In this document: positions 1 to 64,000 of the stretch, in pieces
How positions within the stretch are numbered: position 1 is the stretch's first letter
Layout: every line of letters begins with the position of its first letter
NCBI GenBank assembly: GCA_964406775.1
Contig: CAYOSW010000005.1
Coordinates: forward strand, 1,362-65,361
Source of the DNA: an uncultured Gammaproteobacteria bacterium
GTDB lineage: Bacteria; Patescibacteriota; Microgenomatia; Daviesbacterales; UBA10151
Reading direction: 5' to 3'
DNA length: 64,000 nucleotides
Notes under the pieces: model-generated
Seen by the model: only the letters and a program-made list of their open reading frames with translations
Databases searched by the model: none
Told to the model about the DNA's origin: nothing
Made by a program: the position numbers and the translations under genes

Positions 1-237
1 TGTTTGTCTGCCGCCGGCAGGTAGTATACCATCTGCTGCGTGTACCGACATAACTGCAAGTCTTGCTCCGATTTCCCTGCTCCCGGGAGTCTTTCCCGAC
101 ATTAATGCGACTGCTATTAATGCGGATTCTGCATCCGAGGAAGCTCTGCTTACTCTTGTTGCTCTCTCCAAAGCCGAACTTACCGGTTCACTACCAAACA
201 TAGTTATCGGATGAAGGTCTCCTTCAGGTGTTTTCAT
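1..237 (-). CDS. hypothetical protein, 5' end only (gene continues past window start)
   Basis: Hand translation of the reverse complement from an ATG at 235-237 gives MKTPEGDLHPITMFGSEPVSSALERATRVSRASSDAESALIAVALMSGKTPGS... with no stop. Begins 1 nt after the rpsK stop. Not recognisable as rpsD or rpoA, which normally follow rpsK. Confidence 0.3.
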   Translation of the reverse strand, partial: MKTPEGDLHPITMFGSEPVSSALERATRVSRASSDAESALIAVALMSGKTPGSREIGARLAVMSVHAADGILPAGGRQT

Positions 238-238
238 T

Positions 239-640
239 TTAAACTCTTCTCCTTTTTTCAGCTCTCGGTCCGTTATGAGGCATAGGTGTCACATCGGCAA
301 TCATCATAATATTTAATCCGGAATTTTTTAAAGCCCTTATCGAAGCGTCTCTGCCGGGTCCGGGACCTTTGATATAAACTTCTACCTGGCTCATACCTAA
401 AGATTTTCCTTTAGCTGCAACTTTTTCAACAGCCGAGATAGCTGCAAACGGAGTTGCGCGACGGGCCCCTTTAAAACCGGCGTTTCCCGAGGAACTCCAG
501 GTAAGTGCTTTTCCGGCTGAATCGGTTAAGGTAACCAAAGTATTATTAAAAGTGGCTGTAACGTAAAGTCTTCCCAAAGCGACGCTCTTGGGAGCGGTTT
601 CTTTTTTCTTATTAGATTTAAGTTGTACTTTTTTTGCCAT
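239..640 (-). CDS. rpsK: 30S ribosomal protein S11
   Basis: 133 aa ORF. Has the S11 family C-terminus (KDVTPMPHNGPRAEKRRRV) and the conserved position after rpsM. Confidence 0.95.
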   Translation of the reverse strand: MAKKVQLKSNKKKETAPKSVALGRLYVTATFNNTLVTLTDSAGKALTWSSSGNAGFKGARRATPFAAISAVEKVAAKGKSLGMSQVEVYIKGPGPGRDASIRALKNSGLNIMMIADVTPMPHNGPRAEKRRRV

Positions 641-651
641 ATATTTTTAAA

Positions 652-1047
652 TTATTTTGAGGGTGCAGTTTTTGCAACCACTTCTTTTCTGACTGTACCG
701 ACTGTCTTCCTCTTGCCTTTTCTGGTGCGGGCGTTGTGTCTGGTGTTCTGGCCTCTGGCCGGTAAACCCCTTCTGTGTCTTAAACCGCGGTAGGCGCCGA
801 TATCCTCAAGTCTTCTGATATTCTGGCTTATTTCACGGGTTAAATCTCCCTCAACTGTAATTCCCTCCAAAGCTTTGGAGAGTCTGTTAACTTCCTCTTC
901 GGTTAAATCTTTAATTCTTTTTGAGCCGTCAACTTTAGCTTTTTCAAGCATAAGTTTGACGTTACTCCGGCCGATACCGAATATTACGGTTAAACCGATG
1001 TCTGCTCTCTTTTCTGCTGGTAAATCAACTCCTACAATTCTTGCCAT
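652..1047 (-). CDS. rpsM: 30S ribosomal protein S13
   Basis: 131 aa ORF starting [10 protein letters not shown], which is a typical S13 N-terminus. Basic C-terminal tail. Conserved position. Confidence 0.95.
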
Positions 1048-1067
1048 AATTTATCCTTGTCTCTGCT

Positions 1068-1184
1068 TTAGCCCTGACGTTGCTTATGCTTTGGGTCACG
1101 GGCACAAATCACAAATAAAATCCCCTCGCGCTTAACGAATTTACAACCGGTACATCTTGTTTTAACACTTGCTTGAACTTTCAT
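1068..1184 (-). CDS. rpmJ: 50S ribosomal protein L36
   Basis: Absent from the ORF track because it is under 60 aa. Hand translation gives [38 protein letters not shown] (38 aa). This has the C-x2-C ... C ... H zinc-ribbon pattern and the conserved KHKQRQG end. It sits between infA and rpsM as expected. Confidence 0.85.
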
Positions 1185-1199
1185 TTTTTAAATCTCCGA

Positions 1200-1460
1200 T
1201 CATTTAACTCTAAACGTAATGCGCCCTTTGTCCAAATCATATTTGGCGCTCATCTCAGCCTTAACTCTGTCTCCGACCAACAGCCTGATATAATGTTTGC
1301 GCATTTTACCAGATATGTGACACAAAATCACGCGGCCTACAAGTTCCGGAATGTCCGGGCTCGATACTATCTCCACCCTGAACAAAGTATTGGGCAGAAC
1401 TTCAAGTACCTTACCTTGGATCTCAATAATATCCGGTGTATCCATTATTGCGTCAACCAA
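1200..1460 (-). CDS. infA: translation initiation factor IF-1
   Basis: 86 aa ORF with S1-like OB-fold motifs ([30 protein letters not shown]). The true start may be an internal Met. Confidence 0.9.
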
Positions 1461-1626
1461 AATTTACGCTCAAGTATTTTACCAAACTCAAGCGTAAAGC
1501 ACAACCCATAGCATAGGTTGGAATAAACCAATAGTCCAATGTCAAATAAACCAATTCTCAATAATAAAGTAAATTGAGCTTTTGTATATTGGGTTATTTG
1601 TTTATCGGGTTATTAGTTTATTAAGT

Positions 1627-2400
1627 TTATACCTTTCTCCAGTCGGTTAAGACCTCCGCTTTATCGCTCCCGATAACGACCGTCATCTCAAAAAGACCGC
1701 CCCAGGAACCGTCTTTTGAGGAGATCGTCCATCCGTCATTTTCCAGAATTACCTCGTGCCCGCCACGGTTATAAATAGCCTCAATGGCGATTGTCTGTCC
1801 TTTTTTTAAAGGTAATCCTCTCCCCGGTCTTCCGAATCCCGGAACTTCCGGGTCTTCGTGCAGTTTTTTACCGATTCCGTGACCGACGAGTGACCTTACA
1901 ACCGAATATCCGCCCCCCTCAACCTGTTTCTGCATCGCCGCTCCGATATCTCCGATCTTATTACCGCCCCGGGCTTGGGAGATACCGTTCCACATCGCCT
2001 GTTCTCCGACTTTTAAAAATTTATCTTTTTCATCGAAATCGGCAATTTTTGATTTTTGACCGACCATCACGCTCCAGGCTGCATCGGTATGCCAGCCGTT
2101 ATAAACCGCTCCGATATCGACACTGAAAATATCGCCCTCTTTAAGTTCAATCGGGCGGGGGATTCCGTGGACTACTTCGTTATTTAAGGTAAGACAGGTT
2201 GCCCAGTGATATCCGGGAACTGTTTTAAAACTGACCTGACCTCCCAATTTTAAAATTTCCGCCTCGGCGATATTATCAAGCTCGATCAGGCTTATTCCCG
2301 GTTTGACAGCCTCAAGGACCGCTTTTAACGCACCGGCGGTTATTTCGCCGCTTTTACGCATCAGTTCAATTTGGGAAGAAGTTCTCGGTGTTAGGCTCAT
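1627..2400 (-). CDS. map: methionine aminopeptidase type I
   Basis: 257 aa ORF with the metal-binding pattern of the M24A family (D...D...HGIG...E...E). Confidence 0.93.
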   Translation of the reverse strand: MSLTPRTSSQIELMRKSGEITAGALKAVLEAVKPGISLIELDNIAEAEILKLGGQVSFKTVPGYHWATCLTLNNEVVHGIPRPIELKEGDIFSVDIGAVYNGWHTDAAWSVMVGQKSKIADFDEKDKFLKVGEQAMWNGISQARGGNKIGDIGAAMQKQVEGGGYSVVRSLVGHGIGKKLHEDPEVPGFGRPGRGLPLKKGQTIAIEAIYNRGGHEVILENDGWTISSKDGSWGGLFEMTVVIGSDKAEVLTDWRKV

Positions 2401-2912
2401 TTCAAATTCTCCTCAATTTTTGCGAAAATCTCACCAATTCCGGCCGTACCGTCAACTCTCACTAATTTTTCTTTGTAAAAGTCCAGTATTTTTTCCAAAT
2501 CTTCCTGCTGGACCCTGATTCTGGTTTCAATCGCGCCTTCGGAATCATCAGCCCGGCCTCTTCCCTTCATCCTGTCTTTTAAAACCTCAATCGGCACCTC
2601 AAGATAAAAAACCTTATCGAATCCGGGGTCAAAAAGCTCAACCTGTTCGGTTGTCCTGGGGTATCCTTCCATAATAAAATCGTCCCCGACTTTCCCCGCT
2701 TCTGCTTTAATCAGCTCCGCGACCGTTGCATCGTCTACCAACTCGCCCGAAGCCATAATAGCTTTAATTTTTTGCGCCAATTCACCCTCGCCTGAGGCTA
2801 TCTCACGCAGTATATTGCCCATTCTGACGGGCTGTAAGCCGTATTTATCGGCTATTTTGTCGATTTGTGTAGTTTTACCTGAACCGGGGAGACCGACAAT
2901 GAGTATCTTCAT
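2397..2912 (-). CDS. adk: adenylate kinase (short form)
   Basis: 171 aa ORF with P-loop GLPGSGKTTQ at the N-terminus. Overlaps map by 4 nt. Conserved secY-adk-map order. Confidence 0.93.
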   Translation of the reverse strand: MKILIVGLPGSGKTTQIDKIADKYGLQPVRMGNILREIASGEGELAQKIKAIMASGELVDDATVAELIKAEAGKVGDDFIMEGYPRTTEQVELFDPGFDKVFYLEVPIEVLKDRMKGRGRADDSEGAIETRIRVQQEDLEKILDFYKEKLVRVDGTAGIGEIFAKIEENLK

Positions 2913-2914
2913 AT

Positions 2915-4243
2915 CTATGAAAGGAATTTATCGTAGTTTTTCTCAATCATTTTGCTTTCAAACTGCTTGGCAGTATCTAAAATTACCGAAACCACGATCA
3001 AAAGAGATGTTCCTCCGACAACTAAAGTTGAGATTCCGGTAAAGGAGGAGATTACCGAAGGCATAACCGCAATTGTTCCCAGGAATATCGCACCGGCCAA
3101 AGTTATCCTTACCAGGATGTAGTTTAAATACGAGGCCGTTGCACTGCCCGGTCTGATACCCGGAACAAACCCACCGTATTTTTTAATTTCGTCTGCAATC
3201 TTGGTCGGATTAAAAACTACCGCAGTATAAAAATAAGTAAATCCGATAACCAAAAGGAAATAGGTAAGGTTATATGCTATTGATTCCGGCTGGAAGTTCT
3301 GCACCAAAAATCTGCCGATATTTTGCAGAACCGGAACAGGGGACTGGGCTAAAAACTGACTCCCGAAAGAGGGGAGCAGTACTAAGGAAATTGCAAAAAT
3401 AATCGGAATAACACCGGTTTGGTTAACGCGCAGAGGCAGGTATGTTTGGACCTGGCTCATTCTCCGGCCGGCCGAAAAACGCCTGGCGTAATGAATCTGG
3501 ATTTGTCTGCGTCCTTCGTTAATAAATACAATTGCTGCGGTTACGAGCAATCCGACTGCTACAAAAATTAGAATATTTAAAAGTTGGGACTGCTCTACAA
3601 TTGATACAGTCTGGAATAAAACAACCGGCGCTCTTGCCAAAATACCGACTAAAATCAAAATGGAAATACCGTTGCCGATTCCGTACTCGGTTAAAAGCTC
3701 ACCCAGCCACATTGTAAACACCGTACCTGCAACCATAGCAACAATGATTGAAAGAATCGCCAAAGGAGTTCCGGCCTCAACCAGACCCTGATTTTTCAAA
3801 AGCGTATACATACCGACCGACTGAATAACTGCCAAAGGAATCGTCAGGAACCGGGTATATTGATTAATCTTCTGACGGCCCATCTCCCCTTCTTTGCTCA
3901 TTTCTTCAAGCTTCGGGAAAACCATAGTTAAAAGCTGCATAATAATCGAGGCGTTAATATACGGATTCAAACCGAGCGCCAAAACGGAAAAGTTAGTTAA
4001 GGTTCCTCCGGAAAAAATATCCAAAAGCCCGAGGAGCTGGTTACTGCCGAAAAGCTGACGGATGCCTTCAACATTAATACCCGCAATCGGGATCTGTGCT
4101 GACAGACGGAAAACAAAAATGATAATGGCGGTAATGATTAATTTGCGGCGGAGCTCCGGAATTTTTAAGGCATTTAATATCGGTTGAATTAAACTAGCCA
4201 ACTTTGCCTCCTGCAGTTTCGATCTTTTCTTTGACCTTCGCAC
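2915..4243 (-). CDS. secY: preprotein translocase subunit SecY
   Basis: 442 aa polytopic membrane ORF located between rplO and adk. Confidence 0.93.
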
Positions 4244-4631
4244 TTACAGGAATTTCTACGACTAATCCTTTTACATTAAGCTCTCCCTTATTTAATACTT
4301 TTACTCCTCTTTTCAGCTTGCCCCGTCCGGATACAAGTCCGGCTTCAACCAGGGTTTCGATGCTTACTGTTGAATTAGTCTTGAATTTGTTTAAATCTTC
4401 GAGTGAAATCACAACCGGTGTCGGATCGGCTTTTTTATTTCCCCAACCGCGGACAAACGGAAGTTTCTTATATAAAGGCAAGCTTCCTCCGATGAAGGCT
4501 GCAGGAATTTTTCCGCGGGCTTTTTGTCCCTTTGAACCGCGTCCCCCGGTCTTACCTTTTCCTGACCCGGTTCCCCGGCCTAAACGCTTTTTACTTCTTT
4601 CAATTGTTTTAGGTAATTCGCTTAATTTCAT
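4194..4631 (-). CDS. rplO: 50S ribosomal protein L15
   Basis: 145 aa ORF with a Gly/Arg/Lys-rich N-terminal region ([20 protein letters not shown]) typical of L15. Position upstream of secY. Confidence 0.9.
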
Positions 4632-5236
4632 TTTGTTTCCTCTTTCTTTTTAGGCTCTTCCTTTTTCTCAGCCTTTTCAGCTTTCTTTTGTTCTTTTGCT
4701 TCTTTCAATGCTTTATTTTCATCTTCCTGTTTTTTATCGGCAACCGCATATTTGGATGCGGTAATTTCTTTCAAAGCGTGCAATGTTGCATAAACATTTG
4801 AAGCTTTGTTGTTGGTTCCCAGGATTTTTGAAACGACATCGTGAATTCCTGCCGCTTCTACTACAACCCTGACCGGACCTCCCGCAATAACTCCGGTTCC
4901 CTTAGGTGCCGGTTTAAGTAAAATAATCGCTGCACCGAGTTTGACGTTAACGGAATGCAGAATTGTCCTGCCGTCTTTTAACGGAACCATAACCATATGT
5001 TTTTTCGCATAACTGGTCGCTTTCCTGACTGCCGATTGAACATCCGCTGCTTTACCCAGTCCGACTCCGACTTTGCCTTTTTTATCACCGACGACAACCA
5101 ATACCGAAAGTGATCTTTTATCTCCACCCTTGGTTTTTTTGGAAACACGGTTGACCTGGACTACCTTCTCGTAAAAATCTGAAGGTTCCTGAAGTCTTCT
5201 GTTATCTCTTCTGTTATCACGTTGTTTAAAATCCAT
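4628..5236 (-). CDS. rpsE: 30S ribosomal protein S5 with Lys/Glu-rich C-terminal extension
   Basis: 202 aa ORF. The S5 dsRBD core (VNRVSKKTKGG, GGPVRVV) is followed by a roughly 45 aa K/E-rich tail ([35 protein letters not shown]). Confidence 0.9.
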   Translation of the reverse strand: MDFKQRDNRRDNRRLQEPSDFYEKVVQVNRVSKKTKGGDKRSLSVLVVVGDKKGKVGVGLGKAADVQSAVRKATSYAKKHMVMVPLKDGRTILHSVNVKLGAAIILLKPAPKGTGVIAGGPVRVVVEAAGIHDVVSKILGTNNKASNVYATLHALKEITASKYAVADKKQEDENKALKEAKEQKKAEKAEKKEEPKKKEETK

Positions 5237-5571
5237 TAGAACTGCAAACCTCCCTTTCTTAATCCTTCAGCAACAGCCGCAACCCGGCCGTGATAGGCAA
5301 ATCCCCCTCGGTCAAAAATTATTTTGGTAATTTTTGCTTTAACTGCTTTTTGAGCCAGAGTTTCACCGACTTTTGTTGCCCTTTCGGTTTTTGTACCGCC
5401 TTTGGCGTTCAGGTCAGATTCAGAAGCCAATGTTTTACCGGCATTATCGTCAATAATTTGAGCATAAATATGCTGACCGGATTTAAATACGGCGACTCTC
5501 GGTTTTTCGGCAGTACCGAAAATATTTTTTCTGACTCTTTTATGCTTACTTACTCTTAATATTTTTTTCAT
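5236..5571 (-). CDS. rplR: 50S ribosomal protein L18
   Basis: 111 aa ORF with the L18 pattern (RVAVFKS..HIYAQIIDD, FDRGGF.YHGRV). Position between rpsE and rplF. Confidence 0.9.
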   Translation of the reverse strand: MKKILRVSKHKRVRKNIFGTAEKPRVAVFKSGQHIYAQIIDDNAGKTLASESDLNAKGGTKTERATKVGETLAQKAVKAKITKIIFDRGGFAYHGRVAAVAEGLRKGGLQF

Positions 5572-5573
5572 TT

Positions 5574-6128
5574 TTATTTAGCTCCGGTGGCCGCTTTACC
5601 TGCTTTTCCGGCCTTCTTTCTTACGTATTCTCCGGCATATCTGATACCTTTACCCTGATAAACTTCCGGCGGTTTAACTCCTCTGATATTGGCGGCGATC
5701 TGGCCTACCAAAATCTTGTTATATCCTGAAACTTTAATTTTAGTGTTGTCGGCAACCGCAAAAGTAATTCCTTCAGGTGCTTTAATAACAACCTGGTGAG
5801 AAAAACCGACGTTTAAAGTCAGACTTTCCCCTCCGCCTTGCGCTCTGTATCCGACACCGACCATTTCCAGATTTTTATCCCATCCTGCCGAAACACCGAT
5901 TACCATATTGCTGATCAGCGAGCGGGTCAGTCCGTGCATTGCAGCCGCTTTTTCATAACCTTTTTTGGCTTTAACCGTTATTACACTTCCTTCGATCTCG
6001 AGCTTGACTGCAGGATTTAACTCCATAGCCAAAGTTCCTTTTGAGCCTTTTACGGTTAAATTATCACCCTCAAGATTTACTTCTACTCCTGCAGGTATTG
6101 TTATTGGATTGTTTCCTATTCTACTCAT
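5574..6128 (-). CDS. rplF: 50S ribosomal protein L6
   Basis: 184 aa ORF with two L6 repeats (PI.IP.GV.V, GYNKILVGQIAANIR). Confidence 0.9.
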   Translation of the reverse strand: MSRIGNNPITIPAGVEVNLEGDNLTVKGSKGTLAMELNPAVKLEIEGSVITVKAKKGYEKAAAMHGLTRSLISNMVIGVSAGWDKNLEMVGVGYRAQGGGESLTLNVGFSHQVVIKAPEGITFAVADNTKIKVSGYNKILVGQIAANIRGVKPPEVYQGKGIRYAGEYVRKKAGKAGKAATGAK

Positions 6129-6179
6129 AATTAATTTCTTCTTTTGGTTAAAAGCCCTTGCAAACTAAGTTTGCTCCGG

Positions 6180-6572
6180 TTACCAAACGTGTGCGAGAAT
6201 TTCTCCGCCCACGCCCTCCTTTCTTGCTCTTTTATCGCTCATTACACCTTTAGGCGTTGAGATGATTGCCAGTCCAAAGCCGTTTAATACTCTCGGTAAA
6301 GCCTTGCTCGGTTTGTAAACCCGCAGTCCCGGCTTGGAAATCCTTTTAACATCGGTCAGTGCGGCTTTCCTGCCTAAGTATTTCAGCTCAACGGTAATTT
6401 TGCTGAAATTTTTGCCTTCTATCTTTTCTTCTTTAAAGCTCTCGATAAATCCTTCCTCTTTTAAGAGTGCACAAATTGCCAAAACAAGTTTTGAGTAAGG
6501 CAATACAATCGTATCTTTAAACGAAAGATAACCGTTTTTTATTCTTATTAATGAGTCAGCTACTATATCCAT
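6180..6572 (-). CDS. rpsH: 30S ribosomal protein S8
   Basis: 130 aa ORF starting MDIVADSLIRIKNGY, a typical S8 N-terminus. Position between the S14 gene and rplF. Confidence 0.9.
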   Translation of the reverse strand: MDIVADSLIRIKNGYLSFKDTIVLPYSKLVLAICALLKEEGFIESFKEEKIEGKNFSKITVELKYLGRKAALTDVKRISKPGLRVYKPSKALPRVLNGFGLAIISTPKGVMSDKRARKEGVGGEILAHVW

Positions 6573-6656
6573 ATTTTTACTACCAGCTCGCTTTCTTTAC
6601 GCCGGGCAAATACCCTTTTAGAGAACGAAGTTCTCGCAAAGGCTATCTATCTATAC

Positions 6657-6836
6657 CTACCATGACGCTTTCTTAACGCCTGGTAGATAGCCTTTATAAA
6701 CGAATTCTCTGAAACAAATACGGCATAAGCCGAATCTGCGGAGATATCCGTGAGGTCTTCCGCAACGGGAACAGATGTTGCGCTTTTGAACCTCAAATTT
6801 AAACTTCTTTTTTACTACATTACTTGTTTTAGCCAT
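6657..6836 (-). CDS. rpsZ: 30S ribosomal protein S14 type Z (zinc-binding)
   Basis: Absent from the ORF track because it is under 60 aa. Hand translation gives [59 protein letters not shown] (59 aa). It has the C-x2-C ... C-x2-C motif of S14 type Z and sits between rplE and rpsH. Confidence 0.85.
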
Positions 6837-6901
6837 ATTTTTATTTTAAAAAACCTTTTCTTTATCTTGAAACGAAGGATCTTCGATTCAAGCTTCATAT
6901 T

Positions 6902-7456
6902 CTAACCTGTTTGTTGTGCTTTAGCAAAGGGCATACCCAATAGCTCCAGCAATTTTTTACCTTCCTCTTTATTGCGGGCAGATGTATTTATTGTAATCTG
7001 CAAACCGCGCAAACGATCGATAGTCTTATAATCAACCTCGGGGAAAAGAATTTGCTCCCTCAGTCCCAGGTTAAAATTACCCTGTCCGTCAAACGATTTA
7101 TCCGAAACTCCCCGGAAGTCCCTGACTTTTGGCAATACGATGTTGATCAGCTTGTCCAAAAATGCAAACATTTTCTCGCCTCTTAAAGTCGCCATAACTC
7201 CGATCGGCGCACCTTCGGTCAGCTTAAAGGCCGAAATCGATTTTTTAGCTCTTGTTGTCATAGCTTTTTGTCCGGCGATTGCAGTTATGTTCGCTGCTGC
7301 TTTTTCGATTACCGATGAGTTTTCTTTACCCTCGGAAACCGCCATATTAACAACAACCTTAATCAATCTCGGGAGAGCGTGAATATTTTTAGTACCAAGC
7401 TCTTCGGTAAGTTTGACTTTAACTTCTTCGTTATATTTTTGTTTTAAACGGTTCAT
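6902..7456 (-). CDS. rplE: 50S ribosomal protein L5
   Basis: 184 aa ORF starting MNRLKQKYNEEV. Position between rplX and the S14 gene. Confidence 0.9.
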   Translation of the reverse strand: MNRLKQKYNEEVKVKLTEELGTKNIHALPRLIKVVVNMAVSEGKENSSVIEKAAANITAIAGQKAMTTRAKKSISAFKLTEGAPIGVMATLRGEKMFAFLDKLINIVLPKVRDFRGVSDKSFDGQGNFNLGLREQILFPEVDYKTIDRLRGLQITINTSARNKEEGKKLLELLGMPFAKAQQTG

Positions 7457-7779
7457 TATCCTTTAATCTCCTTTTTGCATTTTCTGCAGATTCTAACTTT
7501 GACGCCTTTTTCGATCAGGAATCCGACCCTGGTTGGCTTTTTACAATTAGGGCAAACCAAAGCCACGTTAGAAATATCAACCGGTTTTACCAGATCAACA
7601 ATTCCCCCCTGAGTGTCGTTAAACTTTTTGACACTTCTTTTGGAGATGTTAATTCCTCCGACAATTACCCGGCTCTCTTTTGTTAAGACTTTCTCAACAG
7701 AGCCCTCTCTGCCCGAGTCTTTTCCTAATAATATTTTTACTTTATCGCCTTTTTTTATCTTGTTCATAATCTTTACCAC
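7456..7779 (-). CDS. rplX: 50S ribosomal protein L24 (KOW domain plus C-terminal zinc ribbon)
   Basis: 107 aa ORF. KOW motif (KKGDKVKILLGKDSGREGSV) plus CPNCKK ... CRKCKK, a C-x2-C ... C-x2-C pattern. Confidence 0.85.
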   Translation of the reverse strand: MVKIMNKIKKGDKVKILLGKDSGREGSVEKVLTKESRVIVGGINISKRSVKKFNDTQGGIVDLVKPVDISNVALVCPNCKKPTRVGFLIEKGVKVRICRKCKKEIKG

Positions 7780-8141
7780 ACCTCTCTCGCAAGCGAGATT
7801 ATTTTCGAAAATCCTGCATCCCTGACTTCTCTTGCGATCGGTCCGAATATACGGGTTGCTCTTAAATTATTATCTTTATCAACAACAACCCCGGCATTTT
7901 CGTCAAATTTAACGTAAGAACCGTCAGCACGTCTCTGCTCTTTTCTGCATCTGACGATAACTATTCTTACTACCTCACCGTTTTTAACCTGACCGTTCGG
8001 ATCAGCGCCTTTTACGACACCGACAACCAACTCTCCGGCTTTGGCTTTTCTTTTTCCGGATCCGCCCAAAGGCTGGATTACCATCAAAGCTTTAGCGCCC
8101 GAGTTATCTGCAACTTTAAGATACGTACGATGCTGAACCAT
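7773..8141 (-). CDS. rplN: 50S ribosomal protein L14
   Basis: 122 aa ORF starting MVQHRTYLKVADNSGAK, a typical L14 N-terminus. Confidence 0.95.
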   Translation of the reverse strand: MVQHRTYLKVADNSGAKALMVIQPLGGSGKRKAKAGELVVGVVKGADPNGQVKNGEVVRIVIVRCRKEQRRADGSYVKFDENAGVVVDKDNNLRATRIFGPIAREVRDAGFSKIISLAREVW

Positions 8142-8554
8142 TATTTAACAACCTCTTTCTTTGTCTTTTTTGCAACTTTTTTCTCTTCTTTTTTAGCTTC
8201 TTTTTTTGCAACCGGTTCAACTTTAGCTTCTGCTTCCGCAACTTCTACTGCTTCTTCCTTTTCCTCAGGCATAACTTCCGCTATTGCCTCTTCTTCAACC
8301 TGCTTCATTGCAGCCTCACCGAGAGCAACTACGTCTTTTCCTAAGATTTTTATCACTTTAAAGTGCTTGTTCTTAGAAATAGGTCTGGTTTCGGTGATGC
8401 TTACAACGTCACCCTCTTTTGCACCCATCTCGTCGTGAACTAAATATTTTTTGCTCCAGACATAAGTCTTTTTATAAAGAGGATGTGTTTTTTTACCCTC
8501 TACTAAAACCGAAACTGTCTTTTGCATTTTTGCCGACACTACTCTTCCTATCAT
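8141..8554 (-). CDS. rpsQ: 30S ribosomal protein S17 with acidic/K-rich C-terminal extension
   Basis: 137 aa ORF. The S17 OB-fold core (GRVVSAKMQKTVSV ... HDE ... GDVV.I.E.RPISK.K.F) is followed by about 50 aa that are E/K/A-rich. Confidence 0.85.
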   Translation of the reverse strand: MIGRVVSAKMQKTVSVLVEGKKTHPLYKKTYVWSKKYLVHDEMGAKEGDVVSITETRPISKNKHFKVIKILGKDVVALGEAAMKQVEEEAIAEVMPEEKEEAVEVAEAEAKVEPVAKKEAKKEEKKVAKKTKKEVVK

Positions 8555-8826
8555 TTTTTCTTTGCCTCCTTTTCTTCGGATTTCTTCACTTCTGCCTTTT
8601 CTTCTTTAGGCTCAAGTTTTGCAATCATCGATTTTTGAGACAGAACAGTCTGAACTCTTGCCAGCTCTTTCTTCTTTTTAGAAATTGATTTTAAGTCTTT
8701 TAATTTGTTCATATTTTTATCCAAAACCAAATCATTAATTTCAATTTTGAGCGCTTTTGATTTTGCAACCAAAGCTGCAATATCCAAAACTTTTATTTCA
8801 TTTTTTAAATCTCTTAATTTTGTCAT
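8551..8826 (-). CDS. rpmC: 50S ribosomal protein L29 with K/E-rich C-terminal tail
   Basis: The L29 helical core starts at MTKLRDLKNEIKVL. The ORF-track start at 8850 would overlap the rplP end, so the internal Met at 8826 is preferred. This start choice is uncertain. Confidence 0.75.
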   Translation of the reverse strand: MTKLRDLKNEIKVLDIAALVAKSKALKIEINDLVLDKNMNKLKDLKSISKKKKELARVQTVLSQKSMIAKLEPKEEKAEVKKSEEKEAKKK

Positions 8827-8830
8827 TTTT

Positions 8831-9247
8831 TTAACTTTCTTTAGATACAAATCTGGTTTTCAATGCCAGTTTATGAGCGGCCAATCTGATTGCTTCTCTG
8901 GCAATATCTTCGGCAACCGCACCCATTTCAAAAATTACCGTACCGGGTTTAACCACCGCGACATATCCGATAACATCTCCTTTTCCCGAACCCATTCTGG
9001 CTTCAGCCGGATGCTTTGTGATCGGCTTGTCAGGAAAAATCCTGATCCAGATACGTCCGCCCCTTTGGGTGAACTTGGTCATAGCTCTTCTGGCCGCTTC
9101 AATTTGTCTTGAAGTAATCCAGCCTGCTTCTTCCGATTTCAAAGCGAAAGACCCGAAAGAAATAGTATTATTTCTGGTCGCAATTCCGCCTCTTTTTCCC
9201 CTGAAGGCTTTTCTGTATTTAACTCTTTTAGGAGCTAACAGTGACAT
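8831..9247 (-). CDS. rplP: 50S ribosomal protein L16
   Basis: 138 aa ORF with L16/L10e family motifs ([25 protein letters not shown]). Confidence 0.95.
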
Positions 9248-9888
9248 TAGATTTTAGCCTCCCCTTTATTGATCCAAACTTTAACTCCGACATATCCTGA
9301 TTTGGTTAAAGCAGGGTATACCGCAAAATCAATGTTTGAACGCAAAGTGTGCAAAGGAATCGATCCTAAAGCCTTCCATTCTCTTCTGGCAATTTCTGCT
9401 CCTCCGATACGTCCCGATAAAACAACTTTGACTCCTTTTGCTCCGGCCTGCATAACTCTCTCAACAGCCTGATTCATAACTCTGGCTGCCGGCATTCTTC
9501 TTACCAACTGCTCGGAGATATTCACCGCAACAAGATATGCCTGTAAATCGGGAGCTCTAACATCCATAGGTGCAATCTCCAGTTTATTTTCATCTTTGAT
9601 CTTGATCTGCTTCATTAAGAACTTTTTCAGATCCAAGAGTCCGCTTCCGCCTTTACCGATCAGAACTCCGGGGCGGGTAACGTGGATTATCACTTTAACT
9701 TTACCGACCGCGCGCTCTATTTCGATCTTAGAAATACCTGCGGGCCTTAATTTTTTCATTAAGATCTCGCGGATTTTTATGTCTTCGTGCAATAAAGCCG
9801 CATATTTTTTGCCCGGAGCAAACCACCTGGATTCCCAGGGTGCTAATATTCCAAGTCTAAAACCGATCGGATTTATCTTTTGTCCCAT
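9247..9888 (-). CDS. rpsC: 30S ribosomal protein S3
   Basis: 213 aa ORF starting [13 protein letters not shown], the S3 KH-domain N-terminus. Confidence 0.95.
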
Positions 9889-9889
9889 A

Positions 9890-10339
9890 TTATTTAGCTT
9901 CCTCTTTCTTTTCTTCTTTTCTATCTACAATTTCCGCAACTTTTATCGCCGCAGGCGGCAAGCTTTGCTTATCCTTAACTTCATTTCTCGATACCTTAAT
10001 TTTCTTCTCCAACTTAACTTCATCAGTCAAAACTATTTTGATATGACTTGTTCTCTTTTTATAAGGCCTGCCGCGTCCGCGTCCTGCAGTTCCGACTCTG
10101 TAACGGCGCATTTTCAAACCTTCGTTAATCTCAACCGACTTAAAACTTAAGCCTTCTTTTGATCCGGCGTTGGCAATAACGGTCTTAATCGCCTGAGCCA
10201 AAGGTCTGGCTGCCGCATTAGATGTAAACTGCAAAACATCCAAAGCCGCATACGGATCCATTTTTCTGACCATCGTCGCAACCAGCCGCAATTTGCGGGG
10301 CGAGTTCTGTATATTCTTTTGTATTGTTATAAATTCCAT
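9890..10339 (-). CDS. rplV: 50S ribosomal protein L22 with C-terminal extension
   Basis: 149 aa ORF. L22 core (SPRK.RLVA..VR) followed by a K/E-rich tail. Confidence 0.9.
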   Translation of the reverse strand: MEFITIQKNIQNSPRKLRLVATMVRKMDPYAALDVLQFTSNAAARPLAQAIKTVIANAGSKEGLSFKSVEINEGLKMRRYRVGTAGRGRGRPYKKRTSHIKIVLTDEVKLEKKIKVSRNEVKDKQSLPPAAIKVAEIVDRKEEKKEEAK

Positions 10340-10358
10340 ATTTTTTCCCCGCTATTCC

Positions 10359-10646
10359 TTAAGTTTTGGCTGAACTCTTCTCAGTCATTTTTCCGTGTGT
10401 TCTGAAGGTTCTGGTCGGTGCAAATTCTCCTAATTTGTGTCCTACCATAGCTTCGCTTACGTAAACCGTAATAAAGTTTTTACCCTGATGCACCAAAAAA
10501 GTGTGTCCGACGAATTCCGGCGGAATGTCGCATCTTCTTGCCCAGGTTTTGATCGGAGTCTTCGATCCGCCCGGAGCTTTTTGCGCCTGCACTTTTTTCA
10601 TCAATTTCTCGTCAATGTACGGTCCTTTATATGAACTTCTGCTCAT
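10359..10646 (-). CDS. rpsS: 30S ribosomal protein S19
   Basis: 95 aa [15 protein letters not shown]... and GHTF.VH.GK are typical S19 motifs. Confidence 0.95.
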
Positions 10647-11462
10647 TTAAGCCTTTCTCCTTTTTAATATGTATTTGTCTGTCCATTTATTTTTCTTTCT
10701 GGTATTACCTACTGCCGGCCTGCCGTATTTAGTCATAGGCTTCTTCCTTCCGACTCCTGATTTAGCTTCTCCTCCTCCGTGAGGATGGCTTCTCGGATCC
10801 TGGGCTACTCCTCTGACTGTCGGCCTGATACCCATATGTCTTGAGCGTCCGGCTTTACCTAATTCAATATTTTTCCAGTCTTCATTACCCAATGCTCCGA
10901 CAGTCGCCATACAATTTGCATCAACCATTCTTATTTCGGTAGACGGCATTTTTATGTGCACGAATCTGCCTTCTTTTGCCTGAATAATCAGGGATGTTCC
11001 GGCGCTTCTTCCCAATATTCCGCCCTTACCTGCAGTCAGTTCAACGTTGTGAACAACTGTTCCGACAGGCAAGCTTGAGAGTTTTAAAGCATTACCCAAT
11101 TTAATCTCTACTTTACCGCTGGCTACATCGTCTCCTGCTTTAAGTCCTTTCGGAGCCAAAATATATCTTCTTTCTCCGTCTTCGTATTTCAGTAATGCTA
11201 TTTCAACATTACGGTTCGGATCATACTCTAAAGCTTCCACTTTTGCGGTCATATTCACTTTGTCCCTTTTAAAATCAATCATTCTGTAATATCTCTTATG
11301 TCTTCCGCCCTGATGTCTGACTGTAACTTTTCCCCCCGAACGTCCGGCTTTTTTAGGCAATAAGCTTTTTAAACCCTTCGGTGCACCGGGATTTGTCTTA
11401 GGTTTAAGCAATCTTGACGCAAATCTGCGTGTTCTGGTTTTTTCTTTATATGCAATTAACAT
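10647..11462 (-). CDS. rplB: 50S ribosomal protein L2
   Basis: 271 aa ORF with the conserved L2 C-terminal region (GGGEG...G.R..VRG.A.NP.DHPHGGGEG). Confidence 0.95.
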   Translation of the reverse strand: MLIAYKEKTRTRRFASRLLKPKTNPGAPKGLKSLLPKKAGRSGGKVTVRHQGGRHKRYYRMIDFKRDKVNMTAKVEALEYDPNRNVEIALLKYEDGERRYILAPKGLKAGDDVASGKVEIKLGNALKLSSLPVGTVVHNVELTAGKGGILGRSAGTSLIIQAKEGRFVHIKMPSTEIRMVDANCMATVGALGNEDWKNIELGKAGRSRHMGIRPTVRGVAQDPRSHPHGGGEAKSGVGRKKPMTKYGRPAVGNTRKKNKWTDKYILKRRKA

Positions 11463-11947
11463 TAGGCTTTTCCTTTCTTCTCCGGCTTATCGCTTACTTT
11501 TGTTGAACTGGTATGATCTTCCATTCTGGCTAACTTCCTTTTATCGTCTCCGACAGAAGCTGTTTTTTCGATTTTTACCTTTGTACCTTTAAGTAAGCTC
11601 TTCTTTTCTTTGATCTGTGTTACGGGCTCTCCCTCTGCTGTCGTGACCGTGACATCTTCTTCAGGCACAGCCTGTTCAAAGATAGCGATTTTATCACCTT
11701 TTCCGACTTTAACAATGGCTTTCTTTAAATCAGCCTGTTTAAAGTAACCTTTTCTGCTTCTCTGTTGTTTAACTTTTCCGGCTCTATTTAAGGTTTTAAC
11801 CGATAAAACTGTTACTTTAAATTTCTCGGCAACCACCTTGGCGATGAGGTCTTTGTCCGCGTCTTTGTGTACCTCAAAAGTATATAAACCGGTGCGGGTA
11901 AGTCCCATTGATTTCTCGCTGATTAAAGGTCTGATAATTACAGTCAT
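11462..11947 (-). CDS. rplW: 50S ribosomal protein L23 with long C-terminal extension
   Basis: 161 aa ORF. The N-terminal roughly 95 aa form the L23 core (IIRPLISEKS). About 65 extra residues follow. Confidence 0.8.
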   Translation of the reverse strand: MTVIIRPLISEKSMGLTRTGLYTFEVHKDADKDLIAKVVAEKFKVTVLSVKTLNRAGKVKQQRSRKGYFKQADLKKAIVKVGKGDKIAIFEQAVPEEDVTVTTAEGEPVTQIKEKKSLLKGTKVKIEKTASVGDDKRKLARMEDHTSSTKVSDKPEKKGKA

Positions 11948-12720
11948 TACTTTGCCTCCTTAGCCGGTGCTTTTTCTTCTTTTTTTGCAACTTTTTTCTC
12001 AAGAGCTTCAACAGCTTCTTTAGTTAAAAATAAACTCTGAGCTTTAATCACTTCAAAAGCATTCAGGTCTGCAACCGGTATCAGATTTACGTTCTCCAGA
12101 TTGCTTGTAGCTCTTTTTGCCAAGTCGGAAACTTTATCGGTAACGATAAGAGCTGATTTTGTCTCAATATTTTTTATAAATTTGGCGAATTCGGAAGTTT
12201 TACCTGTAACTTTATCGAGACCGGAAATTGCGGAAATGCCTTTATCAAGAAGTTTTTGTGAAAGGGCGGAGACGAGAGACGCTTTTTTCATTTTCTTGGG
12301 AAGGTCAAGGGTGGCTGTTCTGGACTTCGGACCGAGCGCTATACCTCCTCCGACGAAAATAGGAGCTCTGACACCACCGTGACGTGCACGTCCCGTTCCT
12401 TTTTGGCGGTAGATTTTTCTGGTTGAACCTTCGACTTCACCGCGGGTTTTAGTGTTTGAGAAATGACCTTTTTGATTGTTTAAATAAACTCTCAAAGCCT
12501 GAGAAAGGAGAGCTTTGTTCACTTCCGCTCCAAAAACGGATTTAGGAAGATCAAGACTTCCGGATTCTTTTCCTAAAAGAGAGTAAACAGTTACAGAAAA
12601 TCCGGAAGTTTTCGCGGAAGCTTTTACCGCCGGCTTAACTGCAATTTCTGCCTCAACTTTTTCAATTTTAGCTTTGGGTGCAGCTTTTTTAACAGTGGTT
12701 TCTTTTTTTGCGATAGCCAT
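11947..12720 (-). CDS. rplD: 50S ribosomal protein L4 with K/A/E-rich N- and C-terminal extensions
   Basis: 257 aa ORF with the L4 core (SNTKTRGEV.GS.RK.YRQKGTGRAR.G). Conserved order rplC-rplD-rplW. Confidence 0.85.
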   Translation of the reverse strand: MAIAKKETTVKKAAPKAKIEKVEAEIAVKPAVKASAKTSGFSVTVYSLLGKESGSLDLPKSVFGAEVNKALLSQALRVYLNNQKGHFSNTKTRGEVEGSTRKIYRQKGTGRARHGGVRAPIFVGGGIALGPKSRTATLDLPKKMKKASLVSALSQKLLDKGISAISGLDKVTGKTSEFAKFIKNIETKSALIVTDKVSDLAKRATSNLENVNLIPVADLNAFEVIKAQSLFLTKEAVEALEKKVAKKEEKAPAKEAK

Positions 12721-13550
12721 TATTTTGTCTCCTCTTCAGCTTTTACCTCTTCGGCCGGAGCTTCATTTACTTCTTCTTTTGGTGCTTCAGCTGCGGGCTC
12801 GGATGCGGCGGCTTCTTCAGGAACCTCTGTTGTGTCTCCTGCTGCCATTTGTTCTTTATCTGAAGGTACTTCTTCCTCGTCCTCTTTCTCTTCAGGAGGA
12901 GGTGTATAACCTTTGATAACGCCGGTTTTTGTAATTAATACGAGTCCTCCGTAAGGACCGGGGATTGAGCCTTTAATACTGACTACGTTATTTGTTCTGT
13001 CAACTGCGATCACTTCAAGTCCGCGGGTTGTTGCTGTTTCCGCACCCATATGACCTGCCATTCTTTTTCCCTTTAAAACACGTCCCGGAGTTGTACCCGT
13101 ACCGATTGATCCCGGTGCGCGGTGCCTGTCCGATTGTCCGTGTGTTTTAGGTCCTCCGTGGAATCCGTGGCGTCTCACGCCTCCCTGGAAACCGCGTCCT
13201 TTTTCGGTTCCGGTTACTTTAACTTCATCGCCTTTTCTGACAACCTGATTGGCTTTAATTTCTTTACCGTTTTCCAGTCCGCTTAAATCGCTCTCCTGGA
13301 CTCTTACTTCTTTTACGAATCTTAAGTTCTCGGCAACTCCGGCTTTTTTGAAGTGTCCCTGCTGAGGCTTCTTTACGCTTTTTTTGGTGGATGCTGCGAT
13401 CTGTACGGAGTTATAGCCTTCTTTATCGGTAGTTTTAATTTGAGTCACGAAATTGGGCTCAACTAAAACTTTAGTTATAGCCACTCTGCGGCCGCGGGTA
13501 TCATAACCCGAACTCATCTCTTTTTTTATACCAAGTATTGTTTGAATCAC
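12720..13550 (-). CDS. rplC: 50S ribosomal protein L3 with acidic C-terminal extension
   Basis: 276 aa ORF with the L3 core (MIQTILGIKKEM...GKGFQGGV.RHGF). Roughly 60 aa E/P/A-rich tail. The start codon is GTG on the minus strand (plus-strand CAC at 13548..13550, reverse complement GTG). Confidence 0.9.
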   Translation of the reverse strand: MIQTILGIKKEMSSGYDTRGRRVAITKVLVEPNFVTQIKTTDKEGYNSVQIAASTKKSVKKPQQGHFKKAGVAENLRFVKEVRVQESDLSGLENGKEIKANQVVRKGDEVKVTGTEKGRGFQGGVRRHGFHGGPKTHGQSDRHRAPGSIGTGTTPGRVLKGKRMAGHMGAETATTRGLEVIAVDRTNNVVSIKGSIPGPYGGLVLITKTGVIKGYTPPPEEKEDEEEVPSDKEQMAAGDTTEVPEEAAASEPAAEAPKEEVNEAPAEEVKAEEETK

Positions 13551-13570
13551 GTTTTTTTATTTCCTTTTTT

Positions 13571-13610
13571 TAAACAAGAAAAAAGTGAGTCCGGTTGCCC
13601 GGTACTCACT
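13571..13610 (-). terminator. intrinsic-terminator-like GC hairpin followed by a U-run (on minus strand), just upstream of the rplC RBS
   Basis: The plus strand reads aaaaaagtgagtccggttgcccggtactcact. Read on the minus strand this is the stem agtgagt ... actcact with a GC-rich inner ccgg ... ccgg, then a UUUUUCUUGUUU tract. Confidence 0.5.
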
Positions 13611-13817
13611 TCAGTAAATCGCCATATTACCAATCGCCGTATCTAACCTGTCTGCTCGACGCGCGACTAACTGAAAAGTATTTCTTTTTAAATCAACAAG
13701 CTTTAAGCATGTAGTCTTGGAATTCTAGCAGACCCCGTGCGTAAATGCAAGCGACAGTGAAGCTGTCGTCCTGAACGGAGTGAAGGATCTCTAGCGTATG
13801 CGAGTTACAATAAGTTT

Positions 13818-14123
13818 ATGCCTCATTATGTATATATTCTGACCAACAAATCTTATACTTTATATGCCGGGTCATCGAAAAATCTGTTTCGCAGAGTTAA
13901 TGAACATACTCGAAAAAAATCTAAGTTTGGATTTACTGCAAAATATAATCTCAACAAATTAATTTACTTCAAAGAGGTTGAAACCTACCGTGAAGCTATA
14001 GAACTGGAGAGAAAAATTAAGGGATGGACAAGAAAAAAGAAAATAGAGCTGATAAAAAGTTTGAATCCGGAATTCAGGGATTTAGCGGATCAATCTGAAA
14101 CAAGTTCAGAGATCCTTCGCTAA
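13818..14123 (+). CDS. GIY-YIG nuclease superfamily protein, YhbQ/UPF0213-like
   Basis: 101 aa ORF starting MPHYVYILTNKSYTLYAGSSKNLFRRVNEH, the GIY-YIG N-terminal motif. Plus-strand gene lying between the minus-strand rpsJ and rplC genes. Confidence 0.75.
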   Translation: MPHYVYILTNKSYTLYAGSSKNLFRRVNEHTRKKSKFGFTAKYNLNKLIYFKEVETYREAIELERKIKGWTRKKKIELIKSLNPEFRDLADQSETSSEILR

Positions 14124-14145
14124 GAGCTCAGGATGACGCTTCTCG

Positions 14146-14454
14146 TCACATCTTAACTTCGATATCAACGCCTGCAGGTAATTCCAAGTGCATTAAGGAA
14201 TCGATTGTCTTATCTGTCGGTTCAATAATCTCAACAATTCTTTTGTGAACTTTAATTTCGAAAGCTTCCTGGGAATTTTTATCGGTAAATGTGGATTTCG
14301 GGACTGTAATAACGGATCTTTTTGTGGGTAAAGGGATCGGGCCGGCAATTTTTGCACCTGTTCGCAAAGCAGTATCAAGCAACTGCTCGCAAGTGCTGTC
14401 TAAAACTCTATAATCAAATGATTTAAGTCTGACTCTAATTCTGCCTTTTGCCAT
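14146..14454 (-). CDS. rpsJ: 30S ribosomal protein S10
   Basis: 102 aa ORF with a typical S10 N-terminus (MAKGRIRVRLKSFD...L...KRSVITVPKS). Confidence 0.95.
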   Translation of the reverse strand: MAKGRIRVRLKSFDYRVLDSTCEQLLDTALRTGAKIAGPIPLPTKRSVITVPKSTFTDKNSQEAFEIKVHKRIVEIIEPTDKTIDSLMHLELPAGVDIEVKM

Positions 14455-14493
14455 ATTTCCCTTTCAACGTGCCAATTATACACCCTATATACC

Positions 14494-14514
14494 AAAAAAG
14501 AGCCTTTTGGGCTC
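14494..14514 (-). terminator. rho-independent terminator downstream of tuf
   Basis: Plus strand aaaaaag agccttttgggctc. On the minus strand this is the hairpin gagcccaaaaggctc followed by a UUUUUU run. It lies 25 to 45 nt after the tuf stop. Confidence 0.6.
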
Positions 14515-14538
14515 ATTTTGTATGAGATTTCATCTCAT

Positions 14539-15717
14539 TTAGGAGATAATTTTAGTAATAACTCCTGCTCCAACGGTTTTACCACCTTCGCGGATAGCAA
14601 ACCTTAAGCCTTCTTCCATAGCAACCGGAGTAATAAGTTTTACGTTAATTTTAGTTGTATCTCCGGGCATAGCCATTTCAACACCTTCAGGAAGTATAAC
14701 TTCTCCGGTCACGTCAGTTGTTCTGACATAAAACTGAGGTCTGTATCCTTTAAAGAAAGGTGTGTGTCTTCCGCCTTCGTCTTTACCCAAGATATAGATT
14801 TCAGCTTCAAATTCTGCGTGAGGTTTAATGGATCCCGGTTTTGCGAGAACTTGTCCGCGCTCTACATCGTCTTTTTCAATTCCGCGGAGCAATACTCCGG
14901 CGTTGTCTCCGGCTTCTCCCTGATCAAGTAATTTGTGGAACATTTCGATACCTGTTACAACTGATTTAGTTGTAGGTCTGATTCCGACAATTTCGATTTC
15001 CTCGTTGATCTTAACAACTCCTCTTTCGATTCTTCCTGTTACAACGGTTCCGCGTCCTTTAATTGAGAAAACGTCTTCAACAGCCATAAGGAAAGGCTTG
15101 TCTTTTTCGCGTACAGGGGTCGGAATCCATTCGTCTACCGCATTCATTAAGTCTTCTATTTCTTTTACTGCTTCTGCATCGCCTTCAAGAGCTTTTTTAG
15201 CAGATCCGCGGATAATAGGTGAATTTGAATCAAATTCATATTTCTTAAGTAAGTCGCGAACTTCTTCTTCAACAAGCTCAAGAAGTTCAGGATCGTCAAC
15301 CATATCGCATTTGTTAAGGAAAACAACAATAGCCGGAACTCCAACTTGTTTTGCAAGCAGTAAGTGCTCTCTTGTCTGAGGCATAGGTCCGTCCGGAGCG
15401 GAAACAACGAGGATTGCACCGTCAGTCTGAGCTGCACCGGTAATCATATTCTTGATGTAGTCTGCGTGACCAGGCATATCGATGTGTGCGTAGTGTCTTT
15501 TTTCTGTTTGATATTCCTGGTGAGAAATGTTGATTGTGATTCCGCGGGCTCTTTCTTCAGGAGCTGAATCGATTTGGTCGTATGCTCTGAATTCTGCCAT
15601 TCCTTTGTCTGCGAGGACTTTGGTAATAGCTGCGGTTAAGGTTGTCTTCCCGTGGTCAACGTGACCCATTGTTCCGACGTTTACGTGTGGTTTTGATCTG
15701 TCAAATGTTCCTGCCAT
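14539..15717 (-). CDS. tuf: elongation factor Tu
   Basis: 392 aa ORF with [23 protein letters not shown] and NKCD GTPase motifs. Confidence 0.97.
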
Positions 15718-15878
15718 TTTAGTTTATTTATTTTACTTTAACTAATTTAATTTTTCAATGCCTAGCCCAATAAGTCGAATTCTTCGACTTGCGCCTATCG
15801 GCATAAAAAACCAGCCGTAAAGTCAAGCTGGATTTGAGAATCATACACAATGTGTTTAAAAAATGCAAGGGGTGTATT

Positions 15879-15898
15879 TTGAGGCTAATTAGCCTCAA
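15879..15898. promoter_or_regulatory. perfect 20-nt palindrome in the divergent tuf / ORF208 promoter region (possible operator)
   Basis: ttgaggctaattagcctcaa equals its own reverse complement. It lies 18 to 37 nt upstream of the ATG at 15916. No U-run follows it on either strand. Confidence 0.35.
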
Positions 15899-15915
15899 AA
15901 ACAACGGTCGGGTTA

Positions 15916-16542
15916 GTGTCAAAGTTTCGTCCAGCAAGCCGGTCAGGGTTCATCTATAGTTTCCGTATGTCAGCCCAACCGGAAGCAGCAGTCGGCTATA
16001 GCCGTTTATTTCAATACTCCGCTACGGCAGAAGAGAGAGGTATAGTTGCAGACCAACCTGCACCGGAAATAAATCCGTCAGCACTTTCGGAGCTTTTAAG
16101 AGATGCTCTCCCCATCGGCCGGCCCGGTGAACTGGAACTCAGACACCCTTTCAGAGTTATTATTACGGCCTTATCGGTGACGGGAGACGATTACGCTGCC
16201 TACTTACCCGATGTTGAATCCGCACTCGATAAAACAGATACCGGACAGGTTACCGAAATTGGCGTCAGCGTTACTTTAGCCGGATCCGATATTCAGCCTG
16301 ACCGCGAAGCAGGACCTTTTATTAATCCGCTTCGTCTTTATGACGGAAAAACCGGATCCCTGGGTTTAAGCACAGTTACAGCTAACTTCCTCCTGGCTGC
16401 CGGAATAAGAAGACAGGCCGGAAGGATAAGAACGGGGTTTTCCCAGCCTCACGATACCCGGGATATGTACGGCTTTGCAAAACAAAGGACCGACCGGATG
16501 ATTGCCGGGCAGATTGAACCGGTTATCAGACTTAATACTTGA
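15916..16542 (+). CDS. hypothetical protein (A/G/R/P-rich, no recognisable domain), GC-richer than its surroundings
   Basis: 208 aa uninterrupted ORF in a segment that is visibly GC-richer than the flanking genes. No motif recognised. Inserted between tuf and fusA, on the strand opposite to both. Confidence 0.45.
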   Translation: MSKFRPASRSGFIYSFRMSAQPEAAVGYSRLFQYSATAEERGIVADQPAPEINPSALSELLRDALPIGRPGELELRHPFRVIITALSVTGDDYAAYLPDVESALDKTDTGQVTEIGVSVTLAGSDIQPDREAGPFINPLRLYDGKTGSLGLSTVTANFLLAAGIRRQAGRIRTGFSQPHDTRDMYGFAKQRTDRMIAGQIEPVIRLNT

Positions 16543-16574
16543 TAATCTTCTTATATATTTATATGGTTAAGTAA

Positions 16575-16952
16575 GTGAAGCATCAGTCAGGAATTGCCCA
16601 GGTTTATTTTCTTTTGATTATTCTTGCCGGAATTGCGATTTCTGTTTTCCTTGTTCAATATACTCAGGTTTTTAAACCCAAAGCTTATTCAGACGATGAG
16701 CTTGCCGCTTATTGCCAGGAAATTACCCAAAACAATACACCTAAAGGAGCCGGTCTTATCAGAATACCTGCCACGGCTCTGGACGGAAGATTTCAGGTCA
16801 TTGATGACTCGGTGGTTGACACCCAAAGCGGAGCGGCATTCTTTTACCTTGATTCATCAGACGGAACTCTGCGGGTACGGCGGAATCTTGATAATACCAA
16901 CGATAACGAAGAGAATAACCAGTTTATTGAAGTTTATATAGATAACCCTTAG
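16575..16952 (+). CDS. small membrane-anchored or secreted protein
   Basis: 125 aa ORF with an N-terminal hydrophobic helix (VYFLLIILAGIAISVFLV) and a polar, Asn/Asp-rich C-terminus. Ends 6 nt before the fusA stop, so the two genes are convergent. Confidence 0.45.
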   Translation: MKHQSGIAQVYFLLIILAGIAISVFLVQYTQVFKPKAYSDDELAAYCQEITQNNTPKGAGLIRIPATALDGRFQVIDDSVVDTQSGAAFFYLDSSDGTLRVRRNLDNTNDNEENNQFIEVYIDNP

Positions 16953-16957
16953 AAGAT

Positions 16958-19099
16958 TTAACTTTCAACTCTTCCGGTAAATCCGGAATCAGCAATAACT
17001 TTTTGAGTGATATTTGAAGGAACGGGCTCGTAATGTGATGGTTCAATATATGCTGTTGCTCTTCCCTGGGACATTGAACGGATAGCGGTAATATAGCCAG
17101 AAAGTTCAGCCAAAGGAACGAAGGCGTTGATAACAGTTGCATTTCCCCTCTTTTCGGTTCCCTGGATCTGGGCTCTTTTTGAGGATAAGTCTCCGATTAA
17201 ATCTCCCATAAATTCATCAGGAGTTGAAACCTCAACCTTCATTATCGGCTCAAGGAGAATCAAACCTGCTTTTTTGGCAGCTTCGGAAAGTCCTAAGGAA
17301 CCGGCAATCTTAAAGGCCATTTCCGAAGAATCAACATCGTGGAATGATCCGTCGTAAACCGTAACTTTAATATCCACAACCGGGAATCCTGCAAGCAGTC
17401 CGGTATCTTCTTTTTCTTCAACACCCTTACCGATAGGCGCAATGAATTCTTTCGGAATAGCTCCTCCGACGATTTCGGAAACGAATTCACGTCCGGTTCC
17501 TCTCGGGAGAGGCTCAATTCTGAGTAAACAGTGACCGTACTGACCGCGTCCTCCGGTTTGGCGCACATACTTACCTTCTCCTGTTGCCGGAAGAGTTATT
17601 GTTTCTTTATAGGCAACCTGAGGATCTCCGACGTTGGCTTCAACTTTAAATTCCCTCTTCATACGGTCAACGATAATTTCCAAATGAAGCTCACCCATTC
17701 CGGAAATTATTGTCTGTCCGGTTTCAGGGTTGGCTTTAACTCTGAAAGTCGGATCTTCTTCTGCCAGTCTTTGCAGAGCGAGTCCTAATTTTTCCTGATC
17801 GGATTTGGTTTTAGGCTCTATTGCAAGTGAGATAACGGGTTCTGCAAAGTTGATCGATTCCAAAACTAACGGATTTCCTTCATCAACAATTGAATCTCCG
17901 GTAATTGTATCTTTAAGACCCACAACCGCAACGATTTCTCCAGCATATGCTTCATCAATTTCTTCACGGTCGTTGGCGTGCATTAAAAGCACCCGGCCAA
18001 TACGTTCTTTGATTTGTTTTGTAGAATTGTAAATAGTTGATCCGGCTTTTAATGTTCCGGAATAAACTCTGACATAAGTTAAACGGCCGACGTGAGGATC
18101 AATCTGAATTTTAAAAGCGAGAGCCCCGAGAGGTGCATCTTTTGTGTTTGACTGAGTTACTTCTTCTCCTGTTTGGGAATTTTTACCCTTAACGTTCGGG
18201 ATATCAAGAGGTGAAGGTAAAAATTCCATAACCGCATCGAGCATTGGTTGCACACCTTTATTGCGCAGTGATGAGCCTGCCATAACCGGAACGATCTTTT
18301 TAGCGATAACTGCAGCTCTTAACGCTTTTTTAAGCTCATCGATTGAGATCTCTTCACCGTTTAAGTATTTCTCGAGCAGAACCTCGTCAGTTGAGGCAAT
18401 CTCCTCAACTAATTTCTCGCGGTGTTTTTTAACTTCATCAACCATATCGGCCGGAATGGGCTGTTCCTCAAATTTAGCGCCGGTCTGATCACCGAGCCAA
18501 ATCCAAGCCTTTTCGGTTAAAAGATCAACTATCCCTTTGAAATCGTTTTCAACACCAATAGGTAAGTTATAAGGAAGAGCATTCGCACCCAGGCGGTCAC
18601 GGGCGGATTGGATAGTTCCCAAAAAGTCAGCGCCTAAAACATCCATTTTATTGGAGAAGGCAATCAAAGGTACACCGTATTTATCTGCCTGTCTCCAGAC
18701 AGTTTCGGTTTGGGACTGAACACCTGAAGCCGAATCAAGAACTATGACTCCCCCGTCAAGCACACGAAGCGAACGCTCAACCTCAACTGTAAAGTCAACG
18801 TGACCGGGAGTATCGATTAAGTTAATCCGGAATTCTTCATCTTTGAAAGGACCGGATTTGGGAGTCCAGAAAGTGGTAACAGCTGCGGATACGATAGTAA
18901 TACCGCGCTCGCGCTCCTGTTCCATCCAATCGGTGGTGGTTGTACCTTCATCAATATCACCGATCTTATAAGTACGTCCGGTATAAAAAAGAATACGTTC
19001 GGTGGTAGTAGTTTTTCCCGCATCAATGTGGGCAATGATCCCGATATTTCTGATACGGTCTAACGGAAAATCGCGTTTTGTTTTCGTTGTAACTGCCAT
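16958..19099 (-). CDS. fusA: elongation factor G
   Basis: 713 aa ORF with [20 protein letters not shown] and NKMD motifs and the EF-G domain IV/V region. Confidence 0.97.
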
Positions 19100-19138
19100 A
19101 GCGAGATATTCTACCTTGAAGCGGAGATAAAAACAAGG

Positions 19139-19399
19139 CTAAGATTGATGAGCTGTAGAATTCTCCGGATTACCCTCAAGATCTTTGAGTATTTTCTTGG
19201 TTTCGCCGATACGGGCGGATAGAACTTCCCCCTGTTCCGTCAGCATCTGATAGGCTGCATTCTCGCTATTATCGCCCATATCCGTAGCGTCGCCTCTTTG
19301 TTCCATAATTGAGGCATACTCCTTCTCAAGAGTTGCGAGCTTCTCGCTCCACATTTTTACTTTTTCTTGCTTTATCTTATTGTTTGCCATAAAACACAA
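19139..19399 (-). CDS. stand-alone GreA/GreB N-terminal coiled-coil domain protein (mini-Gre)
   Basis: 86 aa ORF carrying the Gre finger-tip motif GDNSENAAY (compare canonical GDLSENAEY) within a predicted coiled coil. There is no C-terminal FKBP-like domain. The true start is probably MANNKIKQ. Confidence 0.6.
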   Translation of the reverse strand: MCFMANNKIKQEKVKMWSEKLATLEKEYASIMEQRGDATDMGDNSENAAYQMLTEQGEVLSARIGETKKILKDLEGNPENSTAHQS

Positions 19400-19527
19400 A
19401 GCCCCCTTGAGATTAATTCTTGGGGGTATTTGATGGTTACATACTAAAAAAGATTTCCGGAAATGTCAAACCTTAAGAGAACGATTGAATCCCTCTATAT
19501 CTGCTGTGCGTGTGGTAAAATTGCCGA

Positions 19528-20826
19528 ATGGAATTTGAGGTAATTGAACAAACTTATCCTGAAAACTTCCGCTCGGACATAACGCGCGAGCTCGGCGACC
19601 ATATTAACAAACGCCACAGCATCGTCTTTATAGGTATGCGCAGGGTCGGCATATCTAATTTCTTAAGGTTTTTTCTGTATCACAAACAACTCCGCCAAAA
19701 AACTTCGGCAGACAAACACCTCCTTATCGCCATCGATTTAAACGATCTTATCGAACGGACTATTCCTTCTTTTTGGGTATTAACGTTAAAGAGAGTTCTT
19801 GATACCGTCGAAGGGTCCGATTTTGCCCCTAAAACTAAAAAATATATCGAGAATCTATTTCTTGACGGTATCCAGTCCAAAAATACTTTTCTTCTTATAG
19901 AAAATATTAAAAAAGCTCTAAGTAAAATTATTTCCGAAGGTGTTTTCCCGACAATTTTTTTCATCCGGTTTGACAGGATTTCCGAATCCGCAACAGCCGA
20001 TTTTCTGGCAAATCTCGAAGGACTTAAAAGCTCAACCCACGGCAAGTTAAGCTATGTGTTCACAACTTCGCGCGGATTAAACTCCATCTCGCCAAAAGTC
20101 TTCTCGCACACTTCTCTTTCTCTTGCCGAAACGGAGATATTTTTAAAACCGGCAAGCCCGGAAGATCTTCAGGTAATTTGCGATGCCTATATCAAGAGAT
20201 TCGGGCTCCGGATTTCCGCGGAAACGGAGAAAGAATTAATTAAGCTTACCGGAGGCTACGTCCAATACCTCCAGCTGGCTCTAATTACCTTAAACGAGCC
20301 TGAGGTGAATAATAAAAAAATCAGTAATCTGTCCGAACTCTTAGAAAACGACGAGCGGATCAAACTTCAATCGGAAGAACTTTGGGAAGGCCTTACCGGA
20401 GATGAACAGGAAATCCTGCTTAAAGTTGTTGAGGGTGAAAAACTTACGGAAAAAGATTTAAAAGACAATAAATATTTATCAGACAGCGGATTTATGGTTA
20501 AACTCAAAAACGGCTTCAATATTTTCAGTCCGCTTTTTGAAAAGTTCCTGAAGAAAAAAGCCGAAAAAGGGGAGGGGAGTAACGGGAAAATCGATCTCTC
20601 CAAAAAAGAGCATCTGCTATTTTCCTTCCTTAAAGACAATTTAGGTGAGATTTGTGAGCGGGAAGCCATAATTGAGGCCGTCTGGCCGGAAGAGGAGGCT
20701 TTAGGGGTCTCTGATTGGGCAATTGACCGCCTTGTCGCCCGCCTGCGCAAAAAGATTAAGGATGAAGGCGAATTTGAAATAGTAACAATAAAAACCCGGG
20801 GATTTAAATTAATAGGAAAAAATTAA
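19528..20826 (+). CDS. STAND/AAA-like NTPase with degenerate P-loop fused to a C-terminal OmpR/PhoB-type winged-helix DNA-binding domain
   Basis: 432 aa ORF. The N-terminal region has IVFIGMRRVGISNF, which fits GxxxxGxS with Ile in the Lys position, and a Walker B-like LLIAIDLND. The C-terminus (EREAIIEAVWPEE...DWAIDRLVARLRKKIKDEG.FEIVTIKTRGFKLIG) matches the trans_reg_C wHTH. Confidence 0.55.
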   Translation: MEFEVIEQTYPENFRSDITRELGDHINKRHSIVFIGMRRVGISNFLRFFLYHKQLRQKTSADKHLLIAIDLNDLIERTIPSFWVLTLKRVLDTVEGSDFAPKTKKYIENLFLDGIQSKNTFLLIENIKKALSKIISEGVFPTIFFIRFDRISESATADFLANLEGLKSSTHGKLSYVFTTSRGLNSISPKVFSHTSLSLAETEIFLKPASPEDLQVICDAYIKRFGLRISAETEKELIKLTGGYVQYLQLALITLNEPEVNNKKISNLSELLENDERIKLQSEELWEGLTGDEQEILLKVVEGEKLTEKDLKDNKYLSDSGFMVKLKNGFNIFSPLFEKFLKKKAEKGEGSNGKIDLSKKEHLLFSFLKDNLGEICEREAIIEAVWPEEEALGVSDWAIDRLVARLRKKIKDEGEFEIVTIKTRGFKLIGKN

Positions 20827-21161
20827 CTGTAATTTCTGGTTCTGTCCAGATATGGCGCTTCTTTCCAATCGTGACTTATTCTTCTTCCTGAAAAGCTGGA
20901 GTCTGTAGCTACAGATAAACTTCTGAAATGGTGGCCGTCAGCACCGTGCTCACGTTCTATACCATCTTCATCAGGATATTTGTCTCCATAGTCAGCCCAA
21001 ACAGTCACGGCAGTTTTAGCCAGTTCCGCCGGCTCATCCCAATTTATTTTCGCTCCGTAGGGTAAAACCTCAAAACCTAAACCTTTAGGCTTCAAATGGT
21101 GAAACCTTTCTCTTGTAGTTCTTCGTTCTGTCCCGGGTCTGCCTGCGATATGTTCTTTCAT
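20823..21161 (-). CDS. hypothetical protein (His/Asp/Gly-rich)
   Basis: 112 aa ORF in a relatively GC-rich segment. No recognisable motif. First gene after the rpsG 3' remnant. Confidence 0.35.
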   Translation of the reverse strand: MKEHIAGRPGTERRTTRERFHHLKPKGLGFEVLPYGAKINWDEPAELAKTAVTVWADYGDKYPDEDGIEREHGADGHHFRSLSVATDSSFSGRRISHDWKEAPYLDRTRNYS

Positions 21162-21197
21162 AAGAATTTTGGGTTTTTGTTGGCGGAAGTTTCTGCA

Positions 21198-21225
21198 CCT
21201 ACCATCTAAAGTGGGCGCAGGCCTT
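21198..21225 (-). repeat. diverged duplicate of the rpsG 3' terminus (last 8 codons plus stop)
   Basis: The minus strand reads AAG GCC TGC GCC CAC TTT AGA TGG TAG, encoding KACAHFRW*. The true rpsG end at 21291-21317 reads AAG GCT TTT GCG CAT TTT AGA TGG TAA, encoding KAFAHFRW*. That is 19 of 27 nt identical, and most of the differences fall at third-codon positions. Confidence 0.5.
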
Positions 21226-21290
21226 AAAAGATTGTAGTTCTACAAGACGACGATCATTGTAGAAGCGAAAATCTCGCAAGGCTTTGCGCT

Positions 21291-21764
21291 TTACCATCTA
21301 AAATGCGCAAAAGCCTTATTGGCTTCAGCCATTCTGAGAGTATCTTCTTTCTTCTTTGCTGCGTACCCCTTGCCTTCTGCAGCGTCCATCAATTCCTGGG
21401 CTAATTTTAAGTGGAATCCGTGGAATTCTTTATTTGATTTAGCGCGGGCACCGGCGATTATCCAGCGGATCGCCAAAGATTCTTTTCTTTCTCCTCTGAC
21501 TTCAACGGGAACCTGGTAAGAGGCTCCTCCAACCCTTCTCGGACGGACTTCCATCTTCGGAGCAACGGTTGCAAGAGCGGTATCCAAAACAACCAAAGGT
21601 TTTTTGCCTGTTTTTTCGATTTGTTCGAGTGCATCATAAACCAATCTTTGTGCGGTAGTTTTTTTACCGTCACGCATTATTCTATTGATAATTTTGGTTA
21701 TAATTTTGGATCCGTAAATCGGATCTGCCTGAATTATTCTTTTCGGTGCTTTACCTGATCTCAT
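21291..21764 (-). CDS. rpsG: 30S ribosomal protein S7
   Basis: 157 aa ORF with S7 family motifs (PVVEVRPRRVGGASYQVPVEV). Immediately downstream of rpsL. Confidence 0.95.
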   Translation of the reverse strand: MRSGKAPKRIIQADPIYGSKIITKIINRIMRDGKKTTAQRLVYDALEQIEKTGKKPLVVLDTALATVAPKMEVRPRRVGGASYQVPVEVRGERKESLAIRWIIAGARAKSNKEFHGFHLKLAQELMDAAEGKGYAAKKKEDTLRMAEANKAFAHFRW

Positions 21765-22207
21765 TAGCTTGCAGCTGCGGTCTTAGGACCTGCGACTGCT
21801 CCCCCTTTCTTCTGGCCGTATTTGCTTCTGGATGTCTTTCTCTTTGCAACTCCGGACAAATCGAACTTACCGCGGATTAAATGATATTTAACTCCGGGCA
21901 AATCCTTAACTCTTCCTCCACGGACCAAAACGATACCGTGCTCTGCTAAATCGTGACCTTCACCCATAATATAAGCTGTAACTTCGGTTCTGTTGGACAA
22001 TCTGACCCTCGCTACTTTACGTAAAGCCGAATTAGGTTTTTTCGGAGTCATTGTTCTAACCAAAGTAACAACTCCCCTTTTCTGAGGGTTAAAGTTAGTA
22101 ACATATTTACGGTCTTTTGCATTATAAGAGCGTCTCAGGGCTGTCGCCTTGATTTTTCTTGCTGACGTCTTACGTCCTTTTCGTACTAATTGATTAATTG
22201 TTGGCAT
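21764..22207 (-). CDS. rpsL: 30S ribosomal protein S12
   Basis: 147 aa [16 protein letters not shown]-terminus, the [10 protein letters not shown] loop and the [13 protein letters not shown] motif. Confidence 0.95.
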
Positions 22208-22318
22208 CTCTGTTTTTTTATATTCCGGGAGAAAGAATCAAAAGATTACACGAAGTAAAATTTAAATTCCTTCATCCCTAACCGGGATTACTCTAATCCG
22301 GAAATCCGGACCAGTAAT

Positions 22319-25300
22319 TTAGGATGGTTCCATTGCGGCCCGTTCAGGGCTTGTTGGAATCAACCGGCCAATAATAACATTTTCTTTCAGTCCAATCAAC
22401 TTGTCGATCTTACCTGAAGCTGCTGCTTCCGAAAGAACTGTTGTTGTTTCAACGAATGAAGCTGCTGACAGGAAGCTTTCGGTCTGGAGTGAAGCTCTGG
22501 TTATACCCAAAACGATTACTCCTGCAGTTGCCGGCTCTCCGCCCTCTGCCAAGACTCTGGTGTTCTCTTCTTCGAATCTGGTTTTATTTACAACTTCTCC
22601 GGGCAATAATACTGTATCGCCTTGAGATTCGATTCTGACTTTATCACTCATCTTGCGGACGATAATTTCAAAGTGCTTTTCATTAATATGCACACCCTGG
22701 GATTCGTAAACTTCTTTAGCTGCGTCAACAATGTATCTTTGAGCTTCTTTAAGTCCTTTTACTCTTAAGACTTCTTTAATATCCAAATGTCCTGCGGCAA
22801 GTTGAGTTCCTGCGGAAATCAACTGACCGTCTTCAACCAAGAGATCTGCTGTGATCGGAATTGCATATTCCCTTTCTTCGTGAGGCTTGGTTGTGGTTCT
22901 GACCCTGATAACTCTTCCTGTTTCGGTGTTAGAGATAGTAACTTTTCCGGCAATTTCCGAAATCGGGCTGGTTGATTTTGGAGTTCTGGCCTCAAAAAGT
23001 TCTTCAACACGGGGCAAACCTTGTGTAATATCGATACCGACAACTCCTCCTGAGTGGAAAGTACGCATTGTGAGCTGTGTACCGGGCTCTCCGATAGCCT
23101 GAGCTGCAACAACTCCGACAGGTGTTCCGAGACCTACCGGTTTTCTGGATGACAGATCAAGACCATAGCAGGCTGCACAAATTCCATATCTTGCTTCGCA
23201 GGTAAGAGGAGCGCGCACTAAAACTTCAGTAACTTCACTCTTGTAAATTGCTTCTACTTCCGGCTCTTCAAGATAAATTCCATCCGGAAGAAGCTGTTTT
23301 TTAGTTTTCGGATCTACAACTTTTCCGAGCAACTTGCGTCCCAGGAATCTGGTTGAATTTGATGCCGGATTATCGTGAATAACTTCAACAGGGAATCCGT
23401 TTTGGGTTCCGCAGTCCTCAATTCTGACGATCATATCGTGGGATACATCTACCAATCTTCTGGTCAGATATCCTGCATCGGCGGTTCTGATAGCACGGTC
23501 TGCAACTCCCTTTCTCGCTCCTCTACAGGAAGTGAAGTACTCGAACACTCCGAGTCCTTCACGGTAGTTGGATTTTGTAGGAAGTTCCACGATTTTACCT
23601 GTCGGATCAACTGAGAATCCTCTCATTCCGGCAGTTTGCGCGATCTGAGCTGTAGTTGCACGGGCTCCTCCGGACTGCATAATGATCTGGATAGGATTAT
23701 CAGGATCGATTGCCGCAAATGTTTTTCTGACAATTTCGTCTCCAATTCTGGTCCAGACTTCCTGGGAAAGAGCGCGTTTTTCTTCGCTGGTAATGATTTC
23801 CTTTTTAAAGTTATCTTCAATATCGGCAATTTCTTTATCACCCTTAGCAATTAAGGATTTCTTCTCAGGGATAATTTTGTTGTCAAAAATACCGACTGAA
23901 AGTCCGGAAATTGTTGCGCCCCAGAAACCGAATTCTTTAATATCGTCAATCAGTTGAGCAACTTCATCTTTGGTGAAGGCTTTAAATGCCTGCATTATGA
24001 TTCTTGAGATAACTCCGGCGTTAATTGTTTCGTTGATAAAGCGGAGTGATTCAGGCAGGAAGTTGTTAAAAATAATTCTTCCGACTGTTGTTTCGATAAT
24101 TGCATCGCCGATTTTAGCTTTAATCGGAGCTCTTAAATCAAGATTTGCTGTTTGGAATGCAAATTCGGCTTCTTCTCTTGAGTAAACCTTATCGGTAAGC
24201 ACTTTTGTCTTATCAATCGAAGTTACGAAGTAAGAACCCAATGCCATTTCACGGTTAGGAACGTTGATAGGTGATGAATTCGCAGGGCGCAGAATGTTTT
24301 CTTTTGCCATCATCAGATTTTTAGCTTCTTCTTTGGCTTTTTCGGACAAAGGTACGTGAACAGCCATTTGGTCTCCGTCAAAGTCGGCATTAAATCCGGC
24401 ACAGATACAAGGGTGAATCTGGATTGCGTTTCCGTCAATTAAGATCGGGAAGAATGCCTGAATACCTAATCTGTGCAGGGTAGGCGCACGGTTGATCAGA
24501 ACCGGGTGATCTTTGATAACTTCTTCCAAAATATCCCAAACCTCCGGAGGTCTGAATTCCAAAACATTTTTAGCTCCTTTTACGTTTGAAGCCAGGCCTC
24601 TTGAGATAACTTCGCGCAGTACGAAAGGCTTAAACATCTCAAGCGCCATTTCTTTAGGAAGTCCGACCTGAGCCAATTTAAGTTTAGGACCGACGATAAT
24701 AACCGAACGTCCTGAGTAATCTACCCTTTTTCCGAGCAAATTCTGTCTGAATCTTCCCTGTTTTCCTCTCAACATCTCGGAAAGTGATCTTAACTGGTGG
24801 GTTCCGGCTCTTCTGGTTGTTCTGGATGAAGAATCGATTAATGAATCGACTGCTTCCTGAAGCATTCTTTTCTCGTTTCTTAAAATAATTTCAGGAGCAC
24901 CGAGATCAATAAGTCTTTTCAAACGGTTATTTCTGTTGATAACTCTTCTGTAGAGATCGTTTAAGTCCGAAGTTGCAAATCTTCCTCCCGGTAATTGCAC
25001 CATAGGGCGCAAGTCAGGCGGGAGAACAGGCAATATTGTCAAAACCATTGAAGCCGGAGAAATTGTTGATTTTCTCATTCCTTCAACGAGTCTTAATCTT
25101 TTAGTGGCTTTGATATGGCGCTGACCTGAAGATTTTGAAACCTCGACTCTAAGCTCTGAAGCTAATTTATCCAGATCAATCTTATTTAATACCTCAAGCA
25201 ATGCTTCAGCTCCCATCTTAACTTCAAGGAAGTCTGCAACTCCGTACTCATCAAGTTTGAAGTATTCATCCTCCGAAAGAAGTTTCATCGGATTAATATT

Positions 25301-26005
25301 TTTAACCAATTCGGAAACTGTTTTGTAAATTTCCTCAAGCTGAGCGAGCTCTACCTGGTTTTGTTCTTTGAGCTGAGCAATTTTTCTTCTTGCTTCGATT
25401 TGGAATTCGGCAGCCTGGAGCTCGAATTTCTCGTCATTGCCGATTTTCTTCTTAAGTTCTTTTAATTCTCCGGTAGTTACGTCTTCCGCTTCCTTGATTG
25501 TTTTTTCCAAAGCTTCTTTTGAAGCGTCCTGTTTTTCGCCGAGCTGTTTTTCAAGTTTTTCGATAGCTTCAGCTTTTTTATCAGTATCAATTCCGGTAAC
25601 CAGGTATGAAGCAAAGTAAATTATTGCCTCAAGATTCTTCATAGTTAAATCAAGAATCAGGGATAATTTGCTCGGCGCACCTTTAACAAACCAGATATGG
25701 GCCACAGGCGAAGCTAAAGTAATATGACCCATTCTCTCGCGTCTTACTTTGGATTGTGTGACCTCAACTCCGCACTTGTCGCAGATAACACCACGGTAAC
25801 GGATTCTTTTATATTTTCCGCAGTAACATTCCCAATCCTTTGTCGGGCCGAAAATATTTTCAGCAAATAATCCGTCTTTTTCAGCTTTCAAAGTCCGGTA
25901 ATTAATTGTTTCCGGGCGTGTAACCTCACCGAATGACCAGCTTCTGATAATATCGGGTGAAGCGATAGCTACTTTAAGTTGATCAAAATCGAGTAAATTA
26001 TTCAT
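22319..26005 (-). CDS. rpoC: DNA-directed RNA polymerase subunit beta'
   Basis: 1228 aa ORF with the N-terminal zinc finger (CYCGKYKRIRYRGVICDKCGVEV), the NADFDGDQM catalytic loop and the trigger-loop region. Confidence 0.97.
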   Translation of the reverse strand: MNNLLDFDQLKVAIASPDIIRSWSFGEVTRPETINYRTLKAEKDGLFAENIFGPTKDWECYCGKYKRIRYRGVICDKCGVEVTQSKVRRERMGHITLASPVAHIWFVKGAPSKLSLILDLTMKNLEAIIYFASYLVTGIDTDKKAEAIEKLEKQLGEKQDASKEALEKTIKEAEDVTTGELKELKKKIGNDEKFELQAAEFQIEARRKIAQLKEQNQVELAQLEEIYKTVSELVKNINPMKLLSEDEYFKLDEYGVADFLEVKMGAEALLEVLNKIDLDKLASELRVEVSKSSGQRHIKATKRLRLVEGMRKSTISPASMVLTILPVLPPDLRPMVQLPGGRFATSDLNDLYRRVINRNNRLKRLIDLGAPEIILRNEKRMLQEAVDSLIDSSSRTTRRAGTHQLRSLSEMLRGKQGRFRQNLLGKRVDYSGRSVIIVGPKLKLAQVGLPKEMALEMFKPFVLREVISRGLASNVKGAKNVLEFRPPEVWDILEEVIKDHPVLINRAPTLHRLGIQAFFPILIDGNAIQIHPCICAGFNADFDGDQMAVHVPLSEKAKEEAKNLMMAKENILRPANSSPINVPNREMALGSYFVTSIDKTKVLTDKVYSREEAEFAFQTANLDLRAPIKAKIGDAIIETTVGRIIFNNFLPESLRFINETINAGVISRIIMQAFKAFTKDEVAQLIDDIKEFGFWGATISGLSVGIFDNKIIPEKKSLIAKGDKEIADIEDNFKKEIITSEEKRALSQEVWTRIGDEIVRKTFAAIDPDNPIQIIMQSGGARATTAQIAQTAGMRGFSVDPTGKIVELPTKSNYREGLGVFEYFTSCRGARKGVADRAIRTADAGYLTRRLVDVSHDMIVRIEDCGTQNGFPVEVIHDNPASNSTRFLGRKLLGKVVDPKTKKQLLPDGIYLEEPEVEAIYKSEVTEVLVRAPLTCEARYGICAACYGLDLSSRKPVGLGTPVGVVAAQAIGEPGTQLTMRTFHSGGVVGIDITQGLPRVEELFEARTPKSTSPISEIAGKVTISNTETGRVIRVRTTTKPHEEREYAIPITADLLVEDGQLISAGTQLAAGHLDIKEVLRVKGLKEAQRYIVDAAKEVYESQGVHINEKHFEIIVRKMSDKVRIESQGDTVLLPGEVVNKTRFEEENTRVLAEGGEPATAGVIVLGITRASLQTESFLSAASFVETTTVLSEAAASGKIDKLIGLKENVIIGRLIPTSPERAAMEPS

Positions 26006-29000
26006 CTTCTCCTCCTTCTTTTTCCATTGCCTGCGCAGCTAAATCTGCCGCTTGAGCTTCAGAATTATCGTCGTTTTCAGCGTCCGCGTCAACCAGTCCT
26101 GCATCTTCTTCCTGCGCCTCAACTGCTTCCTTCTTAGTTTCAGGTTCACCCTGCGCATCAAGTACTTCCATAGGGCCTGTTTCAGCGTTCAATTCCGAAT
26201 CAACTCCGACTTCTCCGACGCCCAAAGCTTCTTTTGCAGCCTCAATCGCAGCGGTTTCTGTAGATGACTCTTCTTTAACCTCTTCTTCATTAACTTCCTT
26301 GACACCCATCGGGATAACTTCAATACCCAAGCTCTGAAGTTCTTTTACAAGCACTTTAAACGATTCAGGAATTAAGGCTTGTGGAATTTCAGTTCCTTTA
26401 ATTATTGCCTCGAATGCTTTAGCACGTCCGACAACATCATCGGATTTTAAGGTCAACATTTCCTGAAGTACATTCGCAGCTCCGTATGCTTCCAGTGCCC
26501 AAACTTCCATTTCTCCGAGTCTTTGTCCTCCCATTTGGGCTTTTCCTCCCAAAGGCTGTTGTGTAACGAGTGAGTAAGGTCCAGTCGAACGGGCGTGAGT
26601 TTTATCCTCAACCATATGGATAAGCTTCAGGAAGTAAGCAATACCCACAACAACATCCTGTTTGAAGTATTCGCCGGTTCTTCCGTCAATCAACTTTGAT
26701 TTACCTGAAACAGGCAAGTTAGCTTTTTGGAGCTGTTCGATTAAAACTTCTTCGGGGATTTTCTCAAAAACCGGAGCTGCAACTTTAAATCCGAGTTTTT
26801 TAGCCGCAAGTCCTAAATGCGCCTCAAGAAGCTGTCCCAAGTTCATACGGGAAAGCACTGTAACCGAAGAAATAATGATATCCAAAGGTGTACCGTCTTC
26901 CAAATGAGGCATATCGGCAGCGGCAACGATTTTTGAGATAACACCTTTGTTTCCGTGTCTACCTGCGAGCTTGTCTCCGGCTGTAACTTTACGCAGTTGT
27001 GCTACTTTTACTTTGATTCTTTGTAAAACTCCGGCTCCAAGATCATCTCCTGCTTCGCGGGAAAGGATTTCGATACCGATAACTGTTCCTTTTTCTCCGT
27101 GAGGCATTCTTAAAGAGGTATCGCGGACTTCTTTAGCTTTTTCTCCGAAGATCGCACGGAGCAACCTCTCTTCTGCTGTAAGCTCGGTCTCTCCTTTGGG
27201 CTGAACTTTACCGACTAAAATATCACCGGGAGCTACTTCCGCACCGATTCTGACGATACCTGTCTCATCAAGATTTGCCAAAGCTTCTTCGGAAACGTTA
27301 GGAATATCAGGAGTTACTTCATCCGGACCGAGTTTTGTTTCAACAACGTCGGTGTTATATTCTTCGATGTGGATCGAAGACAAAACATCCTGTTTAACTA
27401 ATCTATCGGAAATAACGATAGCGTCTTCGTAACCGAGTCCGTCATAGCTCATATAACCGATCAGTAAATTAGTTCCGAGGGATAATTCTCCGTTGTCTGT
27501 TGAGGTTCCTTCAATCAAAAGATCGTCGGTTTTGATTTTCTGACCGGGAACAACTGCCGGCTTTTGTGAATAACAAGTCATAGAAGGGGAGTTGACGAAT
27601 TTTTTAACTTTAAATTCCTGCTTCTGTCCTTTTCCGGAAAGCATAATTTTTTCTCCGTCAGCGTAAGTGATCTCTCCGTCAAAAGGAGCTCTGACTGTTC
27701 TTGCCATAGTGTCCGCAATCATTGTTTCCATTCCCGTTCCGATAACCGGAGCCTGAGGCAAAAGAAGCGGTACGGCCTGACACTGCATATGAGTACCCAT
27801 CAAAGCACGGTTTGCATCATCGTGAGCCAAAAACGGAATTAAGGAAGCTGAAGTTCCGACGATTTGCTGAGGTGAGATATCGATTAAATTAACTTTTTCA
27901 ACTTCGGTTTCAAAAAAGCTTCCGAGGTAACGTACCGGAACTCTGGGCTGGTTAATAAAACCTTTATCGTCCATCTCAACAGTTGCTTCGGTAATATAAA
28001 GATCTTCCTCATCATCTGCAGTAAGATAGATTATTTCATCTGTTGCGCGGGGCTTACCTTTTTCGAGAACTACTTTTCTGTAAGGAGTTTCCAAAAATCC
28101 GTATTCGTTAATTCTTGCGTACAAAGCTAAATATGTAACCAAACCGATGTTCGGTCCTTCAGGAGATCTGATAGGATCGATTCTTCCGTACTGGGAATGG
28201 TTAATATCACGGATTGAGAAGCTGGCTCTGTCTCTTGAGATACCGCCGGTACCTGTAACTGACAATCTTCTCAAATGGTCAATTTCGGAGAGGGGATTGG
28301 TCTGATCTAAAATCTGGGAAAGCTGTGAACTTCTGAAGAATTCGTTGATAGCCGCAATTACCGGGCGGGCATTAACTAATCCTGCAGCTGTAATCTCCTG
28401 GTCAAGAGATAAAAGACTCATTCTCTCTTTGATTACTCTTTCGAGTCTTTGCAGACCAATCCAGAAAGCATTTTGAGCAACTAATTCTCCTACCATTCTG
28501 ACCCTGCGGTTGCCTAAATGATCGATATCGTCGGTTTTTCCGTTGCCGTTAGCTAAATTGATCAGGTATTTGAGAGTTGCAACAATATCTTCCTTGGTTA
28601 AAATCCAATTTTCAGGAGAATTAGGAATATCCAAACCCAATCTCTTGTTGATTTTGAATCTTCCGACACGGGTTAAATTATATCTTCTGGCGTTAAAGAA
28701 CATGTTTTGAAGTAAAGACTTTGCAGTTTCCAAAACAACAGGGTCTCCGGGACGCATTTTGCGGAAGATCTCAAGAAGGGCTTCGTTTTGATCCTTGGTC
28801 GGATCTTTTGCCATTGTTGATTCGATATAGCGGTGTTCGCCGTTATTATCAACGCTTTCAAAATTGGTTCTGATTTCATCTTCGGAAAGACCCAAAGCGC
28901 GGAGCAAGGTTGTTGCGGCAAATTTTCTTCTACGGTCGATCTTAACGGTTAGAACATCCGAGCGGGAAACTCCGAATTCAAGCCAGGAACCGTGCTGAGG

Positions 29001-29486
29001 TCTGATTTCAGCACCGTAAAGTCTGCGTCCGGTAATAGGATCATCTGAGGCAGAAAAAAACGCTCCGGGGGAGCGTACTATCTGATTGATTATTACCCTT
29101 TCGACTCCGTTAATAATAAATGTACCTTTTTCGGTCATTTGCGGAATGTCGCCGAGGAATGCTTCCTGTTTATATGTATCGTTGTTTTGAAGGTTTGTTA
29201 AAACTACGCGGACTTTTAAAGGCGCATCATATGACATTCCCTTAACTTTGCACTGATCAGGGGTAAATCTGGGCTTGCCGAAGAAGTATTCTCCGAATTC
29301 AAGCTTCCAGTTTTTTCCGGTAAAATCCGAAACGGGAGTTATTTCATTAAGTAGTGTTCCGATTCCTTCATCGAGGAATTTTTGGTAAGAATCGCGTTGC
29401 AGGCGTGTAAGGTCTAGTTTTTTGACTTGTGTGGGTCTTTTTCCCCAGTAAAGTCTGCCGTTAATAGTATTAGACGCTGTTTGCAT
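25998..29486 (-). CDS. rpoB: DNA-directed RNA polymerase subunit beta, with roughly 100 aa acidic C-terminal tail
   Basis: 1162 aa ORF with conserved beta motifs (RFGEMEVWALEAYGAA..LQE.LT.KSDD). The family normally ends near IPESFKVLVKELQSLGIEV. Here it is followed by an E/D/A-rich tail and overlaps rpoC by 8 nt. Confidence 0.97.
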   Translation of the reverse strand: MQTASNTINGRLYWGKRPTQVKKLDLTRLQRDSYQKFLDEGIGTLLNEITPVSDFTGKNWKLEFGEYFFGKPRFTPDQCKVKGMSYDAPLKVRVVLTNLQNNDTYKQEAFLGDIPQMTEKGTFIINGVERVIINQIVRSPGAFFSASDDPITGRRLYGAEIRPQHGSWLEFGVSRSDVLTVKIDRRRKFAATTLLRALGLSEDEIRTNFESVDNNGEHRYIESTMAKDPTKDQNEALLEIFRKMRPGDPVVLETAKSLLQNMFFNARRYNLTRVGRFKINKRLGLDIPNSPENWILTKEDIVATLKYLINLANGNGKTDDIDHLGNRRVRMVGELVAQNAFWIGLQRLERVIKERMSLLSLDQEITAAGLVNARPVIAAINEFFRSSQLSQILDQTNPLSEIDHLRRLSVTGTGGISRDRASFSIRDINHSQYGRIDPIRSPEGPNIGLVTYLALYARINEYGFLETPYRKVVLEKGKPRATDEIIYLTADDEEDLYITEATVEMDDKGFINQPRVPVRYLGSFFETEVEKVNLIDISPQQIVGTSASLIPFLAHDDANRALMGTHMQCQAVPLLLPQAPVIGTGMETMIADTMARTVRAPFDGEITYADGEKIMLSGKGQKQEFKVKKFVNSPSMTCYSQKPAVVPGQKIKTDDLLIEGTSTDNGELSLGTNLLIGYMSYDGLGYEDAIVISDRLVKQDVLSSIHIEEYNTDVVETKLGPDEVTPDIPNVSEEALANLDETGIVRIGAEVAPGDILVGKVQPKGETELTAEERLLRAIFGEKAKEVRDTSLRMPHGEKGTVIGIEILSREAGDDLGAGVLQRIKVKVAQLRKVTAGDKLAGRHGNKGVISKIVAAADMPHLEDGTPLDIIISSVTVLSRMNLGQLLEAHLGLAAKKLGFKVAAPVFEKIPEEVLIEQLQKANLPVSGKSKLIDGRTGEYFKQDVVVGIAYFLKLIHMVEDKTHARSTGPYSLVTQQPLGGKAQMGGQRLGEMEVWALEAYGAANVLQEMLTLKSDDVVGRAKAFEAIIKGTEIPQALIPESFKVLVKELQSLGIEVIPMGVKEVNEEEVKEESSTETAAIEAAKEALGVGEVGVDSELNAETGPMEVLDAQGEPETKKEAVEAQEEDAGLVDADAENDDNSEAQAADLAAQAMEKEGGEDE

Positions 29487-29658
29487 AAGTAGATGGTTAC
29501 TCTTGGCGAAGCTAAGCTCCGTTTAATACACCAAAAAGGTACGCATACCTCACTAGTAGTATGCCTACCATATTTTCCAATATTTAGGTTAAGGGGTAAT
29601 ATACTATAAATCTTATAGCAATTGCAAGCAGTAACTTTCCGGTAATCCGTAAGCTGAT

Positions 29659-29856
29659 TTACTTATCTACATAAGTGTTCGGAGCAGCCGGCCCGCCCGG
29701 AACATATTCGGTTTGGACCGCAGGCTGATAACTCTCCTGGGCGCTCGGGAAAAAGCCCGTTCCGTTAACCAGCAGATAGATACCTACTGCTATACCGGCA
29801 ACCACCAGAACTATCACTGCCATAGGAACCGATCCTTTTTGAGTTAATTCATTCAT
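29659..29856 (-). CDS. small single-pass membrane protein
   Basis: 65 aa ORF with one hydrophobic helix (MAVIVLVVAGIAVGIYLLV) and a Pro/Gly-rich tail. Confidence 0.35.
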   Translation of the reverse strand: MNELTQKGSVPMAVIVLVVAGIAVGIYLLVNGTGFFPSAQESYQPAVQTEYVPGGPAAPNTYVDK

Positions 29857-29901
29857 ATATACATAATTCCTGTTTTGTAAAATTTTGTCAATGCGCAGGA
29901 G

Positions 29902-30777
29902 TTATTTTGCGCTGATGATCTTGAAAGTTGCGGCAATATCCTCGTCCCCCCAACCCTCATCCATTGTTTTTTTATAGATACCTTCTGTCGTTTTTAAAAT
30001 CGGCAGGGGAGTGGTGGACGCTTTTTCAGTTAAACCTAATTTTAGATCTTTGCGCATATTGGCAACCGAAAACATCACCGGATATTTTCCCTCAACAATC
30101 ATCGGCATTTTATTTTTCATATTGGGGGAGATGGAAAAGGTATTTTTAAGAGCTTCGTAAATTTGTTTTTTCGTGAGTCCTAATGATTGCCCCAGCAGAA
30201 AAGCCTCACCCAAAACTGCGATAGTTTCCCCGCCTATTAGATTATTCACAAGCTTAATGGCCTGACCCGAACCGACCGGACCCATATATGGCAACTCGAT
30301 ACCCATTGCCATAAGTACGGGTTTCACTTTTTCAAATATCTTTTTGTCTCCCCCGACAAAAATAACCAGCTCGCCCGATTTTGCCCGGTCGGTGCTTCCG
30401 GTTACCGGCGCATCGATAAAATCAACTCCTTTTTTAGCGAGACCCTTTGCTACCTCTTTTGCCATCGAAGGGCCGATCGTACTCATATCGATATGGATTA
30501 AGCCGGAATGAGCACCCTCAATAATTCCATTTTTCCCTAAAGCCACTTCTTTAACATCTTTGGGTGCGGTAATCATCGTTATTACTACGTCCGAATTTGC
30601 CGCAAGTTCGGCAGGGGAGGAGTAAACGGAAATTCCCATTTTCTTAAATTCGGCAGCTTTGGCGGGGGTGCGGTTATAAACGGATAATTCAAACCCTTTT
30701 TTATGAATGTTTAAAGCCATAGGTTTCCCCATAAGCCCTAAACCAATAAAACCTACTTTGAGTTTTGACATAGGCAA
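29902..30777 (-). CDS. NAD(P)-dependent 3-hydroxyisobutyrate dehydrogenase family oxidoreductase (MmsB/GarR-like)
   Basis: 291 aa ORF. N-terminal Rossmann motif GFIGLGLMGKPMA and a 6-phosphogluconate-dehydrogenase-like C-terminal half. Confidence 0.85.
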   Translation of the reverse strand: MPMSKLKVGFIGLGLMGKPMALNIHKKGFELSVYNRTPAKAAEFKKMGISVYSSPAELAANSDVVITMITAPKDVKEVALGKNGIIEGAHSGLIHIDMSTIGPSMAKEVAKGLAKKGVDFIDAPVTGSTDRAKSGELVIFVGGDKKIFEKVKPVLMAMGIELPYMGPVGSGQAIKLVNNLIGGETIAVLGEAFLLGQSLGLTKKQIYEALKNTFSISPNMKNKMPMIVEGKYPVMFSVANMRKDLKLGLTEKASTTPLPILKTTEGIYKKTMDEGWGDEDIAATFKIISAK

Positions 30778-30955
30778 AATTTATCACAACATCTATTAAA
30801 ATGCGAGTCTAAATATTGAGCCTTGCATTGAACGCAGCAGCGTTAAAAACTTGAGTGAGGCTACCAGGGGAAAAGCGGACCTTGTGTGCGAAGGGGTGAA
30901 TCCCCGGTTAGCCGAGCGAAAGTTTAGCTGACCGTTCACTGCAAGCGGCTTTTGT

Positions 30956-31000
30956 GTCGCTTTTGCCGGCAAAAGCGACAGAGACTTTGCTTGCAAAGTC
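30956..31000. repeat. two adjacent perfect palindromic hairpins just downstream of tgt
   Basis: gtcgcttttgccggcaaaagcgac (30956-30979) is a 24-nt perfect palindrome. gactttg-cttg-caaagtc (30983-31000) is a 7-bp stem. Neither is followed by a U-run on either strand. Confidence 0.5.
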
Positions 31001-31008
31001 GTATAAAA

Positions 31009-32370
31009 TTAACCCAACCATTGTTTCTTCAACTTTTTAAACTGTTTATCAATTATCGACTGTCTTATTTTTTTTACCAGATTGACCATAAAATATAAAT
31101 TGTGAATCGAAGCCAGACGGAAATAGAGGAGTTCTCGGGCAATGAATAAGTGACGAAGATAACTTTTTGAGAAATTTTGACAGGTATAGCAGCCGCATCC
31201 GGGATCAATAGGTTTGCTGTCATATATAAATTCGGAATTGCCGATATTTAAGACAAATTTATTCTTGAACTTTCCTCCGTTTTCCGGGGAAATATATAGC
31301 GAACCGTTGCGGGCGCGGCGGGTGGGGGCGACACAGTCAAACATATCGACTCCTTTTTCGATACATAGAAAAAAATCAACAACTTCGCCGATCCCTAAAG
31401 CGTGTCTGGGCCAGGAGTCGGGGAGGAGGGGAGTAACCCAACTCATTGTCTGCTCAATTGAACGGGTCGAAGCCCATTCAACTTCCGCAAACTCGGGATT
31501 TTTTGTAAGAGATTCCGACCAGAGAGGAGAGGTGCCGAAAGACCCGCCGATCGAAACCCCGTCAAAATCCTGTTTAGCAATCCATTTGGCTTCCTGCTCA
31601 CGGATCCTTCTGTCATCAACTCCTTGTAAAATGCCAAACAGACTTCCCTTTTTTTCACGGTTTTTTTTCACAATAGTCTTATAATATTTCTGACTGCGGA
31701 GTTCCCAACGGTGCGTGCGCTCTAAAGATTGTGCGACATAGGATTCCGAATGGAGTGGAGAAATCAGTTCGTCCAATACTAAAATGATATCCGCTCCTAG
31801 ATTGAATTGAATCTCAATACTCCGCTCCGGAGTCAGAAGGTGCTTTCCCCCATCAAGATGAGATTTGAACTCGACCCCCTCCTCCGTAATCTTGGATAAA
31901 GCTTTTACCGCTTCGGGCTTCACCTCAACGGTTACCCTTCTGTGGATCGTCTTGTTTTTAGTGTCATAAACTTTTCCGCTTTTCCTGACTTTTGGTTCCT
32001 CCTGATTCAGGATTCCTGATTTATGATTTAGCGGCTGACTCACTTTTTTTATTCCGTGTTCTATCATCGCGCCAAGCGAAAAAGCCTGGAATCCTCCCGA
32101 ATCCGTCAGGATCGGGCCGTCCCAACCCATAAATTTATGTAAACCGCCCATTTTCTTAATAAGTTCGGATGTAGGCCTTAAGTTTAAATGATAGGTATTT
32201 CCCAAAATTATCTCCGCTCCTAAAGTTTTCAAATCATCCGGAGTCAGAGACTTAACAGTGCCTTGAGTTCCGACAGGCATATAAACAGGTGTTTGCACCT
32301 TACCGTGGGGAGTAGAAAGAATTCCCGCTCTGGCCTGTCCGTCTTTTGCAATAGTTTTAAAAACCGCCAT
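31009..32370 (-). CDS. tgt: queuine tRNA-ribosyltransferase (with insertions)
   Basis: 453 aa ORF with Tgt motifs (LTDSGGFQ catalytic Asp region, and C-terminal zinc site CGCYTCQNFSKSYLRHL). Confidence 0.88.
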   Translation of the reverse strand: MAVFKTIAKDGQARAGILSTPHGKVQTPVYMPVGTQGTVKSLTPDDLKTLGAEIILGNTYHLNLRPTSELIKKMGGLHKFMGWDGPILTDSGGFQAFSLGAMIEHGIKKVSQPLNHKSGILNQEEPKVRKSGKVYDTKNKTIHRRVTVEVKPEAVKALSKITEEGVEFKSHLDGGKHLLTPERSIEIQFNLGADIILVLDELISPLHSESYVAQSLERTHRWELRSQKYYKTIVKKNREKKGSLFGILQGVDDRRIREQEAKWIAKQDFDGVSIGGSFGTSPLWSESLTKNPEFAEVEWASTRSIEQTMSWVTPLLPDSWPRHALGIGEVVDFFLCIEKGVDMFDCVAPTRRARNGSLYISPENGGKFKNKFVLNIGNSEFIYDSKPIDPGCGCYTCQNFSKSYLRHLFIARELLYFRLASIHNLYFMVNLVKKIRQSIIDKQFKKLKKQWLG

Positions 32371-32412
32371 AACGGCTAATTCTAAAAATTATTAAACCAA
32401 ATAGCAAATCAG

Positions 32413-33204
32413 ATGAAATACTATAAGCTTGATTTACTCTTTCAGTACTGCTATACTTCCCCGATGCTTATTGAGGCCAAACAACACAGACAGGATGCTC
32501 TTGCGGTACACGATGCGCAGACACTGCGCGGATTTATGGAGAAATATTTTACCAGAGTATTTGTTGCCGACTATCCGGGAGAGGTCATTAAATCTATCAG
32601 GGAATCCAATCCGGACAGACTCAGTAACCCGGATTATTTCAGATTCTACGCACTTGTTATTTCAGGCACAGCTGAATTCGGTTTTAAATCTGCCGAGGGT
32701 CAAAGATTCCGTCACGATAAAAGAGGTTTTACCCGCGATTATACCGATCCGAGGCATCTTCTGGCTTTAGGCTGTTATTTGGCTGATTTAAATATCCAAG
32801 CCTATGATCAAAAAATGAAAATGCTCCGCCTTCAAAGGAGCGCCGGAGGAGGACTTACCCCGGAACAGGAAGAAGCGATATGGGCGGCGACCGATTTATT
32901 TGTCCAGTCAGGTAAAGTTTCCATAAATTTTACCGAAACAAGAAGAAAGAGGAAAAATTTTGACGCCCGTACTCTCGTTTGCCTGCCCGATATAGACCGT
33001 CACAGAAGAGTCAGCCTTATCGGTTTTACCGGAAGAGATGCTGACAGGATGGACCGCGAGACTTTTACTAGGACTAAATTACCTCTTGTCGAGGCGGCTT
33101 ACGGCGACTGTTTAGATATTAGAGGAATTTTTTTGAACGGATCGGAAAAATGGATATCGTCTCCCGACAGACCTTCTCAATCATCTTACGCATTCGGAGC
33201 TTAA
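32413..33204 (+). CDS. hypothetical protein
   Basis: 263 aa ORF on the strand opposite to both neighbours. No recognisable motif. Confidence 0.4.
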   Translation: MKYYKLDLLFQYCYTSPMLIEAKQHRQDALAVHDAQTLRGFMEKYFTRVFVADYPGEVIKSIRESNPDRLSNPDYFRFYALVISGTAEFGFKSAEGQRFRHDKRGFTRDYTDPRHLLALGCYLADLNIQAYDQKMKMLRLQRSAGGGLTPEQEEAIWAATDLFVQSGKVSINFTETRRKRKNFDARTLVCLPDIDRHRRVSLIGFTGRDADRMDRETFTRTKLPLVEAAYGDCLDIRGIFLNGSEKWISSPDRPSQSSYAFGA

Positions 33205-34625
33205 TGCCCCGGAGACTCATCAAAATCCGCGTGCTGTTTAATCAGCTCAATCAGTTTTTCGTGTCTTCCCTGGTAATTCTCAATCTCTTCCTCAACATTC
33301 AACCTGAGCAGAGGTTCGGTATTGCTCATCCTTAAAGAGAATCTCCATTCAGGATACTGGACTGCTACCCCGTCAATTTCGGAAATCTCACCGTCTGCGT
33401 GGAGCTCTTTTAATTTTTCGATTATTTCTTTGGCATTTTTAACCCGGAAATTCATCTCACCCGACTCGCGGGAACGCTTAACATCTGATGCAAGTTCGGA
33501 AAGTTTTTTGCCCGTTTTAGTCATAGCATTTAAAACGTGAAGCAAAACAAGGAGAGGCCCTTCGGCATTTCCTGTGGCTTTAAAGAAATAATGCGCCGAT
33601 GATTCCCCAGCAAAAATCCCACCGCCTTTATTCATCATTTCGGTAATAAAAGCGTGGCCGACTTTCGTAATTACGGCTTCCCCACCCTCCTCTTCCGTAA
33701 CTCTTTTGGGAGTCATAATATATCTGATATCAAATAATATCTTTTCCCCTTTGTGTTCCCGGAGGAGTTCTCGGGCAACGATAGCCGTAATCTTAGAAGG
33801 GGATACCACCTCTCCCCTCTCGTCAATAAAAAATATTCTGTCGCCGTCTCCGTCCAACGCCAATCCCAAGTCAGCTTTCTCCTCTACTACTTTCTTTTGA
33901 ACATCTTCGTTGTTTTTAGGATCCAGGGGGTCTGCCGCGTGGTTCGGGAAAGTTCCGTCAAGTTCAAAATAGAGTTTTACCAATTCCCCCGGAATATGCT
34001 TGTATAGATGATCAATATATAAAGCCCCCATCGCATTTGCCGCATCGGCTACTACTTTATAGGAATTAATTTTCGGATGATCCATTATCTTTAAGGCATT
34101 CTGAACTTCGTTCTCCGTGACATTTTCAATTTGAGTTATCTTACCGCTACCTCTCGGCTCAACTTCAACACCTTCCGCCGCCATCTTCTTAATATCCTCC
34201 ATACCGGTCGGCTTCCCTACTTTAATAAGTCCCCCGTTTTTAGGATTAACGACAATCTTTAATCCGTTGTAATTTTTAGGATTATGGGAAGCAGTGATCT
34301 GGATTCCGGTGTCATATCCGCCTGAAAAAACCGCGTAATAAAAAGTCGGAGTCGAAACAAGTCCGGGGTCAATGACGTGAGCCCCTAAATTTACAAGAGT
34401 TTCGGTTACTGATTTAAATATTGCCGGGCTTGAAGCGCGCATATCCCGGCCGACGACGACCGTTAATTGTTCTTTATCGGGAAATTGTTTCAGGAAAAAA
34501 GAGTAAATTGCTTTTGCGGCAATGACAACATTGTCTTCATTGAGCTGATCAGGATATGTCCCCCTAATGTCGTAACTTTTAAAAATGCTTTCAGGAATAT
34601 TCATCTTTTTCTTTGAACTGCGCAT
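33201..34625 (-). CDS. phosphoglucomutase/phosphomannomutase (alpha-D-phosphohexomutase)
   Basis: 474 aa ORF with the active-site phosphoserine motif TASHNP, the metal loop DGDGDR and sugar-binding loops. Confidence 0.9.
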   Translation of the reverse strand: MRSSKKKMNIPESIFKSYDIRGTYPDQLNEDNVVIAAKAIYSFFLKQFPDKEQLTVVVGRDMRASSPAIFKSVTETLVNLGAHVIDPGLVSTPTFYYAVFSGGYDTGIQITASHNPKNYNGLKIVVNPKNGGLIKVGKPTGMEDIKKMAAEGVEVEPRGSGKITQIENVTENEVQNALKIMDHPKINSYKVVADAANAMGALYIDHLYKHIPGELVKLYFELDGTFPNHAADPLDPKNNEDVQKKVVEEKADLGLALDGDGDRIFFIDERGEVVSPSKITAIVARELLREHKGEKILFDIRYIMTPKRVTEEEGGEAVITKVGHAFITEMMNKGGGIFAGESSAHYFFKATGNAEGPLLVLLHVLNAMTKTGKKLSELASDVKRSRESGEMNFRVKNAKEIIEKLKELHADGEISEIDGVAVQYPEWRFSLRMSNTEPLLRLNVEEEIENYQGRHEKLIELIKQHADFDESPGH

Positions 34626-34784
34626 TTACTCAGTGCTGATGAAACTGCGTGATGCAGCAAAAGCGCCATAGCTTTCGTGCCGGCAATGGCTATACTTCTC
34701 GTTTCTCTGCTTTCGGTCGGGCGTCCGCTAACCATAATAAATCCCTGATTTTCTCTTCTCTGTTCCGCTGCCATAAAAATGATT

Positions 34785-35318
34785 CTATTCCTTCTCCGCT
34801 AATTTTTCCAGTACCTTTTGCAGTACTTTTTCAGGCTTTAACTCTGTTGTATCAATAACCAGATCAAAGTATTTGGGATCCAAAAAATCCGAAACCCCGT
34901 ACAATTTATTGAATTTATCAACCAAGTCTTTGGCTCTTTGGACTGATAAATTTTTTGCTTCTTCTTCTGTTACCGAATCCCTCTTGGCCACTCTTTTATA
35001 TGCCTCACTATCTTCTACCGTGCAAAGAACTTTTAAAGTTTCCGCGTAATCTTTAGCCAGCCATCCTGCCAAACGGGATTCAAAAACAACACCGGATTTT
35101 TCCGCCATCTCCTTTTTAAAATCGGCTTCCATTTTCCTGTCTTCCTCTTCGGGGATTCCGTAAACTTTTGACACATCCATCCCCTGACCCGCATACCACT
35201 CGCGGAAATAATTTCCGGCACTGATATATTCCCAATCCAGTTTTTCGGACAAAAGTCTGGCTAAAGTCGATTTGCCTGTGCCGATATCTCCGGAGATTGC
35301 AACGTTTTTGAATTTCAT
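34785..35318 (-). CDS. cytidylate kinase-like P-loop NMP kinase
   Basis: 177 aa ORF with P-loop AISGDIGTGKST. Small NMP-kinase fold. Confidence 0.65.
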   Translation of the reverse strand: MKFKNVAISGDIGTGKSTLARLLSEKLDWEYISAGNYFREWYAGQGMDVSKVYGIPEEEDRKMEADFKKEMAEKSGVVFESRLAGWLAKDYAETLKVLCTVEDSEAYKRVAKRDSVTEEEAKNLSVQRAKDLVDKFNKLYGVSDFLDPKYFDLVIDTTELKPEKVLQKVLEKLAEKE

Positions 35319-35415
35319 TTTGTTTCTAATATGCCTTTCTTCAAAAAGGCAAGGTTCTGAGAGCGATGTGTTACTTAAACACAGCGCGAGCAGGTCCTTA
35401 TATTCTTGAATTTCA

Positions 35416-36282
35416 TTAGCCTAAACTATACCCCATATTCTCAAGCTCTGCCACAAAGTCATCACTCTTTTCGCTGTTACAGGCTTCACAAAACGGCATC
35501 ATACAGAAAGTAATTTCTTTATTCGTTAATATTTGACGGATCTTTTGACGGAAGACTTCTTCGACTTCCGATAAATTTTCCAGATCAAAATCTCGGGTAA
35601 AACTTTCATCTTTCGGATCCTGCCAAAAAACTACCCTGAATTTAGCTTTCTTATACCCTCGCTTCAGAAGATCTTCCGCGAGCAATAAGGTATAAAGTTT
35701 CGGCATCAAATCCATATCCATATTCATCTTTCCCTTGGCAATATCCTGGCGCGATTTATAATCAATGACTTCCGGAATTCCGTCTTGTCCTATCTCAAGC
35801 GTGTCCGGTCCTCCCCAAAGTTTATATTTTTCACCGTCTATCTCTATTACTTTTTGATAAAAACCGATATCCGTAATTTTCTTTTTAAATCTGCCTTCTA
35901 TTTGCCCGTAATAATTTTGGAGCACCTGTTCGGCAGCTAAAATCACTTCCTCTGTTAAAAATTCAACCGTTGCGGTGTTAAAATTCGGCCTCGGCTTACT
36001 CTTCTCTTCTTCTTTGATTTCTTCAGCGCTAAACCGCACTCCTTTCAGCAATCTTTTTAGTGGGTAATCATAAGCTGGGCGTTTGTGTATGTTTTTAATC
36101 GTCTTGTCCAGCAAAACCCCTAAGGCCATCTGAGGACTCCCCTTGCCGATTTCATATTTTTTGTCCAACTCGTGCTTGACCAGAAATTTGAATACACAAG
36201 TATCAAAATCGTGGAGATCTGAGAGTGAATAACCTCGGATTTTCGGTATGAAGTCAGAAGCCATAGGTTTGTATTGAAACAT
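35416..36282 (-). CDS. PD-(D/E)xK nuclease, Cas4/RecB-like, with 1+3 cysteine Fe-S pattern
   Basis: 288 aa ORF with EVIDYKS, which matches the (I/V)DYK(T/S) motif III of RecB-family nucleases. One N-terminal Cys (DTCVF) plus C-terminal C-x5-C-x2-C (FCMMPFCEAC). No CRISPR array nearby. Confidence 0.5.
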   Translation of the reverse strand: MFQYKPMASDFIPKIRGYSLSDLHDFDTCVFKFLVKHELDKKYEIGKGSPQMALGVLLDKTIKNIHKRPAYDYPLKRLLKGVRFSAEEIKEEEKSKPRPNFNTATVEFLTEEVILAAEQVLQNYYGQIEGRFKKKITDIGFYQKVIEIDGEKYKLWGGPDTLEIGQDGIPEVIDYKSRQDIAKGKMNMDMDLMPKLYTLLLAEDLLKRGYKKAKFRVVFWQDPKDESFTRDFDLENLSEVEEVFRQKIRQILTNKEITFCMMPFCEACNSEKSDDFVAELENMGYSLG

Positions 36283-36295
36283 ATTTTATGGTATT

Positions 36296-36832
36296 TTGCA
36301 TAAAATGCCAAAACTACCCGGTATACTTTTACTCCTTTTGTTATTAGTTATCTCCACACCAGCCGTTTATGCCCGGATTACTCCTGAGGATATTTATAAT
36401 GAAAAAAGGCAGGCTTACGAAAGTAAAAGACAAACCTATTCGCTTGAAAACCAGAAAAAACTCGATGCTTATGAAAAAGAGATAAAAAGCTTAAACAGCT
36501 TTATTACTTCCGAACTTGAAAACAATACCTTAAGACAGGGCGAAATTCTGGACGAATACATTATCAGGAATAATATTCCCACAGTTCCCGAGACTGACGG
36601 TATAAAAAGAAATCTCGATGATCCGGTCGAGAATGCCAGGTATTGGATCACTTATGCGCACGAGGCAATCGCGTTTCAGGCTGCAAAAAATTATTTATTC
36701 GGATTGACCGGCGAAACAAGTATTAACAAGGATATTATTATTCAGATTCAGGCTCTTCAGGCTGACACAGGAGTTCTTAAAGGCAAGGTCGAGAAATCCA
36801 AACAAGCACTGATTAAACTTTTAAATAAGTAA
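36296..36832 (+). CDS. secreted coiled-coil protein
   Basis: 178 aa ORF with a signal-peptide-like N-terminus (LLLLLLLVISTPAVYA) followed by a charged, helix-prone region. Confidence 0.45.
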   Translation: MHKMPKLPGILLLLLLLVISTPAVYARITPEDIYNEKRQAYESKRQTYSLENQKKLDAYEKEIKSLNSFITSELENNTLRQGEILDEYIIRNNIPTVPETDGIKRNLDDPVENARYWITYAHEAIAFQAAKNYLFGLTGETSINKDIIIQIQALQADTGVLKGKVEKSKQALIKLLNK

Positions 36833-37125
36833 TGAACACTAAAGCCGTCATTGCAGTAATAATAGTTGCGGTCCTCATAGGAGTTCTTTACGTAATGTTT
36901 GAAAAAAGCTTTACGGCCTCAGGCGACCTGAGTCAGGCACCAACCACTTCAGAACAGGTGGCAACAAAACTTCCCGATCAGCCCGATACAACAGTGTTGC
37001 CCACACCTGAACCTACACTCCCGCCCATCGATAAAAACTCTAACCTTGCTGAGGAAGCCGCAGCTCTGCAAATGCGGGATTATTCGGGGATGTTTGAAGA
37101 TTTAAAAAGCAAAGTCAGCAAATGA
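36832..37125 (+). CDS. small membrane protein with Pro/Thr-rich tail
   Basis: 97 aa ORF with one TM helix and a PT-rich linker. Start overlaps the stop of the upstream gene (ATGA). Confidence 0.4.
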   Translation: MNTKAVIAVIIVAVLIGVLYVMFEKSFTASGDLSQAPTTSEQVATKLPDQPDTTVLPTPEPTLPPIDKNSNLAEEAAALQMRDYSGMFEDLKSKVSK

Positions 37126-37850
37126 GAATCCTCCTTTTCGGAAAAAACTCCGATTCAATCCGCCACCTTTTACCTATACACGGTCTGGAAGCAGTTGAAG
37201 ACAAGCCTGATGTGATTATTTCCTACGGCGGAGACGGTACACTACTGTCGGCTGAGAGAAAATTTCCGGGAATTCCCAAACTACCCATCAGAGATAGCAA
37301 GGTTTGCAAAAAATGTTCCCTGCATACTACTGAAACCCTGCTTGAGACTCTATCTAAAAATATTCTGCGCTTTAAATTATATCCTAAGTTAGAAGCTAAA
37401 TCAGGCTCAAGCACCGATATTTTGGCCATTAACGATATTGTCATCCGCAACAGCACGCCAATGCACGCTTTAAGATTCAGCGTTTTTTTAAACGGGGTGC
37501 AAGTTGAACCTAAAATAATAATCGGCGACGGCATTGTCGTTACAACACCTTTCGGCTCAACCGGCTACTATAAAAGCATTACGAGAGATACAATAACTTC
37601 CGGATTCGCCTTTGCTTTTAACAACACCACAAAACCGATCAAGCCTGTCAAATTTACGGCGATTCAGGATGTTAAGGTCTTAATTATCCGTGGACCCGGA
37701 TCGCTATCATCTGATAACAACCCGAAGATTTATCCTCTGAAGGAGCAGGACTGGGTAAAAATTTTTGCTTCCCCGCATAAAGCCCATATTTTTATGGATA
37801 CTCTCCGTTGTGAAGATTGCGTAGTTTTGCGCGACAAGAGACTGCGCTAG
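37122..37850 (+). CDS. nadK: NAD+ kinase
   Basis: 242 aa ORF with the GGDGT motif (VIISYGGDGTLLSA), NE/D and the conserved C-terminal beta region. Confidence 0.85.
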   Translation: MRILLFGKNSDSIRHLLPIHGLEAVEDKPDVIISYGGDGTLLSAERKFPGIPKLPIRDSKVCKKCSLHTTETLLETLSKNILRFKLYPKLEAKSGSSTDILAINDIVIRNSTPMHALRFSVFLNGVQVEPKIIIGDGIVVTTPFGSTGYYKSITRDTITSGFAFAFNNTTKPIKPVKFTAIQDVKVLIIRGPGSLSSDNNPKIYPLKEQDWVKIFASPHKAHIFMDTLRCEDCVVLRDKRLR

Positions 37851-38845
37851 CGGTGAGCCGCCACATTGGCATTATGTTCTTCTAAAGTCTTAGCGTAATA
37901 CGAATTACCCTGAAGGTCGTGATAATAATAGAGATAAGGTGTCTCTGCATCCGCATCGGCAACTGCCTGAAGCGACATCAGTGAAGGATTGGCTATCGGA
38001 CCTGGAGGGAAGCCGTTGTTGGTATATGTATTGTAGGGCGAGACCACAGCCTGATAATCCGAAACAAGTACCGGCTGCCAAAACTTCTCAAGATTTCCGT
38101 TTTTTAACTTTTGAGTATCTTTAGCGTATTGAACTGTTGCATCAGCATCCAGCTTCATCCCCATCTTGAAACGCTTTAAAAGTATCCCGGCAATCTTTGT
38201 ACGGACTTCCTTACTCCTACCTTCTCTTTCAACAATGGACGCTAAAATTACGCCCTGCTCCGGAGTTAAACCGCGCGCTTTAATTTTCTGCTGAAGCTCG
38301 GCTGTATACTTCCGGTCAAAAGTAGCACGGAGAGTTTGAATGATGGTATCGATGCTTGCATCGGGATGAAAAAAATAGGTGTCGGGAAAAAGATATCCTT
38401 CCTCGTCTTTCGCTTTTTGTAAAAATTCCTCGCCGTCTATTTTCATCACCTCACTTAAAGCCCTTGAAACCTGCTCTACTCTCCACCCTTCAATTAAAGT
38501 AACCCTTATGTCCGCAGAACCGCCTTCGAATGTTTCAATAATCTGCGAATTATTCATAGCCGGCGAAACTATAAAATCTCCCGCATTTATACCCGTAAGT
38601 CCTGCATCTTTGGCATTCATTTTAAAATACCAGGCAGACCGGATAACCCCTGCTTTTTCCAGATTGGAAGCTACATCCGAAACCGTTTCCCCCGGATCTA
38701 CAACAAAAGCAATCTCCTTTCCTTTAGGATCAACCGGACCCTGTAAGTAGCCCAAAAACCCTTTGACAGCAAAAAAACCGATAATAATCAAAACAATCAG
38801 AGACAATACTGCCCGGCCTGCGCCGGATTTTCGTTTTCTTTCCAT
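37847..38845 (-). CDS. mltG: endolytic murein transglycosylase MltG (YceG family)
   Basis: 332 aa ORF with an N-terminal TM anchor and YceG motifs (EGYLFPDTYFF, LASIVEREG, SPYNTYTNNGFPPGPIANPS). Confidence 0.88.
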   Translation of the reverse strand: MERKRKSGAGRAVLSLIVLIIIGFFAVKGFLGYLQGPVDPKGKEIAFVVDPGETVSDVASNLEKAGVIRSAWYFKMNAKDAGLTGINAGDFIVSPAMNNSQIIETFEGGSADIRVTLIEGWRVEQVSRALSEVMKIDGEEFLQKAKDEEGYLFPDTYFFHPDASIDTIIQTLRATFDRKYTAELQQKIKARGLTPEQGVILASIVEREGRSKEVRTKIAGILLKRFKMGMKLDADATVQYAKDTQKLKNGNLEKFWQPVLVSDYQAVVSPYNTYTNNGFPPGPIANPSLMSLQAVADADAETPYLYYYHDLQGNSYYAKTLEEHNANVAAHR

Positions 38846-38863
38846 ATAAATTATTATTAACTC

Positions 38864-39259
38864 TTAAGCTACAGAGTCTAAAAAATTTTGCAGAATGATA
38901 ACTGCCGAATAAGCGTCTTCTTTTTTCCGGGACTTCTCACTCATTCCCAGATCAATCATCATATCCTTTGCCGAACTTGAACTTAAAGTTTCATCAACTT
39001 CAATTACCGAAACCTGCTTTTCTCCGAGATCTGTTTTGAGTTTTGCGATAAATTTTTTGACCGCGCTCCTTGACTCCCCGCTTTCGGCCACACCGATAAT
39101 AACCCGGCCGATTTCCTCCTTTTGAATAACGCTTAAGATTTTATTTACGGCATCGGCAAGTCCCGAAATTTCAATAACCTTAAGCGGCGAAGCAATCTGT
39201 CCTTCCGAAAGAGCAAGACCTATTTTCTTCAAACCGTAATCGATCCCGAGATAACGCAT
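38864..39259 (-). CDS. ruvX: Holliday junction resolvase-like protein RuvX/YqgF
   Basis: 131 aa ORF starting MRYLGIDYGLKKIGLALSEG, which is the RNase H-fold YqgF signature. Confidence 0.9.
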   Translation of the reverse strand: MRYLGIDYGLKKIGLALSEGQIASPLKVIEISGLADAVNKILSVIQKEEIGRVIIGVAESGESRSAVKKFIAKLKTDLGEKQVSVIEVDETLSSSSAKDMMIDLGMSEKSRKKEDAYSAVIILQNFLDSVA

Positions 39260-39269
39260 TTAGAAGAAA

Positions 39270-39521
39270 TTATACATTAATTTCCAGTTTTAATACCTGA
39301 ATTTTAGTCTCCCGTTTCCAACTTTTTATTTCCGCTTCCCTTTTTAAGGCCTCGGACTTACTTTCAAGTTCTTCCGAATATATTATTTTTACCGGAGGAT
39401 GGGAGCGGGTATAGCTTCCGCCTTTGCCCCTTTCGTGATCTTTAAATCTCTTTTCCAGGTTATTTGTTAATCCTGTATAAAGACTTTGATCCGAGCATAA
39501 GAGTATATAGACAAACCACAT
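39270..39521 (-). CDS. GIY-YIG nuclease superfamily protein, YhbQ/UPF0213-like
   Basis: 83 aa ORF starting MWFVYILLCSDQSLYTGLTNNLEKRFKDHERGKG. Second YhbQ-like paralog in the window. Confidence 0.8.
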   Translation of the reverse strand: MWFVYILLCSDQSLYTGLTNNLEKRFKDHERGKGGSYTRSHPPVKIIYSEELESKSEALKREAEIKSWKRETKIQVLKLEINV

Positions 39522-39522
39522 A

Positions 39523-40560
39523 TTAACGCAATAATTTTCCTGCGGCAGTATCGACCGACTTTAGGCAATATTCTTTATCTGAATCTGATAATTGACTGCA
39601 AACATTTAACGCCCCGTCTTTATCGTACACCGTTACCACCGCAATCACTCCGTTGATGCAATTTTTACGGTCATCTTCAGTCCCGGTACACAGCAGATCC
39701 GGCTTTATCTCTCCTCTTCGGACCGGCTGGGCAAAAGCAAACCCCAGGCCGTTAAAACATCCGCTCCTCTCTGTCCCATCGGCTATCAATGAGCAGGAGT
39801 GACTCACCTCTTTATACGGCACGCGGCTGTAGTTATATAGAAGCTTGTACCGGTAACACGCAGCGGGAGAGCCGAGACCGGCACAGGGCTCCTCAAACTG
39901 CGGATTTTTATCCGTATTTTCGGTAAAATACTGCATAAATACACCGTTGTCACAGTCAAAAACCTGCTCAGGATCTTTGAAATCATCACAATAAGAAAGC
40001 GCTTTCTTTAAATTATTTTCGGACAATGCGAAAAGCGCGTGACCTATACCGTGAGGACAAATCCCGCTACCGCCTTTTACCGATTTCCCGCTTTTAGAGC
40101 AGACATCCCTAATTATTCCTCCCAGCTGATCAATTGCGATATGCCCGTCCGCTGATGTTCCTTTTTTGCCTATCTCTGCAGTAAACGCCCCGGATATTAC
40201 TCCGTGCAGACAACCATAGGTGCATTTATCCGAGCAAATAAGCATTGCCTGCTCGATATCATTTGTTTTCTGATAAATTACCCGGCCGATGTTATGACCT
40301 TTAATATGGCATTGGGATTCACTGCCGACCGCCTCCAGCATTTTTTCCGGACCCAGCAAATCATAATATTCATCAATAATCTTAACCGGAATCTCCTGCC
40401 TGCCTGCCTTTGAGCTGATTTGCTTAAAAGCGATAAGAGCTTCCTCAGTATCTTTCCCTTTTCCGGGGATTAACTTATTTAAAATAAAAAACACCCCTGC
40501 CAGGCTCAAAAAAACTATCGCAAAAACTAAAACTGCCGGTTTATATCCGATCTTCTTCAC
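39523..40560 (-). CDS. membrane-anchored extracytoplasmic cysteine/histidine-rich protein
   Basis: 345 aa ORF with one N-terminal TM helix followed by about 20 cysteines and several CxxxC/HG patterns (CTYGCLHG, GICPHGIGHA). Confidence 0.45.
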   Translation of the reverse strand: MKKIGYKPAVLVFAIVFLSLAGVFFILNKLIPGKGKDTEEALIAFKQISSKAGRQEIPVKIIDEYYDLLGPEKMLEAVGSESQCHIKGHNIGRVIYQKTNDIEQAMLICSDKCTYGCLHGVISGAFTAEIGKKGTSADGHIAIDQLGGIIRDVCSKSGKSVKGGSGICPHGIGHALFALSENNLKKALSYCDDFKDPEQVFDCDNGVFMQYFTENTDKNPQFEEPCAGLGSPAACYRYKLLYNYSRVPYKEVSHSCSLIADGTERSGCFNGLGFAFAQPVRRGEIKPDLLCTGTEDDRKNCINGVIAVVTVYDKDGALNVCSQLSDSDKEYCLKSVDTAAGKLLR

Positions 40561-40607
40561 AAAGCTATCATAGGGGAAAACTTCGAAGCGATCAAAGAGG
40601 GCTGCAC

Positions 40608-41096
40608 TTACGGAGTATAAGAATTCAAAGGATCAATTTTAGGTACAAGCTCCGTTATCGCCCGGATTGTATCTCTTGGCCTATAAATACTGCCTTCCTC
40701 GGGGAGCTGTAGGCCTTTTCGGGATAAGTTTTGCGTAGTCCAAATCGTATACGCACCTATCTCATTTCCCGCCCTGATTTCCTCCTCCAGATTATCACCA
40801 ACCACTGCACTCCCCTGAGGCTCCACACCCATTCCCACCAAAAGAGCTCCGAAATCCTTCCTCGGTCTGCCTGATCTGAAATCTAAGATCTCCACTGTCG
40901 AGAAAAAACGGGTTAAACCAAAAGCGGCTAATTCATCTTCCCTGGAACTTGCATACCGGGCAATAGTAACTAAAGCCAGTCTGATTTCACGGTCTCTTAA
41001 CTGCTGGAGCACATCAACAACCCCTGGAAAGAGTTGTTTTGTGTCAGGATTGCCTAAAGTTCTGCCGAAATCAAACACCACCGCTTCAATTTTCAT
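40608..41096 (-). CDS. HAD-superfamily hydrolase
   Basis: 162 aa ORF with HAD motif I DFGRT (VVFDFGRTLG) at the N-terminus and a motif IV-like GDN. Confidence 0.7.
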   Translation of the reverse strand: MKIEAVVFDFGRTLGNPDTKQLFPGVVDVLQQLRDREIRLALVTIARYASSREDELAAFGLTRFFSTVEILDFRSGRPRKDFGALLVGMGVEPQGSAVVGDNLEEEIRAGNEIGAYTIWTTQNLSRKGLQLPEEGSIYRPRDTIRAITELVPKIDPLNSYTP

Positions 41097-41228
41097 CGGA
41101 GGATTATACTAAAGAGGATCAATAGAGTCGCAGTTTACGGTTGCGGGGAGTGGAACAGATTAGGAATTGTTTTCTTGCATAGTATAATTTGCCGTTAGTA
41201 ATCATTAATATATTCGGATAATAATTAG

Positions 41229-42215
41229 ATGAAAGAACCTGGATCTGGTAAGCAAATTAATTTTTTAGATGGCTATCAACTAGTATCAGTTAGAAGTGGA
41301 TACAATAACGAAATTGGTATTTGGGAACAACCAGAAAAACCACGAATTGTTACCCGGAAGCTCAGAGAAATGGGTTCTGAATATGCTGATTTATCTGTAC
41401 TATCCCCCTCTTTAAGTCCCGATAAGCTAGAGAAAGAATTCGTATTACTCAGATTCCTTGAAGGTCGACACCTGCCGATAGCAAGGTGTCTCTATCATGA
41501 GCCGTCCATATCAGTATATGAGTGGGCCGCTGGGAAAGAACTTGATTTTGAAGAGTTTAAACAACACCCTATCAAACAAAGGGTAACAATGGGAACTAAC
41601 TTGGGCGGATTTTTAGGAAAATTTCATAACTCACAGAAAAGTAGCGAAGGCCAGAAATTGATCAATCAGGTTCCGGGTCAATTTGGCCATACTACTCTTA
41701 GAGAAAAACATCTGTGGAGGCTTGATTCAAGTATTAGGTATTTAGAACAACAAGGGGCAATCGATGGAGATACGGCAAAAAGAGTTAGGACCCTAGGAAC
41801 AAGTCGGATCAATCAAGTTCCAGAAACTTCATTTAGAGTTATCCATGGAGATTTATATTCACGAAACATATTTATAGATCCTAATAATTTCGACATTACT
41901 GCTGTTATAGACTGGATTGATGCATCAGAGGTAGATGATCCTTACGCAGATTTACTCTTAACGGCAAGGTGGTATGGTTTTAATGATGATTTAACAGATC
42001 TTGATCTCCAATCGAATAGAGATTCTTTCTATAGTGTTATTCGAGGATATGAAGACCTAACCCACACTAAGGTAGAACAGGATCCACTAGAATTGTTTAA
42101 AACTTATGATTTATTGTGGCATATGAGGGTTTTGGTTGCGGAACAAGCTAAGAGAAATAATCAAATCGTAAAACAGTTTGGAGCAACACTACATAACCTT
42201 CTAAAACAAATGTAA
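41229..42215 (+). CDS. aminoglycoside/choline-kinase-family phosphotransferase (APH fold)
   Basis: 328 aa ORF with the Brenner motif HGDLYSRNIFID and IDWIDASEVDDPYADL (the D of DFG-equivalent). Markedly AT-richer than its neighbours. Confidence 0.7.
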   Translation: MKEPGSGKQINFLDGYQLVSVRSGYNNEIGIWEQPEKPRIVTRKLREMGSEYADLSVLSPSLSPDKLEKEFVLLRFLEGRHLPIARCLYHEPSISVYEWAAGKELDFEEFKQHPIKQRVTMGTNLGGFLGKFHNSQKSSEGQKLINQVPGQFGHTTLREKHLWRLDSSIRYLEQQGAIDGDTAKRVRTLGTSRINQVPETSFRVIHGDLYSRNIFIDPNNFDITAVIDWIDASEVDDPYADLLLTARWYGFNDDLTDLDLQSNRDSFYSVIRGYEDLTHTKVEQDPLELFKTYDLLWHMRVLVAEQAKRNNQIVKQFGATLHNLLKQM

Positions 42216-42287
42216 TAGTATTTCTCAAAGATCGTTCGTTGAATGCCTAACCTACTATTTTACTGTAATAATTGAAGCTAAAATACT

Positions 42288-42305
42288 TGGTTGCGGGGAA
42301 TGGAT
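42288..42305 (-). repeat. partial direct duplicate of the tRNA-Met 3' end (att-like)
   Basis: ttgcggggaatggat (15 nt exact, 42291-42305) repeats the 3' acceptor/T-arm end of tRNA-Met at 42416-42430, about 110 bp away and in the same orientation. Confidence 0.5.
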
Positions 42306-42370
42306 GAATACGAATTTGCTGCGCAAATTTCCGAACCAAATCAGAGATTTGCTTGAATCCACCGTCCCAG

Positions 42371-42412
42371 AAAAAAAGAAAAATCCCGCAAATGCGGGAT
42401 GGGTTTTCTTTT
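42371..42412. terminator. bidirectional intrinsic terminator
   Basis: aaaaaaagaaaa-atcccgcaaatgcgggat-gggttttctttttg. This is an 8-bp GC stem flanked by an A-tract upstream and a T-tract downstream, so it works on both strands. Serves the APH gene on the plus strand and tRNA-Met on the minus strand. Confidence 0.6.
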
Positions 42413-42414
42413 TG

Positions 42415-42486
42415 TTGCGGGGAATGGATTCGAACCATTGACCTTGAGATTATGAGCCTCACGAGCTACCACTGCTCTACCCCGCG
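42415..42486 (-). tRNA. tRNA-Met (anticodon CAU), initiator-like
   Basis: The reverse complement folds as a cloverleaf CGCGGGG-TA-GAGC-AGTGGTA-GCTC-G-TGAGG-CTCATAA-TCTCA-AGGTC-AATGG-TTCGAAT-CCATT-CCCCGCA-A. It has a C1:A72 mismatch as in initiator tRNA. CCA is not encoded. Confidence 0.85.
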
Positions 42487-42505
42487 AGTGAATTATACTC
42501 CTAAG

Positions 42506-42859
42506 CTAGTGAAGAAACAACCTTAGCCAGCCTTGCCAGTTCGGAATTTTAATTTCAGGGGGTTTAACATCGGGGGTCAGAACCTTATCCACCATTTCCT
42601 GGGGAATAATTACAACTGTTTCGTTCGGAAGCGACATATTTAAGTCGTTCCGGGCAATTTCCTCTACGGAATCATAGCTTTCAGCCTGGGCCAGCTCTTT
42701 TTTTAGCTGTTTATTGTCCCTTTCAAGGCTTCCGACATCCTCCAGTAACTGGTTCAAACGTTTGTCACTGCCCAAAGCAAACGAGATCTGCTTGACCAAT
42801 CCGATCAAGATGACAATAGCCACAATAATAATAACTATGACAGACAATTTTTTATACAT
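42506..42859 (-). CDS. FtsB/DivIC-like septum formation initiator
   Basis: 117 aa ORF with an N-terminal TM helix, a coiled coil (LLEDVGSLERDNKQLKKELAQAE) and an ARNDLNM motif as seen in FtsB/DivIC. Confidence 0.6.
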   Translation of the reverse strand: MYKKLSVIVIIIVAIVILIGLVKQISFALGSDKRLNQLLEDVGSLERDNKQLKKELAQAESYDSVEEIARNDLNMSLPNETVVIIPQEMVDKVLTPDVKPPEIKIPNWQGWLRLFLH

Positions 42860-43017
42860 TTGGATTACTATTGCGTTATGAACTCATCATTTAATGCGTA
42901 TTTCCCAAAACCTGCTTTCAGATCAAAAAAATCCCTTTTCACCGCTTCAATTTAATCCTATAATTATTATTCATTACTTGACATTCGGTTTGCTAAATTA
43001 TAATATTATGGGACATT

Positions 43018-43887
43018 ATGATTAGCCTTAAAGACGCACATCAGCAGTTCGTTGGCCATTTAAAGGGCAGAAACCGGGCTGCAGCTACAATTCTAGCTTA
43101 CGGTAAAGACATTGAGCAACTCATTAACTTTTTAGTTTCAAACGGAAGAGAGATGTCTGAGAGTGTTTTGACCGAAGATTTAAAGCTTTTTATGGATAAA
43201 TTGAGCAAGGAAAACTACACTCCTAAATCAATTTCCAGAAAAACCAATTCGACAAAAACTTTCTTTAAATTCTTAAAAACTTCAAATTTGATCCCGGATG
43301 ATCCGGCCAGATCCTTAGAACACCCTAAATTTGAGAATAAACCGCCGAGAATCTTATCCGAACTTGAATACCGGGCGTTAAGGGACGCTTCCCGCTCCGA
43401 TTTAAGAATGTTTGCGATCATCGAACTTTTCCTGCAAACCGGAATCAGAATCGGAGAACTTGCCAAACTTCAGGTTGGTGATGCGGATCTTGATTCCAGT
43501 TCACCTTCCCTGCACATCCGCCCGGAAGAAGGAACAGTCGAAAGAACCATTCCCTTGAATAAACCTGCAGTTGAATCCATCAGAAAATACTTACAGGTCA
43601 GACCTCAAACAGCAAACCTGGCACTGTTTGTCACCAAAACCGGAAAACCTTTACTTATAAGAAACATCAGAACCGCAATCGACAGATATTTCCGCCTTGC
43701 AGGTATTAAAGAGGCCAAAGTTAATGATTTAAGACACACCTGGATTGCTCATCACTTAAAGGCAGGAACTTCTCTGCTCTTAATTTCTAAATTGGCCGGA
43801 CATAAAAGAGTTTCTACTACCGAAAGATATTTACAATTCATTCAGGGAAAAACTACCGAAGGTAAAATCACCCTCGACGAACTCTAA
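43018..43887 (+). CDS. tyrosine recombinase, XerC/XerD-like
   Basis: 289 aa ORF with the catalytic signature R (GIRIGEL), LRHTWIAHHL (the H-x-x-R box) and TTERY (the Tyr nucleophile). Its size and N-terminal core-binding domain are typical of Xer recombinases. Confidence 0.85.
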   Translation: MISLKDAHQQFVGHLKGRNRAAATILAYGKDIEQLINFLVSNGREMSESVLTEDLKLFMDKLSKENYTPKSISRKTNSTKTFFKFLKTSNLIPDDPARSLEHPKFENKPPRILSELEYRALRDASRSDLRMFAIIELFLQTGIRIGELAKLQVGDADLDSSSPSLHIRPEEGTVERTIPLNKPAVESIRKYLQVRPQTANLALFVTKTGKPLLIRNIRTAIDRYFRLAGIKEAKVNDLRHTWIAHHLKAGTSLLLISKLAGHKRVSTTERYLQFIQGKTTEGKITLDEL

Positions 43888-43899
43888 ACCCACAAACTT

Positions 43900-44403
43900 A
43901 TGTCCAAAGATATAATCAGGCCTCCGATGCCGGAAAGAAGTGTTATTGTACCTGTAGAAAGCTTTGGTATGCTACGAAGAGAAGATTTGACACCAGCTTT
44001 CCACCTCTTTGAATACAGGTTTGCGCAACTTACTAGATATATCATTGGGCGTGACTACAAGGGACCTGCATTACCTGAAGGAGTTCAAGAAGTACACAGC
44101 AGAATCCTGGCAGCAGAGGATTCACTGACTCCTGATGGACAGCTCGTAGGATATGCAAAAGTAGGTTATCAAACTCATAATCCAAATGACAAATATTTAG
44201 GCATTGCTTTCGATGGCAAAAGGGGTGTTTTTGCTCAAGCTGAACCTCGATATACCCATCCTGATTTACCATCCGGAATAGATGCATATCATCCTGGATT
44301 TGAGTATTTAGAAATGAATTACTATCCAACCGGAAGTGAAGTTGATTTAGGTAAATTATTAGGAATCCAAGAGAGATTCCAGTGTTTTGTACCTAATCAA
44401 TGA
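43900..44403 (+). CDS. hypothetical protein
   Basis: 167 aa ORF directly downstream of the recombinase. No motif recognised. Confidence 0.4.
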   Translation: MSKDIIRPPMPERSVIVPVESFGMLRREDLTPAFHLFEYRFAQLTRYIIGRDYKGPALPEGVQEVHSRILAAEDSLTPDGQLVGYAKVGYQTHNPNDKYLGIAFDGKRGVFAQAEPRYTHPDLPSGIDAYHPGFEYLEMNYYPTGSEVDLGKLLGIQERFQCFVPNQ

Positions 44404-44894
44404 TTCAAGGTCATTAAAAGTTTATTGTATTCCTTGCTTATTTCCAGATCTTCAAATCCTAATTTTCTATAAAGGGCAACGGCCGGCTCGTTCTCAGGCG
44501 AAACCGAAAGCCAGAATTTCGGATGAGGGTGTTTTTTATATTCTTCCGAATCTTTAAAATCAGCCATAACCTCTTCCGTAAACGGAAGCGCCAATCCTTT
44601 TCCGCGCGCCTTACCGTACAAACGGATAGCAAATGAGATTCCGTATTCTGAAGGGCTCTCCCGGTTTAAATAAAGATCCAAGTCGTGGAACCAGATTATT
44701 CCCAGCAGATTATCTTCATCATCAACCAGAGTATAGTAACTAAGAATTTCTTTTGAGAATTCGTCGAAGCTTTCCCTATTTTTAAATCTCTTCGGATCGG
44801 ATGTATATTTTAATCCTTCGTCAGTTGCCGCGTAATTTATGAGTTGGGAAATCTGCTTATCGGTAATGCCTTTTTTAATTTTGTAATCTTCCAT
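44397..44894 (-). CDS. GNAT-family N-acetyltransferase
   Basis: 165 aa ORF with an acetyl-CoA-binding motif-A-like segment (RLYGKARGKGLA) and the C-terminal YRKLGF motif typical of GNATs. Confidence 0.6.
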   Translation of the reverse strand: MEDYKIKKGITDKQISQLINYAATDEGLKYTSDPKRFKNRESFDEFSKEILSYYTLVDDEDNLLGIIWFHDLDLYLNRESPSEYGISFAIRLYGKARGKGLALPFTEEVMADFKDSEEYKKHPHPKFWLSVSPENEPAVALYRKLGFEDLEISKEYNKLLMTLNH

Positions 44895-44953
44895 AAGATC
44901 TCCCCTCCATAACTTGTTTTGATATCACGCTTGCCGTAAAATATCAACATTCT

Positions 44954-45028
44954 GCGCGGATAGCTCAGCGGTAGAGCGGTTGTCTTATACACAATTGGTC
45001 CCAGGTTCAAATCCTGGTCCGCGCACCA
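44954..45028 (+). tRNA. tRNA-Ile with anticodon UAU
   Basis: Cloverleaf GCGCGGA-TA-GCTC-AGCGGTA-GAGC-G-GTTGT-CTTATAC-ACAAT-TGGTC-CCAGG-TTCAAAT-CCTGG-TCCGCGC-A-CCA. It has a 7-bp acceptor stem, U33 and A37 flanking anticodon TAT, and an encoded CCA. Confidence 0.8.
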
Positions 45029-45031
45029 AAT

Positions 45032-47398
45032 TTAAAGTCGTGCCCGTTCTGAAATATTTGCCTCAACCGCGGCCCGGTCTCTCCCGTATGTCAGCCTGGA
45101 TAGTTCGCGTATCGCCCGCCCGACTTCAGGACGGCGCATTTTTTGCCATTCCTCATAGGACGGGAATGTCGTGTCTACGGAGAAAGGATGAACGGGCTCT
45201 CCCTGCACCTGGGTTTTTACATAGATGTGGCGCGCTTCAATATTAACCAGATCCTGCTCATTAAAAGTAGGCGCAAACTCGTGCTGGAGGAAGTTGGCAT
45301 CGGTGACACCGACACGGAAAGCGATCACCGTACCGACGTTACCGAAAACGGCATTTTTTAACTCCTCGCCTATCTGACCTATAAATTGGTTAGCGACGGT
45401 TAAATTCAGCTTATATTTACGCGCCTCGGCCAAAATTTCAGCAAAAGTGTCGGTTGCGAAGTTTTGGAACTCATCAACGTACAGGAAAAAGTCGCGTCTT
45501 TGTTCCTGAGGAATATCGGTTCGGCTCATTGCAGCGGCTAAAATCTTCGGAACCAGAACCAGCCCTAAAAAGTTTGAATATTCATCCCCGATCCTCCCTT
45601 TTGATAAATTCACAATCAGAATCTTTCCCTGGTCCATAACCTGACGCAGATTGAACGAAGAGACAGATTGGCCGATGATATTTCTCATCATCATATTGGT
45701 AACAAACCGCCCGAACTTTGATACGTTATAATCCAAAATTTCCGATTTATGGAATTCTGCAGTTTGGGCAATCTGGTCGGTCCAATACCTGCGGACAACC
45801 GGATCCTGAACGTAGGGCAAAAGCTCCTTTACGAATTCCGGATCAGTCAAAACACGTACCACCTCAAGAAAAGTATTGCCGGGTTTACTCATACAGGTCA
45901 GCATCGCATTACGGACGTTATGCTCAAACCTCGGCCCGATAATACCGGTTTTATGAGGATCATAAAGCTTGTACATCAGTCCGATGATTGAAGCAACCAC
46001 AAAGTGTTTTTGCTCCTCGGTTGTGGCTTCAAGCATATTCAAACCGAAGGGGCGGGCAGAATCAGAGGGGTCAAAATAAATTACATCCTGGGCGCGGTTG
46101 GGCGGAATCCTCTCCAACATATCTTCCGCCGCATCTCCGTGGGGATCAATAAAACAAATACCCCGACCGGCATAAATATCCTGAATCATCATAGACTTTA
46201 AAAGCTCGGTTTTTCCGGTACCGGTTCTTCCGATGATATACATATGCCTTTGACGGTCAAAATCGGAAATAAACACCGGCCGTTCCTGACCCCGGAATTT
46301 CGATTTACCGATATAAAGACCTTTTGTCGGAATTTTTTCAGGAGGAGGGGCCGATTTGGCGGGAAGCCACTGAATATGCGGAGTTTCAACTTGTTTATTC
46401 GGTAAGTGGAAAAGCGAGGAAATCTCGTCCGCAGTTAAAACGGAAAGTTTATCAAATCTGGGTAGATATCTGTAAACAAAATCTCTGATAAAGCCTTTTT
46501 GTGAAGGAATTTTGGCTCCAGTAAAGCCGTTATACGGCCCGTTAAACTGCTCAAAAGCCGCTTTAATGTTGCCTAAATGAGCCTTAGCGGCTTCCTCCGA
46601 AGTCGAGGATGTAACAATCCGAACTATGGTTGAAAATCCGGCTTTAGTTATCTTTCCCTCGACTGCCTCAAGCTGTTTCTGATCCGGAGGAGCTTTCGGC
46701 TTCTCACCGTCTCCCGGATCGCGCTCCTTTTTCAGGAATTTCTTTCCCGAATTCTTAAAGTCATCGCCTGCAGGAGCTATAAGTAATTGAATTACCGCCC
46801 CTTCTCCCTGCTGCATTTTTCCGAGTGCTGAGGTAATACCTGATAACGGATCTGTCGGAAGCTCCTTATAAGTTTTTATCGGAAAATAATCGGAAGATTT
46901 AAGTTTGTAAGCGGTATAGGCAACCTTGCCGGTTTCCGAAAAAATATTATATTCAGGAACTTCTTTTACCGATGCGTCCGGATATGCTCCGTTGATTTGT
47001 TTTTCAATTAAATCCTGGTATTTTTTATGGCAGGCGACGTAAAATCTGATCGATTCCGGCAGCGCCACAATCTCAAAGGCAATATGAGGTTGGGGCTTTA
47101 AGTCCTTAAACATCCCCAAAAATCCTCCCGCTCCGATTTTTATGGAATACAGAGCTGAGATAAACTGCTCGGCCGCGTCAATTTTTACTTCATTGGCCTT
47201 AGGAACGGTAATTTGCAGCAGTACAAACCCCAATGAATATTTCTCCCGCTCCCGGTATTTATACAGATTCTTAAAATATGGATAAAAATATATCAAAAAA
47301 CCAATCAGAATGAGTGTTCCGAACAGGGCGACTAAAACCAAAACTGCAAAAAACAATAAGTCCGGTCCCTGAGCAACAGTAGTTTGAGTAACTTCCAT
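45032..47398 (-). CDS. membrane-anchored FtsK/HerA/TraD-superfamily P-loop ATPase (type IV coupling-protein-like)
   Basis: 788 aa ORF. Two N-terminal TM helices, Walker A HMYIIGRTGTGKTE and Walker B FFLYVDEFQNF. The architecture resembles VirD4/TraG/TraD coupling proteins. Family assignment is tentative. Confidence 0.5.
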   Translation of the reverse strand: MEVTQTTVAQGPDLLFFAVLVLVALFGTLILIGFLIYFYPYFKNLYKYREREKYSLGFVLLQITVPKANEVKIDAAEQFISALYSIKIGAGGFLGMFKDLKPQPHIAFEIVALPESIRFYVACHKKYQDLIEKQINGAYPDASVKEVPEYNIFSETGKVAYTAYKLKSSDYFPIKTYKELPTDPLSGITSALGKMQQGEGAVIQLLIAPAGDDFKNSGKKFLKKERDPGDGEKPKAPPDQKQLEAVEGKITKAGFSTIVRIVTSSTSEEAAKAHLGNIKAAFEQFNGPYNGFTGAKIPSQKGFIRDFVYRYLPRFDKLSVLTADEISSLFHLPNKQVETPHIQWLPAKSAPPPEKIPTKGLYIGKSKFRGQERPVFISDFDRQRHMYIIGRTGTGKTELLKSMMIQDIYAGRGICFIDPHGDAAEDMLERIPPNRAQDVIYFDPSDSARPFGLNMLEATTEEQKHFVVASIIGLMYKLYDPHKTGIIGPRFEHNVRNAMLTCMSKPGNTFLEVVRVLTDPEFVKELLPYVQDPVVRRYWTDQIAQTAEFHKSEILDYNVSKFGRFVTNMMMRNIIGQSVSSFNLRQVMDQGKILIVNLSKGRIGDEYSNFLGLVLVPKILAAAMSRTDIPQEQRRDFFLYVDEFQNFATDTFAEILAEARKYKLNLTVANQFIGQIGEELKNAVFGNVGTVIAFRVGVTDANFLQHEFAPTFNEQDLVNIEARHIYVKTQVQGEPVHPFSVDTTFPSYEEWQKMRRPEVGRAIRELSRLTYGRDRAAVEANISERARL

Positions 47399-47427
47399 AG
47401 TGAATTTAGTATTTTATCATCAAGCCG

Positions 47428-47859
47428 TCAGTTGTGTAGCCAATCGACAAATTTTTTAACGGGTCCACGGTTATCTTTTTTCGGCTCAGTTGCAAACTGC
47501 ATCCTCCTGTCCTCTTTCTCAGCTCTTTGGGTCGTAAAGTGATGCGCCTCGCCCACAACGTGGGTCCGGCCGGTGACCAGTTGGTCGGCATAATCTAAAT
47601 GCTCAGAGAGAGTTTTCAGAGGAGACAGCGCTGTTTCCGGCGATCTAAAACTCCCCGGAATTTTGTTTTCCATATCGATTTTACCCTGATCTATAATATT
47701 TTCGGCAGGCTGATCAGGGACGTGCACAGGCTTGACCGCTTCGTATGTCACCGGAACTCCCGCATTTTGCAAATTCCCGGCTACGGATTTCTGGAGATCA
47801 TTAAGACGGGTTTCCGTATATGTAATTTGGGCACTAGGCTGGGCAGGTACTTCGGCCAT
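47428..47859 (-). CDS. hypothetical protein
   Basis: 143 aa ORF immediately downstream of the ATPase gene. No motif recognised. Confidence 0.35.
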   Translation of the reverse strand: MAEVPAQPSAQITYTETRLNDLQKSVAGNLQNAGVPVTYEAVKPVHVPDQPAENIIDQGKIDMENKIPGSFRSPETALSPLKTLSEHLDYADQLVTGRTHVVGEAHHFTTQRAEKEDRRMQFATEPKKDNRGPVKKFVDWLHN

Positions 47860-47892
47860 AAGATCATTATAAACAAAGCTGAGTGTTAAAGT

Positions 47893-48183
47893 CTAAGCAA
47901 GGTTAGGTAAAACACACACAACTCTTCCTAATATTCTTTTTCTTTCAATCCAGGGGTAAGACTTGGAGTCATTACTGTTATCCCCCTTTACTAAAATAAG
48001 CTTATTCTTAGCCTCCGCAACTCTTTTAACAATCACTTTATCCCCGTCTCTGAAGGCAATCAGGTGTCCTTTTTTTGGATTCAAAAATAAATAAGGCAAC
48101 CCCGTTACCAATATTTCCTGACCCGGATTTAGCACGGGCTGCATACTGTGACCGGAAACTTTAAAACGGGACAGAACGATCAT
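47893..48183 (-). CDS. sodX: S26-family signal-peptidase-like maturation protease for Ni-SOD (SodX-like)
   Basis: 96 aa ORF with SGHSMQP (the Ser nucleophile box) and VKRV (the Lys box) of the Ser/Lys dyad. Lies directly downstream of sodN, overlapping it by 4 nt. Confidence 0.65.
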   Translation of the reverse strand: MIVLSRFKVSGHSMQPVLNPGQEILVTGLPYLFLNPKKGHLIAFRDGDKVIVKRVAEAKNKLILVKGDNSNDSKSYPWIERKRILGRVVCVLPNLA

Positions 48184-48689
48184 TCACTTTCGTAAGTAAC
48201 AATCTCGCCCTCTGTGGGGTAGAGTGATTTAATTCTCTTTGGCGTTACTCCCTTGGATTTGTAAAATATTTCAGCAAATTCCTGCACTTTAGAAAGGAGC
48301 TGTCCTGCCGATTCTCTATCTATGTCCTGTTTGGCTTTTGACGCCAGTTTCATTATTTCAAAAACCAGTTGATGAAGTTCCGGGAACTTCTCCAGGTGTT
48401 CAGGCTTAAAGTAGTCGCCCCAGATTACCCTTACCTCGTATTTAATTTTTTCAGCGTGATCTTCTTTAGTCCGGGTAAGTCTGGCTATCTTATGCACATC
48501 TTCGCCGGCCTCGGACAATAAATCCGTCATTCTTATAACCGTATGTGCCGAAAGTTGAGCTTCGTGGGGGTCATATATTCCGCAGGGAATATCACAATGA
48601 GCGTAAATAGTACCTAACGGAAGAAATTTTATAATAAGACTTACAATCCGCATAGTTAAAAATATAACACTTCGCATCACATTAACCAA
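48180..48689 (-). CDS. sodN: nickel superoxide dismutase precursor
   Basis: 169 aa ORF. Leader peptide followed by HCDIPCGIYDP, the Ni-hook (His-Cys-x-x-Pro-Cys-Gly-x-Tyr). Also has conserved GDYFKPEHLEKFPELHQLV. Confidence 0.85.
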   Translation of the reverse strand: MVNVMRSVIFLTMRIVSLIIKFLPLGTIYAHCDIPCGIYDPHEAQLSAHTVIRMTDLLSEAGEDVHKIARLTRTKEDHAEKIKYEVRVIWGDYFKPEHLEKFPELHQLVFEIMKLASKAKQDIDRESAGQLLSKVQEFAEIFYKSKGVTPKRIKSLYPTEGEIVTYESE

Positions 48690-48694
48690 GGATG

Positions 48695-49639
48695 TTATTG
48701 AGTCTTATCCGTAACAGACTGGTTCTCGAGATAATGCTCGACCTCAAAAGTCGCTTTTGTTCCCGCACCGGCAGCTGTCACCGCCTGACGGTATTTAAAG
48801 TCGGATACATCACCCGCTATAAATATCCCGGGGACCGAACTGAGTACTTCATCGCGGACCTTTACGTAGCCTTTTTCATCCAAATCCAAATGTCCTTTCA
48901 GAAAATCCGTTGAAGGTTTGTGCCCGATGGCGATAAATACCGCATCAATCGGCATCTCGGAGACCTGCCCCGAAACCGTATCTTTAAGCTTTACACCCTT
49001 CACCATATCCTCCCCCAATACCTCCTCTATAACTTTATTGAAAAGGATTTCCACATTGGGCTTTGATTTAACCAGATCCACAAGGGCTTTTTGAGCACGG
49101 AACTGATCTCTACGGTGAACTACATAAAGTTTTCCGGCAATCTTCGAAAGATGCTGAGCCTCCCTCATCGCGGTATCACCCCCACCGACGACGATAATAT
49201 TTTTTCCTTTGAAGAAAAATCCGTCACAAACCGCGCAAGCTGAAACACCCCTACCGATTAATTTTTGTTCTGACGGAATCCCCAACCACATAGCACTTGC
49301 ACCTGTGGCAATAATCACGGTTTGGGTTTTTATCTGCTGGGTTTCAGTCTGAATTAGATATGGCTGTTTGGAGAAATCCACAGAAACAACATCCTCATTA
49401 ATAAATCTTGTGGCAAATCTTTCAGCCTGGGCGCGCATTTTTGTCATCAGCTCCGGACCCTGAATTCCATCGGGAAATCCGGGGAAATCATCAACATCCG
49501 TTGTTAACATAAGCTGTCCTCCGGCCGCTCTTCCGGCAACAACCAGCGGATTTAAACCGCCCCGCGCTGCATAAATTGAGGCTGTTAAACCTGCAGGGCC
49601 CGATCCGACAATAACAAGTTTTTCCACTCCCTCACTCAT
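48695..49639 (-). CDS. trxB: thioredoxin reductase
   Basis: 314 aa ORF with FAD motif VIVGSGPAGLTA, the redox-active CAVC, and NADPH motif VVGGGDTA. Confidence 0.93.
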   Translation of the reverse strand: MSEGVEKLVIVGSGPAGLTASIYAARGGLNPLVVAGRAAGGQLMLTTDVDDFPGFPDGIQGPELMTKMRAQAERFATRFINEDVVSVDFSKQPYLIQTETQQIKTQTVIIATGASAMWLGIPSEQKLIGRGVSACAVCDGFFFKGKNIIVVGGGDTAMREAQHLSKIAGKLYVVHRRDQFRAQKALVDLVKSKPNVEILFNKVIEEVLGEDMVKGVKLKDTVSGQVSEMPIDAVFIAIGHKPSTDFLKGHLDLDEKGYVKVRDEVLSSVPGIFIAGDVSDFKYRQAVTAAGAGTKATFEVEHYLENQSVTDKTQ

Positions 49640-49690
49640 AGGATATTAAAAATACAGGATTATACTTACTTTCTCAAGTACTTACCGGTT

Positions 49691-49951
49691 TTACCGTTTA
49701 GTCTTTGCGGAAGGCGAGGCCTGTTTAGAACTTCCGGATTTGGTCGCTTCTTTTGGATTGGCAGACGCAGACGCTACAACTGAAGGACTTGGCTGTAAAG
49801 AGGGCGAAGGAGCGATAGACGGCGCCATTACTACCTCAGGCGATGGTGTCGGTGCCGGTGTTGAAGCCACTTTGTCCCGAAGCCAAACTAAATAGGTGCC
49901 CAAAAGAATGATGATTAATATTATTACTACTATTGTGATGTTCCTACTCAT
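49691..49951 (-). CDS. small membrane-anchored Pro/Ser-rich protein
   Basis: 86 aa ORF with an N-terminal TM helix and a PS-rich low-complexity tail. Confidence 0.3.
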   Translation of the reverse strand: MSRNITIVVIILIIILLGTYLVWLRDKVASTPAPTPSPEVVMAPSIAPSPSLQPSPSVVASASANPKEATKSGSSKQASPSAKTKR

Positions 49952-50045
49952 ACAGTTCCCCTCCTCCCGGCAGCTTTGGGGCTAGTATAGACTTACACCT
50001 CCCTCTTTGACAAGGATCAAAAATCACGTATATTGAGTATCTAAA

Positions 50046-50603
50046 ATGGACAAAAAAGATGTTTATTTCGAACCCGGTTTTAAACAGTATTTAATTTTTT
50101 TTGAGCAGGCAGTCATAGATCCCGCATTGTTTGCATCAAACCTAAAGAATTTAAATCTGAGAAAAAGTTTTGCCTTTTTTCTTGTCAATGCACTTTGCTG
50201 GCTTATCCTTTCTTCCTTAATAAAAACTTTTTTCCTCAATAAATATTCACTATTTTTTGCAGTTTTATCTGAAACACTTGTATTACTTTTCCCGCTTCTT
50301 ATCACAGCCGTCTCTTTCGGTATTTTACTGCACATAATAGCCAGATTTTTCGGAAGCAGAGCTAAAATAACCAGTAATCTTAAATCGGTTTTTTTCTCTT
50401 CTATTCTATTACCTTTTTTTGCCGTACCCGTTTTTAAAACGCTGGCAGTGATAATCAGTATATTTATATTGATTTATTGTTTTAAGAATGTGAACCGGTT
50501 TGACCGCTTAAGGGCATCTCTTTCGGTACTGATACCCGCAGTACTGATACTGCTGGTTCTATATTCGACAGGAATATTAAATTCCAACCTGATTACCCGA
50601 TGA
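50046..50603 (+). CDS. polytopic membrane protein (Yip1-like?)
   Basis: 185 aa ORF with 4 to 5 predicted hydrophobic helices. Its stop overlaps the start of the downstream oxidoreductase (ATGA). Confidence 0.45.
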   Translation: MDKKDVYFEPGFKQYLIFFEQAVIDPALFASNLKNLNLRKSFAFFLVNALCWLILSSLIKTFFLNKYSLFFAVLSETLVLLFPLLITAVSFGILLHIIARFFGSRAKITSNLKSVFFSSILLPFFAVPVFKTLAVIISIFILIYCFKNVNRFDRLRASLSVLIPAVLILLVLYSTGILNSNLITR

Positions 50604-51328
50604 AACTGAGACTTATTGAAAAAAAACAGGAAAATAGCGATACGATTAGTTTCTTATTTAAACCTGAGGAAAGTTTAATATACAAAGCCGGGCAATATCT
50701 CCGCTATCATATTGCAAATCCTCATCCTGATGAACGGGGCGAAAACCGTTTTTTTTCTATTTCTTCTGCGCCTTTTGAAAATATCATCCGCCTCTCTACA
50801 AAATTTGCCCTGAACGGATCGACATTCAAAAAGGATCTTCAGGCTCTTTCCAGGGGCGATACGGTTGAGGTTTCCGGTCCCTACGGTAAATTCTCAGCAG
50901 AAAATACGGATAAGGAATACGTATTTATTGCCGGAGGAATCGGAATAACTCCATTCCGGTCAATACTGTTTGATTGGGATCACAATAATCTGCCGATTAA
51001 GGCGACGTTAATTTATGCAACAAGGAATCAGGAGACTCTCTTTAAAGAGGAATTATTAAATCTTGTGAAGAGACATCACGGTTTTAAAATCTATCAAATT
51101 ATTTCCGGGAATATTGAAAAACAGGCAAAGAAAACAAATCTTACACTATTAAAAGGAAGGGTCGATGGGAATCTTATTAAGAAACTCATCCCGGAAATGC
51201 AAGATAAACTTTATTACATCTCGGGACCTGAAGAAATGGTTATGGAACTTGAACAGGTTATTTGGAATTTAGGAGTCCCCGAGGAAAATACCAAACGCGA
51301 TTATTTCCCGGGTTACGGCAACTACTGA
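50600..51328 (+). CDS. ferredoxin-NADP reductase-like FAD/NAD(P)-binding oxidoreductase
   Basis: 242 aa ORF with FAD-binding RFFSISS (R-x-Y/F-S), GPYG, and the NAD-binding GGIGITP motif. Confidence 0.75.
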   Translation: MKLRLIEKKQENSDTISFLFKPEESLIYKAGQYLRYHIANPHPDERGENRFFSISSAPFENIIRLSTKFALNGSTFKKDLQALSRGDTVEVSGPYGKFSAENTDKEYVFIAGGIGITPFRSILFDWDHNNLPIKATLIYATRNQETLFKEELLNLVKRHHGFKIYQIISGNIEKQAKKTNLTLLKGRVDGNLIKKLIPEMQDKLYYISGPEEMVMELEQVIWNLGVPEENTKRDYFPGYGNY

Positions 51329-52218
51329 TTCAACAATTTCAGGATTATTTCCCGGGCTAACTTTACAGTTTTTTCGCCCCCGGGTTTTTTAGGATTGATC
51401 TCAACCATATCCATAGAAACTTCCGGTCTTTTAAAAATCAGATCGAGAATTGCAAACACTTCATCTTTAAACCACCTTCCGTCCTCCGGTAACCCTGTTG
51501 CTTCAGAAACCGATCTGTCGAAGACATCGACGTCAAAATTAACGTGGATATGTCCGAAACGACCCAAGAAAGCATCTATCTCTTCAAGCCGTCCTTGCTT
51601 ATCTTCATTGAACTCCTCCCTGTTTATATTCCTGATATTATTTTCCCTATAGAAACGCTCTTCTTCCGTATTTTCCCCGTCAAAAATTATATCCCCAATC
51701 GCAAGTATCTGACCGGTCTGCATTTTACCCGGAACAAGCGAGTCAATATCAGGCTGATCAAATTTATCAAAAAAAGGACGCATATACATTCCGTGAAAGT
51801 TTTTTGATATGGATGTTTCCGATTGATGCATCTCACCGTGGGAATCAAATTGCACATATCCGACTTTACCGGGATCACCCATCCTTTCTATTACTGCCTC
51901 GAGGGAAGATAAAGTTACGGTGTTGTCTCCTCCTAAAACTATCTGTATCCCGCCTGCCCCCATATTTGCGTTGATCAAATCTTTAAGATCCTTTAATTCA
52001 CCGGCAATTATTTCCCAATATTTTTCGTGAGGTATTTTTTCAGGTTCGGTAAAAATAAAGTTATTTACCTGAGGATTTTGTACTTCTTTTAAAAATTCTT
52101 CAGTCAGTACTGCGTCAGATGCTTCTTCGACACCGAAATTAAATTCACTGTGCCTTATCGGAGGATGCGTTAAACCGATTCTGGATTTAACCTTAAAAAA
52201 ATACGGAGTTTTACCCAC
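51322..52218 (-). CDS. arginase/agmatinase/formiminoglutamase-family ureohydrolase
   Basis: 298 aa ORF with Mn-binding motifs (GGDNTVT, DSHGEM, VNFDVDVFD, SMDMVEINP). Confidence 0.8.
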   Translation of the reverse strand: MGKTPYFFKVKSRIGLTHPPIRHSEFNFGVEEASDAVLTEEFLKEVQNPQVNNFIFTEPEKIPHEKYWEIIAGELKDLKDLINANMGAGGIQIVLGGDNTVTLSSLEAVIERMGDPGKVGYVQFDSHGEMHQSETSISKNFHGMYMRPFFDKFDQPDIDSLVPGKMQTGQILAIGDIIFDGENTEEERFYRENNIRNINREEFNEDKQGRLEEIDAFLGRFGHIHVNFDVDVFDRSVSEATGLPEDGRWFKDEVFAILDLIFKRPEVSMDMVEINPKKPGGEKTVKLAREIILKLLNQ

Positions 52219-52237
52219 TTAGTGATAATATTGGAAT

Positions 52238-52411
52238 ATGTTAAGTCCCGCAACTCCCCAAAGCACTTCAAATTACTCACATCAAAATAAACAAAACCCG
52301 CGTCCGGATCAGCAACTTTGTCCCGGCTGCGGTTATATAATGGGAAGTCTTGCCGGAAGCCAAGATGCCGTCTGTAGAAATTGCGGTTTTAAGGATCCCT
52401 GTTGCGAATAA
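52238..52411 (+). CDS. small zinc-ribbon peptide (C-x2-C ... C-x2-C)
   Basis: Not in the ORF track because it is under 60 aa. Hand translation gives MLSPATPQSTSNYSHQNKQNPRPDQQLCPGCGYIMGSLAGSQDAVCRNCGFKDPCCE. Confidence 0.3.
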   Translation: MLSPATPQSTSNYSHQNKQNPRPDQQLCPGCGYIMGSLAGSQDAVCRNCGFKDPCCE

Positions 52412-52473
52412 CTGCCGATTGTCATTATTCTGTCAAGAAATACATCCATCTTTACAGATAATTAACCAAATTA

Positions 52474-53493
52474 ATGGATAAAAATATTTTTGAGAACTTT
52501 GTAAAAACTTTTAATACTTCAACCCGGAAAGCGGCCATCGCAGCTTATAAGGAGATTCAAAAACTCCATAAGGAACAACCTGATCCGCAATCTAGAGATA
52601 ATAAAGCGCTCGGAAGATTAATTGATAAAGCCGCAGTTGAAGCAATGCAGGAAGTTTTTGAGACTCAGCCTCATTTTTATATAGAAATAAGAGGCAGTGA
52701 GGGCAGAAAAGATACCCGCAGAGACGGAATAGAGAGTCCGGATTTATACGGGTCTTACGGTCCTGAAAAAGGAGCCGTTGTAGAAATTGTTAATGATGCT
52801 GTTGAAGGAACAGCTTTTGCTTCAAGAAATGTTCCCGGAGCCGGTTCGGTTTTAACCGCTGCACTGAATCAACAAAACGGTTTAATTCAAACCGGTAATT
52901 TTGATTATATGAATAAACTTTTCGGACCTGCGCCTCTCAAAGGAAAAATCTCGCTCGAATTAAGTCCTTCGGAAAATATTAAGATCGCCTTAAAGGAATT
53001 AAAGATCCGTAACCCTGCAGATTTAGCCGTCGTTATTCTTGACCGCCCAAGAAATCAATTTGAAATTCAATCGGCAGAAAGTTTAGGAACGACTGTTATT
53101 CTCATTCCGGGAGGAGATCTGACTCCAGGACTTTTGGCTGTATCGGATCCGGGAATAATTTCCAAACTTAAAAACAGCAAGATTCCTCGGTTAGCTAAAG
53201 GAGTCCTTGTTATGGGCAGCGGCGGTTGGGAAGAAGGAATTATCGTTGCTGCGGCAGCTAAAGCTTCGGGAGGATTTGCCCAGGGGAAAATTTATTCCGA
53301 AGACAAAGAAGCGGTTGAACAGGCTAAAATTCTGGAGGTCAGTGATTTAGTTCCGGCAGAACCCGAATCTCTACTGGTAAGTCTTACCCCGATTACTGGC
53401 GATCCCTGGTTCGGCATTTCAGGCATATCAACTGAACTTAAATCTCATACAATTAACATAACTCATAAGGGCCTTGATATCTCGGAGAATTAG
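52474..53493 (+). CDS. glpX: fructose-1,6-bisphosphatase class II (GlpX-like)
   Basis: 339 aa ORF with GlpX-family motifs (ILDRPR, GTAF, GSGGWEEGIIVAAAAKASGG). Confidence 0.75.
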   Translation: MDKNIFENFVKTFNTSTRKAAIAAYKEIQKLHKEQPDPQSRDNKALGRLIDKAAVEAMQEVFETQPHFYIEIRGSEGRKDTRRDGIESPDLYGSYGPEKGAVVEIVNDAVEGTAFASRNVPGAGSVLTAALNQQNGLIQTGNFDYMNKLFGPAPLKGKISLELSPSENIKIALKELKIRNPADLAVVILDRPRNQFEIQSAESLGTTVILIPGGDLTPGLLAVSDPGIISKLKNSKIPRLAKGVLVMGSGGWEEGIIVAAAAKASGGFAQGKIYSEDKEAVEQAKILEVSDLVPAEPESLLVSLTPITGDPWFGISGISTELKSHTINITHKGLDISEN

Positions 53494-53542
53494 TCAGAAT
53501 GGTGTCTAGCAAATTAGTTATTTCTTTAGCATAATACTTTTT

Positions 53543-54517
53543 ATGGATGTTTCAGAAATTGCAAAAAAATTATCATCTCCCCCGGGAGTAATCGTCGCAG
53601 CAGATGAGTCACCTTCAACAATGAAGGCCCGCTTGGATGCAGTCGGTATACCCGATTCATTTGAAATGAGGGCTAAGTGGCGGGAATTAATTACCGGGGC
53701 CGATATCGCAGAGGCCGGCGCCACTGGAATAATCTTACACCCCGAGATGCTCGATGTGCCGGAGGTGATAAGCAACTTAAAAAAACATAATATTGTCATC
53801 ATCGTTAAAATAGACGGTGGGCTTTCCGATTTTAACGACCGGGGCGAACAGGTTACGAAATATGCTGAAAATTTGACGGAACTTTTGCAAAAATGGAAAG
53901 ATTTAGGAGCTTCCGCCACAAAGTTCAGAAGTGTTTTTAAAATAACCGATTCAACCCCTTCAGATGAATTAATTGCCGCAAATGCTAAGGTCCAGGCAAC
54001 GCTGGCAAAGATGACTCAGGATGCGGGTATGGTACCTATGATCGAGCCTGAGGTTTTAAGAGCCGGAGGCCACTCTCTGCAAAAAGATGCCGAAGTAACA
54101 AGTAAGGTTTTAGATACCGTATTCGAAGAAGTAAAAAAAGCCGGGGTTGATCTAACAACCTCAATACTTAAACCGAATATGATTACCCCCGGAGAAGATT
54201 CTCAAGATCAAGCGGATGCAGAGGATGTGGCAAAAGCCACGCTGAATGTATTAAATAATCACGCACCCAAGGAGCTTGCAGGTATTAACTTCCTGTCCGG
54301 AGGAATCAGCGATGAATTATCAGAACAATACTTGAATAAGATTTGCCAGCTGGCAAAAGAACAAGGCCAGGAAAATATAAGCGCTTCTTTCGGAAGAGCG
54401 ATAGTCGGGGCTCCACTTAAAATTTGGCTCGGAAAAGAAGAAAATATTGAAAAAGCCAGGGAATCTTTGGTGCAAAGAATTCAAAAAAGCAGCCTCGCCC
54501 GCCAGGGAAAACTCTAA
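53543..54517 (+). CDS. fructose-bisphosphate aldolase class I
   Basis: 324 aa ORF with GVIVAADESPSTMKARL, which matches the class I aldolase ILAADES motif. Also has the Schiff-base Lys region and a TIM-barrel length. Confidence 0.8.
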   Translation: MDVSEIAKKLSSPPGVIVAADESPSTMKARLDAVGIPDSFEMRAKWRELITGADIAEAGATGIILHPEMLDVPEVISNLKKHNIVIIVKIDGGLSDFNDRGEQVTKYAENLTELLQKWKDLGASATKFRSVFKITDSTPSDELIAANAKVQATLAKMTQDAGMVPMIEPEVLRAGGHSLQKDAEVTSKVLDTVFEEVKKAGVDLTTSILKPNMITPGEDSQDQADAEDVAKATLNVLNNHAPKELAGINFLSGGISDELSEQYLNKICQLAKEQGQENISASFGRAIVGAPLKIWLGKEENIEKARESLVQRIQKSSLARQGKL

Positions 54518-54987
54518 AAATAACCCAAAAGTTTAGTCGTCGAGTGTTCGGGAATCTTCTTTAAAACTACCTTAACTATACCGCCTGCCTCTCGGGCCTG
54601 AATTTTCTTTACTGACACATTAGGATCTCCTGCAGTTACCGCTATAATATCGGGAGAGATTTTTCTTACGATATCGTTATAATCTTCGCTCTTAAAAGGC
54701 CCCGGTAATGGCACCACAAAATCCACAAATTCAATCGCCGACAAAACTTTTGCCCTATCCCTGAGACTATTAACGGGCCTTTCTTTGCCCTTTAAAAGTT
54801 TAATCGCCTGATCTGATTCCAAAAGCAAAACCAGAACACCTCCTGAGCTTTTGGCTTTTTCCAAAAAGGAAATATGTCCGATATGTAAAATATCAAAACA
54901 TCCGCCTGCCAGAACTATTTTCTCGCCTTGAGCTCGATACTTTTCCAAAATAGAGACAATCCGCGAAACGCTGACAATTTTTTTCAT
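54514..54987 (-). CDS. cytidylyltransferase-like nucleotidyltransferase (RfaE domain II / HldE-C-like)
   Basis: 157 aa ORF with the HxGH motif GGCFDILHIGH and SD....LKGKERPV, as in heptose-1-phosphate adenylyltransferase. Confidence 0.7.
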   Translation of the reverse strand: MKKIVSVSRIVSILEKYRAQGEKIVLAGGCFDILHIGHISFLEKAKSSGGVLVLLLESDQAIKLLKGKERPVNSLRDRAKVLSAIEFVDFVVPLPGPFKSEDYNDIVRKISPDIIAVTAGDPNVSVKKIQAREAGGIVKVVLKKIPEHSTTKLLGYF

Positions 54988-55023
54988 GCCTCAAATTCTA
55001 GATTTATTTGAGCCATTTTGCAA

Positions 55024-55359
55024 TCACGCCTGCTTCTTCTTCGGTTTTGCTTTCGTCTTAGTTTTTTTTGAACTCTCAGATTTACCGGCCTCTAATCTAT
55101 TCTTTACCGTCGCAGCCTCTTTTTGAACTATATCCAAAACATCAAATCCCTGTTTTTTCAAGCCCTCAAGCGCCTGTTCCAATTTTTTACGGTTTTTCTT
55201 ATTGGATAAGATTATCGCTCCCGCACCTACCGCTGCACCTAAAGCAGCTCCTGCAAGCGATGCAATCACGGGATTCACCTGACCTTTATCATTATTATTA
55301 TCTTCCGCCATTTTCTTCACCTCCGATCTTTTTACTATCTTACCAGATAGCGTCAACAA
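55024..55359 (-). CDS. small membrane protein with Lys-rich tail
   Basis: 111 aa ORF with one Gly/Ala-rich TM helix and a K-rich C-terminus. Confidence 0.3.
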   Translation of the reverse strand: MLTLSGKIVKRSEVKKMAEDNNNDKGQVNPVIASLAGAALGAAVGAGAIILSNKKNRKKLEQALEGLKKQGFDVLDIVQKEAATVKNRLEAGKSESSKKTKTKAKPKKKQA

Positions 55360-55425
55360 TAATTGACAGTATCAGCCGCTAGATTATAATCAACTAATGT
55401 TACAAATCATAAGGGGTTCAGAGTA

Positions 55426-55962
55426 ATGGAAATTGCTGTTTTTGCAGGAGGATGCTTTTGGTGCACCGAAGCGGTATTTAAAAGACTTAAAGGCGTTGAG
55501 GAAGTTGAATCCGGTTATTCAGGTGGACGGACGGAAAATCCTACTTACGAAGAAGTCTCATCAGGGGAAACAGGTCACGCTGAAGCGATACGGGTTAAGT
55601 TTGATCCCGAAATTATAACGTACGGACAACTTGTCGAAATTTTTCTTAAACTTCACGACCCTACAACACTAAATCAGCAAGGAGCCGATACCGGAGAACA
55701 GTACCGCTCAGCAATTTTCTATCTGAATGAAGCCCAAAAAGAAATTGCCGAAGAAACTGTGGATAAATTCAGCAAAGAAAAAATATATCCCGATCCGATC
55801 GTAACGGAAATCGTGCCTTTTGAAAAATTTTATAAAGCCGAAGGCTATCATCAGGATTACTACGAACAAAACCGGAATTCAAACGCTTACTGCAGAATAG
55901 TTATCGATCCGAAGATACAAAAACTTTACCGGGATTTTAAAGATCAAGTCCGCGAATTTTAA
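55426..55962 (+). CDS. msrA: peptide methionine-S-sulfoxide reductase
   Basis: 178 aa ORF with the catalytic GCFWC motif (FAGGCFWCTEAVF) and GYSGG...NPTYEEV..G.TGHAE. Confidence 0.9.
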   Translation: MEIAVFAGGCFWCTEAVFKRLKGVEEVESGYSGGRTENPTYEEVSSGETGHAEAIRVKFDPEIITYGQLVEIFLKLHDPTTLNQQGADTGEQYRSAIFYLNEAQKEIAEETVDKFSKEKIYPDPIVTEIVPFEKFYKAEGYHQDYYEQNRNSNAYCRIVIDPKIQKLYRDFKDQVREF

Positions 55963-57986
55963 AGATCGAGCACAACACCGGACTTTGCGGGATCCGCTTT
56001 TAAAATATAGACTTTCTCTCCGTTATTCTCAAAGTAGACATCCGTATTCACATAGAACAGCTCCGGTCTGCTTTTATAAACGTTATAAATAAGCTCTCCG
56101 ATATCTTTTTTTGACACTCCCGGCTCCGGCAGGAGATATCTAAATCTGCGGATCTTTACGCCTTTAATATCCTCCGCCTTTTTCTCTATTCCCTCTTCAA
56201 AATCTTTCAGTACTCCAACATATCTGGGATAATCATCCGGCACTGACTGCCTTACGGAATCTCCCACCTGCAATGAAGAATTCTTAATAGTTACATTTTC
56301 CAATTCATTCAGAGTTTTCGGCCACTCAATATGTCTGGTTATCATATAAACCGCTTTACCGTCTCCCGGTTTTGCAACAGCCACACCCCCCCGTCTAATC
56401 ATCGATAAAGGGATCTCTCCCTTTTCTATGATTATTTTTTTATCCGGGCTGTAGCCAGGCCATAAATAATCCCATTTCCAAACCAACATTGTTTGGTTAT
56501 TTACCTCCTTAAATTCAAAAACAGGGGCAAACCCCAATTCACCATACTGGGAATCGTATTTAATTCCATATCCGACATCGGTCAAGTCCCCTTTCCGTTT
56601 AATATCATTTATTTTGACTTCAATTTTTTTCACTCCCAAAGTTTCATAGAAACTTTCAAGGTCTGAAATAAATTTTTGTTCGGGAATTGTTTTTCTCTGA
56701 TCCGGATCTATGCTTCTGTAAAGTTCGCGGTAAGCTCTTTTTGCAATAAAGCTCCCCACTGCCTCAGAGTTTGAGTAATAATTTTTGGATGCCATACTGT
56801 TTGTTAAAAAAGGAAGGTTCAATAGTGCGATTATTACCAAGATAAACCAGTATTTTTCCCACCGTGAATTTTTTCCAAAAAAATAGGAGGCTGATAAAAC
56901 AAAACCCGGAATTGCCGGCATTAAATACCTGGGCCAAAATGAAAGGAAAGTGTTGACGATTAAAAATATTAAAGTCACACCCGAAATATAAATCCACATT
57001 TTCTCCTTCTTTTTTAAAGCCAAAATTAAAACTATTACTGTCGCTAGAACTCCTATAGGTAAAAGAGGAGACCAGTCTCCTAATGTAATTTTTCCTATAT
57101 CCCACCAGCCCTGATAACTGTTCATAAATATGCCTCTCCATTGATTCAGATGATCGATATTACTGTCGGGGCTTAAGTAAAAATCCAGCTGTTTTTGATG
57201 TAGTTTAACCCAAGGTATCGGATTCGGGTGTCTCGAGAAGTAAGCGATATACGAAAGACAGTAGCCGGCAAAAACAGAGCCTGCATAAAAGACAGGATTA
57301 AAAAGCTTATTTACTATTTTTTTACCGTCCCAGACAAGCAGCAATAATCCGAGTAAAAGTATCGGTGGAGTGTAAACTCCGATTTTTGTACCAGTCGCCA
57401 AACCCAAAAAAATTCCCCCTATAGCTAGCGAGAAAAGTTTTTTGTTCTTCAAGTGTTTTACAAAAAAATAAGCATTTGCCAAGAAGAAGCAGGTAACAGG
57501 CAAATCCAGCATCGTATCCCTGATCTGGGTCGCGATGAATGGCGTGGTTACAAATATGAGCTGTGCGGCCAGAACTGTCTTCTCACTCTTAATAAGCAGT
57601 TTTAAGAAGATATAGAAGATCCCAATCGTTGATAGATAAATTACCAAACTTATCAGATACGGATTCGAAAAATAATATTCTGCCAATCCGTACAGATATT
57701 TACCGAAAGGAGGAACTTCGTAGTTCAGATAAAAAGTATTCTCACCCTGAACCAATCGGTATCCGACAAACTTGTAAAGCATCCCGTCCGATATACCTCT
57801 TGTACTTCCGGGTATATTCCACTGGGAATGATAGTAAAGATTTTCATAATATTCCGGTTCATAAACAAAAAAGAAAATCTGTCTTGAGAAAAAAATCACA
57901 TAGGCAACAGTTATTAAAACCGCTGTTACAAGCAATATATGAATTGTTTTTGCGGAGTGGTTAAAAAATTTTTGAAGCGGAAACAT
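55959..57986 (-). CDS. GT-C fold glycosyltransferase (PMT/ArnT, GT39/GT83-like) with C-terminal extracytoplasmic domain
   Basis: 675 aa ORF with about 11 N-terminal TM helices and a roughly 250 aa soluble C-terminal domain. Family assignment rests on architecture only. Confidence 0.5.
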   Translation of the reverse strand: MFPLQKFFNHSAKTIHILLVTAVLITVAYVIFFSRQIFFFVYEPEYYENLYYHSQWNIPGSTRGISDGMLYKFVGYRLVQGENTFYLNYEVPPFGKYLYGLAEYYFSNPYLISLVIYLSTIGIFYIFLKLLIKSEKTVLAAQLIFVTTPFIATQIRDTMLDLPVTCFFLANAYFFVKHLKNKKLFSLAIGGIFLGLATGTKIGVYTPPILLLGLLLLVWDGKKIVNKLFNPVFYAGSVFAGYCLSYIAYFSRHPNPIPWVKLHQKQLDFYLSPDSNIDHLNQWRGIFMNSYQGWWDIGKITLGDWSPLLPIGVLATVIVLILALKKKEKMWIYISGVTLIFLIVNTFLSFWPRYLMPAIPGFVLSASYFFGKNSRWEKYWFILVIIALLNLPFLTNSMASKNYYSNSEAVGSFIAKRAYRELYRSIDPDQRKTIPEQKFISDLESFYETLGVKKIEVKINDIKRKGDLTDVGYGIKYDSQYGELGFAPVFEFKEVNNQTMLVWKWDYLWPGYSPDKKIIIEKGEIPLSMIRRGGVAVAKPGDGKAVYMITRHIEWPKTLNELENVTIKNSSLQVGDSVRQSVPDDYPRYVGVLKDFEEGIEKKAEDIKGVKIRRFRYLLPEPGVSKKDIGELIYNVYKSRPELFYVNTDVYFENNGEKVYILKADPAKSGVVLDL

Positions 57987-57995
57987 CCTTAAGAT

Positions 57996-60155
57996 TTAAT
58001 TCGAGTTTATCTCAAGAGTTATATTTTGGGGTAGTATTGGAAGTCTTAAAAACGGACTCGGCAAATGAGGTGTCACTTTTATATCCGCTCCTATTACGCT
58101 TTCATTTGACTTCAGAATTTCTTCGACTTTATCTGGTGTCTTAAATGTGATTTGAGATTTTAATTTATTAAGGTCAAGCTTAGGCATTAGCTTGGCCTTA
58201 AATTTAGCGGTAAATATTATTTTTCCGTCTTTTTCTACTTTAGAGACCGTCGCCTGAGTCTCGGTTCTTTGCAGATCTAAATCATAACCATCGGGAATAG
58301 TGGTCACAACAAGTTTTCCGACAATACTCTTCAGATCGGTGTCTGAATACGCTGTTCCTTTAAGATTCAAATTCAGAGTTAAAGAAAACTCGGATGCCTG
58401 GTCACCTGGATTTTTCGAGAATGATTGTTTTAAAACTTTTTCTATAAAAGTTTCTTCCAAAATCTTCATATCATCAGTAAGCTTTCCCTGCACTTCTTCC
58501 TGAGCTCTTTTTTTAAGATCTGAGGTTAAAGTTGCCAAAAGCTTCTTCTGATCTTCTGCAGTCACGACAGTTACATCTTTAGATATTCCTCCGGAAAAAG
58601 CCGTATCAACTTTCGCCGAATACTGGTCGGTTCCGAAACCTTTTATGGTCATCTCCTTTCCAGCAGCCAAATTCCCGTCAGGTCCTATGGTTGACGCAGT
58701 GGCACTCGCGGTTCCTTTACCGAAGGAGATCCCACCATCAACTGCGGATTGAGATGCGATATTAACACTAGTATCCAGAACAAAATTAAGATTACCGGGA
58801 CCGATAAGTACAGTCCCCTGAGAGAATGTCTTCGGTGATGCGGTTTTATTATAAATCACAACAGTTCCTTTGGCCGGATCACCGATTTGTTTTTTACCCG
58901 TAGCGGCGGCCTTACTGGTACCGTCTACTGTCGTTTCAACAACTCTGCCCGGGATTTGCTTATTAGCCTCATCCATTGCGGTAATTTTAGGATCAGCAAC
59001 TATCTGGGTCTCTTTTTCAAGGATTTTCGGATCAACAAACATTACTACTGTTGCTTTCGGCAGAAAAACATAGGCCCCGACCAGTACGATGAGAATTATA
59101 AGAGGCACTAAAAGAGTGAAACCGAACCCGCCTGCCAGCCTTAACGGATTAGGGAACCGGGAGAAAAAACCGCCGGTTGAAAACCCGTTTTTTATAGCTC
59201 CACCCATCTTTCTCGGCATATTCGTCTGATAGGCCTCAAGTTCAGTCCGGGCCGTCTGATCTTTTTGCATCTGCTCAATATCACCTTCAGCAAAAGCAGT
59301 CTCATATTTTTCCTCAACAGGAATATGCTTAACCGGCTGAGGCGTGTGTGGAACAGTCGGTGCAATTGGTACAGTCTGGTGATCAAGATGAATATGCGGA
59401 TTAATTTCGGATGCTCCGGCAAAACTCAAGCTTTTTATTTCAATATCTTTCTCGAGCTCCTCAACCTTAGGTAAATGAAGAAAAGGCAACTGTCCCATCC
59501 AATTAAAGGACACCATTTCCTCTCTATAGTGAGACAGCTCACCGCTACCAAAAATTAATATCTTCGCCGGCAATACTTCTATATCTCCGAAGGACAGGAG
59601 GGCTTTCTCTATATCTCTCGGAAGGTTATTCCCCCGGGGCTGGTCTTTTGTGCCTAAAATTTTCCCGGCCTTAACTACTGATATCGAAATCGGATCTCCG
59701 ACTTCGACGATTATCGCGGTCACCGGAACACCGTCCTGACGCTGAAGGTAGTGGCATACTGCGTGCATTGTCGCCACATAAGCCATCGGGACAACATCCA
59801 ACTCTTTGACAAGCTGTTTCAGGACTTTTGAATATTTAGGCTTTAGATCCTCATCCGCCAGCCAGGAATCCGGTACCCCGAAGAGTATCTTTTCAGGTTC
59901 AGGCTGAAAGTCTGCCAGGGCTTCATCAAGGGCTATATTGGCGGCTTCAATTAGGCTGTGGGGGCTTTCCGAAATATCTTCAGGCTCGTGAAATTTTCTT
60001 CTGGCTACGGAAACAATCTTCACTTTACCGCCTTGTATTCCCCAGACGCAACCTTCGGCAATTCCTGGTTTAATATTTAAGCCAAAGTAATATTCTTCCG
60101 GTACGCTTGATTTAGAAGCAGGCAAAAATTTAGACAGACTATCGAGTATAGACAT
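57996..60155 (-). CDS. FtsA/PilM-like actin-fold domain fused via a TM helix to a large extracytoplasmic domain
   Basis: 719 aa ORF. The N-terminus (YFGLNIKPGIAEGCVWGIQGGKVKIVSVARRK) resembles the first beta-hairpin of the FtsA/PilM ASKHA fold. A TM helix (GFGFTLLVPLIILIVLVGAYVFL) follows, then about 340 aa that are Thr/Lys/Gly-rich and beta-rich. Confidence 0.45.
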   Translation of the reverse strand: MSILDSLSKFLPASKSSVPEEYYFGLNIKPGIAEGCVWGIQGGKVKIVSVARRKFHEPEDISESPHSLIEAANIALDEALADFQPEPEKILFGVPDSWLADEDLKPKYSKVLKQLVKELDVVPMAYVATMHAVCHYLQRQDGVPVTAIIVEVGDPISISVVKAGKILGTKDQPRGNNLPRDIEKALLSFGDIEVLPAKILIFGSGELSHYREEMVSFNWMGQLPFLHLPKVEELEKDIEIKSLSFAGASEINPHIHLDHQTVPIAPTVPHTPQPVKHIPVEEKYETAFAEGDIEQMQKDQTARTELEAYQTNMPRKMGGAIKNGFSTGGFFSRFPNPLRLAGGFGFTLLVPLIILIVLVGAYVFLPKATVVMFVDPKILEKETQIVADPKITAMDEANKQIPGRVVETTVDGTSKAAATGKKQIGDPAKGTVVIYNKTASPKTFSQGTVLIGPGNLNFVLDTSVNIASQSAVDGGISFGKGTASATASTIGPDGNLAAGKEMTIKGFGTDQYSAKVDTAFSGGISKDVTVVTAEDQKKLLATLTSDLKKRAQEEVQGKLTDDMKILEETFIEKVLKQSFSKNPGDQASEFSLTLNLNLKGTAYSDTDLKSIVGKLVVTTIPDGYDLDLQRTETQATVSKVEKDGKIIFTAKFKAKLMPKLDLNKLKSQITFKTPDKVEEILKSNESVIGADIKVTPHLPSPFLRLPILPQNITLEINSN

Positions 60156-60209
60156 GGGACAACTACAATCTTAACACACCATGCAAAGCTGAAAAAGCCT
60201 TTTTAAGAT

Positions 60210-62066
60210 TTAAGCCAGCTCTGCCCTGATTCTGCGGATACCCGCCGAAATAGCCTCCTCTTTCGTGATTTTCAGACCTTTAATGATTCCTGTCTTCTCA
60301 ACGTGTGGACCGCCGCAAAATTCCAGAGAATAATAACTCCCCCTTTCGCGCTTATCTTTACTTGTCGGTTCCACAGCATAGTCAGGACCGATACAGTAAA
60401 TAGAGACATTAGACTTATCGTATTTTTCATCAAATAGTCCTATGGCATTCATAGATTTCGCTTCCTCAAAGGTCATATATTTGCGCTCAACCTTTAAATC
60501 TTCCGCAATTTTTTCGTTTACCAGCTCCTCCACCTCCCTTAACTCCTCATCAGTCATTTTTCTGTCGAATGAGAAATCAAACCTCAATCTTTCCGTTGTA
60601 ATATTCGAGCCTTTCTGAAAGACCTCAGGTCCCAGAACGTCACGCAGGGCCTGATGTAGGAGGTGAGTCGCCGTGTGGTATTTTGTTTCTATTTCGGAAT
60701 GCCCGGCTAATCCTCCGGCAAATTTTCCCACGGAAGCAGTCCGTGAAAGATCCCTGTGTTTTTTAAATTCATCCTCAAAATCAGCCTTATTGAGGGTCTG
60801 TCCTTTTTGACGTACCAACTCAATCGTCAGCTCGAGAGGAAATCCAAAGGTTTGATATAAATCAAATGCGGCTTTCCCGTCAATATTTTTAAGTTTGCCT
60901 ACCTCTTTTAGTCCTTTATCAAGCGATTTTCCGAATTTTTCCATCTCTTCAACAATCACTCTGACAACCAGTTCCCTTTGGGACTTTTCATTAATGCCGA
61001 ATAAGCCGTCATAAATTAATAAAACAGCATCTGCGCAGGCCGCTTCAAAAGCATCAGTAGGAATTTCTCCTTTATTAACCTTCCCGCGCAATTCGTGCAT
61101 CTTCACCGCTACGCGTCTTATAAGGCGGCGCAATACATAACCCTGCATCTTATTGGAAGGGAGGACCCCGGAAACAATTAAAAATGTTGCCGCTTTCAAG
61201 TGATCCGCAATAATCCGGATATTCGGCTTTGATTCATTCTGTGAATAATTTTTGCCTGAGTATTTTTCAATAAGCTTAATTACTGGCAGATATAAATCGG
61301 TATTAAAAATATCGGGATCGTCATTTGCTGCAGCCGCAAGGCGTTCGAGCCCTCCACCGAAGTCCACATTTTTTTGAGACAATTCCTCAAATTCCCCATC
61401 TCCGGTTTTTTTATACTGAATAAAAACTGAATTAGCAATTTCAGAGAATCTTCCGCACTCACAGTTGGGATGACATTTTTCTCCAAAAGCTGGGTCGTGT
61501 TTGACGGATTCGAACTCATAAAAAACCTCAGAATCCGGACCCCCAATTTCACCCACAGGCATTTTATCGGGCGTTCCCGACTTTGACCACCAGTTTTTTG
61601 AAACCCCGTATTCAAAAATCCGCTCTTCCGGAATCCCCAAACTTTTCCAAATCTCCCGACTCTCCTCGTCCTTCGGAACGAACTCATTTCCTTCAAAAAC
61701 AGTCACATACATTCTCTCTTTAATTAGCCCGAGCTCTTCCGTTAAAAATTCCCATATCCAGGATAATTGTTCTTTTTTAAAGTAGTCGCCCAGTGACCAG
61801 TTTCCGAGCATTTCAAAAGCAGTGGTATGACGGTTATCACCGACTTCTTCAATATCCTCGGCGCGGAAAGATGGTTGCGAGTTTACCAGGCGCACACCCC
61901 CTGGATGCTTCTCCCCCAACAAAAACGGCACTAGAGGCTGCATTCCTGATGAAGTAAAAAGCGTCGTCGGGTCATTCTCCAAAACCAGTTTTGCCGGTTC
62001 AATTTCTTGATGTCCCCGTTTAACGAAAAATGAAATGTATTTTTGGCGGATATCCCTGCTTGTCAT
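60210..62066 (-). CDS. alaS: alanine--tRNA ligase, compact form lacking the C-Ala domain
   Basis: 618 aa ORF with class II motifs (RHTTAFEMLGNWSLGDYFK), the editing-domain HTATHLLH and CGGPHV. No C-terminal C-Ala domain. Confidence 0.85.
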   Translation of the reverse strand: MTSRDIRQKYISFFVKRGHQEIEPAKLVLENDPTTLFTSSGMQPLVPFLLGEKHPGGVRLVNSQPSFRAEDIEEVGDNRHTTAFEMLGNWSLGDYFKKEQLSWIWEFLTEELGLIKERMYVTVFEGNEFVPKDEESREIWKSLGIPEERIFEYGVSKNWWSKSGTPDKMPVGEIGGPDSEVFYEFESVKHDPAFGEKCHPNCECGRFSEIANSVFIQYKKTGDGEFEELSQKNVDFGGGLERLAAAANDDPDIFNTDLYLPVIKLIEKYSGKNYSQNESKPNIRIIADHLKAATFLIVSGVLPSNKMQGYVLRRLIRRVAVKMHELRGKVNKGEIPTDAFEAACADAVLLIYDGLFGINEKSQRELVVRVIVEEMEKFGKSLDKGLKEVGKLKNIDGKAAFDLYQTFGFPLELTIELVRQKGQTLNKADFEDEFKKHRDLSRTASVGKFAGGLAGHSEIETKYHTATHLLHQALRDVLGPEVFQKGSNITTERLRFDFSFDRKMTDEELREVEELVNEKIAEDLKVERKYMTFEEAKSMNAIGLFDEKYDKSNVSIYCIGPDYAVEPTSKDKRERGSYYSLEFCGGPHVEKTGIIKGLKITKEEAISAGIRRIRAELA

Positions 62067-62142
62067 GGCTAGAATGATATCAAAGCGTGGCTCTTTTTAG
62101 AAGTTTGAGTTTACCAAGAAGTTCTTGCGATTCAAAAAAACC

Positions 62143-62412
62143 TTATTTTTTAGAAGACATAATCCCACTGATAATGTTCTTTATTGATCCTATTGAATTT
62201 TTCGCCATAAAGGCCACGATTGAAGCCATTACAACTTTTGAGGGAAGGTCGACCTTATCGGCTACGGCTTCAGTTTTATCCAGGATATCATTAGCTTTGG
62301 TAATTGCCCTTTTGATTGCCAAAAAGATCATTACCAGCGCAATTCCGATGATAAGGAAGATTACCGACCAAATTACAACTAATATAATTAAGGCTGCTTC
62401 AAGCGCGGTCAT
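62143..62412 (-). CDS. small two-helix membrane protein
   Basis: 89 aa ORF. Preferred over the overlapping plus-strand 110 aa ORF because both flanking genes are minus-strand and its hydrophobic helices are cleaner. Confidence 0.35.
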   Translation of the reverse strand: MTALEAALIILVVIWSVIFLIIGIALVMIFLAIKRAITKANDILDKTEAVADKVDLPSKVVMASIVAFMAKNSIGSIKNIISGIMSSKK

Positions 62413-62436
62413 AAGATGATTATAACATTGTACCGA

Positions 62437-63075
62437 TTATTTTTTGATATAAACAGTTCTGTCTATTTTGGTTGACTGTCCGAATTTTGAGGTCGCAACA
62501 ACGGAGATATTGTTTACGGAGGAAGAAAGCTTAACTTCTTCCTTAAAATTCCCCGCCGTATCTGTACCTATTTCCTGATCATTTACAAAAACTTTGGTTT
62601 CAGGATCAGTTGAACCCTCAATAAGGACAGACGTTGCTTCCACAGTTTGGCCTTGCGACGGGCTGGAAAGATCTAGTTTAGGAGAGCCAACGAACTGTCT
62701 ATATTCAAACCAAAGATAGGCAAAAAAAACCAATACTACCACAGCAATAACAACCCCCACTAACCGCGAAGGAGTTATCAGAATCCTTTTCCTGCTCATC
62801 GGTTTTGATAAGCTTTCCAAAATTACAGGAGGATGCTTTTTAGACTCAAAATCCCGTCTTAGAATCGCCATCAGTTTACCGGCTTCCAGCCCTAAAAACT
62901 TACCGTAATTTTTGACAAACCCCTGAATAAAAGTTAAGGGCGGCAGCTTAGCGTAATCATCTTCCTCAAGAGCTTTAAGCAACTCCTTCCTGATCTTGGT
63001 GTGTTTTTCCACCTCTTCCAGAGTATATAGCTTCGCTTCTCTTGTTTCTTTAAGTAGTTGACCGATTGTCCTCAT
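62437..63075 (-). CDS. RodZ-like cytoskeleton protein (XRE HTH, TM, C-terminal domain)
   Basis: 212 aa ORF with an N-terminal HTH (TIGQLLKETREAKLYTLEEVEKHTKIRKELLKALE), one TM helix and a periplasmic C-terminal domain. Confidence 0.6.
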   Translation of the reverse strand: MRTIGQLLKETREAKLYTLEEVEKHTKIRKELLKALEEDDYAKLPPLTFIQGFVKNYGKFLGLEAGKLMAILRRDFESKKHPPVILESLSKPMSRKRILITPSRLVGVVIAVVVLVFFAYLWFEYRQFVGSPKLDLSSPSQGQTVEATSVLIEGSTDPETKVFVNDQEIGTDTAGNFKEEVKLSSSVNNISVVATSKFGQSTKIDRTVYIKK

Positions 63076-63102
63076 GATGCATTATTATACCCTTAAGCTT
63101 AG

Positions 63103-63660
63103 TTGCTTGCCAAAGGCTATCTGAATATAATATGGCCAATGTCCGATACGAATCAAACTAACCCTCCCAAAGGGGATTTCGATAAAGCCGATAAGTATAT
63201 TAACCAGCTTGCAGAGCTGATAAATCAAAAAAGAATTGAGGTTTTTCATACCGACTTAAAAAAATTTGATCCTACAACACTCCAGGACCACTATACGATA
63301 AAACTCCAAGATTACCAGATAGAAATCAGTCATAGTAAACAGCCGAATACCGGTAAAGACTCATTTGTAATGATTTTTAACAACTTTAAAAACTTAAGCG
63401 ATGGTAATGGTGCGAAGGCAATTTTAGCTTATATATATCTTGCCGACTCCCATTTCTCCAAGTTTAAAATCGTTGCAGACAGGCAGATTGAAGACAGAAG
63501 AAGGGCAGAAGAAGAAAAAAGATTTAAAGAAGCTTTGGCCCCTATCGATAATTTACTAAGTCAGGCCCAGACACTGCCAGATTCCTCAGCGACTCAAAAA
63601 ACTGCCCCTGCCTCCCCCCAGCTTCTTTCCTTTGACAACCAATCCACACTGCTCGACTAA
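63103..63660 (+). CDS. hypothetical protein
   Basis: 185 aa ORF with no recognisable motif. Charged, helix-prone C-terminal half. Confidence 0.35.
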   Translation: MLAKGYLNIIWPMSDTNQTNPPKGDFDKADKYINQLAELINQKRIEVFHTDLKKFDPTTLQDHYTIKLQDYQIEISHSKQPNTGKDSFVMIFNNFKNLSDGNGAKAILAYIYLADSHFSKFKIVADRQIEDRRRAEEEKRFKEALAPIDNLLSQAQTLPDSSATQKTAPASPQLLSFDNQSTLLD

Positions 63661-63890
63661 GCAACCAGCTTGTGTTGAGCAAAACAGCTCTGGGGTGATA
63701 TACAAGTAAGCTCATTTGAAGGGATGCTCGGTTTTGTGACAATTTCCAGTAGGTTGATTTTATTCCAGGTACTCATTTCAATAGCAGCCTTTAGGAGTTC
63801 ATCGCGGGTTGAGAATAAATGCTTACGTTCGGTACCCGGGCTCTGAGCAGTTGACCCTCTTGTTTCTGCGGATTTTTCAACTAAAGACAT
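63657..63890 (-). CDS. hypothetical small protein
   Basis: 77 aa ORF, convergent with the previous gene and overlapping it by 4 nt. Weak call. Confidence 0.2.
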   Translation of the reverse strand: MSLVEKSAETRGSTAQSPGTERKHLFSTRDELLKAAIEMSTWNKINLLEIVTKPSIPSNELTCISPQSCFAQHKLVA

Positions 63891-64000
63891 TGATCCTCCT
63901 TATTTGTACAATAAGTCTAACATTATTACTTCAAAAAATAAAGTACCTTTATATATTGAATTATATCGTATTTTTAACGGCAACGAATTTAGGGTGGACA

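Follow-up and report, generated by a model that had tools for sequence, protein, structure and literature searches.

A conserved leader upstream of rplC and an independent GIY-YIG cassette share the rpsJ-rplC spacer in Candidatus Daviesbacteria

Layout of the rpsJ-rplC spacer

The 64,000-nt stretch of DNA analysed here (hereafter the window) carries rpsJ and rplC on the minus strand, separated by a spacer of 595 nt (13551-14145). A preliminary description of this DNA had reported a spacer of 600 bp containing a GIY-YIG gene on the plus strand and, shortly before rplC, a strong hairpin with a U-tract, and each of these features was recovered. In 30 loci from other phyla the gap between the two genes mostly measures 10-130 nt, with a few exceptions of 245-616 nt in the Candidate Phyla Radiation (CPR). 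rplC heads a fused S10-spc gene string (rplD, rplW, rplB ... rpsQ, rplN, rplX, rplE ...). The spacer consists of two independent units, an rplC control region (13551-13750, minus strand) and a GIY-YIG cassette (13751-14148). The genes and the cassette are located as follows.

14146-14454, minus strand: rpsJ (ribosomal protein S10; Pfam Ribosomal_S10, E=1e-32)
14146-14148, minus strand: TGA stop codon of rpsJ, inside the outermost hairpin of the cassette
13751-14148: GIY-YIG cassette, 398 bp, comprising left inverted repeat, gene and right inverted repeat
13818-14123, plus strand: GIY-YIG nuclease gene of the UPF0213 type, 101 aa, catalytic domain only (Pfam PF01541, E=4.3e-15)
12720-13550, minus strand: rplC (L3; Pfam Ribosomal_L3), with a GTG start at 13550

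The GIY-YIG cassette and its inverted repeats

The GIY-YIG protein scores 56.2 bits against PF01541 (cut-off 22.6) and retains the family-invariant residues Y6, Y16, G18, R26, H30, E64 and N83. It consists of a single GIY-YIG domain with the size (about 90-100 aa) and conserved residues of the UPF0213 branch, and among solved structures it is best matched by EF2693 and BH0048 (PDB 1ywl, 1zg2), 'hypothetical UPF0213' proteins that by sequence belong to the same single-domain fold family; the earlier UPF0213/YhbQ-like label therefore holds. A total of 246 homologues were identified, the named ones from Daviesbacteria, Gottesmanbacteria and Patescibacteria. No relative was found in the viral contigs searched, and the protein scored below the cut-off of the intron-endonuclease family TIGR01453 (18.5 vs 56 bits). 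Searches of the literature on GIY-YIG with YhbQ, UPF0213, REP, repeat DNA or its peptide translations yielded nothing relevant and no report of flanking repeats. In the window, the gene lies between two inverted hairpin repeats.

13751-13811, plus strand: left inverted repeat, three hairpins and a TACAAT box
13751-13768, plus strand: left repeat, hairpin H1
13769-13787, plus strand: left repeat, hairpin H2, UCCU-GA-AC-GGA-GU-GA-AGGA
13791-13804, plus strand: left repeat, hairpin H3
13806-13811, plus strand: TACAAT box, 6 nt before the ATG of the GIY-YIG gene
14094-14148, minus strand: right inverted repeat (inverted repeats I3 and I18; fold)
14134-14148, minus strand: right repeat, hairpin H1, UGACG-AGAAG-CGUCA
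14113-14133, minus strand: right repeat, hairpin H2, UCCU-GA-GCU-CUU-AGC-GA-AGGA
14094-14110, minus strand: right repeat, hairpin H3, UCUGAA-CUUGU-UUCAGA

The cassette repeats span roughly 55-60 nt and comprise three hairpins each. Their thermodynamic stability is unexceptional (z = -1.1 and -0.4), and their support is comparative. Compensatory changes were identified in all three stems of the right repeat (window, L003, L004, L005 and L063), while in the left repeat covariation is found in H1 (GCGACAG/CUGUCG, GCGACGC/GCGUCG, GCGAUGC/GCAUCG) and H3 (CUCGC/GCGAG vs CUCAC/GUGAG). Counts of G.U vs A.C pairs in the inner stems (18 vs 8) are too weak to distinguish action of the repeat at the RNA level from action at the DNA level. 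A hammerhead or k-turn reading of UCCUGA..GAAGGA was rejected, as the motif shares only tandem G.A pairs by a stem and contains neither a CUGA core nor a 3-nt bulge. H3 and H2 of the right repeat also encode the final codons of the GIY-YIG ORF (ETSSEILR). In all six GIY-bearing rpsJ loci the rpsJ stop codon is a TGA within hairpins of the TGACG..CGTCA type; among the 16 loci that lack the gene, 14 use TAA or TAG.

The boundaries of the cassette are defined by two relatives (L160 and L159) that encode an identical S10 protein and differ from the window in cassette presence. Homology to L160 ends at 14148 and returns at 13750, with flanks that are 98.4% and 99.2% identical, the latter extending from the -35 box of the predicted rplC promoter onward; between these breakpoints L160 contains approximately 380 nt of unrelated DNA and no GIY-YIG gene. 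The breakpoints are the same in L159 and fall on the outer repeat ends.

Within the 64-kb window the repeat occurs only in the two flanking copies, and thus there is no high-copy repeat here. Near 80 GIY-YIG genes, the repeat motif reaches a density of 1.39 per kb vs a background of 0.12 per kb, and an unbiased 7-mer enrichment recovered TGTCATYCTGAGCG..CGAAGGATCTC together with its reverse complement. Upstream of the genes most copies lie on the plus strand, at a fixed position between -48 and -63 relative to the start codon, and the minus strand holds most of the downstream copies. Furthermore, repeat arrays are present in some other loci (L096, L121 and L070), and solo and nested modules occur elsewhere. 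The same cassette architecture was identified after rpsG (L150, L062), after frr (L109) and near the 3' end of the 23S rRNA gene (L061).

A resident, vertically inherited housekeeping nuclease gene whose hairpins are ordinary terminators or operators is a possible, though not favoured, explanation of these patterns. It would be consistent with the drop in GIY-YIG identity with host distance, with the fixed placement of the upstream repeat where a -35 box or operator would sit, with the mere two repeat copies in 64 kb, and with the lack of relatives in viral contigs. However, presence or absence of the gene differs between strains with identical S10 and the breakpoints lie exactly at the repeat ends, the architecture recurs at rpsG, frr and other sites, the orientation of GIY-YIG genes relative to their neighbours is random, and the repeat modules occur solo and nested elsewhere. 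We favour a passenger cassette that may have moved as a unit. On a wider and distinctly tentative reading, genes of this UPF0213 type and the TGTCATYCTGAG...GAAGGATCTC inverted hairpin repeats around them might constitute widespread, hitherto unrecognised miniature autonomous mobile cassettes whose landing sites are the 3' ends of conserved genes of translation (rpsJ, rpsG, frr, 23S rRNA), and whose solo modules spread into hairpin loops, including the tip of the putative rplC attenuator in several Daviesbacteria.

Other cargo at the rpsJ-rplC junction of relatives includes genes for a PIN toxin (toxin-antitoxin), KilA-N, Hsp70-like, sigma-70 region 4 and DUF3276 proteins, and the nuclease gene appears, from this comparison of loci, as one among many alternative insertions. 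This junction between two transcription units tolerates insertions and is therefore a hot spot, the content of which is exchanged between strains.

The rplC control region

Between the cassette and rplC, the minus strand contains a predicted promoter and a structured leader that ends in a terminator hairpin.

13722-13750, minus strand: predicted rplC promoter, with -35 box TTGCAT (13750-13745), 17-nt spacer, TGn and -10 box TAGAAT (13727-13722)
13551-13715, minus strand: rplC leader RNA, about 165 nt, conserved in all relatives (fold)
13696-13712, minus strand: P0 hairpin of the leader
13578-13677, minus strand: conserved leader core, matched by covariance model R1
13612-13677, minus strand: P1-P3 domain of the leader
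13572-13611, minus strand: intrinsic terminator (putative attenuator), stem-loop 13583-13611 and U-tract down to 13572
13562-13565, minus strand: Shine-Dalgarno AGGA of rplC

The terminator stem (GUGAGUACCGG-GCAA-CCGGACUCAC, plus two A-U pairs) is followed by UUUUUUCUUGUUU down to 13572. With 12 bp, one bulge, a GCAA loop and -19.8 kcal/mol, it has the G+C-rich stem-loop and U-tract of an intrinsic terminator, and was not picked up by a simple terminator scan because of its bulged A. The surrounding 81-nt stretch folds at -22.9 kcal/mol vs -12.2 +/- 2.6 for shuffled sequences (z = -4.1), none of 200 shuffles being as good. Among 23 aligned loci, 22 contain an equivalent hairpin that folds at -12 to -24 kcal/mol, and L008 has the same hairpin by inspection; each is followed by 5-7 U, and the stem bases are the same, with upper stems of unrelated sequence. 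The distance between hairpin and rplC ranges from 0 to 99 nt across these loci. The U-tract ends about 20 nt from the rplC start codon in the window and 9-29 nt from it in most relatives, a gap in which no promoter fits, so that every rplC transcript must read through the hairpin. Termination at this site is predicted from the sequence.

Upstream of the leader, each of the 24 Candidatus Daviesbacteria loci has boxes of the form TTGCA[T/A], 17-18 nt, TAnAAT or TAAACT, which precede the leader core by 40-50 nt and in cargo-free loci lie 2-23 nt past the rpsJ stop codon. Their conservation suggests an active promoter with a predicted transcription start at approximately 13715, and they represent the sole conserved promoter boxes for more than 20 essential genes. 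The site was missed by a generic promoter scan, as TTGCAT matches only three of the six positions of TTGACA.

The leader consists of the P0 hairpin, an A/U-rich linker, a P1-P3 domain, the terminator and the ribosome-binding site, in this order. It is present in 24/24 Daviesbacteria loci examined, with or without the GIY-YIG gene. The core contains a 5' strand (UUUCAGUUAGUCGCGCGUC), a variable loop, the segments GAUACGGCGAUUG and GGCGAUUUACUGA, and the terminator; the leader includes the segments GCGUC-loop-GAUACGGCG. Covariance model R1 matches the window once in 64 kb (76.2 bits, E=6.5e-13) and each Daviesbacteria locus once, always just upstream of rplC, including L063, which lies outside the R1 seed (69 bits); no other match was found in 512 kb, which cover the window outside this site as well as 35 loci from other lineages. 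Pair counts across the alignments show 92.8-95.7% of cells paired in the leader helices. For the R1 helices (95.7%), five pairs change on both sides, values matched by 0-2 of 500 shuffles; these two-sided changes are located in P2 and in the terminator base, rest on few positions and may represent 3-5 independent events, with the invariant nucleotides (GCGUC, GAUACG) contributing no covariation information. RNAalifold recovered the P2/P3 helix. The 5' strand covaries with two alternative downstream partners, the alternative helix P1b using the same 5' nucleotides. The whole-leader fold is only marginally more stable than shuffled sequences (z = -1.8). The element is a conserved, structured and covarying RNA in the 5' untranslated region of a ribosomal protein operon, as expected of a ribosomal protein leader. 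No Rfam family was identified at the gathering threshold in the whole window, and none in the spacer at E<=10. The best sub-threshold match, L20_leader (17.7 bits, E=1.6; gathering score 58.7), was rejected as noise driven by the terminator.

The control region is independent of the nuclease gene. L007-L026 and L059 lack the GIY-YIG gene and keep the leader, as does L160, which also possesses its own canonical terminator directly after rpsJ. L005 retains the rpsJ-GIY-YIG pair and encodes glycogen-metabolism genes where leader and rplC would be. As relatives without the nuclease gene keep the leader, the split between rpsJ and rplC is ancestral to the clade, with the nuclease gene as a passenger, and is no peculiarity of the window genome. 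The initial idea that GIY-YIG gene and hairpin jointly split the operon was thus not upheld, since L160 and about 20 species representatives carry the same hairpin as a conserved leader without the gene, an outcome that the preliminary description had itself named as refuting. Of the non-canonical operon architecture proposed at the same time, the separate unit with its putative attenuator is supported, and the GIY-YIG gene as part of the split is not. The proposal that rpsJ is transcribed apart from rplC and the genes behind it draws on the promoter boxes, leader and terminator in 24/24 loci.

Proposed regulation and comparison with known systems

Taken together, we favour an ancestral rplC control region of the attenuator type combined with an independent 398-bp GIY-YIG passenger cassette, to which we assign a probability of roughly 0.6. 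A sigma-70-type promoter right after rpsJ would drive the leader of about 165 nt, in which two similar downstream segments would be alternative pairing partners for the 5' strand of the P1-P3 domain. The intrinsic terminator would stack directly on P1, with the ribosome-binding site of rplC next to it. As no promoter fits behind the terminator, rplC and the fused S10-spc genes would depend on read-through, the level of which may be under autogenous control by one of the operon's ribosomal proteins. Binding of this protein to P1-P3 would either promote termination or block initiation. By precedent L4 is the first candidate ligand; L24, which is encoded downstream and binds near L4 on the 23S rRNA, is a further one. 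The cassette sits exactly between the last rpsJ sense codon and the -35 box of this predicted promoter, where it supplies rpsJ with a new TGA stop codon.

Four other explanations of the control region were considered. The leader is unlikely to represent an independent small RNA gene acting in trans, with rplC expressed by leakage through its terminator. The element does look like such a gene in combining a predicted promoter with about 140 nt of structured RNA and a strong terminator, but it always lies directly upstream of rplC, often 9-13 nt from the start codon, and never elsewhere, contains the only conserved promoter of more than 20 essential genes, and is absent on the rpsJ side in L005, where rplC is not beside rpsJ. 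A leader that senses a small molecule or tRNA in the manner of a riboswitch or T-box-like attenuator, with no ribosomal protein involved, is quite improbable. Its two mutually exclusive 5'-strand pairings resemble a switch; however, no Rfam riboswitch or T-box matched even at E<=10, neither fold nor alignment revealed an antiterminator complementary to the terminator arms, and the controlled genes are purely those of ribosomal proteins, for which autogenous control is an established pattern (PMC7247131, PMC10931766). It is very unlikely that the hairpin, despite its canonical terminator shape on the operon strand, is a constitutive terminator of the tuf-rpsJ (and antisense GIY-YIG) transcript with the rplC promoter located behind it, given that the short distance between U-tract and start codon leaves no room for a promoter, that conserved promoter boxes lie upstream of the hairpin and that rpsJ has a separate terminator in L160. 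Finally, joint arrival of hairpin and GIY-YIG gene in a single insertion that made the split is suggested by their adjacency in the window and refuted by relatives that retain hairpin and leader without the gene, by the end of the cassette at 13751, about 140 nt from the hairpin, and by the cassette without leader in L005.

The attenuator reading, which had been raised as a possibility for the hairpin alone and now appears the best one for the hairpin within its leader, resembles the logic of the E. coli S10 leader shifted one gene downstream, and the comparison drawn initially with this L4-controlled leader is apt. In E. coli, L4/NusA-mediated attenuation is combined with translational control (summarised in PMC10931766). 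In both leaders a Rho-independent terminator is immediately preceded by a hairpin domain and lies just before the first gene of a rplC-rplD-rplW-rplB... string, no antiterminator is evident in either, and rplD, the gene for the E. coli regulator, is located inside the controlled operon. In contrast, the Daviesbacteria leader precedes rplC and not rpsJ, which remains outside the unit, its 5' strand has two alternative partners, and it shows no sequence or Rfam similarity to the E. coli leader. In the Bacillus L20 (infC) and L10 leaders, binding of a ribosomal protein likewise decides termination at an intrinsic terminator (PMC1865079, PMC4538822), although these use an antiterminator/terminator switch.

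The placement of the putative attenuator one gene later than in E. coli echoes the gene order of archaea, in which rpsJ remains linked to tuf and a separate operon begins with the L3 gene. A candidate leader, L4-Archaeoglobi, is positioned directly upstream of rplC-rplD-rplW-rplB (PMC7247131, Table 1) like the Daviesbacteria element. It belongs to another domain of life and gave no covariance-model match; the Daviesbacteria element contains a bacterial intrinsic terminator. The segment GCGUC..GAUAC also resembles nt 301-323 in domain I of the E. coli 23S rRNA, possibly by chance and in a non-cognate rRNA; the E. coli 23S was used for this comparison, and of the loci only L061 contains a CPR 23S fragment, which is limited to the 3' domain. 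Domain I is the binding region of uL4, with L24 nearby (PMC4937340).

If correct, the proposed reading provides a testable attenuator for the main ribosomal protein operon in the uncultured CPR. It would also explain foreign genes inside a seemingly essential operon, the junction between two transcription units acting as an exchangeable safe harbour with base-precise boundaries. To our knowledge, autoregulation by ribosomal proteins is known almost only from cultivated model phyla.

The cassette shares features with two groups of elements. As in REP sequences and RAYT transposase genes (REPINs; concept in PMC3116915), a small nuclease gene lies between inverted copies of a short hairpin repeat that is also found solo, nested or in arrays in intergenic DNA. 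Unlike RAYTs, its nuclease is of the GIY-YIG type and no HUH (Y1) transposase, and its repeat has a low copy number in the window. The cassette also resembles free-standing GIY-YIG homing endonuclease genes, such as the seg genes of phage T4, in lying between conserved genes right next to the 3' terminus of a highly conserved one (rpsJ, rpsG, frr, 23S rRNA) and in being polymorphic in close relatives at a fixed site, but with 101 aa the protein lacks the C-terminal DNA-binding domain of I-TevI/Seg enzymes. We know of no inverted repeats as a feature of homing endonuclease genes. Should the cassettes be mobile, they would represent the GIY-YIG counterpart of REP/RAYT or of free-standing homing endonuclease genes, and the proteins of the uncharacterised UPF0213 family could be hypothesized to be nucleases that act on their own flanking hairpins.

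As a separate observation, identity among the GIY-YIG proteins declines with host distance (99, 80, 76, 72 and 63%), a divergence that approximately tracks that of the hosts. Long-standing vertical inheritance accompanied by losses would account for it, and so would repeated insertion.

The rplC leader and its terminator

Judging by the names on its homologues and by the nearest loci, the window (42% G+C) derives from a Candidate Phyla Radiation (CPR) bacterium close to Candidatus Daviesbacteria. The preliminary description of a rpsJ-rplC spacer with an antisense GIY-YIG gene and a hairpin plus U-tract proved correct in every particular (595 nt; 13818-14123; 13583-13611), and its YhbQ-type/UPF0213 label was borne out by the closest solved relatives of the 101-aa protein, the UPF0213 proteins EF2693 and BH0048. 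Behind rplC, the S10- and spc-operon genes are unbroken and continue through rpsQ, rplN, rplX and rplE. The region comprises the following features:

16958-19099, minus: fusA
15916-16952, plus: two ORFs (208 and 125 aa) without a Pfam match, antisense between fusA and tuf
14539-15717, minus: tuf
14500-14514: small hairpin between tuf and rpsJ, GAGCC-N5-GGCUC, with T-runs on both strands
14146-14454, minus: rpsJ
13551-14145: rpsJ-rplC spacer, 595 nt
13818-14123, plus: GIY-YIG ORF, 101 aa (PF01541, E=4e-15)
13750-13745, minus: putative -35 box
13727-13722, minus: putative -10 box
13696-13712, minus: P0 hairpin
13663-13673 paired with 13612-13622, minus: P1
13583-13611, minus: terminator
12720-13550, minus: rplC (L3, 276 aa)
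11947-12720: L4, 257 aa
11462-11947: L23, 161 aa

The operon-strand hairpin consists of 12 bp followed by UUUUUUCUUGUUU and lies ~20 nt upstream of the rplC Shine-Dalgarno sequence. Its strength was confirmed by an RNA fold, which gave -22.9 kcal/mol for the 81-nt stretch containing it (z = -4.1).

Loci encoding relatives of L3 were compared using one genome per species, with tuf, rpsJ, the GIY-YIG gene, rplC and rplD mapped in each. The rpsJ-rplC gap is 180-2477 nt in every Daviesbacteria locus and mostly 10-130 nt outside this group, reaching 245-616 nt in a few CPR genomes. The GIY-YIG gene was found in none of the 21 Daviesbacteria species representatives, all of which keep the shared leader elements upstream of rplC. 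The earlier interpretation was half right: rplC as a unit of its own under leader control and the hairpin as a candidate attenuator stand, but the GIY-YIG gene is the source of neither the split nor the hairpin, as relatives without it retain both leader and terminator. By this comparison the hairpin is part of the conserved rplC leader and not of the nuclease gene, and the rpsJ/rplC split is the ancestral Daviesbacteria arrangement. It mirrors that of archaea, in which rpsJ lies with tuf and the L3 operon starts separately.

The shared elements run, on the minus strand, from a putative promoter through the short P0 hairpin, an A/U-rich linker and the core (UUUCAGUAGAUCGCGCGUC, variable loop, GAUACGGCGAUUG, linker, AGCGAGAUACUGA) to the terminator directly 3' of the core. 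The putative promoter box pair (TTGCA(T/A), 17-18 nt, TAnAAT, mostly preceded by TGn) is present in 24/24 loci. The terminator has a GAGUGAG/CUCACUC base and 5-7 U, its upper stems are unrelated in sequence between loci, and its folding energy is -12 to -24 kcal/mol in 22 of 23 aligned loci; that of the relative L008 was confirmed by eye. In most loci the U-tract ends 9-29 nt before the rplC start. There is no room for a promoter between terminator and rplC, and the sole conserved promoter boxes precede the terminator, so any transcript of rplC and its downstream genes has to pass the hairpin.

RNAalifold on 23 sequences recovered a helix, GAUCGC.CGU / ACG.GCGAUU, in which compensatory changes occur. 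Pair counts over P1a, P2/P3 and the terminator base show 92.8% of cells paired in the MAFFT alignment and 95.7% in the model-guided alignment, and sliding the partners in leader helices cuts pairing to 26-53%. Both-sided changes occur at five leader pairs, the observed values being reached by 0-2 of 500 shuffles. The 5' nucleotides covary with the second segment and also with the third (helix P1b), so that the 5' strand has two mutually exclusive partners; the minimum-energy fold in the window pairs it with the third. No sequence able to pair with a terminator arm was seen in the leader, which hence lacks a classical antiterminator. The core was built into a covariance model (R1) and searched over 512 kb. 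Each Daviesbacteria locus gave a single match, invariably a short way upstream of rplC; the remaining 63.9 kb of the window gave none, nor did 35 loci from other lineages. L063, a locus outside the model seed, scored 69 bits. No Rfam family matched the element, a new candidate member of the ribosomal-leader class.

Five relatives (L003, L004, L008, L021, L025) contain an extra structured insert of ~85 nt between U-tract and rplC start, absent from the window, with a hairpin like UUUAAAUGUCU..AGACAUUUAAA and then CGGGUCAAAU...AUUUGACCCAG around another hairpin; this could be a leader domain that is optional, or else a small mobile insert. Two Curtissbacteria loci (L027, L028) differ in sequence ~60-110 nt upstream of rplC and give no R1 match, yet carry a G+C hairpin plus UUUUUGG there; within Microgenomates, an attenuator at this position may be more widely distributed than the leader family of Daviesbacteria.

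Proposed control of the operon

Transcription from the conserved promoter would pass the leader and then the terminator into rplC and the downstream genes. Because read-through is obligatory for >20 essential genes, the terminator is a candidate attenuator. Ribosomal-protein operons are, by established pattern, regulated autogenously by one of the proteins they encode (PMC10931766, PMC7247131). In E. coli S10, L4 and NusA stabilise the paused complex at the terminator hairpin, with a required hairpin upstream, and L4 represses translation as well (PMC10931766). This nearest mechanistic precedent, with which the preliminary description had invited comparison, is indeed alike in layout: the terminator adjoins a structured domain, a start codon lies nearby and an antiterminator is not apparent. 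On this likeness we propose L4 as the ligand for autogenous control, or alternatively L24 or L3. A lead rather than evidence is that nt 301-323 of E. coli 23S rRNA (GCGUCUGGAAAGGCGCGCGAUAC), which is not the cognate rRNA, are similar to the invariant GCGUC...GAUAC of the leader; the L4/L24 fragment of 23S rRNA presumably spans about nt 295-343. Domain I, which holds nt 301-323, is the uL4 binding area, with L24 nearby (PMC4937340).

The L3, L4 and L23 proteins of the window have long low-complexity extensions: a Glu/Ala/Pro/Lys-rich C-terminal tail in L3 (kept in L003 and L004), Lys/Ala-rich termini in L4 and a Lys-rich tail in L23. A TATAAT box follows the 14500-14514 hairpin ~25 nt upstream of rpsJ, which may be partly insulated from tuf too. 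In L005/L006, glycogen-metabolism genes (GT5/GT4, GH57, GH15) instead of rplC follow a tuf-rpsJ-GIY block, so rpsJ and rplC can be fully unlinked in the clade.

The insertion slot and its GIY-YIG cassette

In other species the rpsJ-rplC slot holds a PIN toxin with a partner ORF, a KilA-N protein, an Hsp70-like protein, small sigma-70 region-4 proteins, DUF3276, membrane ORFs or nothing, and contigs with identical S10 protein differ in slot content. Insertions between two transcription units would not be polar, which would explain the hot spot. In L015, a second, foreign rpsJ 3' end (1154-1219; 21 codons, 95% identity to the window S10) lies behind its own rpsJ and is followed by a 2.4-kb insert encoding Hsp70-like and sigma-70 region-4 proteins, which suggests cargo arriving by recombination that brings the gene end along.

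L160, from a near-identical strain without the cassette, shares 98.4% identity with the window through rpsJ to 14148 and 99.2% from 13750 (-35 box) onward; the ~380 nt between these breakpoints are unrelated and include a canonical terminator for rpsJ. L159 represents a third allele, in which a 183-aa ORF lies between the same two breakpoints. The cassette is thus 13751-14148, exactly repeat end to repeat end, and, as read from these alleles, the slot is exchangeable and the nuclease gene a discrete cassette within it. In L160 the stretch 310-370 holds this terminator, ACCGUCC-GAGA-GGUCGGU plus U7, and a possible 37-codon membrane peptide ORF.

Inverted copies of a three-hairpin unit frame the gene, with H1 outermost, H3 innermost and H2 reading UCCU-GA-(short stem-loop)-GA-AGGA, usually inside GTCATCCTGAG..CGAAGGATCTC. 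All three stems show compensatory changes (window, L003, L004, L005, L063). The rpsJ stop codon sits within the right-hand H1; it is TGA within TGAC..GTCA in 6/6 GIY-bearing loci and TAA or TAG in 14 of 16 GIY-less loci.

Spread of the cassette type

This type of cassette is widespread: GIY genes 57-63% identical, with the same repeat architecture, follow rpsJ (L063, L142), rpsG inside the str cluster (L150, L062) or frr (L109). The H2 motif occurs at 1.39/kb within -200/+150 nt of 80 metagenomic GIY genes versus 0.12/kb elsewhere, mostly on the gene strand upstream (15 versus 5 opposite) and mostly on the opposite strand downstream (15 versus 3). An unbiased search found 7-mers (TGTCAT(C/T)C, CTGAGCG, CGAAGGA, AAGGATC) enriched 14-22-fold upstream, and their reverse complements likewise downstream, in more than half of the loci. 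Solo H2 copies occupy the rplC terminator hairpin tip (L009, L013, L017, L022, L025), the leader variable loop (L013, L015, L019) and a site beside the promoter (L020); in L142 (2912-2990) one H2 is nested in the inner stem of another, and metagenomic loci L096, L121 and L070 hold tandem arrays. Independent spread of this short hairpin module is therefore possible.

By analogy with REP/RAYT systems or homing endonucleases, the nuclease might mobilise the cassette. A serious alternative is a resident gene with elaborate expression signals: GIY genes diverge roughly in step with their hosts, the repeat is present only twice in the window, and the protein has no DNA-binding domain. A literature search found no papers that connect repeats of this kind with UPF0213 or GIY-YIG genes, and the cassette, the less expected part of the locus, merits its own study.

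A second GIY-YIG paralogue (39270-39521, minus; 83 aa, 38% identity to the first) is packed on one strand between a 345-aa ORF and a YqgF/RuvX-like gene, and no UCCUGA..GAAGGA repeats were found flanking it. The str cluster of the window is also broken at 15916-16952 (plus) and at 19528-21161, between rpsG and fusA, where a 432-aa Trans_reg_C-domain protein (plus) and a 112-aa ORF occupy the place of the cassette in L150 and L062. In L061 (4096-5273), a 54% GIY homologue with only the downstream repeat copy adjoins the 3' end of a 23S rRNA gene, which has a ~950-nt insertion at the site corresponding to E. coli 2604/2605.

Follow-up and report, generated by a model that had tools for sequence, protein, structure and literature searches.

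The 1240-bp interval between tuf and fusA in the window (the whole stretch of 64,000 nucleotides analysed here) very probably holds a lineage-restricted accessory module of two genes, both encoded on the strand opposite to the translation factor genes. One codes for an acidic, soluble 191-aa protein and the other for a 125-aa membrane protein (Table 1). Purifying selection acts on both ORFs, which are genuine protein-coding genes; neither product belongs to any described family, and the two proteins are confined to a narrow group of Daviesbacteria-like (CPR) bacteria. The first-pass annotation of this DNA had described the str operon as interrupted at this point, with about 1.2 kb of opposite-strand sequence separating tuf from fusA, and two opposite-strand genes were indeed found there.

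Table 1. Features of the tuf-fusA spacer and its flanks (positions refer to the window)
Feature	Position	Strand	Evidence or remarks
tuf (EF-Tu, 392 aa)	14539..15717	-	ORF and translation; lower spacer boundary
tuf-fusA spacer	15718-16957		1240 bp; two + strand ORFs and a perfect palindrome
tuf promoter-like site, TTGAAA-17-TAAAAT	15730..15758	-	Consensus scan only, 10/12 matches
Hairpin CCAGCU...GGCUGG followed by UUUUUU	15805..15831	-	Candidate terminator
Conserved upstream block AAATGCAAGGGGTGT	15861..15875	+	Alignment; also in L083 (upstream of the cassette) and L084 (without the 191-aa gene)
Perfect 24-nt palindrome TTTTGAGGCTAATTAGCCTCAAAA	15877..15900		12+12 nt dyad
-10-like box TATAGT	15954..15959	+	6 nt before ATG 15967
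191-aa acidic soluble orphan protein	15967..16542	+	Homologues P0001, P0002, P0003; codon-position statistics; public gene calls
125-aa gene promoter-like site, TTGATA-17-TATGGT	16539..16567	+	7 nt before GTG 16575
125-aa single-pass membrane protein	16575..16952	+	Codon-position differences, hydropathy, homologue alignment
fusA (EF-G, 713 aa)	16958..19099	-	ORF call

Coding status and relatives of the spacer genes

The gene for the 191-aa protein had been presented as a GC-richer, A/G/R/P-rich ORF of 208 aa at 15916..16542. Its composition was as described, with a GC content of 0.50 for ORF 15916-16542 against 0.42 for the window, and with A, G, R and P accounting for 67 of the 191 residues. 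The ORF is real, but its start and length required correction: the start codon is ATG 15967 and not GTG 15916, because the homologues start there (in L001 a stop codon precedes the equivalent ATG, at which the homologue begins) and public gene calls contain exactly this 191-aa product. The protein has a pI of 5.1 and no transmembrane segment.

Comparison with relatives showed that the homologues of this protein, at 64% and 47% amino-acid identity, preserve the reading frame, differ mainly at third codon positions and carry only indels of whole codons. Differences at codon positions 1/2/3 were 48/39/107 relative to L001, 75/66/128 relative to L083 and 3/2/23 relative to L002; in the last comparison 21 codons differed only synonymously and 7 non-synonymously. 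For the 125-aa gene the corresponding values were 16/3/51 relative to L090 and 34/17/63 relative to L084. The first-pass annotation had proposed an Infernal/Rfam scan together with analyses of 3-nt periodicity and codon-position GC, all of which were run. Period-3 power reached 5.4 times the spectrum mean in the 191-aa gene (shuffled sequences average 1.0) and 7.1 times in the 125-aa gene, and ORF 15916-16542 follows the order GC1>GC2>GC3, like the neighbouring genes.

The high local GC (0.50 in a window of 0.42) and the lack of a recognisable protein family had left a residual suspicion that the stretch 15900-16560 is a structured non-coding RNA, with the long ORF as a by-product of its composition. 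There is next to no chance of this, since the codon-position differences, the periodicity, the Rfam results and the folding energies all refute it. No Rfam match covers the segment even at E<=10, a search of 15600-17100 at that threshold returning nothing but two chance matches of 11 bits; at the gathering score the whole window gave two tRNAs elsewhere and no match of any kind in the spacer region, and ARAGORN found no tmRNA. The minimum free energy of 15900-16560 was no better than that of shuffled sequences on either strand (z-scores of +0.72 for the + strand and -0.63 for the - strand). The frame-preserving homologues are also not GC-rich, with contents of 0.42 and 0.41, and the raised GC of the 191-aa gene is specific to the lineage of the window. 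For annotation, the gain is a corrected start for this gene and a coding verdict in place of an RNA.

The small membrane protein that had been recognised in the spacer was confirmed as having a single N-terminal hydrophobic segment, at about residues 7-28, with a 19-residue Kyte-Doolittle maximum of 2.58. The N-terminus is highly conserved (QxG-IAQ...LVQYTQVFKPKAYS..L..YC), while the C-terminal part is acidic and contains two short SG..F[FY].D..DG..R repeats; this short acidic tail is probably extracytoplasmic.

Both proteins are very rare. The 191-aa protein has three homologues among 5.8 billion clusters and two among 1.84 billion representatives, and of the two matches obtained in an exhaustive HMMER search of the latter only P0003 was a new homologue. 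The known sequences amount to four for the 191-aa family (three besides the window) and five clusters for the 125-aa family (four besides the window), and several of the relatives are short contigs (585-2031 nt), some of which may be misassembled. No homologue of the 191-aa protein was found in the GTDB species representatives, and no homologue of either protein in JGI metagenome contigs or in IMG/VR. Searches with tblastn against phage and plasmid collections gave no match, and no paralogue of either protein was found in the window or the Daviesbacteria loci.

Family searches agreed with the earlier view that the longer ORF has no recognisable family: Pfam, NCBIfam, PHROGs, PADLOC and PDB-sequence profiles assigned none (E<=1-10) to either protein or its homologues, with isolated chance-level matches at E 0.12-0.45. 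Structure provided no lead, because the two AlphaFold models had low confidence (pLDDT 41.7 and 43.3, unusable) and Foldseek with a low-confidence model gave no match in the PDB at E<=0.001, with TM-scores of 0.2 or less. These two orphan families are possibly worth following.

Upstream palindrome, putative promoters and the fusA junction

The palindrome reported upstream of the 191-aa gene as 20 nt long (TTGAGGCTAATTAGCCTCAA, 15879-15898) is real and beyond chance, although its perfect length is 24 nt. The inner 20 nt do not recur in the window even if 3 mismatches are allowed, and the complete dyad, of which none is expected by chance (0 in 100 shuffles), is the longest palindrome in the 64 kb and the only perfect one of such length. 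As RNA it would fold with -14.6 kcal/mol (z -5.1). It is identical in L002, a 97%-identical relative, while the orthologous sequences of L083 and L084 are not palindromic and do not fold (z -0.54 and -0.25), and the palindrome is a feature of the window's lineage only.

This dyad had been taken for an operator within the divergent promoter region that the gene shares with tuf; on such a reading, a dimeric repressor bound there would control both the tuf and the 191-aa gene promoters. Its perfection, its uniqueness, its place in the divergent intergenic region and its conservation in L002 suit such a role, which is nevertheless unlikely given where the dyad lies and how it is distributed. It stands outside both core promoters, overlapping neither the tuf site (15758-15730) nor the -10 box of the 191-aa gene (15954-15959). 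Its centre is 78.5 bp upstream of ATG 15967, the putative transcription start, and on the tuf side the dyad precedes the promoter-like site by about 120 bp, with a hairpin and a T-run in between. Both the symmetry and the fold are lost in L083 and L084, the half-site shows no enrichment across the window (56 matches vs 51 expected) and no helix-turn-helix gene adjoins the dyad. The gene for a 432-aa Trans_reg_C protein lies 3.6 kb away, and no link between the two was found. If functional, the palindrome would either bind a dimeric regulator at an upstream position or form an RNA hairpin, and would not be a promoter-overlapping operator.

A bidirectional terminator was also considered for the palindrome and rejected, because on either strand the residues after the stem are A rather than U. 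The conserved block next to it is unique in the window, with no enrichment elsewhere. A sigma-70 promoter in 15855-15885 was rejected, as no convincing -35/-10 pair is common to the three lineages.

Both spacer genes look leaderless, each with its own putative promoter, because a -10 box lies 6-7 nt before each start and no Shine-Dalgarno sequence is present. At the start of the 191-aa gene, the window, L001 and L083 share the conserved arrangement TATAGTTT-N4-ATG. The promoter-like site of the 125-aa gene and the 191-aa stop codon overlap, and the same -35/17/-10/7/GTG layout was read by eye in L084, L090 and L083 (TTGACA-17-TACATT-7-GTG in the last). The promoter-like site of tuf is 12 nt before its ATG, also with no Shine-Dalgarno sequence. 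Across the window, 20 of the 38 operon-first genes have a -10 box 5-9 nt before the start (11% at random positions) and 5 of the 38 have a Shine-Dalgarno-like motif; leaderless mRNAs appear to be in wide use in this genome.

The stop codons of fusA and the 125-aa gene are 5 nt apart and the two genes converge, with no terminator-like site at their junction. Past this point, the first hairpin followed by at least 6 U residues on the - strand is met 1.1 kb further on, at 15831-15805, and it is the only one between the fusA stop codon and tuf. In the window this hairpin is of low stability (-7.8 kcal/mol, z -1.15); L084 keeps the stem with a different loop (z -2.07), and its role would be that of a putative terminator. 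Because the junction has no terminator and the first hairpin with a U-run comes only after 1.1 kb, transcription of the highly expressed fusA gene probably runs antisense through both the 125-aa and the 191-aa genes, to judge from these sequence patterns. Expression of the spacer genes could then be inversely coupled to fusA transcription, with tuf presumably expressed from its own promoter. Rho-dependent termination after fusA may instead occur.

History and possible roles of the gene pair

The 125-aa gene converges on the fusA 3' end in four lineages, and adjoins fusA in L084-L089, L090 and L091. The window, L002 and the distant L083 all pair it with the 191-aa gene; in L083, each of the two proteins has only about 45% identity to its counterpart in the window. 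In L084 the 191-aa gene is deleted, and in L090 it is cut to its last 35 codons (remnant '..DTKDMHNFARQQTNRMLAGEVEPAIRLHP*'); L084, L090 and L091 have the 125-aa gene without its neighbour. The 125-aa gene is the stable resident of the spacer and the 191-aa gene a facultative upstream companion, dispensable given its deletion in one relative and the remnant in another. The putative association of the two proteins rests on adjacency in two independent lineages and the remnant in a third.

A recent horizontal acquisition or selfish insertion of the 191-aa gene would explain its higher GC (0.50, with 0.42 for the genome) and its variable presence among close relatives, absent from L084 and truncated in L090, and a GIY-YIG gene has also been inserted on the opposite strand of the same ribosomal cluster. 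We consider this origin doubtful all the same. L083 shares the gene pair, the conserved upstream block and the TATAGTTT-N4-ATG start, and because it keeps the same arrangement at about 45% protein identity, vertical descent with later losses is suggested. There are no flanking repeats, integrase or transposase, and the phage, plasmid and viral collections gave no match. That the two genes form a toxin-antitoxin or phage-defence module is very unlikely: PADLOC and PHROG gave no match, and nuclease, kinase and ATPase motifs are absent. Two genes for small proteins with a patchy distribution and easily lost would fit such a module, but their promoters appear separate and the 125-aa gene stands alone in three lineages, unlike an addictive pair.

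As a weak guess, the 125-aa protein might act at the surface or in the envelope as a membrane-anchored factor, with the 191-aa protein as its non-essential cytoplasmic partner. A more specific proposal is improbable, namely that a prepilin peptidase processes the 125-aa protein as a divergent type IV pilin-like subunit, for which the 191-aa protein is an accessory factor. It was raised by the start of the protein, MKHQSG followed by IAQVYFLLIILAGIAISVFLV, in which Q4, G6, A8 and Q9 are invariant in five sequences: an invariant Gly (QxG) closes a short, basic leader and is followed at once by a hydrophobic helix of about 20 residues (some 22 hydrophobic residues in all), with an internal invariant Gly and LVQYTQVF. 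We take this N-terminus to resemble the pilin alpha1 helix (G-1, G14, PQYQNY); it is much more conserved than the remainder of the protein, and 125 aa is a typical pilin size. However, Glu +5 is replaced by Tyr or Thr, no member matched an N_methyl/prepilin N-terminal model (Pfam and NCBIfam, E<=1-10) or a TIGR02532-type model, and a PDB profile search returned no pilin. The protein has a single Cys and no disulfide pair, and no pilus genes adjoin it.

Less probable still is an extension of this proposal, by which the 125-aa protein would serve an episymbiotic CPR bacterium as a non-canonical subunit, pilin-like or for surface attachment, with the 191-aa protein as its dedicated cytoplasmic partner and the pair expressed only when translation-factor transcription drops. 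If true, antisense placement in the fusA 3' read-through would act as a built-in growth-rate switch for a surface factor.

Comparison with known systems

The 125-aa protein shares with the type IV pilin N-terminal domain (class III signal peptide) the leader ending in Gly, the hydrophobic helix with an internal Gly, the Q-Y-x-Q motif and a similar size. It differs from type IV pilins in having no Glu+5, no N_methyl HMM match and no disulfide pair, and it was not assigned as a member.

As in the canonical bacterial str operon (rpsL-rpsG-fusA-tuf), the window has the same four genes in the same order on a single strand, followed by the S10 operon; GTP_EFTU domains were found in the L084 orthologue of tuf. 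Unlike the canonical operon, that of the window is broken at two places. The rpsG-fusA interval contains genes for a GreA_N-only protein, the 432-aa Trans_reg_C protein and a 112-aa orphan, while two opposite-strand orphan genes sit between fusA and tuf. In the window fusA, like tuf, has a promoter-like site of its own. The GIY-YIG gene (13818-14123) is a further opposite-strand insertion within the ribosomal gene cluster. Knowledge of the str operon is unchanged by these results, and no new mechanism was identified.

As a rule, fusA and tuf had been said to lie next to each other. This is true of bacteria generally, the gap being under 300 bp in most non-CPR bacteria among the fetched loci, but the rule is weak for Patescibacteria, where wider gaps are frequent and a dozen of the loci have gaps of 0.45-3.4 kb filled by small lineage-specific genes. 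The ORFs in these other gaps are unrelated to the two spacer proteins (phmmer E>0.6); Parcubacteria have a small same-strand ORF there, with weak Phd/YefM-like similarity. The window differs from the other Patescibacteria gaps in that its two genes are both on the opposite strand and converge on fusA. The fusA-tuf junction of Patescibacteria seems to be a tolerated landing place for small lineage-specific genes, and a break there is therefore no sign of exotic biology.

The closest likeness of the junction itself is to 'excludon'-type transcriptional interference, given the convergent genes, the 5 nt between their stop codons and the missing terminator, which together imply that each transcript must enter the other gene. 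In the window, unlike in 'excludon'-type cases, the transcript overlap and its regulatory effect are inferred from sequence patterns, and this terminator-less convergent fusA junction offers a simple test case for antisense coupling between housekeeping and accessory genes.

Two protein-coding genes between tuf and fusA

The gene order on the - strand of the window is rplB, rplW, rplD, rplC, rpsJ, tuf and fusA. As the first-pass annotation had noted, opposite-strand sequence of about 1.2 kb separates tuf from fusA; this spacer measures 1240 bp and contains two + strand ORFs (15916-16542 and 16575-16952), which are real genes with their own promoter-like sites. The closest fusA among GTDB species representatives, that of a Candidatus Daviesbacteria MAG, has 84% amino-acid identity, which places the organism next to Daviesbacteria within the Patescibacteria (CPR).

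The first ORF is GC-richer than its surroundings (0.50 vs 0.42 in the whole window), as described earlier, and a GC-rich non-coding RNA generating a spurious ORF had been considered. At gathering score, Rfam detected only two tRNAs in the window, both elsewhere, and a permissive scan (E<=10) of 15600-17100 added two 11-bit chance matches. ARAGORN found no tmRNA, and 15900-16560 was no more stably folded than dinucleotide-shuffled sequence (z +0.72 for the + strand and -0.63 for the - strand). Codon-position GC follows GC1>GC2>GC3 (0.58/0.50/0.43), the ordering also seen in tuf and fusA, each of the other five frames carries 8-17 stop codons, and period-3 power, relative to the spectrum mean, is 5.4-fold in the first gene and 7.1-fold in the second. 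The comparison with homologues is decisive for a protein-coding ORF. Three were found, P0001 (97% identity, locus L002), P0002 (64%, L001) and P0003 (47%, L083), with differences at codon positions 1/2/3 of 3/2/23, 48/39/107 and 75/66/128, respectively. Between the window and L002, 21 codons differ only synonymously vs 7 non-synonymously, and indels between homologues are whole codons. A structured RNA at 15900-16560 is thus refuted by Rfam, folding, periodicity and codon-position differences, and all tests proposed for it favour a protein. GC in the homologues is only 0.42 and 0.41, so the high value is a peculiarity of the window's lineage, in which Arg is also favoured over Lys (16 R, 3 K).

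The 191-aa product is acidic (pI 5.1) and lacks hydrophobic segments. The 125-aa product has one N-terminal transmembrane segment, in agreement with its first description as a small membrane protein, and an acidic remainder (pI 4.4). Among five sequences of its family (40-87% identical overall), residues 1-49 are far better kept than the rest; variation is almost absent at Q4, G6, A8, Q9 and G19 and in the block LVQYTQVFK.KA.S..L..YC. Two short SG..F[FY].D..DG..R repeats lie in the C-terminal part. The first ORF had been assigned to no recognisable family, and indeed neither protein matched Pfam, NCBIfam, PHROGs, PADLOC or PDB sequences. Paralogues within the window and relatives in phage, plasmid and IMG/VR collections were not detected. 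AlphaFold models from 3-4 sequences each were unusable (pLDDT 41.7 and 43.3), and a Foldseek search with the better of the two found nothing. The N-terminus of the 125-aa protein resembles a type IV pilin alpha1 helix, but Glu+5 and any N_methyl HMM match are missing, and therefore the protein is not regarded as a pilin. Residues ~86-108 (SGAAFFYLDSSDGTLRVRRNLD) show a weak likeness to the cadherin-repeat motif F.ID..TG.I...R.LDRE; a PDB profile search with this protein gave CELSR1 at E 1.5, which is not significant. As a weak guess, the 125-aa protein could be anchored in the membrane as an envelope or surface protein, with, equally tentatively, the 191-aa protein as its non-essential cytoplasmic partner.

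Features of the window and of related loci (window coordinates unless a locus is named)
Feature	Position	Strand	Remark
L23 gene	11462-11947		161 aa
L3 gene	12720-13550		276 aa
GIY-YIG gene	13818-14123	+	101 aa; between rplC and rpsJ; Pfam E 4e-15
tuf	14539-15717	-	bounds spacer
Hairpin, then six U	15831-15805	-
Dyad	15877-15900		perfect, 12+12 nt
191-aa gene	15967-16542	+	ATG start
125-aa gene	16575-16952	+	GTG start
SGAAFFYLDSSDGTLRVRRNLD	16830-16900
fusA	16958-19099	-	bounds spacer
GreA_N-only gene	19139-19399; L003 5255-5485; L084 12666-12923	- (window)	76-86 aa
First str operon break	19528-21161		between rpsG and GreA_N-only gene
TATAAT-like box genes (examples)	40608-41096; 47428-47859; 19528-20826; 16958-19099		operon-first
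tRNA-Ile (UAU)	44954-45028
fusA 3'-end copies	L083 720-745; L083 1331-1351		26 nt; 21 nt
Parcubacteria-type spacer ORF	L009 8124-8432; L010 8081-8413; L014 10797-11075; L022 3897-4319; L023 9923-10291; L024 8201-8446; L025 10057-10509; L034 10999-11280; L069 4052-4456		same strand as fusA and tuf

Expression signals and the palindrome

The first gene had been drawn from 15916 (208 aa). The L001 homologue starts at the counterpart of ATG 15967, with an in-frame stop upstream, and public gene calls contain the exact 191-aa product and not the longer version, which moves the start to ATG 15967. The arrangement TATAGTTT-N4-ATG is kept in the window, L001 and L083, placing a -10-like hexamer 6 nt before the start. 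Such boxes lie 5-9 nt before the start in 20/38 operon-first genes of the window vs 11% at random positions, and Shine-Dalgarno-like motifs occur in 5/38 of these genes vs 13/35 genes internal to ribosomal operons. About half of the operon-first genes thus combine a TATAAT-like box at this distance with the absence of a Shine-Dalgarno motif. This general layout suggests that leaderless mRNAs are widespread in this genome, and we infer one for the 191-aa gene. The 125-aa gene has its own promoter-like site (TTGATA-17-TATGGT, 7 nt before the GTG) overlapping the first gene's stop codon; read by eye, the same layout is present in L084, L090 and L083 (TTGACA-17-TACATT-7-GTG in L083), so the two genes are probably separate transcription units. 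Upstream of tuf stands TTGAAA-17-TAAAAT, 12 nt before the ATG, and upstream of fusA TAGAAT, 8 nt before the ATG.

The fusA and 125-aa genes converge, with stop codons 5 nt apart and no terminator-like structure at the junction. Transcription of fusA would run antisense through both spacer genes as far as the hairpin with six U, its putative end point; the spacer has no other element of this kind, and L084 keeps this one with a changed loop. Strong fusA transcription would dampen both accessory genes, and tuf would rely on its own promoter.

The perfect 20-nt palindrome reported at 15879-15898 is real, but its true extent is a 12+12 nt dyad. The window has no second copy when up to 3 mismatches are allowed, 100 shuffles produced none, and no other perfect palindrome in the 64 kb reaches its length; L002 has the identical sequence. 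The orthologous sequences in L083 (TTTGTGCCTATTTAGCCTCC) and L084 (TTTAGGCTCGGTTTAGGCAC) are not palindromic and do not fold (z -0.54 and -0.25, respectively, vs -5.1 in the window). The dyad is statistically real and specific to the window's lineage. Its symmetry would suit the operator shared with tuf proposed in the first-pass annotation; however, its centre lies 78.5 bp upstream of ATG 15967, it overlaps neither core promoter-like site, and L083 and L084 have no dyad there, leaving that reading unsupported. A hairpin and T-run lie between the dyad and the tuf promoter-like site, and its half-site is not enriched elsewhere in the window. An intrinsic terminator was rejected because A residues follow the stem on both strands. 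The dyad may be a site for a regulator binding upstream, or it may form an RNA hairpin.

Comparative anatomy of the spacer

The arrangement tuf(-)/191-aa(+)/125-aa(+)/fusA(-) is shared by the window and L002, and four further clusters belong to the membrane-protein family. In L084-L089 (fusA 94% identical) the order is tuf(-)/134-aa homologue(+)/fusA(-) and the 191-aa gene is absent; in L084, window positions 15720-15927 are kept, followed by a deletion to ~16537. L090 (fusA fragment 99% identical) has an unrelated 105-aa gene(-), a 35-codon remnant of the 191-aa gene (..DTKDMHNFARQQTNRMLAGEVEPAIRLHP*), a 128-aa homologue(+) and fusA(-), and L091 has a Band_7 gene(-), a 145-aa homologue(+) and fusA(-). 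In L083, 200-aa(+) and 139-aa(+) homologues, both only ~45% identical to the window's proteins, share with the window an upstream block (AAATGCAA.AGGTGT) and the TATAGTTT-N4-ATG start. These comparisons indicate that the membrane-protein gene convergent with fusA is the stable spacer feature. The pair is apparently ancestral to the group spanning the window and L083, and the 191-aa gene, lost at least twice, is dispensable.

L083, a short contig, also carries two copies of the fusA 3' end, one between its two genes (92% identical to L084, encoding ..AGFTGRVEQ*) and one downstream of the 139-aa gene; they could represent a rearrangement scar, duplication or misassembly.

Surrounding gene cluster and the junction in other bacteria

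Beyond fusA, the 97%-identical relative L002 contains a GreA_N-only gene, a Trans_reg_C gene, an orphan gene, rpsG, rpsL, rpoC and rpoB. The GreA_N-only gene encodes just the N-terminal coiled coil of GreA/GreB, and its position directly upstream of fusA is kept in three Daviesbacteria lineages. The first str operon break holds a + strand gene for a 432-aa protein with a C-terminal OmpR/PhoB-type winged helix (Trans_reg_C, E 2e-13) and a - strand 112-aa orphan, both kept in L002 and L084 and absent from L003. A free-standing GIY-YIG nuclease-domain gene separates rplC from rpsJ in opposite orientation, and L084 has an unrelated 120-aa gene at that position; the site is another variable insertion point of the ribosomal gene cluster. 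Relative to the usual bacterial sizes, ribosomal proteins L23 and L3 have long, charged extensions at the C-terminus. Elsewhere, ARAGORN called a tRNA-Ile with anticodon TAT (74 bits vs the Rfam tRNA model); most bacteria decode AUA with a lysidine-modified CAU tRNA, and a UAU tRNA-Ile is uncommon.

The expectation that fusA and tuf are adjacent holds for most bacteria among 80 loci fetched with fusA (gap <300 bp), but not for about a dozen Patescibacteria loci, where 0.45-3.4 kb with unrelated small genes lie between the two; in L003, the closest GTDB representative, tuf does not follow fusA at all. Many Parcubacteria-type loci keep a small ORF between fusA and tuf, with the motif ..KKTGDR..I.D....YV.M.L.EYE.L....IN.DIA.WK and weak, sub-threshold similarity to Phd/YefM antitoxins (E 6e-4 to 6e-3). 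Judged from these loci, such gaps are not unusual in Patescibacteria. The interruption by two lineage-specific orphan genes is real and ordinary for CPR genomes, and no new mechanism is evident; what is new is only two very rare uncharacterised protein families, at a junction that is often interrupted in Patescibacteria.

Follow-up and report, generated by a model that had tools for sequence, protein, structure and literature searches.

How did rpsG and fusA, neighbors in the canonical str operon (rpsL-rpsG-fusA-tufA), come to lie 2.2 kb apart in this genome, and what might the genes between them do? In the 64,000-nucleotide stretch of DNA analyzed here (the window), rpsG (21291-21764; Pfam Ribosomal_S7, E value of 4e-56), the gene for ribosomal protein S7, closed a minus-strand run that comprised rpoB (25998-29486), rpoC (22319-26005), and rpsL (21764-22207), and fusA, encoding EF-G (16958-19099, minus strand; Pfam), followed after a gap of 2,191 bp (19100-21290), as the first-pass annotation had stated. 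The open reading frame (ORF) listing also upheld its account of three ORFs in mixed orientation within the gap: orf112 (112 aa; 20823-21161, minus strand), which overlapped the convergent regulator gene by 4 nt; the wHTH432 regulator gene itself (432 aa; 19528-20826, plus strand; also found with Pfam); and greN (19139-19390, minus strand), 39 nt upstream of fusA, which encodes an 83-aa stand-alone GreA N-terminal coiled coil, or “mini-Gre” (Pfam PF03449).

The reported split of the str operon at rpsG-fusA was real but not unique, since fusA was parted from tuf as well. The second gap measured 1,240 bp and held two plus-strand ORFs of 208 and 125 aa (15916-16952), which matched no family in Pfam, NCBIfam, or PADLOC and, among the relatives' loci, were present only in L004. 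The EF-Tu gene tuf (14539-15717, minus strand) had its own promoter-like site (15758-15730) and terminator (14514-14500). Order and strand were thus those of the canonical operon, with rpoBC upstream and rpsJ and the S10 cluster downstream, but contiguity was gone at two junctions, opposite-strand genes stood in both gaps (one in the first, two in the second), greN-fusA and tuf had separate promoter-like sites, and the gap contents varied from relative to relative. Among relatives, the rpsG-fusA gap ranged from about 0.9 to 6.7 kb with differing contents, and the fusA-tuf gap ranged from 0.16 to 4.4 kb, with other genes there. The Daviesbacteria-like branch would have retained the rpsL-rpsG-fusA-tuf order and lost its contiguity, both junctions holding variable, ordinary chromosomal genes.

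The slightly different base composition that had suggested acquired DNA was not confirmed: across 19100-21290, the GC content was 0.421 (whole window, 0.423), and when sliding windows of equal size were ranked by tetranucleotide distance, this segment came at the 38th percentile, both native-like values. Neither flanking repeats nor mobile-element genes were found in the rpsG-fusA gap. The gap genes of relatives encoded an aldolase, GlpX, PRPP synthetase, an EamA transporter, His_Phos_1, a LuxR-type regulator, NYN, and similar proteins, with no transposase or integrase among them. The arrangement rpsG-[...]-wHTH(+)-[...]-greN-fusA was shared by the window and loci L004 to L009, L022, L025, L038, L045, L056, L091, L092, L094, and L095, in which RpoC was 77 to 94% identical and the wHTH protein 50 to 84% identical; greN and the regulator gene kept this position down to protein identities of 45% and 50%, respectively. 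Synteny comparison therefore largely returned the ancestral pattern that the first-pass annotation had named as the alternative to an insertion, two of the three genes being in place in relatives with RpoC identities of 68 to 91%.

Strain-specific content in the gap was limited to orf112 and a small duplication of the rpsG 3' end. The gene orf112 had no match in Pfam, NCBIfam, or PADLOC and among the relatives' loci was present only in the near-identical L004 and L086; it showed no similarity to His_Phos_1 or other gap genes of relatives, of which it might have been a relic. Relative to L004, it carried 14 synonymous and 6 nonsynonymous codon changes, suggesting that it is translated but fast evolving. 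It is a young, strain-specific gene. The duplication left a second, relic rpsG terminus (..HFRW-stop; 21200-21226, minus strand; direct repeat D4, 27 nt, 81% identity) 92 bp downstream of the real one; it was absent from the 96 to 98% identical contig L004 and is a recombination footprint. That the whole 2.2 kb is a horizontally acquired three-gene cassette inserted into the str operon would fit this sign of recombination at the junction, the mixed gene orientation, and the restriction of orf112 to near-identical strains, but such an origin is very unlikely: atypical composition, mobility genes, flanking or terminal repeats, and patchy presence, the marks of an acquired island, were all lacking; greN and the regulator were kept in place across a deep clade; and the genes did not travel together, greN occurring without the regulator and the regulator occurring elsewhere. 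We consider the gap to be, more likely than not, the native, inherited str layout of a Daviesbacteria-like Microgenomates branch (candidate phyla radiation), with greN as its constant addition. Conceivably, greN was itself acquired long ago, at the base of the clade.

The domain calls made at first pass, a protein with only the GreA N-terminal domain and a degenerate P-loop joined to an OmpR-type winged helix-turn-helix (wHTH), both held. The greN ORF spans 19139-19399, and its conserved start, the ATG at 19390, yields the 83-aa product, identical to P0121. GreN scored 27.1 bits against GreA_GreB_N (PF03449; cutoff, 24.5), whereas the NCBIfam greA models matched over their first ~70 positions only, far below cutoff. 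Family members measured 48 to 126 aa, consistently ~70 to 98 aa in more than 100 clusters, and contained PF03449 only, the C-terminal globular domain of GreA/GreB (PF01272) being absent throughout. Twenty columns were invariant across 23 GreN sequences, including G39, D40, E43, N44, and Y47; the GreN segment GDlrENaaY profile-aligned to GDLKENAEY of GreA (residues 40 to 48 of PDB 1grj), with D40 and E43 corresponding to GreA D41 and E44. The AlphaFold2 model was a two-helix hairpin (helices 2 to 36 and 45 to 72; pLDDT of 86), for which the best Foldseek match was 1grj (root mean square deviation of 1.1 Å over 59 columns). A profile search of 1.84 billion representatives gave 13 matches with E values of ≤1e-10, all of 48 to 126 aa, and full-length GreA appeared only above 1e-7. 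In the window and ~1.4 Mb of related loci, a search for full-length GreA returned N-terminal matches only; two longer tblastn alignments were cases in which the greN stop was read through into EF-G in the same frame, a configuration that was not conserved.

GreN thus shares with GreA and GreB (PF03449 plus PF01272; PDB 1grj and 2p4v) the N-terminal antiparallel coiled coil and the G-D-x-x-E-N-x-x-Y tip with both catalytic acidic residues, and its best matches in sequence and structure were to GreA. It differs from them in its gene position between rpsG and fusA, often with apparent translational coupling to fusA; the closest full-length greA genes, those of Shapirobacteria, were located elsewhere and had no leader hairpin, so a full-length greA beside fusA in Shapirobacteria did not emerge as the ancestral state. 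DksA and TraR may be comparable in being small, in having no Gre C-terminal domain, and in a helical finger that possibly reaches the polymerase active site. In those proteins the tip is of the DxxDxA type and the globular part binds zinc, whereas GreN has a Gre-type tip and no globular part. A literature search for stand-alone GreA N-terminal proteins or str operon disruption in Microgenomates found nothing relevant. Since GreN spans only the N-terminal half of GreA, greN could be taken for a functionless, decaying greA remnant that has lost its 3' half. This is scarcely tenable in view of the consistent lengths, the invariant positions, the codon changes relative to L004 (nine synonymous and one nonsynonymous), the conserved promoter, leader, and fusA coupling, and the lack of any C-terminal-domain relic downstream of greN. 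Judged by its sequence, GreN is a real, constrained Gre finger that has an intact catalytic Asp/Glu tip and lacks the C-terminal domain.

In every locus covering the junction, greN immediately preceded fusA and shared its strand. There were 22 nonredundant junctions, at 19 of which the spacer was ≤136 nt and at 7 of which it was -4 to +8 nt, so that the stop and start codons overlapped or nearly abutted and greN appears often to be translationally coupled to fusA. A GreN-EF-G fusion made by stop-codon read-through was considered and rejected: the window, L004/L086, and L101 had the two genes in one frame without a stop between them, but most relatives did not. The adjacency also persisted where the gap held no regulator (L087 to L090, L099, L100, L102, and L104; RpoC identities down to 68%). 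Of the suggested small module for transcription or translation surveillance, one part, a Gre finger wired to the core translation/transcription locus, was therefore supported by synteny, and the other, the regulator as its partner, was not supported. We propose that greN and fusA would form a transcription unit of their own, consisting of a strong promoter, a short leader, greN, and then fusA.

The predicted greN-fusA promoter (19441-19469, minus strand; TTGACA at 19469-19464, a 17-nt spacer, and TAGTAT at 19446-19441) was the best sigma-70-type match in 14300-22500, agreeing at 10 of 12 positions, and in 30 of 32 loci greN was preceded by a promoter of the form TTGACTTTT-N17-TAAnAT. A terminator-like leader hairpin (19391-19426, minus strand), formed by CCCCC (19426-19422), a loop, and GGGGG (19406-19402) and followed by CTTTGTGTTTT, separated this promoter from the greN ATG in the window. 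A hairpin with a T-run was present in 20 of 25 nonredundant greN leaders, compared with 0.73 ± 0.88 in dinucleotide shuffles and with 11 of 298 other promoter-like sites (Fisher P value of 1e-19), and the stem sequences covaried. These shuffle and background-promoter controls were used in place of RNAalifold, which predicted no structure on the MAFFT-aligned greN leaders, their variable loops shifting the register. An Rfam scan of 14000-30500 found no family. The arrangement resembles the E. coli greA leader (GraL) in having a strong promoter, a GC-rich terminator-like hairpin with a U-run within a few tens of nucleotides, and then the start codon of a Gre-family gene (PMC2836576, PMC6829880). 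In E. coli, the leader terminator ends two-thirds of transcripts (PMC2836576), and GreA autoregulation needs both the leader and catalytically active GreA (PMC6829880). By this analogy, the greN hairpin could act as a partial terminator (attenuator). It shows no sequence similarity to GraL, and its termination is predicted.

A generic role for this leader, as a 5' stabilizing stem followed by a U-rich ribosome-loading region common to highly expressed operons of the lineage, is a serious possibility, though somewhat short of probable. The hairpin began only 8 to 21 nt past the -10 element, which puts it practically at the 5' terminus of the RNA, and the window's own copy was a poor terminator (-10.9 kcal/mol, z score of -1.4, with an interrupted T-run). 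Similar promoter-hairpin-T-run leaders, a further difference from GraL, preceded rpoB (in the window and L056), the L25 gene (L050), and fusA itself (L087), so that the greN element may serve leaders in general and not be an attenuator specific to Gre. The attenuator reading is favored by the U-run, which directly abutted the stem in 20 of 25 leaders, by a shape like that of genuine 3' terminators in this genome, such as the one after tuf, and by the precedent of the E. coli greA leader, which is a terminator (PMC2836576).

An exact-sequence look-up of the 432-aa protein returned no record, and the near-identical P0001 and P0121 were used. Its C-terminal domain (Trans_reg_C, PF00486; residues 354 to 428; E value of 2e-13) matched PDB profiles of WalR, CovR, ArlR, and PhoB, with PhoB also the best NCBIfam match, and its N-terminal 340 residues had an AAA+/STAND-like fold (STAND/Orc-like) with a helical lid and a winged helix. 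Neither nucleotide-binding motif was canonical. In Walker A (GxxxxGK[ST]), which read G36-M-R-R-V-G41-I42-S43, the Lys was replaced by Ile42, invariant in 18 sequences; in Walker B (hhhhD[DE]), which read F-F-I-R-F-D149-R150, Arg replaced the second acidic residue; and the P-loop had a pLDDT of <50 in the structure model. No receiver domain (Response_reg) was matched in Pfam or NCBIfam, and no BTAD, TPR, GerE, or repeat domain was detected. The domain order, NTPase and then DNA-binding domain, is that of MalT/LAL proteins, but the C-terminal domain is OmpR type rather than LuxR type, TPR/sensor repeats are lacking, and Walker A is dead; with respect to SARP/AfsR proteins (N-terminal OmpR-type domain, BTAD, then NB-ARC and TPR), the order is reversed. 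In comparison with both groups of STAND regulators, wHTH432 is distinguished by its length of only 432 aa, the invariant Ile in Walker A, and the Arg in Walker B. It shares the C-terminal wHTH with OmpR/PhoB response regulators but has a pseudo-ATPase in place of a receiver domain with a phospho-acceptor Asp. A defense role for this STAND-like protein was rejected, as the PADLOC match (PDC-S01) reached only 17.6 bits and the gene forms a conserved single locus with housekeeping neighbors. On the available sequence evidence, wHTH432 is a core, lineage-wide transcription factor.

The regulator gene, with its ATG at 19528, was preceded by an extended -10 element, TGgTAAAAT (19513-19521, plus strand), that ended 6 nt short of this codon. 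Among the upstream regions of 77 orthologues, 56 had TTGnnn-N16-18-TAnnnT ending 5 to 9 nt ahead of the ATG (0.5 in shuffles), and a Shine-Dalgarno-like motif was present in only 2; from this promoter geometry, wHTH432 is probably translated from a leaderless mRNA. Direct repeats of the form TGAC-N7-TGAC, confined to the 11-bp phase and the forward strand, were found in 21 of the 77 regions, compared with 0.065 in shuffles, and lay just upstream of the gene's own -35 element, as in a pho box. In relatives, the regulator may thus be autoregulated through these 11-bp-phased repeats. They were absent from the greN-wHTH intergenic region of the window and from the window's own sub-branch.

Whether the regulator works together with greN, binding the 128-bp divergent intergenic region and switching the greN-fusA promoter in a transcription/translation-surveillance circuit, bears directly on the module proposed at first pass. 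The gene arrangement is suggestive: a distance of 46 nt separated the divergent promoters of the window; in L006, L008, L045, L092, and L094, the -35 hexamers were 3 nt apart, each within the other promoter's spacer; and in Levybacteria the gene following the orthologue was that of a class I aminoacyl-tRNA synthetase, again a translation gene, in 36 of 79 cases. We nevertheless regard the pairing as unlikely. In ~70 Levybacteria loci, the orthologues stood elsewhere, and the regulator is hence not an obligate partner; greN adjoined fusA with or without it (L087 to L090 and L099 to L104), and its promoter and leader were the same where the regulator was not nearby; in L005, L025, and L038, the regulator gene and greN had one to four further ORFs between them; and the window's intergenic region had no TGAC-type repeat, the eight relaxed matches in the window being mostly intragenic. 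In this subclade, the regulator gene would simply have come to stand divergently beside greN, and its control of greN-fusA is possible but unsupported.

By analogy with GreA, GreN would enter the RNA polymerase secondary channel and stimulate cleavage or rescue of backtracked complexes. Binding of GreA to RNA polymerase is ascribed to its C-terminal domain (PMC4598747), and polymerase binding by GreN, which has no such domain, is uncertain. Because the docking domain is missing, GreN would need a high concentration, which coupling to the very highly expressed fusA could supply. Extended to its limit, the proposal would make GreN a new class of minimal secondary-channel factor that replaces canonical GreA in this lineage of reduced genomes. 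The operon and translational coupling would lock its dose to EF-G, and a leader attenuator responsive to RNA polymerase pausing or backtracking would trim it, so as to match transcript rescue and fidelity to the capacity for translation elongation; in this full form we hold it to be doubtful. Quite improbable, in turn, is an activity away from RNA polymerase, with GreN serving EF-G or the ribosome as a coiled-coil partner or being a chaperone-like factor. Such a role would explain the tight coupling to fusA, the linkage being invariable, and would agree with the missing polymerase-docking domain, but the most conserved GreN residues are those of the GreA active-site tip, and linkage to fusA also brings greN near rpoBC. 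We know of no role for the Gre tip residues outside the polymerase active center.

The str cluster is often used as a fixed landmark, among other things when markers are chosen for phylogenomics and binning, and this lineage shows that it can loosen at both junctions and recruit a transcription factor. If GreN were inert, or a mere supplement to a normal GreA, the finding would shrink to a lineage-specific gene order. The regulator represents a widespread, uncharacterized architecture, a dead STAND-like NTPase with an OmpR-type DNA-binding domain and a candidate operator in relatives, and offers an accessible entry to the study of how uncultivated Microgenomates control transcription. Textbooks assume that a Gre factor needs its C-terminal domain to act on RNA polymerase, an assumption that a conserved protein made of the finger alone would put to the test. 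The fixation of greN before fusA suggests that, where regulatory repertoires are minimal, transcript rescue and translation elongation are linked directly at the genetic level.

In the window, rpoB (25998-29486), rpoC (22319-26005), rpsL (21764-22207), rpsG (21291-21764), fusA (16958-19099), and tuf (14539-15717) were all located on the minus strand according to ORF listing and Pfam, and a gap of 2191 bp (19100-21290) separated rpsG from fusA, as the first-pass annotation had stated. The ORF listing also recovered all three genes reported within this gap: greN (19139-19390, minus strand), encoding the stand-alone GreA N-terminal coiled-coil protein GreN; a 432-aa regulator gene (19528-20826, plus strand), encoding a STAND/Orc-like pseudo-ATPase with an OmpR/PhoB domain; and the 112-aa hypothetical gene orf112 (20823-21161, minus strand). 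The fusA-tuf junction, which that annotation had not mentioned, was likewise split, by 1.2 kb (15718-16957) containing two plus-strand ORFs of 208 aa (GC, 0.50) and 125 aa, which had no family matches and occurred only in the near-identical contig L004; in relatives, this gap held 0.16-4.4 kb of unrelated genes (pilin-like, CBM protein, Peptidase_U49, NYN, and MaoC). Between tuf and rpsJ, a symmetric GC hairpin at 14500-14514 (GAGCCCAAAAGGCTC) has T-runs on each strand and resembles a bidirectional terminator dividing tuf from the S10 cluster.

The proposal that the rpsG-fusA gap consists of acquired DNA was rejected on the basis of its composition, its flanks, and its position in relatives. 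Its GC content was 0.421, compared with 0.423 for the window, its strand-symmetrized tetranucleotide distance to the window fell at the 38th percentile of equal-sized sliding windows, and the GC3 values of its genes were within the range shown by the core genes on either side. No mobile-element-type flanking repeats, direct or inverted, were found around the gap. The regulator had >1500 full-length homologues, and 80 species-representative genomes carrying it were retrieved with 10-kb flanks each; additional loci were obtained by exact-protein look-ups and by a metagenome scan using the greN profile, and synteny was established by tblastn of the window proteins against all loci. Sequence identities, together with MAG titles, group the window with Daviesbacteria-like Microgenomates. 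The order rpsG, variable segment, regulator (plus strand), variable segment, greN, fusA was found in the window and in loci L004-L009, L022, L025, L038, L045, L056, L091, L092, L094, and L095; in the loci sharing this order, identity to the window copies was 77-94% for RpoC and 50-84% for the regulator. A further set, L087-L090, L097, L099, L100, L102, and L104, with RpoC identity down to 68%, had greN-fusA without the regulator in the gap. Across the loci the rpsG-fusA gap measured ~0.9 to 6.7 kb; the extra genes at this and the fusA-tuf junction were ordinary, encoding a class I aldolase, GlpX, PRPP synthetase, an EamA transporter, His_Phos_1, a LuxR-type protein, NYN, MaoC, and hypothetical proteins, and no transposase or integrase was present among the gap genes of the compared loci. 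The gap content is a native, inherited layout; from synteny and native composition together, greN and the regulator, but not orf112, were the same genes kept at the same place.

No family was found for orf112 in Pfam, NCBIfam, or PADLOC, and the gene was confined to the near-identical contigs L004 and L086; the 14:6 ratio of synonymous to nonsynonymous codon differences suggests that it is a real but young gene. Beside it, the final ~27 nt of rpsG occurred twice (21200-21226 and 21292-21318; 92 bp apart, 81% identity), making the window ~92 bp longer here than L004, which is 96-98% identical and has a single copy. The duplication is therefore a small trace of a recent recombination or replacement at the rpsG 3' end.

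The greN ORF scored above the Pfam GreA_GreB_N threshold, and its conserved start, the ATG at 19390, gave an 83-aa product identical to database protein P0121. Twenty columns were invariant among 23 greN sequences, down to 45% identity, with M-G-D-L-R-E-N-A-A-Y-Q-M-L-T-E at the center. In a profile-to-PDB search this motif aligned with GreA residues 40-48, so that D40 and E43 of GreN match the catalytic residues D41 and E44 of GreA. In the AlphaFold2 model (pLDDT 86), two helices form a hairpin that carries the motif at its tip, and Foldseek returned GreA (1grj) as the best match and GreB as a close second; the E-values were nonsignificant, which is to be expected of a coiled coil on its own. 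GreN retains an intact Gre tip and lacks the C-terminal domain. Searched exhaustively with the greN profile, 1.84 billion representatives yielded only 13 matches at an E-value of 1e-10 or better, all of 48-126 aa, and full-length GreA appeared only from ~1e-7 upward. The finger-only proteins form a family that is small and distinct, and they are not fragments. The nearest full-length GreAs were those of Shapirobacteria, whose greA lies elsewhere and lacks a leader hairpin; the position of greN before fusA is therefore derived.

Among 22 nonredundant junctions, the greN-fusA spacer measured ≤136 nt at 19 and -4 to +8 nt at 7, and such short or overlapping spacers indicate probable cotranscription and frequent translational coupling. 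A GreN-EF-G read-through fusion was rejected because the 39-nt in-frame, stop-free spacer of the window was not conserved. Locus L108 carried two greN paralogues (162-377 and 1267-1470) ~1.1 kb apart, and in L087 a second promoter and hairpin lay between greN and fusA (1673-1750).

The best sigma-70-type match in 14300-22500 was located upstream of greN (TTGACA-17-TAGTAT, 19469-19441, minus strand), and a promoter of matching form preceded greN in 30 of 32 loci. In 20 of 25 nonredundant greN leaders, a GC-rich hairpin followed immediately by a T-run occurred 8-21 nt past the -10 element, and two further leaders had an AT-richer version. The stems varied with pairing kept (CCCCC/GGGGG, CCTCC/GGAGG, CCTCGCC/GGCGGGG, CTCTCCA/TGGGGAG, and TCCCCT/AGGGGA). 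Dinucleotide shuffles yielded the hairpin and T-run in 0.73 ± 0.88 of 25 leaders, and such a hairpin followed only 11 of 298 other promoter-like sites in all the DNA collected (Fisher P, 1e-19). These 11 included the extra promoter of fusA itself (L087), the rpoB leader (L056, ~9821), and the leader of the L25 gene (L050). The window rpoB leader (~29530-29625, minus strand) had the same layout: a promoter-like site, then a long hairpin (GGTAGGCATAC..GTATGCGTACC), then TTTTTGG ahead of the start codon. The greN leader element is therefore real and conserved, but common to several core expression operons. The greN hairpin of the window (19426-19391) was comparatively weak, and no Rfam match to the greN leader was found. 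Across the loci, greN and fusA form a predicted unit served by a conserved promoter and a conserved leader element of its own.

The nearest precedent for this hairpin is GraL, the leader terminator of Escherichia coli greA, at which two-thirds of transcripts end and through which GreA regulates its own expression (PMC2836576, PMC6829880). The leader could alternatively serve as a 5' stabilizer and U-rich loading site, a reading ranked only slightly below attenuation. Attenuator-like leaders may be present on several core expression operons.

In the regulator, Pfam placed a Trans_reg_C domain at residues 354-428, and there were no sequence-level matches outside this C-terminal domain. The loop after strand 1 read G-M-R-R-V-G-I-S, with an invariant Ile42 at the Walker A Lys position, and Walker B was F-D149-R150, which bore out the earlier description of a degenerate P-loop. 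The fold and the dead Walker A are established, and ATP hydrolysis is unlikely. Of 77 distinct upstream regions, 56 had a TTGnnn-N16-18-TAnnnT promoter whose end lay 5-9 nt (mode, 6) upstream of the ATG, and only 2 had a Shine-Dalgarno-like motif; in the window, the extended -10 element TGgTAAAAT (19513-19521) precedes the ATG at 19528. From the closeness of the -10 end to the ATG and the near absence of Shine-Dalgarno motifs, we infer a conserved leaderless mRNA. In L006, L008, L045, L092, and L094, the greN and regulator promoters interdigitated, with -35 hexamers 3 nt apart and each inside the spacer of the other, so that two polymerases apparently could not occupy them at once; the divergent promoters of the window were ~46 nt apart.

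Two to four TGAC direct repeats in exact 11-bp phase abutted the -35 element in many Levybacteria and in L025 and L056. They lay upstream of the regulator -35 at ~9920-9960 in L025, at 9939-9955 in L036, L047, L051, and L054, and in others. This phasing was found in 21 of 77 upstream regions, versus 0.065 in shuffles, any other spacing in ≤1 region, and the reverse strand had none. Of the 49 occurrences in 2.58 Mb, 23 fell inside these 100-nt regions upstream of the regulator gene. The repeats, absent from the window's own sub-branch, are a candidate pho-box-like operator for the OmpR-type domain, consistent with autoregulation.

A same-strand class I aminoacyl-tRNA synthetase gene followed the regulator orthologue, with an L25 gene nearby, in 36 of 79 loci. 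In Levybacteria, including L001-L003, the order was regulator, 732-aa class I aminoacyl-tRNA synthetase gene, ~143-aa ORF, and L25 gene, a different translation-gene neighborhood. The regulator is thus a core lineage gene whose neighborhood has changed; it is neither cargo nor bound to greN as an obligate partner. This Levybacteria/Daviesbacteria-specific gene was carried by dozens of TPA_asm MAGs with the title “uncultured Gammaproteobacteria bacterium” (L007, L009, L010, L013, and others), some also with the rpoC-rpsL-rpsG context of this lineage, and their taxonomic labels look wrong.

The suggestion that the regulator and GreN form a surveillance module is only weakly supported. GreN would act in the RNA polymerase secondary channel, its absent docking domain offset by expression coupled to fusA; the leader would attenuate transcription, and the regulator would autoregulate and may influence the adjacent promoter. 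The features of interest are the so far uncharacterized architecture of the regulator and a finger-only Gre protein that is conserved and holds a fixed place ahead of fusA, behind a conserved leader element.
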